Assembly (NCBI GenBank): GCA_963828465.1
Contig: CAWHEU010000006.1
Span: 1 to 29,616 of the forward strand
Origin: an uncultured Acidobacteriota bacterium
Lineage (GTDB): Bacteria > Actinomycetota > Acidimicrobiia > Spongiisociales > ZC4RG35
Length of the DNA: 29,616 nucleotides
Direction: 5' to 3'
Every line of letters starts with the position of its first letter. Position 1 is the first letter of the stretch. A model generated the notes under the pieces. That model was not told the DNA's origin. It saw only the letters and a program-made list of their open reading frames with translations, and ran no database searches. Below are positions 1-29,616 of this stretch, in pieces. The translations under genes and the position numbers were made by a program.

Positions 1-1228
1 GCTCGCGATGAAGAGGGCGACCGTGAACCCGATCCCGCTGACCGCGGAGAGACCCACGATGTGCAGCCAACTGGTTCCTTCGGGGAGCCGTCCCAACCCG
101 GTCTTGACCGTGACGAAGCTGAGGAGGCTGATCCCGATCGTCTTGCCGAGCACCAGACCGGCGGTGACACCCAGAGCGACTGTCGAGGTCAGGGCGTCGA
201 CGATGTCGATGCCGCGGAAGTCGACACCGGCATTGGCCAGGGCGAACAGCGGGATCACTACGAAGGAGCTCCATACCTGGAGTCGGTACTCGAGCCGGCT
301 GAGGGGTGCGACGGCTTCCGACGAGATATCGCTCAGGAGAAGCGCCTCGTGATCGGCATGCTCCTGGTCTTCTGGCGTGTCGGGCTCGTTCGGGAAGGAG
401 TCGAGGATGGCCCGGGCACGCCGGTCGAACTCGTCTGACGGGTACATCGGTCGGGCCGGAGTGAGGAAGCCGAGGGCGACGCCGGCGAGCGTGGCGTGAA
501 CCCCGGACTCGAACGTGAAGTACCACACGATCACCCCAAGAGGCACATAGAAAGCGAGCGATCGAATGCCCACCCGGGTGGCCACCACGGCCAAGAACAA
601 TCCGCCAATGGCCAGGGCGAGGTAGCCGAGGTTCAGATCCTCGGTGTAGAAGATCGCGATGACAGTTATGGCCCCGATGTCGTCGGCGATCGCCAAAGTG
701 AGCAGGAACAACCGCGCCCCGCTCGGGATCCTGGATCCGAGAAGCGCCAGCACTCCAACCGCGAAAGCGATGTCGGTCGCCATGGGGACACCCCAACCCC
801 GGATCGCCGCCTCACCGGCATCGAGATTGATCCATATGTAGATGAGAGCCGGGAAGATCATGCCGCCGATGGCCGCCATGACGGGGAGGGCTGCGGTCTT
901 GCGATCGCTCAAGTCACCGTGGACCACCTGACGCTTGATCTCGAGGCCGACGACGAAGAAGAAGATCGCCATGAGGCCGTCGTTGATCACGTGCTGGAGG
1001 TCCTCGTCGAAATGAATCGGCCCGAACTCGATGATCAGCGGGGTCTCGAGGATCTGGAAGTAGGTGGCCGACCAGCGGGAGTTGGCCCAGACCATTGCGA
1101 CGATCGCAGCGGCCAGCAAGGACTAGGCCGGATGCCGCCTCGATCCTGGTGAAACGGACGAAGGGGCCGACGAATCGCTGCGGGACGAACCTATCGGATG
1201 TGGCCCAGGTCTCGTGCCTGCGATCCAT
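1..1228 (-). CDS. nhaA: Na+/H+ antiporter NhaA (runs off left edge; +1 indel near 1120)
   Basis: Joining two frames gives EAASGLVLLAAAIVAMVWAN, INDGLMAIFFFVVGLEIKR, GWGVPMATDIAFA, LAIADDIGAI, SGVHATLAGV and GIGFTVALFIA. ATG at 1228 overlaps the fba stop (TGATG). Confidence 0.93.
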
Positions 1229-2257
1229 CAACCTATCGATTTGCCTGCCGAGAGAAGCTGCTCGGCCGCTTCGACCACACGGGTCGCCATGCCGACCTCT
1301 GCTTTCTTCATGTAGGAGCGGGGGTCGTACGTCTTCTTGTCCCCGACCTCACCATCGACTTTGAGGACCCCGTCGTAGTTCTTCAGCATGTGGTCGGCGA
1401 TGGGCCGGGTGTATGCGAACTGGCAGTCGGTGTCGATGTTCATCTTGATCACGCCATAGCCGAGCGTCTCGTGGATCTCGTCGATGCTCGAGCCTGACCC
1501 GCCGTGGAAGACGAGATAATGGCGCGCCCCATCACCGAATCGGCCAGCCACCGCCTCCTGGCCCTCGCGGAGGATGGTCGGATCGAGTTTCACCGACCCC
1601 GGCTTGTACACCCCGTGCACGTTTCCGAAGACGGCCGCAAGCAGGTACTGGCCCTTGTCGAACGTGCCCAGCACTTCCGAGACCCGGACCATGTCGTCGG
1701 GAGAGGTGTACAGCTTGGCCCGATCGATGTCCTCGTTATCGGTGGCGTCTTCGACCCCGCCGACGATCCCGATCTCCAACTCCAGGATGACGTCGAGCTC
1801 GGCGCAGAGATCGAGGAGCTCCCTGGCCAGTGCCAGATTCTCCTCCATCGGCAACTCGGACGCGTCGAGCATGTGTGACTGGAAGACCGGGTCTCTGCCC
1901 AGATCCTTTCGCCGTCGACTCTCCTCGAGCGATCGGCCGGATGAAGCCGTCGACCCGGTCCGGAGGGCAGTGGTCGGTGTGCAGGGCGACGTTCACCGGG
2001 TACTGCTGGGCGACGATGCCGGCGAACTCGGCAAGGGCGATGGCTCCCAGCGCCATGCTTTTGTTCGATTGCCCGGAGGCGAACTCGCCGCCGCCATAGG
2101 AGACCTGGAGGATCCCATCGGAGCCGGCCTGGCTCAGACCTTCGAGGGCGGCCACGATCGTGGTCGAGGATGTGACGTTGATGGCGGGGAGGGCGAATCC
2201 CCCGTTGCGGGCGGCATCGAGCATCTCCCGGTACTTCTCTGGCGTGGCGATGGGCAT
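1228..2257 (-). CDS. fbaA: Class II fructose-bisphosphate aldolase (+1 indel near 1931)
   Basis: N-part MPIATPEKY...FALPAINV...LHTDHC; C-part FQSHMLDAS, FGNVHGVYKPG, VFHGGSGS, KMNIDTD, YDPRSY. Removing one base joins ORFs 1736..2257 and 1228..1872. Confidence 0.95.
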
Positions 2258-2325
2258 GGGATTCGAGAGTACCGCATGCGTCTTACCGACTCGCCGTCAG
2301 AAACCCTTCGCAATAGGTTGACGCG

Positions 2326-2760
2326 GTGACACAGAGTGTCGACCGGTCGGTCGCACCCAAGAAACCGCGCAGCCGTCTGTTGCGCGGGGTCTACTTCGTG
2401 CTCGGCGTCATCTGTCTCGGATTCGTCTACCTCAGCGTCTTGCCCGGTATCCCCACCTTCGACTTCGTGATCCTCGCCGCCTTCTTCTTCTCGATGTCAT
2501 CGGAGAGGGTTCATGGCTGGCTCGTCAACCATCCGATCTACGGGAAGATCATCAAGGGCTATCGAAGCGGTGGTCTCACCATGAGGATGAAATGGGTGGC
2601 GGCGATCGCCATCACTGCCAGCCTCTCGTTCTCTGCGTTCGTCCTCATCGACAACATGGTCCTGAGGATCATCCTCGTTGCAGTCGGGGTTTTTGCCCTC
2701 TGGTTCGTGTTCAGCCGCCCCACCAGGAGACAGATCCACCTCCGGATCAGCCTCCACTGA
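2326..2760 (+). CDS. YbaN/DUF454 family inner membrane protein
   Basis: LPGIPTFDFVILAAFFFSMSSERVHGWLVNHPIYG matches the DUF454 pattern; several hydrophobic helices; ends FSRPT. Confidence 0.85.
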   Translation: MTQSVDRSVAPKKPRSRLLRGVYFVLGVICLGFVYLSVLPGIPTFDFVILAAFFFSMSSERVHGWLVNHPIYGKIIKGYRSGGLTMRMKWVAAIAITASLSFSAFVLIDNMVLRIILVAVGVFALWFVFSRPTRRQIHLRISLH

Positions 2761-3010
2761 CCGCCTGAAGCACCTGAATCTCAGAGGTCGGCCCAACGGG
2801 GGTGTCCAGATCGGCCCGGGCGGCGTCAACGAATATCAGGACATGGGGCCTGATCCTCCCGTCCTCGTCGAGCAGGTGGTTCTCCAACCCCGGTTCGCGG
2901 GAGAACAGGTTCTCGAGCACCTCGGCCAGGTTCTCGCCCTCGGCCTGGTGGCGCACCCCGCTGGTCACCGCCTGGGACAGGACGCGAGGGATCCGCACAG
3001 TGACACTCAT
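2747..3010 (-). CDS. MoaD/ThiS family ubiquitin-like protein
   Basis: 87 aa; VTVRIP start, LLDEDGRIRPHVLIFVD, C-terminal QAVSGG diglycine. Confidence 0.92.
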   Translation of the reverse strand: MSVTVRIPRVLSQAVTSGVRHQAEGENLAEVLENLFSREPGLENHLLDEDGRIRPHVLIFVDAARADLDTPVGPTSEIQVLQAVSGG

Positions 3011-4041
3011 GCGACGATGCTGACCGCCGCGATCCGGGGGAAGGATGCGTTCAATTCCTGCCAGGTGTCTCCGAGATCACGGGTGAGCCAAAGCTTTCCT
3101 CCTGACGTCCCGAAGCAGAATCCACCGTCGCCATCGCCGTCGAAAGCCCGTCGCAGCACACCGGTGAACTGAGGGGCCTCCGACCAGCCACTGCCGGAGA
3201 CGCGCCACGAGGAACCGTCGTCATCGGAGGCGTAGACGCTGAGTTTCCCACCTACGGGGACCCTGTTGTCCGATGACTCGAGAGGGATGGTCAGGAGACG
3301 GCCCGTGCCGGGGTGCCGCCACATGACGAACCCGAACCCGGCCGGCAGGCCGTCCTCGATCCGCTCCCAGTTGTCCCCTCCGTCGGTGGATCGGAAGACG
3401 CCTTGATGGTCCTGGCGCCACATGTGGTCCGGCTCGTCCGGATCGTGAGCCAGACCATGGACGCAATAACCCACCTCCGGTCGCTCACCGCCCTCGGCGG
3501 TGTCAACCGAGGGAATCCCGTCGTTCTTCGGCACCCAGGTGACGCCCTCGTCGTCTGACCTGAAGACGCCGACGGCGGAGATGCCGACCCACATGCCTCC
3601 ATTGCCGGAGAGGATGCGATGGGCACAAAGACCCCCCGCCCCCGGAGACCACTGGTCCCGGGTGTGGTGCTCGTTGAGGCTCGTCACCGGGTCCCAGCTC
3701 ATGCCCCCGTCTTCGGATGAGAAGAGACCCGCCTGAGCGACGCCGGCGAGGAGGCGGTCGCCCTCGTTGTGAAACGTCCAGATCTGCTCCATCTTGCGGT
3801 CCGACCCCTCGGGCCAGGTCGGAGGCGAGTCGCTCGGCTTCCAATCGAGCAGGTTCTCGCTGTGGTGCACCCCGACGCCGTACCAATTGCTGCCGGTGGC
3901 GGCGACACGAGCGCCACCGGTGGTCTGGCCGAAGGCGGTCACCTTCCACCCGGGGAACATCGGGCCATCGACCTGCCAATCTGAGCCCGACTCGGTGAGC
4001 AGATAGGCGCCTTTTTCGGTCCCCACCAGGATTCGCATCAT
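3007..4041 (-). CDS. BNR/Asp-box repeat beta-propeller (sialidase/glycosyl hydrolase-like fold)
   Basis: Five Asp-boxes (SEDGGMSW, SDDEGVTW, STDGGDNW, SDDDGSSW, TRDLGDTW); ILVGTEKG start; GGAGG 6 nt before ATG 4041; ATGA overlap with the MoaD-like gene. Confidence 0.88.
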   Translation of the reverse strand: MMRILVGTEKGAYLLTESGSDWQVDGPMFPGWKVTAFGQTTGGARVAATGSNWYGVGVHHSENLLDWKPSDSPPTWPEGSDRKMEQIWTFHNEGDRLLAGVAQAGLFSSEDGGMSWDPVTSLNEHHTRDQWSPGAGGLCAHRILSGNGGMWVGISAVGVFRSDDEGVTWVPKNDGIPSVDTAEGGERPEVGYCVHGLAHDPDEPDHMWRQDHQGVFRSTDGGDNWERIEDGLPAGFGFVMWRHPGTGRLLTIPLESSDNRVPVGGKLSVYASDDDGSSWRVSGSGWSEAPQFTGVLRRAFDGDGDGGFCFGTSGGKLWLTRDLGDTWQELNASFPRIAAVSIVA

Positions 4042-4053
4042 GAGCATCCTCCA

Positions 4054-4080
4054 ATCGACAATCGGACACTAATTGTCGAT
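4054..4080. promoter_or_regulatory. Perfect inverted repeat between divergent genes, candidate operator
   Basis: ATCGACAAT-N9-ATTGTCGAT. Confidence 0.5.
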
Positions 4081-5269
4081 CACCAAGCACTCGACTCGAC
4101 CCTTCAGCAGGTTCTCGCTCGCTGCTGTGACCGCCACGGCGATGGGTGTGGCCACGTTTGGTCAGAGTGCGTTTGGCGTGCTCGCCTCCAACCTGATCGA
4201 CGAATTCGGCGTGGACAGATGGCAGATCGGGATCCTGGTCTCGGCGAGCGGGTTCACCGGAGCCCTGCTCTCTCCGATATTCGGCCGCTTCACCGACCGC
4301 GTCGGCAGCGTCAGGTCCGTGATCGGGGTGCTGATCCTGGGGATGATCGCAATGGTTCTGGTCGCCGTTGCCCCGAACTACTTCGTCCTCGTCTGCGGTG
4401 CGCTCCTCAGCGGGGTTCCCAACGGATGGACCAACCCGGCCACCAACGCTCTCATCGTCGACAACGTCGTTGCCGGTGCTCGAGGCGTGATCACCGGCAT
4501 CAAGCAATCCGGGGTGCAGATGGCAGCGTTTCTCGGGGGCCTTCTGCTTCCAGCCCTTTCCGCGGCCACCAACTGGCGGCTGGCCTTTGCCTCCTTCCTG
4601 GTGTTCCCTGCGGTCGGGCTGGCGGGGATGTGGCGACGGCCTGAGGTCGATAGGCCACCCAGGATCGAGGGTGCTCCCGTCTCGCCCATCCCTACGGCGG
4701 TCAAGTGGATTGCGGTCTATGGCACGCTCATCGGCCTGGGAGTCTCCGCCACGACGACGTTCCTCCCTTTGTTCGCTGAGGAGAGTCAGGGTTGGACGGT
4801 GACTCAAGCCGGCCTCCTCATCGCCGGTGTCGGCCTGGTCGGCGTGATCGCCCGGATCACCTGGGGGTCGGCCTCGGAGCGATGGCTGGGACACGGTCGG
4901 ACGCTCCGCCTATTGGCGGCGCAGTCGGCCGTCGCCGCGCTGCTTCTCGCTTTGGCCTCGGCGGGGAGCCTGCCCTCCTGGGTGCTCATTCCGGCGGCCT
5001 TGCTGATTGGATCTGGTGCCGTGGCATGGAACGCGGTCGGGATGCTGGCCGTGATGGACTACTCGTTGCCTGAGTTGGTCGGTCGCGGCACAGGACTGGC
5101 GATGCTCGGGTTCCTGACCGGAATCGGCATTGGCGCCCCGCTGATGGGTCTGTCCGTCGATCGGCTCGGGAGCTACACCCCGGGCTGGGTGGTCCTGGCC
5201 AGCCTCTTCTTCGTGTGCGCGGTCGTCGCCGGCAGGATCCATCGCACCGGTACTCTCGCGCACGTTTGA
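4073..5269 (+). CDS. MFS transporter
   Basis: About 12 hydrophobic segments; motif [12 protein letters not shown]; [10 protein letters not shown]; second-half [12 protein letters not shown] start uncertain. Confidence 0.9.
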
Positions 5270-5934
5270 GATTGGTCATCGCCCGCTGCACGGTCGACTA
5301 CTCCGGCCGGGTCACCGCGCATCTTCCCGAGGCGGTGCGGCTGATCATGATCAAGGCAGACGGGACCCTCGCCATCCACTCTGACGGGAACGCCTCCAAA
5401 CCGCTCAACTGGATGGTCTCCCCAAACGTCGTCGAGACCTACGAGGACCGTTGGGAAGTGACCAACGGCAAGGGGGAAAAGCTGGTGATCGCCATCTCCG
5501 AGGTGCTGGAGGACGTGACCCACGCCCTGGGTGACGATCCCGGCTTGCAGAAAGACGGCGTCGAGGCCCATCTCCAGGAGCTACTCGCCGCTCGGCCCTG
5601 GGTGCTGGGAGATGGGCTCAGCCTGATCCGTCGCGAGTACCCCACCGACATCGGACCGGTCGACCTCCTCTGCGCCGATAACGAAGGGCGCGTGGTGGCC
5701 GTCGAGGTGAAGCGGAGGGGCGAGATCGATGGGGTGGAGCAACTCACCCGCTACCTGGAGCGATTGGGTCAGGACCCGCGACTGGGGCCGGTGCGAGGGA
5801 TGTTCGTCGCCCAGCTCATCACCCCGCAGGCTCAGGTACTGGCAGAGGCACGGGGGATCGTCGCGCTGGAGGTCGACTACGACGGTCTTCGCGACATCGA
5901 AGACACCGAGCTGCGCCTGTTCGATCTGCGCTGA
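5266..5934 (+). CDS. nucS: Mismatch-specific endonuclease NucS/EndoMS
   Basis: [67 protein letters not shown], near-terminal RLF. TTG 5266 overlaps the MFS stop. Confidence 0.96.
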
Positions 5935-5935
5935 C

Positions 5936-6400
5936 GTGTTCGACATCGTCTTCTACCGGCCGGAGATACCGCCCAATACGGGCAACGCCATGCGTCTGGC
6001 CGCCGTCACCGGATGCCACCTGCATCTCATCGCTCCGCTCGGCTTCGAGATGGACGACGCCAAGCTGCGCCGGGCCGGCATGGACTATCGGGAGAAGGCG
6101 AGTGTCAGCGTCCACGACGACCTGGAGAGCTGGCGGGCCTCCCGCGGGCCGGACCGGGTGTTCGCCTACACCGTCGATGCCGACGTGCTATTCACCGAAG
6201 TCGACTACCGGCCGGGTGATTGCCTCATGTTTGGCCCGGAGTCGGTCGGCCTGCCCGACGACGTCAAGGCGCTGGAGTGGGTGACGCAGTCTCTGCGTCT
6301 ACCGATGCGACCCGGCGTCCGCTCGCTCAACCTCTCCAACTCGACGGCGGTCGTGGTGTACGAGGCATGGCGACAGAACGGCTTCGCCGGGTCACGCTGA
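5936..6400 (+). CDS. trmL: tRNA (cytidine/uridine-34 2'-O)-methyltransferase, SPOUT family
   Basis: [43 protein letters not shown]; GTG start at 5936. Confidence 0.95.
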
Positions 6401-7735
6401 TCCTTGGGCAATCAACCTGAACGCGATCGCCTCTGAGAGCACCGCCTTGCCCAGATCGGCCAGATCCTGGCTCTCGTTCGGGGCGTGATAGGCGCTGGTG
6501 GGGTCACTGGTCCCTATCACCAGGATCGGGATACCCGGGTAGATCTCGGAGAAGGTGGAGATGAACGGGATGGACCCTCCAGCCCCCATGTGGACCGGCT
6601 CGGTCCCGAAGGCCTCTTTGAAGGCAGCAGACCAGGCCTCGACGGCGAATGTGTCCATGTCCAGGCTCGTGGCGTCGCCCAGCTCCTCATGGAAGAACTC
6701 CAACTTGGTGCCCCACGGGGCGTGGTCCTCGAGATGCTTCTTCAGTGCATCCCGTGCGGCGTTTGTGTCTTGACCTGGAGCTGTCCGCAGACTGACCTTT
6801 GCCCGTGACACAGGGACCAGTTGGTTGATTGCCTCCGACACGGGTGGCGCATCGAGGGCGAGCACTGACACCGCGGGCCGGGTCCAGATGCGGGAGGGGA
6901 TGGTCCCGGTGCCAATCTGCTCCAGACCGTCCACGCAGCCGGCGAGCTCTCGAGCCAGCGCTTCCGGGACATCGATCCCGCCGACCTCCTCGCTGACCAA
7001 GCCCGGGATGGCCACACAGCCATCTTCGTCGTGAAGTGTCGCCAGCAGACGGATCATGGCGGTCAGCGCGTCGGGGAATACGCCGCCATACGAGCCGGAA
7101 TGGACTGCCTCCTTCAGGGTGCGCAACTCGAACGAGAAGCCGACGATTCCCCGAAGTGAGGTGATGAATGCGGGCACCCCAACAGACCAGTTCCCCCCGT
7201 CACCGATGACGATGACGTCTGGGGCGAGAAGACTCGAGTACCGCTCCAGAATGCCGGCGAGGCTCTCTGACCCAGCCTCCTCCTCTCCCTCGAAGAAGAT
7301 CTGGACACCAACCGGGGGGCGGCCGTCGTGGGCTGCCACCGCCCCGAGATGCATCACCACTCCACCCTTGTCGTCGGCCGCGCCCCTCCCATATAGCCGG
7401 CCTTCCCGCTCGACGGGCTCGAACGGATCGGTGGTCCACTCGTTGGATGGGCCCGGAGGTTGGACGTCGTAGTGGGCGTAGAGAAGAAGGGTGGGAGCAC
7501 CTTTTGGCGCGGGGATCTGGGCGAACACCGCCGGGTTTCCTCCGTCCGCCTCCAGTAACTGGGCTTCCTCGAACCCGGCGCGCTCGAGCATCCCGACGAT
7601 CGTCTCCGCCGCCTCGTGCACCTTGGACTTGTCGAATCCGGAGGCGCTGACCGAGGGAAGTCTGACCAGGTCACCGAGTAACTCGGTGAGTCGGGGGAGG
7701 TCGGCGGCCACTTTGGCTCGTAGATCGTCGTTCAT
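6392..7735 (-). CDS. M20 family metallo-dipeptidase (ArgE/DapE-like)
   Basis: [45 protein letters not shown]; start at MNDDLRAKV. Confidence 0.93.
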
Positions 7736-7795
7736 CAGCCGAGCGTAACCACGCCCTTTGTCCCGAAGACTCGCAAGGTGGGCCATCATGGGGCC

Positions 7796-8576
7796 ATGCC
7801 CTCCTTTCGGCTGTTCGGGATCCCGGTGACGATTCGCCCGTCGTTTCTCGTGATCGCCGCTCTGATCGGGTTCACCAGCAGGAGACCGATCGTCTACCTG
7901 GTGGCCTGGGTGGCGATCGTGTTCGTCTCGATCCTCGTCCACGAGCTCGGCCATGCCATCACTGCCCGCTCATATGGTGCCGAAGTCGAGATCGAGCTCA
8001 ATGGCATCGGCGGGCTCACTAGTTGGTCGGTGCCGGACAAGGAGCTGGGCCCGGGGCAGCGGGCCCTGGTGGCGGCGGCCGGGTCGGCCGTCGGGGTCCT
8101 CTTTGGCGGACTGGTGTGGTTGGTCGGCCTGCTCACAGCTCCCGATGGTGAATTGGCCGGATTCGTGGTCAACAATCTCGTCCGGGTCAACGTCTTCTGG
8201 GGACTGATCAACTGGCTTCCGATCCGTCCACTGGACGGCGGCCATCTCTTCACTTCACTCCTGCAGAAGGTGATTCCCTCCAGGGCGGAGGTCATCGCCA
8301 ATGTCGTGTTCTTCATCACGGCGGTAGGCGCACTCGCATGGGCGCTGTGGACCCAGGCGATCTTCCTTGCCCTCATCGCGGGCTGGCTGCTGATGGGAGA
8401 GCTGACCCGGAACAGAGGCGGTCAGAGGCGGCCTCCCGCTCCGATCCCACAGATGACGTTCGATCCCCCGCCCAGCGAACGCCGATGCCCCGCCCGACCA
8501 GGCACCAGTGCCCGACGCCGATCTCGAGCCGCAGCCAAAGCCGGGGCCCGAGCCACAGGCCGAGCCCGAGCACTAG
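7796..8576 (+). CDS. Site-2 protease (M50) family membrane metalloprotease; probable indel near 8471
   Basis: HELGH and [11 protein letters not shown] motifs with TM helices. Removing one C gives a Pro/Glu tail ending PEPQAEPEH* at 8576; the uncorrected ORF ends at 8587. Confidence 0.88.
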
Positions 8577-8599
8577 CGGGCAAGTAGCTTCCCGCCACG

Positions 8600-9838
8600 A
8601 TGGACTTCGCCTACAGCCAGCGGGTCGAGGAGTTGCGGACGCGTCTGCTGACATTCATGGAAGAGGCGGTCTACCCGGCTGAGGCGGTGTACCAGCGGGA
8701 GATGGAGGAGTCGGGCAATCCCCATCATCACCCGGCTGTGATCGAGGAGTTGAAAGTCGAGGCCCGCAGCCGCGGGCTTTGGAATCTCTTCCTCCCCGAT
8801 TCCGAGCTCGGAGCCGGTCTCAGTGTTCTCGAGTACGCCCCGCTCGCCGAGATCACAGGTCGGAGCCCCGAGATCGCTCCCGAGGCCATCAACTGCTCGG
8901 CTCCCGACACCGGGAACATGGAGATCCTCCACTCGTTCGGCACCCCCGAGCAGAAGGAGACCTGGCTCGCGCCGTTGCTGGATGGCGAGTTCAGATCCTG
9001 CTTTTCGATGACAGAGCCCGATGTCGCCAGCTCGGACGCCACCAACATTCGCACCCGTATCGTCCGCGAGGGAGACATGTACCGGATCGCGGGTCGGAAG
9101 TGGTTCAGCTCAGGCGCAGCCTCGACTCGATGCAAAGTGTCGATCGTGATGGGAGTCACCGACCCCGATGCCGAACCGCACCGTCGTCAGTCGATGGTGC
9201 TTGTCCCGATGGACAGTCCCGGTGTGACAGTGGAGCGCGAGCCGACGGTCTTTGGCTATCAGGATCGGGGAGGGCACCCGCAGATCCGATTCGACGACGT
9301 GAGAGTCCCGGTCGCCAACCTCCTCGGCGAGCAGGGTGGGGGGTTTGCTATCGCCCAGGCCAGGCTCGGCCCGGGACGGATCCACCACTGCATGCGGGCC
9401 ATTGGCGCCGCTGAGCGGTGCCTCGACCTGATGGTGCAGCGGTCCCAGGCTCGTACCGCCTTTGGGCGCCCTCTGTCCGAGCAGGGGGTGATCCAGGAGT
9501 GGATCGCGGACGCCCGGATCAGGATCGAGCAAGCCCGTCTTCTCGTCCTCAAGACGGCGTGGATGATCGACGAAGTGGGAGCGAAGGCAGCCCGCACCGA
9601 GATCGCTGCGATCAAGGTGGTGACACCAGCGCTTCTCACCGATATCGCCGATCGCGCCATCCAGCTATTCGGGGCGGCGGGCTTCACCGGAGACTTCCCA
9701 TTGGCACGGTTCTATTCGATGGGGCGTTGGCTCCAGATCGCCGATGGGCCCGACGAGGTCCACCGCAGATCGGTTGCCCGGGCTGAATTGGGGCGACTCG
9801 GTCCCGGCGCGGTCCCAGAGCCCTATCCGTTCGACTGA
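8600..9838 (+). CDS. Acyl-CoA dehydrogenase (ACAD10/11, FadE2-like group)
   Basis: NCSAPDTGNME, FSMTEPDVASSDATNI, GRKWFSSG, RLGPGRIHHCMR, ADGPDEVH. Confidence 0.95.
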   Translation: MDFAYSQRVEELRTRLLTFMEEAVYPAEAVYQREMEESGNPHHHPAVIEELKVEARSRGLWNLFLPDSELGAGLSVLEYAPLAEITGRSPEIAPEAINCSAPDTGNMEILHSFGTPEQKETWLAPLLDGEFRSCFSMTEPDVASSDATNIRTRIVREGDMYRIAGRKWFSSGAASTRCKVSIVMGVTDPDAEPHRRQSMVLVPMDSPGVTVEREPTVFGYQDRGGHPQIRFDDVRVPVANLLGEQGGGFAIAQARLGPGRIHHCMRAIGAAERCLDLMVQRSQARTAFGRPLSEQGVIQEWIADARIRIEQARLLVLKTAWMIDEVGAKAARTEIAAIKVVTPALLTDIADRAIQLFGAAGFTGDFPLARFYSMGRWLQIADGPDEVHRRSVARAELGRLGPGAVPEPYPFD

Positions 9839-9898
9839 ATCCGCCCCAATCCGCCACCGGTTCGGCTCCGAATCATGTTTGGCATCGCGGTCCCAGCG

Positions 9899-9924
9899 GG
9901 AACGAAAAGCCTTGATGTTGCGTT
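9899..9924 (+). promoter_or_regulatory. Candidate ECF sigma (SigH/SigR/SigE-type) promoter of whiB
   Basis: GGAAC-N17-CGTT ending 15 nt before ATG 9940. Confidence 0.65.
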
Positions 9925-9939
9925 TACGGGAGTTCAGAG

Positions 9940-10218
9940 ATGGTTAGTCCTGTGACCTTCGACGTGAGGTTCTCGACATGGCGGGAGGATGCGGCGTGTC
10001 TCGACGTCATCGATGAGGTGTCGTTCTTCCCAGATGCCGAGGACTTGTCTGCCATCGCCCGGGCCAAGGCGGTCTGTGCCACCTGCCCGGTCGCATCTGA
10101 GTGCCTGACCTGGGCCATCGAGACCAATCAGAGCGAAGGCGTGTGGGGAGGTCATACTCCCAAGGAGCGCCGCTCGATCCGCCGCCGCTGGATCGAAGAG
10201 ATCGAACAAGCCTCGTAG
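9940..10218 (+). CDS. whiB: WhiB family Fe-S transcriptional regulator
   Basis: WREDAAC...FFP...AKAVCATCPVASECL...GVWGGHTPKERR: four Cys plus GVWGG. Subclass not assigned. Confidence 0.95.
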   Translation: MVSPVTFDVRFSTWREDAACLDVIDEVSFFPDAEDLSAIARAKAVCATCPVASECLTWAIETNQSEGVWGGHTPKERRSIRRRWIEEIEQAS

Positions 10219-10222
10219 ATTT

Positions 10223-10277
10223 CCTCCCCCAGGAGCGCAGCGACGTTGGGGGAGGTGGCCCGAAGGGCCGGAGGGGG
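10223..10277. repeat. REP-like palindromic intergenic element or bidirectional terminator
   Basis: CCTCCCCCA...TGGGGGAGG stem, then GGCCC-GAA-GGGCC hairpin and GGAGGGGG, between convergent genes. Confidence 0.55.
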
Positions 10278-10282
10278 TTTCC

Positions 10283-11275
10283 TTATCGCCTCTCCGCGGG
10301 CTCGTCGACGTCAGGCCCGTGCTCGGCGGCGATGTGGAGCAGCGGGTCACCCGGGTTGACCAGTGGGTTGAGGTTGCGGGCGATCACCCATCCCGAAGTC
10401 GTCGTCTTGACCCGAGTCGGTCTGACGCCGAATGCGTCCGAGATCCGGGCGACCTCATCACCCGCTTCGACACGGTCACCGAGCTCCGGCGAGATCTCGA
10501 CGAGCCCGCCACGCCGTGCCCTCATCCATCGAGTCCTCCGCACCAATGTGGTCGCGCCGGGCCTGGGAAGCCTCATGTCGACCAGCCCCATCGAGCGAAG
10601 TGTCCGCATGACTCCCTCGAAGCCCATAGAGATCGAATCCTCGTCGGTTCGATCCGCCTGGCCCGCTTCGTAGAGGAGCATCTTGATTCCCTGTTCGGCG
10701 GCTGCCTGCCGGAGTGAGCCATCACGCACCCGGGCCTTGATCGTGAACGGAGCGCCGAATGCCCGCGCCAGCTCGAGAGTCTCCGGATCATCGATGTCAG
10801 CTCGAAGCTGAGGAAGATTGGTCCGGTGGTTCGAGGCCGTATGGCAATCGATCCCGACCGAACAATGCGCCACGACTTCTGTCATGAAGAGATGGGCCAG
10901 ACGCGACGCGGTCGAACCGCGGGCGGAGCCGGGGAAGACGCGATTGAGGTCGCGGCGATCGGGGACATATCGGGAGCGGACCATGAATCCGAGCGGGTTC
11001 ACGATCGGCACCGCGATCACGGCGCCGCGCAAGGTCTTGGCATCGAGGGCCCTCATCACCTTGCGAACGACTTCGACTCCATTGATCTCATCGCCGTGTA
11101 TGCCGCCCGACACCCAAACGTTGGGCCCGGACGTGCGCCCGTTGATCACCGCGATTGGGAGTGAGGCCTCCGTGCCGGCGGGGAGGTGGGCGAAGGGGAG
11201 CTCGATCCTCATCTTCCGCCCGGGAGGGACTGTGACCTTGCCGATCGTTATCGGATCGTTGCGGGGGTCAACCAC
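10283..11275 (-). CDS. Succinylglutamate desuccinylase/aspartoacylase (M14-like) family protein
   Basis: [28 protein letters not shown]-terminal lipoyl-like segment ([14 protein letters not shown]). GTG 11275 overlaps the rimK stop. Confidence 0.92.
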
Positions 11276-12170
11276 GGCCGGATCGGGCCGCCGGCTCGTG
11301 GTCGGCGTGGTCCTCGATGAATTCGATGATCGCATCGGCGATGTCGATGCCGCTCGCCGTCTCGATCCCTTCCAGGCCAGGCGAGGAGTTGACCTCGAGC
11401 ACCATCGGCCCCGCGTCCGACTGGAGCAGGTCGACGCCGGCGACGTTCAATCCCATGGTCTTCGCCGCCCGCACCGCGGTGGCCCGCTCTGCCGCCGACA
11501 ACTTGATCGATTCGGCGTAGCCACCCCGATGGAGGTTCGACCTGAACTCACCGGGTGGGCCCTGCCGCTTCATCGCTGCCACCACTTTCCCTCCGACGAC
11601 GAACGCCCTGATGTCGGATCCTCGGGCTTCCTTGACGTACTCCTGGACCAGGATGTTGGCGTCGAGCTGGCGGAAGGCCGAGATGACCGAGTCTGCCGCT
11701 TTCCTCGTCTCGGCCAGCACGACACCGAGTCCTTGGGTGCCCTCGAGCAGCTTGACAACCACCGGTGGGCCGCCCACGACGTCGAGCAGTCCGTCGATGT
11801 CGTGAGTGGAATGGGCGAAGCTCGTCGTGGGGAGACCGACACCGGCGCGTGAGAGGAGTTGCAGCGATCGCAGCTTGTCCCGGGACCGGCTGATTGCCTG
11901 GGAGTCGTTCAAGGTGAAGACGCCTGCCATCTCGAATTGGAGGACCACCGCTGCCCCGTAGAAGGTATAGGTGGCACCGATCCGGGGGATCACGGCGTCG
12001 GGCCTCACCTCCTCCCCTCGAAACAGGATCTTCGGCGTCCTCGCCGAGATCTCCATGTAGCACCTCAGATAGTCGACTATCGCCACCTCGTGGCCCCGGA
12101 GCAGTGCAGCTTCTCGGAGCCTCTGGGTCGAGTACAGACCCGAGTTGCGGGAGAGGATGGCGAGCTTCAT
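11268..12170 (-). CDS. rimK: RimK family alpha-L-glutamate ligase (ATP-grasp)
   Basis: [65 protein letters not shown]. Confidence 0.96.
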
Positions 12171-12634
12171 TCGTTTTCCTGGGCCCGTCCCGGGCGTGCT
12201 CCCAGGTAGCTGCGACCGGGGTCGATGACAAAGTTGCTCCGCACCGCCCGCCGACCGAGGAGCATGCGAAAGCCCATTTCGTCCCGGCTGGTCAGATTGA
12301 CCAAGGCGTTCAGCTCCACCCCGGCCACCAGAACCCTGGTTCTTATGACCGGGCGCAGCTCACTTCGACCTCCGGGGTTCTTCACCTTCTTCTCCATTGC
12401 CAGGGGAGCCTCGCATTGGATGGAAGGCTTCCTCGATCTCTGCTTGGGATGGATCTCGAAGCGAACGTACTCGGTGCCGTCCACGTCGAACCGTTCGAGA
12501 TTGAATGCGTGGAGCGATGAGTTATCGGCACCGGTGTCGACCTTGACCTTCATCTCGGCAACACCGAGATCGGGCAGTTGGACCCACTCCCGCCAACCGA
12601 TGATCGCCTTGTGCTCGTCGGCCCGTCTACTCAT
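12167..12634 (-). CDS. RimK-associated retropepsin-like protease (RimB / 'ATP-dependent zinc protease' family)
   Basis: [33 protein letters not shown]; ATGA overlap with rimK. Confidence 0.92.
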
Positions 12635-12730
12635 ACCCGCACGACCGTTGACGGTCCTCTCCGTGATGGCATGACACCTGGATCACCGGCGGCATCGTAG
12701 AGATCGGAGAACCGGCTTCGGCGGGGCACA

Positions 12731-12913
12731 ATGATCAGGGTGAAGACCGGTCGACGCGAGAACCCGAAGAAGAAGGTGCCGGCCTGGCTGATGGGTCTCT
12801 TCTTCGCGGTGATCGTCTTCATCATCGTCCTGCTCGTGGTCAACGCTCTGGGCTACGGGGATGATCCCGCGGTCGGCGCTCTGGCAGACGGGGGACTCTG
12901 GCCGACCCGATAG
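12731..12913 (+). CDS. Small single-pass membrane protein, unknown function
   Basis: Basic N-terminus (RRENPKKK), one TM helix, LGYGDDP tail; fills the intergenic gap. Start may be GTG 12740. Confidence 0.7.
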   Translation: MIRVKTGRRENPKKKVPAWLMGLFFAVIVFIIVLLVVNALGYGDDPAVGALADGGLWPTR

Positions 12914-12928
12914 CCGCGCCCGCTTGGG

Positions 12929-14611
12929 CTATGTCGGCGGTGGGGGGATGGGATTGCCGCTGCAGTCGATGCCCTCTGCCGGCCTGTAGTCGGCGAGGAA
13001 GGTGTCGACGACGACCCTCCCGTCGGGGTAAGTGCGCTGCCGGTCGGTCTCCACATGGGTGCATGCCCCACGACTAGAGGAGCGCTGGTCGAGCTCTTCG
13101 ATCTCTATGTGCTTGGTCGAATACATGCTGACCGTGATCGACTCGTCCGTGTAGGACGTCCAGATCAGGATCGGGTGGTTGGTGGTATTGGTCATCACCA
13201 GGTCCGGGGCCGGGTTTGAGATCGTCGCCTCGCGTCCGTAGGGGTATCGGGAGAAGTAGAGGCTGTGGCTCCTGTACTCGACGAAGTCCATCCCGGCGAA
13301 GTAGGCAGCGTTGAAGATCGTCGTGGCGAACTGGGACACGCCCCCTCCGACCTCTTCGATCAGATGGCCCTGACGAATGGCGCCGGCGGAGAAGAATCCG
13401 TTCTCGACAGTGCGGGGACCGACGTACTCGTTGAGCGAGATCGTCTCCCCGGGCACCAGATAGACGCCGCGCACGATGTCGGCGATCCGCTGGATGTTCC
13501 TCACCCGCGTCTCACAGCAGCTGTGCGGCGTGGTGAACTCGCCCACCTTCTCCACTATCAGGCTGCCGTCGGCCCAGGCTGCCAGGGCGGGATCGACAGT
13601 CGGCCGCGACTGGAGCCCGAACGGGCCGCTCGAGCCGGAAAGGATCTGCTGGCCGAGCCACTTGCCCACCCCGGCCTCGCAGCAGACCGGGGGTGGGTCG
13701 CCCGGGGTGAGGACGGCGGGGACATCGTCGGTCACGGTGAACGTTGGCTCGACGAAGCTGCCCACCGGTCCGACGATTGTGTTCTCGAGCGTGGCATGAA
13801 GCGCGTCGCTGTCGAAGGCGACGCCGATCTCGCCACCGCCGATATCGAAGCGGAGATGTGACTGCAGGACGGCGGGGCTCAGTGTCGCGGTCTTGCCGTC
13901 CACCGAGATGTCGACCCCCTCACCGGTCTGGCCATTGAGCCGCTCGACGGTTTCTCCGGCGACCTCGTCAGACACGCTGGGGTGGATCTCCTCTACATCG
14001 ATGTCGAGGCGATCTGGGGGAGCGATGAGGTCGACTTCCCCGAGTTGATCCACTAACGAGTCGATGTTGGCCTCGGTCCCTATGACTCCGGGGATCAAGA
14101 CGAGTTGGCCACCGCCATCGGGCTCGATCTTTGGCTCGGTGACCACGACCGGAGTCAGCCCGGGGTGATTGTCGAGCGCCTTTCTTGCCTGCTCCGGGTC
14201 GAAGGCCCACTGCTCTTCGATTTCGTCGGTCGCCACCCCGCCAACGGCCCATGACGAGAACTGCCGCCACACCGAGCCCTCGTGTCGGGCGGCAAGAACG
14301 GCGGCCGCTGTGGCCTGCTGGTCGTACGAGAAGCCGATTGTCCCGAGGGGGACGGCGAGCTCACCTTCCCCGTAATCGATCATGACCTGCCGTTCGAGGA
14401 TCTCAGAGGAGCGATCGGCGACCGTCGACTGGACGCCGGCAGGGGTGACGCCTTCCATTGGCTCGCCCGCGTAGCTCACGTTGTTCGCAACGACCACACC
14501 GTCATTGGACACGTGTTGGGACCATCCCACCCCGGCAAGGGCGAACATGATCAGACCGAGCGCCAGGAACGCCCAGGAGAAGATGGAGAGCGGAGCAGCA
14601 TGCTTGGCCAA
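12929..14611 (-). CDS. VanW family membrane-anchored protein with putative peptidoglycan-binding region
   Basis: N-terminal TM; RVRNI, SLNEYVGPRT, GGGVSQFATTIFNAAYFAG, HSLYFSRYPYGREAT. Confidence 0.9.
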   Translation of the reverse strand: MAKHAAPLSIFSWAFLALGLIMFALAGVGWSQHVSNDGVVVANNVSYAGEPMEGVTPAGVQSTVADRSSEILERQVMIDYGEGELAVPLGTIGFSYDQQATAAAVLAARHEGSVWRQFSSWAVGGVATDEIEEQWAFDPEQARKALDNHPGLTPVVVTEPKIEPDGGGQLVLIPGVIGTEANIDSLVDQLGEVDLIAPPDRLDIDVEEIHPSVSDEVAGETVERLNGQTGEGVDISVDGKTATLSPAVLQSHLRFDIGGGEIGVAFDSDALHATLENTIVGPVGSFVEPTFTVTDDVPAVLTPGDPPPVCCEAGVGKWLGQQILSGSSGPFGLQSRPTVDPALAAWADGSLIVEKVGEFTTPHSCCETRVRNIQRIADIVRGVYLVPGETISLNEYVGPRTVENGFFSAGAIRQGHLIEEVGGGVSQFATTIFNAAYFAGMDFVEYRSHSLYFSRYPYGREATISNPAPDLVMTNTTNHPILIWTSYTDESITVSMYSTKHIEIEELDQRSSSRGACTHVETDRQRTYPDGRVVVDTFLADYRPAEGIDCSGNPIPPPPT

Positions 14612-14685
14612 GGTGCCCGGTCATGGTATTGGGATCTGGTCGTAGTGCCCGGCACCTGAGCCCACGATCATCCCCGCGCAAAGCC

Positions 14686-14715
14686 TTGACGGTCTTCTCG
14701 GCGCCGCTGTATGCT
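14686..14715 (+). promoter_or_regulatory. Housekeeping-sigma promoter of rpoBC
   Basis: TTGACG-N18-TATGCT about 165 nt upstream of rpoB. Confidence 0.7.
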
Positions 14716-14721
14716 GACCAT

Positions 14722-14879
14722 CGACCTACGGGTCCGGGACTGCCGCAGCGTTCGTCTGGACGAAGCCGATGTGGCGGTTTCGACAATTGAAGATTTCAAT
14801 TGGAGGCATGCTGACGCGTCTGTTAGCATGCCTTGTCTGCGTTACTTAGACCTGATCCGGATCCCTCAGGAGGCCCCCC
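14722..14879 (+). promoter_or_regulatory. Structured rpoB 5' leader
   Basis: Back-to-back hairpins at 14723-14734, 14761-14782, 14784-14802, 14804-14833 and 14851-14870; SD AGGAGG at 14868-14873. Confidence 0.55.
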
Positions 14880-17800
14880 TTGGTTTCGCGCGTTACTGAG
14901 CGCTTTTCATTTGGAAAAATCCCCGAAGTACTACCTCTTCCCGACCTCCTTGCAGTCCAACACGAATCCTTCAAGTGGTTCCTCGACGAGGGTTTCCGCG
15001 AGATCTTCGAAGAGATCAGCCCCATCGAGGACTTCACAGGTTCACTCGCCCTCGAGCTGACCGACCATCGCTTCGGCGAGCCTCAGATGAGCCTCGAGGA
15101 GGCCAAGGAGCGGGATTCCAACTACGCAATGCCCTTGTTCGTCACCGCCCGGTTCATGAACCGGCAGACGGGTGAGATCAAGGAGCAGCAGGTCTTCCTC
15201 GGAGACTTTCCGATCATGACCGACAAGGGCGTGTTCATCATCAACGGGACGGAGCGAGTCATCGTCTCCCAGTTGGTGCGGTCCCCGGGCATCTACTTCG
15301 ACAAGACCCCGGACAAGACCTCCGACAGGGAGATCTTCTCGGGCAAGATCATCCCGGGTCGCGGTGCGTGGCTCGAGTTCGACACAGACAAGAAGGACAC
15401 CATCGGTGTCCGGGTCGACCGCAAACGCCGGCAGTACATCACGGCCTTCCTCAAGGCGCTCGGTATCGCCGAGACGGACGAGGAGATCCTGGCGATGTTC
15501 GACGGCGCCGAGTCGATCAAGAACACCATCGAGAAGGACACCGCCCATTCCAAGGAAGAGGCGTTGCTCGACCTCTACCGCAAGTTGCGTCCTGGTGAGC
15601 CCACCACGGTCGAGTCGGCCCGCGGTCTCATCCAGACTCTTTTCCGCAACCCGAAGCGGTATGACCTGACCAGGGTCGGTCGCTACAAGATCAGCCAGAA
15701 GTACCGGGAGGACTCCCCGACCGATTACCGGGCCGAGGGCCTCCAGCTGTTGCGCGACGAGGACATCATCGACGCCATCAAGTACCTGGTGGCGCTTCAC
15801 GCCGGCCAGACCACGATGACGACGCACACCGGGACCGAGGTCGCGGTCAACACCGACGACATCGACCATTTCGGCAACCGGCGCATCCGCACAGTCGGCG
15901 AGCTGGTCCAGAACCAGGTTCGTGTCGGGCTAACCCGTCTCGAGCGAGTGGTCCGGGAGCGCATGACGACCCAGGACCCGGATGCGATCACCCCGCAGAG
16001 CCTGATCAACATCCGTCCGGTCACGGCTGCGATCAAGGAGTTCTTCGGGACCTCTCAGCTGTCGCAGTTCATGGACCAGCCCAACCCGCTGGCCGGGCTC
16101 ACCCACCGTCGCCGTCTCTCGGCGCTCGGGCCTGGTGGGCTCTCACGTGAGCGGGCCGGGTTCGAGGTCAGGGACGTCCACCCCTCTCACTACGGGCGGA
16201 TGTGCCCCATCGAGACGCCGGAGGGGCCGAACATCGGTCTGATCGGCTCCCTCGCCTCGTACGCCAGGGTCAATGAGTTCGGATTCATCGAGACCCCCTA
16301 CCGCAAGGTCGAGTCCGGCAAGGTCACCACCAAGGTCGAGTATCTGACTGCGATCGAGGAGGAGCGATTCGTCATCGCCCAGGCCAACGCCCCACTCAAG
16401 GAGGACAGCACGTTCCAGAACCCGAAGGTGCTGGTGCGCCGCGCCGGCGGCGGTGGAGACGTCGAATACATCCCGGCCAAGGACGTCGACTACATGGATG
16501 TCTCCCCGAAACAGATCGTTTCGGTCTCGACCTCACTCATCCCGTTCCTCGAGCATGACGATGCCAACCGCGCCCTGATGGGCTCGAACATGCAGCGTCA
16601 GGCGGTGCCACTCCTCACGGCCGATGCCCCGCTGGTCGGGACCGGAGTCGAGCAGCGAGCCGCTCAGGACTCGGGCGACATGATCGTCTCTCCGATCATC
16701 GGCGAGGTCGTCGAGGTCACCGGTGACGAGATCGTCATCAAGGAGAAGGAGACCAACAAGAAGCACACTTTCGTGCTCGACAAGTTCCGCCGCTCCAACC
16801 AGGGCACGTGCATGAACCACAAGCCGCTGGTCCGGGAGGGCGACACGGTCAAGGTGGGCGATGTCCTCGCAGACGGGCCTTCCACCGAGACCGGTGAGCT
16901 CGCGCTCGGCCGGAACCTGCTGGTTGCCTTCATGCCTTGGCAAGGTCACAACTTCGAAGACGCCATCATCATCTCCGAGCGTCTCGTCAAGGACGATGTC
17001 CTCACCTCGATCCACATCGAGGAGCACGAGATCGACGCCCGTGACACCAAGCTCGGCGCGGAGGAGATCACCAGGGACATCCCGAACGTGCCCGAAGAGG
17101 TCCTGGCCAACCTCGACGAGGAGGGGATCATCCGGGTCGGCGCCGAAGTGGGCCCGGGCGACTATCTCGTGGGCAAGGTCACCCCCAAGGGTGAGACCGA
17201 GCTCACCCCCGAGGAGCGCCTCCTGCGCGCCATCTTCGGTGAGAAGGCTCGCGAAGTCCGTGACACGTCGCTCAAGGTCCCGCATGGCGAGACCGGCAAG
17301 GTCATCGCCGTCAAGGTCTTCAAGCGGGCCGAGGGATACGACCTACCACCCGGGGTCAACGAGCTGGTTCGGATCTACGTCGCTCAGCAACGCAAGATCT
17401 CTGAGGGAGACAAGCTGGCCGGCCGTCACGGCAACAAGGGAGTCATCTCCAAGGTCCTCCCCGAGGAAGAGATGCCGTTCCTGGCCGACGGCACCCCGGT
17501 CGACATCATCCTGTCGCCTCTTGGTGTCCCCTCCCGCATGAATCTGGGTCAGGTCCTCGAGACTCACCTCGGCTGGGCCGCCGCCCAGGGCTGGGAGCCC
17601 TTCGACGGGAAGAGCCCGGCGGTTGGGGGAGTCAAGCCGTGGACCAAGGTGGCGACGCCGGTATTCGACGGCGCCCGCGAGGACGAGATCATGCAGGTGA
17701 TCCAGAGTGCCCGACCCAACCGGGACGGCGATCGCCTGGTCGGTGACGACGGGAAGGCCTACCTAATCGATGGCCGCACAGGCGAGCCCTTCGACAGCCC

Positions 17801-18257
17801 GGTCACCGTCGGATACATCTACATGTTGAAACTGGTCCATCTGGTGGACGAGAAGATCCACGCCAGGTCGACCGGCCCCTACAGCATGATCACCCAGCAG
17901 CCGCTCGGTGGTAAGGCCCAGTTCGGTGGTCAGCGGTTCGGCGAGATGGAGGTGTGGGCCCTCGAGGCCTATGGCGCCGCCTATGCCCTCCAAGAGCTGC
18001 TCACCATCAAGTCCGACGATGTCCAGGGCCGGGTCAAGGTCTACGAAGCGATCGTGAAGGGCGACAACATCCCCGAGCCAGGCATCCCGGAGTCGTTCCG
18101 GGTGCTGGTCAAGGAGATGCAGAGCCTCTGCCTCAACGTGGAGATGCTCTCCGCCGGTGAGGAGGTCGAGCTGAGGGAGCTCGAGGAGGAGTCCTATCGC
18201 TCGGTGGAGACCCTCGGCATCGACCTGAGTCGACCCGAGCGCCCAGATAGTGAGTAA
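14880..18257 (+). CDS. rpoB: RNA polymerase beta subunit
   Basis: [53 protein letters not shown]; TTG start after AGGAGG. Confidence 0.99.
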
Positions 18258-18301
18258 CGAGTTTCACACCACCCAACCACCCAAAACCACGAACGAAGTG
18301 A

Positions 18302-22231
<3,930 letters not shown>

Positions 22232-22273
22232 GTGGTGAGTGGTGAGATCACTAGCCGTCACCCATAACCGACC

Positions 22274-22303
22274 AGAGGAGCCGCCCGCCGGGGCGGCTCT
22301 TCT
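22274..22303 (+). terminator. Intrinsic terminator hairpin after rpoC
   Basis: AGAGGAGCCGCCC-GCCG-GGGCGGCTCTTCT with a weak U tract. Confidence 0.75.
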
Positions 22304-22305
22304 CG

Positions 22306-22333
22306 TTGACAGGAACTTGCCCGGAGATAGCTT
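22306..22333 (+). promoter_or_regulatory. Candidate housekeeping promoter of the inserted gene
   Basis: TTGACA-N16-TAGCTT immediately after the terminator. Confidence 0.55.
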
Positions 22334-22383
22334 TTCCATGCGGCGGGGACTGGTGGCTGCGCGGTCAAGCGAGGTCTCCGTCG

Positions 22384-23330
22384 ATGAGTGTCAACCCAGG
22401 TCCGCCCGGGAAGGGTGCGAAGCGCCTATCCCCGGATGAGCTCGCCCAGGAGGTGGCAAGCCTCCTCAAGGGGGGCGCATCTGGTCACCCCGAGCGGCGC
22501 CTGCGTATCGACATCGTCACCTTGAGCAGGATCGTGATGGCGCTTGCTGTCGTCCTATTCGGGGTCGGCGTGGCCGTCGCTGTGCCCTGGATCGGCGGCC
22601 TCGTCGGATTCGAGACCCCGGGCATGGTCATTCAGGGAGGCCCCGTTGTCGGCTGCCCTGGAGAGATCGAAATCGGGGAGGTATTCAAAGGTGAGACGGT
22701 GCAGGTGGTGGGGCGGACAGATGACGGCGTCTACTTCGCTGTGCGTGATGAGCGAGGGCCTGGTGATGTCGTCTACGTCGACGCCAGACAATCACTGATG
22801 TCGATGACGAAGACTTGCTTCCAGCGAGGTCGTGCGAGCCCAGGGACCAGTCAGTGGTCCTGGCGGCGGCGACCACCGTGGGCCCGGGTGATCCCACCCC
22901 AACGACGATAGTCGTGACATCGACGACCCTGGTGGGGGAGACCCACGACGACTGCCCGACAGGCCCGGACGGGAGGGTTGGCCGTCCACCTCGCCGCGGC
23001 ACGGCGACCCCGGGTGCCCCGACGACGACCACACCACCATCCACGGCTCCTGACGGTCCCGGGCCGACCACGACCAAGGGGCCGGGCTCGTCCACAACCA
23101 CCACCCGGCCGGGCCGACCCCACGACCCGCCCGCCAGCTCCTCATCGACGACCCACCACCACGACGACTCGACCCCCAGCCACGACGTCATCCACCACGA
23201 CATCGACGACGACAACGACCCAGCCGACGACCACCACCACCGAGGCCACGACACGACCACGGGCCAGACGACACCACCGAGGTGACGACCTCCACGACTC
23301 GAGCCCGAGCCCACCACCACCGTTCCCTAG
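22384..23330 (+). CDS. Membrane-anchored protein with SH3-like segment and Thr/Pro/Ser-rich tail (multiple indels)
   Basis: GAGGT SD, ATG 22384, TM helix, GETVQVVGRTDDGVYFAV...VVYV; Thr-rich reading continues across ORFs 22306, 22815 and 22978; reconstructed end EPEPTTTVP* at 23330. Confidence 0.65.
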
Positions 23331-23340
23331 GCAAATCAAT

Positions 23341-23370
23341 TTGGCCCTAGTCGGCGAAGACACATAGAAT
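23341..23370 (+). promoter_or_regulatory. Candidate str operon promoter
   Basis: TTGGCC-N18-TAGAAT about 140 nt upstream of rpsL. Confidence 0.6.
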
Positions 23371-23508
23371 CGGTCCTTCGTCCGGGGCCGCTCGCTTATT
23401 GAGCGCGACCGGATGGGCCGGGCACGCCCAGTGCCCGGTACGCAAGGCTTCACATCAGGAACGACGTTTGGGGTGTGCCCGTGTCGCTTCCTGGCGTTTA
23501 GGAGAAAC

Positions 23509-23880
23509 ATGCCGACGATCGAGCAACTTGTCCGCGAGGGCAGGAAGCCAAAGAAGAAGAAGGCCAAGACGGCTGCACTAGGCGGCGCCCCACAACGGCG
23601 CGGTGTGTGCACCCGCGTCTACACCGTGACGCCCAAGAAGCCGAACTCGGCTCTGCGCAAGGTGGCGCGTGTGCGTCTCTCTTCACAGGTCGAGGTCACC
23701 GCCTACATCCCCGGTGAGGGCCACAACCTCCAGGAGCACAGCATCGTGCTGGTTCGCGGTGGGCGGGTCCGCGACCTGCCGGGCGTGCGCTACAAGGTGA
23801 TCCGCGGCACCCTCGATGCGTCCGGCGTCAGCGATCGCAGGCAGGCCCGCAGCCGCTACGGATCGAAGAAGGTGTCCTGA
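23509..23880 (+). CDS. rpsL: 30S ribosomal protein S12
   Basis: [28 protein letters not shown]; AGGAG SD. Confidence 0.99.
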
Positions 23881-24347
23881 TGCGACGGGCACCGGCACAG
23901 AAGCGAAAGATCGAGCCAGACCCGGTATTCCGGAGCGTCCTCGTCAGCAAGGTCATCAACAAGGTCTTGTGGAAGGGGAAGAAGAACACCGCCCGAGAGA
24001 TCGTGTACGGAGCCCTCGAAGTCGTGGAGCAGCGGACCAGTCAGGACCCGAGCGTGATCCTCAAACGAGCGGTGGACAATGTCCGGCCCCAGGTCGAGGT
24101 GCGATCCCGCCGGGTTGGTGGAAGCTCCTATCAGGTGCCCGTCGAGGTGTCGGCCCGGCGTCAGGAGACTCTGGCCATTCGATGGCTGGTCAACTTCGCC
24201 AGACAGCGACGTGAGCCGACCATGGCGATGCGTCTCGCCAACGAGATCCTGGATGCCTCGAACTACACCGGGGCTGCGATCAAGCGCAAGGAAGATGTTC
24301 ACAAGATGGCGGAGTCCAACAAGGCCTTCGCCCACTACCGCTGGTAA
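23880..24347 (+). CDS. rpsG: 30S ribosomal protein S7
   Basis: [31 protein letters not shown]. Confidence 0.99.
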
Positions 24348-24452
24348 CCCGAGGAACGTTCCAGCAGGCGGGCCCGACACCGAAACGGGCCCGAACCGCA
24401 GGACGTGGGACGTTCACAACCGCATATCGAGTCGGAGTAAGAGAAGAAGAGA

Positions 24453-26567
24453 ATGAGCAACGGAAACGCTGCCATATCGCATCTGCGCCAGGTGCCGCTG
24501 AGCCGGACCCGAAACATCGGGATCATGGCTCATATCGACGCGGGCAAGACCACTCTGACCGAGCGCATCCTCTATTACACCGGCCGTAATTACAAGATCG
24601 GTGAGGTCCACGAGGGCGCCGCCACGATGGACTGGATGGAGCAGGAGCAGGAGCGTGGCATCACCATCACGTCCGCCGCAACCACCTGCGTCTGGCACGA
24701 GCACCTGATCAACATCATCGACACCCCGGGACACGTCGACTTCACGGTCGAGGTGGAGCGGTCCCTCCGTGTCCTCGATGGCGCAATTGCGGTGTTCGAC
24801 GGCGTCGCCGGCGTCGAGCCCCAGTCAGAGACCGTGTGGCGTCAGGCCGACCGTTATGGCGTGCCCCGCATCTGTTTCATCAACAAGCTGGATCGCACCG
24901 GCGCCGACTTCTACTTCGACGTCCAGTCGATCATCGATCGACTCGGGGCACGTCCGCTCGTGCTCCAGCTCCCGATCGGGACCGAGGCCGACTTCACCGG
25001 CGTTGTCGACCTGGTCGAGATGAAGGCCCATATCTGGAAGGGTGACGACGGGAAGCACTGGGACACCAGCGATATCCCGGCCGACCTCGCCGACCGCGCC
25101 GCCGAATACCGGGAGAAGCTGCTCGAGGCGGTCGCCGAGACCTCCGAGGAGCTCCTCGACGCATATCTCGAGAACGGCGACCTGACCTCCAAGGAAATCC
25201 AGGAGGGTGTTCGCGCCGGCACCATCGCCCGCGATTTCACCCCCGTGTTCTGTGGGTCCGCCTTCAAGAACAAGGGCGTCCAGCTTCTTCTCGACGCGGT
25301 GGTCGCCTATCTGCCCAGCCCCGCCGACCTGCCGGCGATCAAGGGCTTCCGGCCCGGCGACGAAGAGGTGGTCGTCGAGCGCATGCCCGAGGACGCCGAG
25401 CCTTTCGCGGCCCTCGCCTTCAAGATCATGTCCGATCCACATGTCGGCAAGCTGACCTATTTCCGGGTGTACTCGGGCCACGCCGCCAAGGGCGACACGG
25501 TCCTCAACACCACGACCGGGCAGAAGGAGCGTCTCGGGCGAATCCTCCGGATGCACGCCAACTCCCGTGAGGACATCGACGATGTGTTCGCCGGAGACAT
25601 CGTGGCGGGAATCGGGTTCAAGAACACCACGACCGGGGACACCCTGTCCGACCAGGGGAAGGCCATCCAGCTCGAGTCGATGGAGTTCCCCGCTCCGGTC
25701 ATCTCGGTGGCAATCGAGCCCAAGACCAAGTCCGACGACGAAAAGCTCTCCGAATCGCTGCACCGACTCTCCGAGGAGGACCCGACATTCCTGGTCAGGA
25801 CCGACGAGGAGACCGGGCAGACGATCATCTCGGGCATGGGCGAGCTCCATCTGGAGATCCTCGTCGACCGCCTCCTTCGCGAGTTCAAGGTGGATGCGAC
25901 CGTGGGCAAGCCCCAGGTGGCCTACCGGGAGACCATCCGTCGGGCGGTGGAGAAGGTCGAGTACCGCCATGTCAAGCAGACCGGCGGCAAGGGCCAGTAC
26001 GCACACGTCGTGATCAATCTCGAGCCCACCGGCCCCGGCGGCGGCTACGAGTTCGTCGACCAGATCAAGGGCGGCAAGGTGCCCCGCGAGTACATACCGT
26101 CGGTCGACGACGGGATCGAGGAGGCGCTCGACCAGGGCATCGTCGCCGGCTACCCGCTGGTCGATGTCCGGGCAACCCTCACCGACGGGTCCGCCCACGA
26201 CGTCGACTCCTCGGAGATGGCTTTCAAGATCGCCGGGTCGATGGCATTGCAGGAGGCCGCCCGCAAGGCCGGCGTCAAGCTGCTCGAGCCGGTCATGGAG
26301 GTCGAGGTGACCACCCCCGACGAGTACATGGGTGATGTGATCGGCGACCTCAACTCCCGCAGGGGCAAGGTCGAAGGCATGACCCAGCGTGGCAACAGCC
26401 AGGTGATCAGGGCCCAGGTGCCCATGTCGGAGATGTTCGGGTATGCCACCGACCTCCGTTCCAAGACACAGGGACGCGCCACTTATTCAATGCAGTTTCA
26501 CTCATATCAGGACGTTCCCGACTCGATCGCAGAAGACATCGTGGCGAGCCGTCGCGGGCAGTCCTGA
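24453..26567 (+). CDS. fusA: Elongation factor G
   Basis: [41 protein letters not shown]. Confidence 0.99.
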
Positions 26568-26616
26568 AGAGTCAAAGAGAAGACGGATAGAGAAGAGATA
26601 GAGGAGCCAAGAGGAA

Positions 26617-27807
26617 ATGGCGAAGGCGAAGTTTGAGCGTACGAAGCCGCATGTGAATGTGGGGACGATGGGTCATATTGATCATGGGAAGACGACGTTG
26701 ACGGCTGCGATTACGAAGGTTTTGTCGGAGCGGGTGGGTGGTTCGAATCAGATGACGTCGTTTGACATGATTGATAAGGCGCCTGAGGAGCGTGAGCGGG
26801 GGATCACGATTCAGATTGCTCATGTGGAGTATGAGACTGAGGCTCGTCATTATGCGCATGTGGATATGCCGGGTCATGCTGATTACATCAAGAACATGAT
26901 TACGGGTGCGGCGCAGGTGGATGGGGCGATTCTGGTGGTGTCGGCGGCTGATGGTCCGATGCCTCAGACCCGGGAGCATGTGTTGTTGGCCCGTCAGGTG
27001 GGGGTGCCTTCGATTGTCGTGTTTTTGAACAAGGTGGACATGGTTGATGATGAGGAGCTGTTGGACCTGGTCGAGCTCGAGGTCCGGGATCTTCTGACTG
27101 AATATGAGTTTCCGGGGGATGAGGTTCCTGTGGTCCGGGGGTCTGCGTTGAAGGCGTTGGATGGGGATGAGGCGTCTTCTGATCAGATCATGGAGTTGAT
27201 GACTGCGGTTGATGATTATGTGCCGGAGCCGGATCGGGATACCGAAAAGCCGTTTCTGATGTCGATCGAGGATGTGTTCACTATTACGGGTCGGGGCACG
27301 GTGGTGACTGGTCGGGTGGAGCAGGGGATTTTGAAGGTGAATGAGGAAGTGGAGATCGTGGGGATCCGTCCTACTCATAAGACGGTGGCGACCGGGATCG
27401 AAATGTTCCGCAAACTTCTCGATGAGGGGCGGGCGGGGGACAATGTGGGGGTCCTGCTTCGTGGGGTGGGTAAGGATGATGTGGAGCGGGGTCAGGTCCT
27501 GGCCAAACCAGGGAGCATCACTCCTCATACCGATTTCGAAGCTCAGGTGTATGTGCTGACCAAGGAGGAGGGGGGCAGGCATAACCCGTTCTTCCCCGGG
27601 TATCGACCCCAGTTCTATTTCCGGACTACCGATGTGACCGGTGCCATCCAACTGCCTGAGGGGACTCAGATGGTCATGCCCGGAGACAATACGGAGATGA
27701 CCGTGGAACTGATCGCTCCCATCGCCATGGACGAAGGACTCCGTTTCGCTATCCGTGAAGGTGGCCGCACCGTCGGCGCCGGCCGAGTCGTAAAGATCGT
27801 CAAATGA
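26617..27807 (+). CDS. tuf: Elongation factor Tu
   Basis: [34 protein letters not shown]. Confidence 0.99.
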
Positions 27808-28113
27808 GCGACCAGCAGAAGATCCGCATCCGCCTCAAGGCGTACGACCACAACGTGGTCGACGAGTCTTCGAAGAAGATCACCGAGACCGTGGTGCGGA
27901 CCCAGGCCAAGGTAAAGGGACCGATTCCTTGCCCACCGAGATCCACCGGTACTGCGTCATCCGCGGGCCACACGTGGACAAGGACTCGCGCGAGCACTTC
28001 GAGATGAGGATCCACAAGCGCCTCATCGACATCCTCGAGCCGACCCCCAAGACGGTCGACTCACTCATGCGTCTCGAGTGCCCGCCGGCGTCGAAGTGGA
28101 GCTGAAGTTGTGA
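27804..28113 (+). CDS. rpsJ: 30S ribosomal protein S10 (two -1 indels, near 27927 and 28078)
   Basis: [12 protein letters not shown]...GPIP / [35 protein letters not shown] / [10 protein letters not shown]. Confidence 0.96.
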
Positions 28114-28199
28114 ATTCGCTGGCTGCCCTCGCAGCGGGCTGCTAGGCTTGCAGAACCCGCACGGTGGTCGCAACTCCCCCCGATCCCAGGAGCTCGGCA

Positions 28200-28837
28200 A
28201 TGAAGCCATCCTCGGCACGAAACTGGGCATGACTCAGGTCTTCGACGACCAGGCGAGGGCAATCCCTGTCACGGTCATCAAGGCCGGGCCCTGTCGCGTC
28301 GTCCAGATCAAGACCGAGGAAACCGACGGTTACAACTCGATCCAGATCTCGTTCCGCGATGCCAAGCCGGGGAAGGTCAACAAGCCTGAAGCCGGTCACT
28401 ACGCCAAGGCGGGAGTGGCCCCGGCTCGTCATCTCGTCGAGCTGAGGGTCGACGATCCCAGTGCCTACACCGTCGGCCAGGAGATCCGCATCGCCGACCT
28501 CTTCCAGGCCGGGACCAAGGCCGACGTGTCCGGGGTCTCCAAGGGCAAGGGGTTCGCCGGGGTCATGGAGCGTCATAACTTCTCCGGCCAAGGCGCCTCG
28601 CATGGGAGCCACAAGGTGCATCGCGCCCCCGGTTCCATTGGCGCCTGTGCCACACCTGCCCGTGTCTTCAAGGGCACCCGCATGGCCGGCCGTCTCGGCG
28701 GTGAGCGAGTGACGACCCTGAACATCGACATCGTCGGCGTCGATGGCGAACGTGACATCCTCCTGCTCGGCGGCGCCGTCCCCGGTCCCAAGGGCTCAGT
28801 GGTCCTGGTTCGAGAGGCGGTCAAGGCCCATGGCTGA
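28200..28837 (+). CDS. rplC: 50S ribosomal protein L3 (-1 indel near 28204)
   Basis: AGGAG then ATG 28200; one added base restores [13 protein letters not shown]; [21 protein letters not shown]. Confidence 0.97.
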
Positions 28838-29505
28838 CGTAAAAGCCCCTCTCTACACCTCGGACGGCACAGCCAAGGGTGATTTCAAGCTGGATGCAGA
28901 GGTCTTCGGGATCGAGCCCAACCTTCCGGTGCTCCATCAAGTGATCACAGCCCAATTGGCAGCGAAGCGATCCGGCACAGCCTCGACCAAGACCCGAGCC
29001 GAGGTGCGTGGTGGAGGTCGCAAGCCCTGGCGCCAGAAGGGTCTGGGCCGGGCTCGTCAGGGCTCGATCCGCGCCCCGCACTGGGTCGGCGGCGGTATCG
29101 CCCATGGGCCCAAGCCACGCGATTTCACCCAGAGGACGCCCAAGAAGATGAAGCGTCTCGCCCTCCGCAGCGCCCTCTCCACCACGCCTCCGAGGAAGCG
29201 GTCATGGTGATCGAGGACATCGATTGGTCCTCCCCCAAGACCAAGCAGGCGGTAACCCTGCTCGAGGCGATCGGAGCCGGTGGCAAGTCATTGGTCGTAC
29301 TCGGGAAGCTCGACGGGACCGCCGGCCGCTCTTTCCGGAACCTCCCCGACGTCCACCTCTGCGAGCCGGTCACCTGACGCCCTACGACGTCCTGTGGGCC
29401 GACCAGGTGATCTTCACGTCTCACACCGTGGGGTCGGTGGGCCGTTCCAGCTCGTACGAGGTCAGCAACAGCGACTTCGTGAAAGATGATGGGGGTGAGT
29501 CCTGA
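28830..29505 (+). CDS. rplD: 50S ribosomal protein L4 (indels near 29180 and 29369)
   Basis: [27 protein letters not shown], then PKTKQA...RSFRNLP, then [10 protein letters not shown] in successive frames. Confidence 0.96.
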
Positions 29506-29616
29506 TGAAGGACCCACGCGATGTGATCCTCGCCCCAGTCGTCTCGGAGAAGTCCTACGACCTCATCGAGAACAACAACACGTACACCTTCGAGGTCGAT
29601 CCTCGGACCAACAAGG
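29505..29616 (+). CDS. rplW: 50S ribosomal protein L23 (partial, runs off right edge)
   Basis: [37 protein letters not shown]; TGATG overlap with rplD. Confidence 0.96.

Follow-up and report, generated by a model that had tools for sequence, protein, structure and literature searches.

A polar G/T-ending codon skew in paired tuf genes of Acidimicrobiales points to a possible strand-specific bias in gene conversion

GC-biased gene conversion (gBGC) is a non-adaptive drive that arises from the unequal handling of mismatches in heteroduplex DNA, and it is able to override codon preference and to fix slightly harmful changes of amino acids. Duplicated DNA is the target of fungal RIP, which introduces C-to-T changes on both strands and destroys the genes concerned. 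Yeast meiotic conversion displays polarity gradients and a disparity that depends on the mismatch, and strand asymmetries linked to transcription are also known.

For the tuf genes encoding EF-Tu, concerted evolution by gene conversion has been reported in 29 orders from 6 phyla including the Actinobacteria (PMC6053082); in the accessible text of that paper the terms 'skew' and 'GC content' do not occur, nor is a skew in composition brought up. For Salmonella, PMC5485169 reports that initiation of tuf conversion is uniform over the length of the gene. The mismatch endonuclease NucS corrects G-T, G-G and T-T mismatches and ignores A-C, C-C and A-A, and in M. smegmatis the incorporation of oligonucleotides drops, in a nucS-dependent manner, by more than 500-fold when they create a G-G, G-T or T-T mismatch rather than any other (accessible sections of PMC11551767). 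A 2026 preprint describes, in its accessible portion, an excess of T>C in conversion tracts of M. tuberculosis and speculates on a role of NucS (PMC13061034). Within the literature searched, with subscription journals outside its scope, no description was found of a keto skew in tuf such as the one reported here.

The tuf gene of the window and its second copy

The window is a stretch of 29,616 nucleotides that constitutes the whole of contig C6 of a MAG with 29 contigs and 3.07 Mb (G000), whose closest named relatives are Acidimicrobiia. The MAG holds strain-redundant contigs and single-base indel errors. On its forward strand, the window carries a tuf gene at positions 26617..27807 (copy A), recognized from its ORF, its Pfam matches and its third-position composition, and situated between fusA (24453..26567, +) and rpsJ (27804..28110, +). 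The encoded EF-Tu of 396 aa is complete with an intact reading frame, and the domains GTP_EFTU, D2 and D3 were all matched (PF00009 at 8.3e-65, PF03144 and PF03143), in agreement with an initial annotation made from the sequence alone, which had described a normal EF-Tu in its native fusA-tuf-rpsJ context.

The peculiarity of copy A lies in its third codon positions. We denote as K3 the share of codons ending in G or T and as C3, G3, T3 and A3 the shares of the single bases at this position, and expected counts apply the combined codon usage of rpoB, rpoC and fusA to the amino acids that tuf encodes. Codons 1-49 end in G or T without exception, as do 87 of the first 89 against an expectation of 40.4 (sd 3.8, z 12.3), the two exceptions being the C-ending codons 50 and 63, with A-ending codons entirely absent; here the initial annotation had been exact. 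Over codons 1-300 (26617..27516, +) 261 are G/T-ending where 135.4 are expected (z 17.6), and over codons 301-396 the count is 47 of 96 (expected 42.0, z 1.3). In the last 33 codons (27706..27804, +) the preference is reversed in favor of A/C-ending codons: 14.3 G/T-ending codons would be expected there and 8 are present (P 0.005), and A-ending ones number 7 where 1.9 are expected (P 0.003). A skew that starts at the ATG and fades toward the 3' end had thus been described correctly, but rather than being gone at that end it is inverted. Leucine is encoded by 10 TTG and 7 CTN codons up to codon 240, and by no TTG and 9 CTN codons beyond it.

Taken over the whole gene, third positions are C 0.18, G 0.49, T 0.29 and A 0.05, compared with C 0.48-0.52, G 0.35-0.38, T 0.08-0.09 and A 0.05 in rpoB, rpoC and fusA, which bears out the C-ending preference earlier ascribed to the neighbors. 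Individually, C3 is 0.50 in rpoB and 0.48 in rpoC (together 14880..22231, +), and fusA has a C3 of 0.52 and a K3 of ~0.43. GC3 of tuf is down from ~0.86 to 0.66 and T3 up from 0.09 to 0.29, and the GC content of the gene is 0.565 against 0.63-0.64 in its neighbors. The borders of the skew are sharp. K3 is 0.50 in the last 60 codons of fusA, the skew sets in at the tuf ATG, and past the tuf stop codon each of the three phases has a K3 of 0.41-0.44. When the genome was scanned in six frames with 76,658 non-overlapping 80-codon windows, the 99.99th percentile of the G/T-ending share was 0.84, and values of at least 0.975 per window occurred only at the two tuf copies. Among 3,591 crude ORFs the mean K3 is 0.466 (sd 0.042), and tuf stands at 0.78.

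The deviating GC content, together with the strain redundancy and single-base indels of the MAG, would be in line with a chimeric assembly or with a xenologous tuf that brought along an alien codon usage. As to the former, the fusA-tuf junction is bridged by public contigs from two studies (X1 record 3 and X7 record 27, 2 differing letters each) and the tuf-rpsJ junction by a contig from an RNA run (X15 record 15, 2 differing letters), which excludes a misassembly and disposes of the chimeric segment that the initial annotation had considered. Relative to the window, public contigs contain one extra base near 27926-27928 and one at 28078, both in rpsJ. The broken frame of this unskewed gene is therefore an assembly error, caused by two single-base deletions that leave tuf itself intact.

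As the initial annotation had predicted, the genome contains a second, near-identical tuf gene. Copy B (C29:67864-69051, -) lies between tRNA genes and rpmG, is 97.3% identical to copy A and equally skewed; 33 of 1191 bases and 1 residue differ between the two, and rpmG behind copy B has a K3 of 0.47. As evidenced by an alignment that included the flanks, similarity extends from ~30 nt before the ATG to the stop codon, and the flanks are without homology. The 5' limit is formed by ~30 nt of partial similarity in the ribosome-binding region (26586..26616, +). The first 323 bases are identical in both copies, and the differences are distributed over the sextiles of the gene as 0, 2, 7, 4, 12 and 7 (0, 1, 9, 14, 16 and 2 in G012), paralleled by K3 values of 0.97, 0.92, 0.85, 0.85, 0.68 and 0.41. 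Homology that is confined to the coding sequence and most perfect at its 5' end is what ongoing conversion would predict. The further marks of concerted evolution are present as well: the copies occupy two distinct contexts, identity within a genome is 97.3% in G000 and 99-100% in most pairs while EF-Tu proteins differ by 10-20% between families, and paired copies are sisters on the tuf tree. In 5 of 5 complete genomes of family f10 dnaA lies between inverted tuf copies, placing both in co-orientation with replication, and the GC skew of C6 and C29 agrees with the same arrangement, so that effects of the coding strand and of the leading strand are inseparable here.

Copy status and skew across the order

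The initial annotation had proposed to compare genomes with one and with two tuf genes. We surveyed 151 genomes of the same order, Acidimicrobiales, with a completeness of at least 90%, obtained a tuf match in 80 of them, and extended the survey by genus relatives and by five genomes found by way of named loci; every full-length tuf was read at the DNA level. Copy status was assignable in 66 genomes, a count that includes the unpublished G018, G027, G038 and G171, on which no conclusion rests. Near-identical pairs are skewed in 41 of 42 cases, the exception being G030 with a 99.4% identical pair at a K3 of 0.55, and genomes with a single mid-contig copy or a divergent pair are unskewed in 17 of 24 cases and skewed in 7, raw counts that overstate the association because relatives are not independent. 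In 17 further genomes, all of them skewed, the status was left unassigned, with tuf at a contig end or the second copy in pieces. This is what one would expect of assemblies that break at repeats.

Five of the seven skewed exceptions were searched again with tuf DNA, and in four of them (G131, G084, G126 and G052) a fragment of a second tuf turned up on another contig; in G159 this search found none. The remaining two are G023, which is 76% complete, and G173, a MAG of 370 contigs counted here although its two skewed copies are 90% identical, with one of them at a contig start, and may represent two strains. Among the 30 assemblies of at most 10 contigs, as read from the survey tables, 26 hold a near-identical pair, and all of these are skewed (K3 0.71-0.98). 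The other four comprise a skewed genome with one full and one truncated copy, an unskewed genome with a divergent pair and two unskewed single-copy genomes. The divergent pairs of G045 (84.7% identity), G062 (86.7%, K3 0.45-0.48) and G098 (85.1%) are all unskewed. The pair in G048 is 99.9% identical and has a K3 of 0.85. Single-copy tuf genes keep an ordinary C-ending usage, with C3 of 0.53-0.62.

Families f1, f2 and f12 each include skewed and unskewed genomes, and so does genus g17. The tuf protein tree largely follows the family codes, and on it the skew state needs at least 11 changes, 4 of which are forced by well-supported branches. As the skewed genes are not monophyletic, the import of one foreign gene is excluded, and the pattern recurs in single-contig assemblies; with the bridged junctions of the window added to this, we regard xenology or chimerism as scarcely credible. 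An independent-pairs test on the same tree offered only 4 usable pairs on supported branches, and no significance is claimed for it. Outside the Acidimicrobiia, K3 values of tuf and fusA lie within ~0.05 of each other in most loci. The largest excess of tuf over fusA there is 0.11-0.15, a modest surplus of G3 seen in three loci from Acidobacteriota or Nitrospirota and in one alphaproteobacterial locus. Across the order, the survey supports that the skew goes with concertedly evolving tuf pairs.

Direction of change and competing explanations

In the 65 skewed tuf genes the first 20 codons have a mean K3 of 0.977, and the polarity is present in every one of them. K3 remains at 0.72 or above up to column 380 and then drops to 0.38 in the last 20 codons, close to the 0.34 of unskewed tuf genes; the A-ending share in these last 20 codons is 0.132 against 0.044. 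In G041 the keto skew continues almost to the stop codon (K3 by sextile 1, 1, 1, 1, 1 and 0.91), leucine is encoded by 33 TTR and 0 CTN codons where most unskewed genomes have TTR 0-3 and CTN 23-30, and the start codon is GTG, with an altered N-terminus. The proteins themselves are affected. Relative to the unskewed consensus, amino-acid-changing substitutions from A/C to G/T compare with the reverse as 27:1 in G041, 23:2 in G128, 22:4 in G058 and 17:2 in G152, against 52:79 summed over unskewed controls. The action is thus at all codon positions and not just at wobble sites.

With respect to the individual bases, a C of unskewed orthologues at fourfold sites is found opposite G in 359 and opposite T in 265 cases (8 pairs), the replacement changes in G041 include A>G 12, A>T 10 and C>T 5, and in weakly skewed lineages G3 rises first while T3 stays low. 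These numbers bear on strand-specific mutagenesis of single-stranded DNA, in which C and A would be deaminated during transcription or recombination, a process that the initial annotation had invoked with C-to-T and A-to-G changes only. Both changes on the coding strand would raise G/T, the two tuf copies share their orientation with replication, and the T>C excess in M. tuberculosis conversion tracts, as given in the accessible portion of the preprint (PMC13061034), may be counted in its favor. The observed spectrum is a different one, however, with C-to-G and A-to-T changes equally common, so that transversions are as frequent as transitions, and with G3 ahead of T3 where the skew is weak. 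In addition fusA, directly upstream and assumed to be co-transcribed, is untouched, and single-copy tuf genes are unskewed. Transcription-associated deamination would leave C>T and A>G changes only, common to co-transcribed genes, and neither is what we find; we consider mutagenesis of this kind very unlikely.

A second possibility is selection on the tuf message. Lineages with a high demand for EF-Tu would for this reason keep two identical copies and would favor G/U-ending, C-poor codons, for instance because these leave the 5' mRNA weakly structured or set a given rate of translation. Copy number and skew would then go back to a common cause, with no causal part for conversion. In all 65 genes the skew sets in with the start codon and peaks at the 5' end, which is in line with this, as is the similar gradient of S-layer-like genes described below, which are without near-identical copies; such genes are likely very highly expressed. 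On the other hand, the divergent pairs of G045, G062 and G098 are retained in two copies and yet unskewed, and single-copy tuf genes retain their C-ending usage. Conserved residues altered in a ratio of 27:1, and a start codon altered along with them, speak against it as well, and the codons gained at the 3' end are A-ending, the rarest class. Expression was further controlled by the neighbors: in three genomes with a tuf K3 of 0.93-0.98, the genes fusA, rpoC, rplC, rpsC, rplP, rplK, rplA, rplJ, rplL and rpsJ have K3 values of 0.48-0.60 and are free of a gradient. The initial annotation had named a skew in other highly expressed single-copy genes as an observation that would speak against its proposal, and these ten neighbors do not provide it. 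In view of this evidence we hold selection on the message to be rather unlikely.

Conversion bias, NucS and known systems

Other repeats in G000 give a mixed picture, and note that the strain-redundant contigs of the MAG render this census noisy. Ranked by 80-codon K3, the top six ORFs comprise both tuf genes, one DUF222/HNH gene, one that contains tandem repeats and a tandem pair on C11. The C11 paralogues share a 100% identical tract with K3 values of 0.80, 0.63, 0.67, 0.63, 0.83, 0.67 and 0.37, and in their diverged flanks K3 is 0.40-0.47; this pair is a second case in the genome, again high at the 5' end. A tandem repeat of 626 bp on C4, 98-100% identical, is unskewed, and the same holds for two older repeat pairs. 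The expectation that other repeats would share the gradient was therefore borne out by the C11 tract but not by these three, and with the genes intact there is no general RIP-like attack on repeats of the sort to which the initial annotation had loosely compared the process. The C4 repeat, which is on the lagging strand, was also considered as a carrier of the mirror (A/C) skew and was rejected, its K3 of 0.37 matching the remainder of its gene. A K3 gradient that is high at the 5' end also occurs in DUF222/HNH genes, which were set aside too; their members are ~30% identical, with one ~91% pair that contains indels, and a link to conversion is not demonstrable.

In family f10 and in G041 a periodic G/T pattern is far commoner than two tuf genes explain. 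The search behind this statement looked for G or T at every third base over 41 positions, also catches GNN-rich proteins, antisense C-ending genes and tandem repeats, differed between runs in its mismatch settings and matched thousands of windows, and we use it as a pointer to f10 genes only and not for counts. In four giant SLH/Calx-beta surface-protein genes of this family, K3 starts at 0.8-0.93 on the 5' side and declines over 1800-2400 codons to 0.0-0.2 on the 3' side. Three of the four are paralogues in tandem with 70-76% identity, and repeats of at least 90% identity were not found in these loci, so that a similar gradient is possible without evidence of recent conversion. Either a drive acts here via unseen partners, or these gradients have a cause other than conversion. 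In G000, a gradient like that of the giant genes is absent from all other genes of at least 400 codons.

The axis of the tuf skew, G/T against A/C, coincides with the set of mismatches addressed by NucS. The initial annotation had pointed to this specificity, G-T, G-G and T-T, and it agrees with that given in the accessible sections of PMC11551767. A nucS gene, candidate source of the asymmetry, is located in the window itself at 5215..5934 (+), with a PF01939 match at 5560-5922 and a match to NucS_N plus NucS_C at 5215-5931. MutS_V was not found in any of the five genomes profiled, G000 included. Among the tested genomes with a tuf gene, NucS was found in 57 skewed and 12 unskewed ones and not found in 2 skewed and 6 unskewed ones, for which a naive Fisher test gives P 0.0016, relatives not being independent. 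The two skewed genomes in which NucS was not found are G102, which is 96% complete, and G130, and it was not found in two further species of the genus of G130 either. In G030 the NucS gap may be due to incompleteness, because a genus-mate has the gene.

Our best reading, to which we give an even chance, is a polar, strand-specific and keto-favoring bias of gene conversion that acts between the two tuf copies; that conversion bias rather than selection or mutation has caused the skew we infer from the evidence assembled above. The two copies would be kept alike by gene conversion, and the conversion or the mismatch handling that accompanies it would be biased such that G/T on the coding strand beats A/C, with the greatest effect where the homology unit begins on its 5' side, and with A/C prevailing over G/T in the final few dozen codons. 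Acting again and again over long periods, such a drive would override the C-ending preference at nearly every synonymous site. The 3' reversal with its A-ending enrichment fits an opposite drive at that end. The unskewed C4 repeat constitutes counter-evidence to a conversion bias, and so does G030, whose pair is 99.4% identical at a K3 of only 0.55. Of the scheme put forward in the initial annotation, a second copy with conversion and strand-biased mismatch handling, the two copies, the homology confined to the coding sequence and the order-wide association are in its support, and the mutational spectrum that it had assumed is not.

That the bias derives from NucS-type repair is a further and tentative step, and we put forward the dependence on NucS as a proposal. 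Repair of this type might act on G-T, G-G and T-T mismatches, correcting the strand that is incoming or newly made, and let A-C, C-C and A-A escape. In synthesis-dependent strand annealing with correction of the newly made strand, donor alleles that make amino-amino mismatches would then slip through, and the geometry of resection would leave each strand rich in keto bases on the upstream side of the break and in amino bases on the downstream side, producing a 5'-keto, 3'-amino gradient bounded by the homology unit. This model is in line with the axis and the polarity, with the reversal at the 3' end and with the requirement for a partner. The strongest lineages, in which the skew is near-complete, are at odds with it, and its simplest version predicts a centre-symmetric profile. 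With similar reserve, we mention as a possible extension a general 'keto drive' in Acidimicrobiales, in which any recombining homologous units, including the giant S-layer paralogues, would become G/T-rich at the 5' end and A/C-rich at the 3' end of each strand.

If the conversion bias is real, a non-adaptive drive overrides codon usage, and even the sequence and start codon of EF-Tu, in the most abundant protein of the cell, and the mismatch specificity of NucS would be linked to genome composition. There are practical consequences as well, in that tuf is a widespread marker for phylogeny and barcoding and codon-usage indices assume an 'optimal' coding of tuf; both would mislead in these lineages.

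Among known systems, the concerted evolution of tufA and tufB in Salmonella and E. coli shares with the present case the str-operon and tRNA-tuf contexts, the homology limited to the coding sequence and the likeness within a genome. Initiation in Salmonella is uniform, however, and thus offers no precedent for the polarity seen here, where both identity and skew are polar and synonymous sites are rewritten. RIP likewise ties sequence change to duplicated DNA, but tuf shows no RIP-like damage: the protein is intact, G and T both rise, transversions are included, one strand is concerned and most other repeats are untouched. Yeast meiotic conversion resembles our observations in its 5'-high gradient and in an outcome set by the type of mismatch, yet this effect and the transcription-linked asymmetries are small eukaryotic or genome-wide ones, whereas in the present case a single bacterial gene has had almost all of its synonymous sites replaced. 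NucS/EndoMS repair has in common with the locus its keto-keto mismatch set, with nucS present in the window and MutS_V not found in the genomes profiled, but it is known as a repair of replication errors, and a role in shaping paralogues is only suggested, in the accessible portion of the preprint (PMC13061034).

Like the bias proposed here, gBGC is a drive from mismatch handling that is able to override codon preference. Its axis is G/C against A/T, and the converted tracts gain G+C; in tuf the GC content is 0.565 and T3 has gone from 0.09 to 0.29, and the axis is G/T against A/C, strand-specific and polar within one gene. The pattern in tuf points to a strand-specific bias in gene conversion that is apparently undescribed. 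Biased gene conversion is known as a force of GC against AT, and a strand-polar version of keto against amino bases would be a new force on bacterial genes.

Reading frames at the tuf locus of the window

An antisense frame of 359 codons lies open on the minus strand at 26572-27651 of the window, in register with tuf. As sense codons ending in A are missing from tuf (there is no TTA, CTA or TCA), the antisense frame across it stays open; we regard it as a mechanical by-product of this codon usage, which gives no grounds for calling a gene. The neighbouring rpsJ (27804-28110) contains two frameshifts in the window sequence. In public contigs one additional base is present near 27926-27928 and another at 28078, so that both frameshifts are single-base assembly deletions and a pseudogene is ruled out.

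Other genes with a raised share of codons ending in G or T

In the genome from which the window derives, tandem paralogous membrane-protein genes (C11:10200-12403) have in common a 100% identical tract of approximately 210 codons, and in this tract the share of codons ending in G or T averages about 0.66, well over the 0.40-0.47 of the diverged flanks. Two DUF222/HNH endonuclease genes, at C13:38021-39164 on the plus strand and C18:332689-333771 on the minus strand, share only about 28% identity, and both show a gradient that is high at the 5' end (0.73, 0.88, 0.65 ... 0.24 and 0.73, 0.82, 0.70 ... 0.38, respectively); the remaining members of this family are without it. Note that many contigs of the assembly have contig-length duplicates at 85-99% identity (e.g. 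C14/C5, C12/C2 and C1/C25). The assembly is thus a mix of closely related strains, and repeat counts in it are to be read with care.

Surveyed genomes

A third tuf copy in G102 (L220, C13:172621-173805) has three in-frame TGA codons. Over its first two thirds it is nearly identical to the functional copies, with 0, 1, 3 and 5 differences per sextile, while the last third diverges strongly (67 and 36). Giant SLH/Calx-beta surface-protein genes are found in G058, as three tandem paralogues on the minus strand of L231 (C1:478001-498000; locus positions 1520-8737, 8817-14432 and 14598-20000), and in G128, on the plus strand of L232 (1072-8262). In these genes the third-position G/T share is 0.8-0.93 at the 5' end and declines, across some 2000 codons, to 0.0-0.2 at the 3' end; mutual identity of the three paralogues is only 70-76%.

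In the Acidobacteriota and Nitrospiraceae loci L078, L101 and L081, third-position G reaches 0.49-0.61 in tuf versus 0.30-0.36 in adjoining fusA, with no rise in third-position T. This tuf-specific codon shift, seen in other phyla, is weaker than the keto skew, and different from it.
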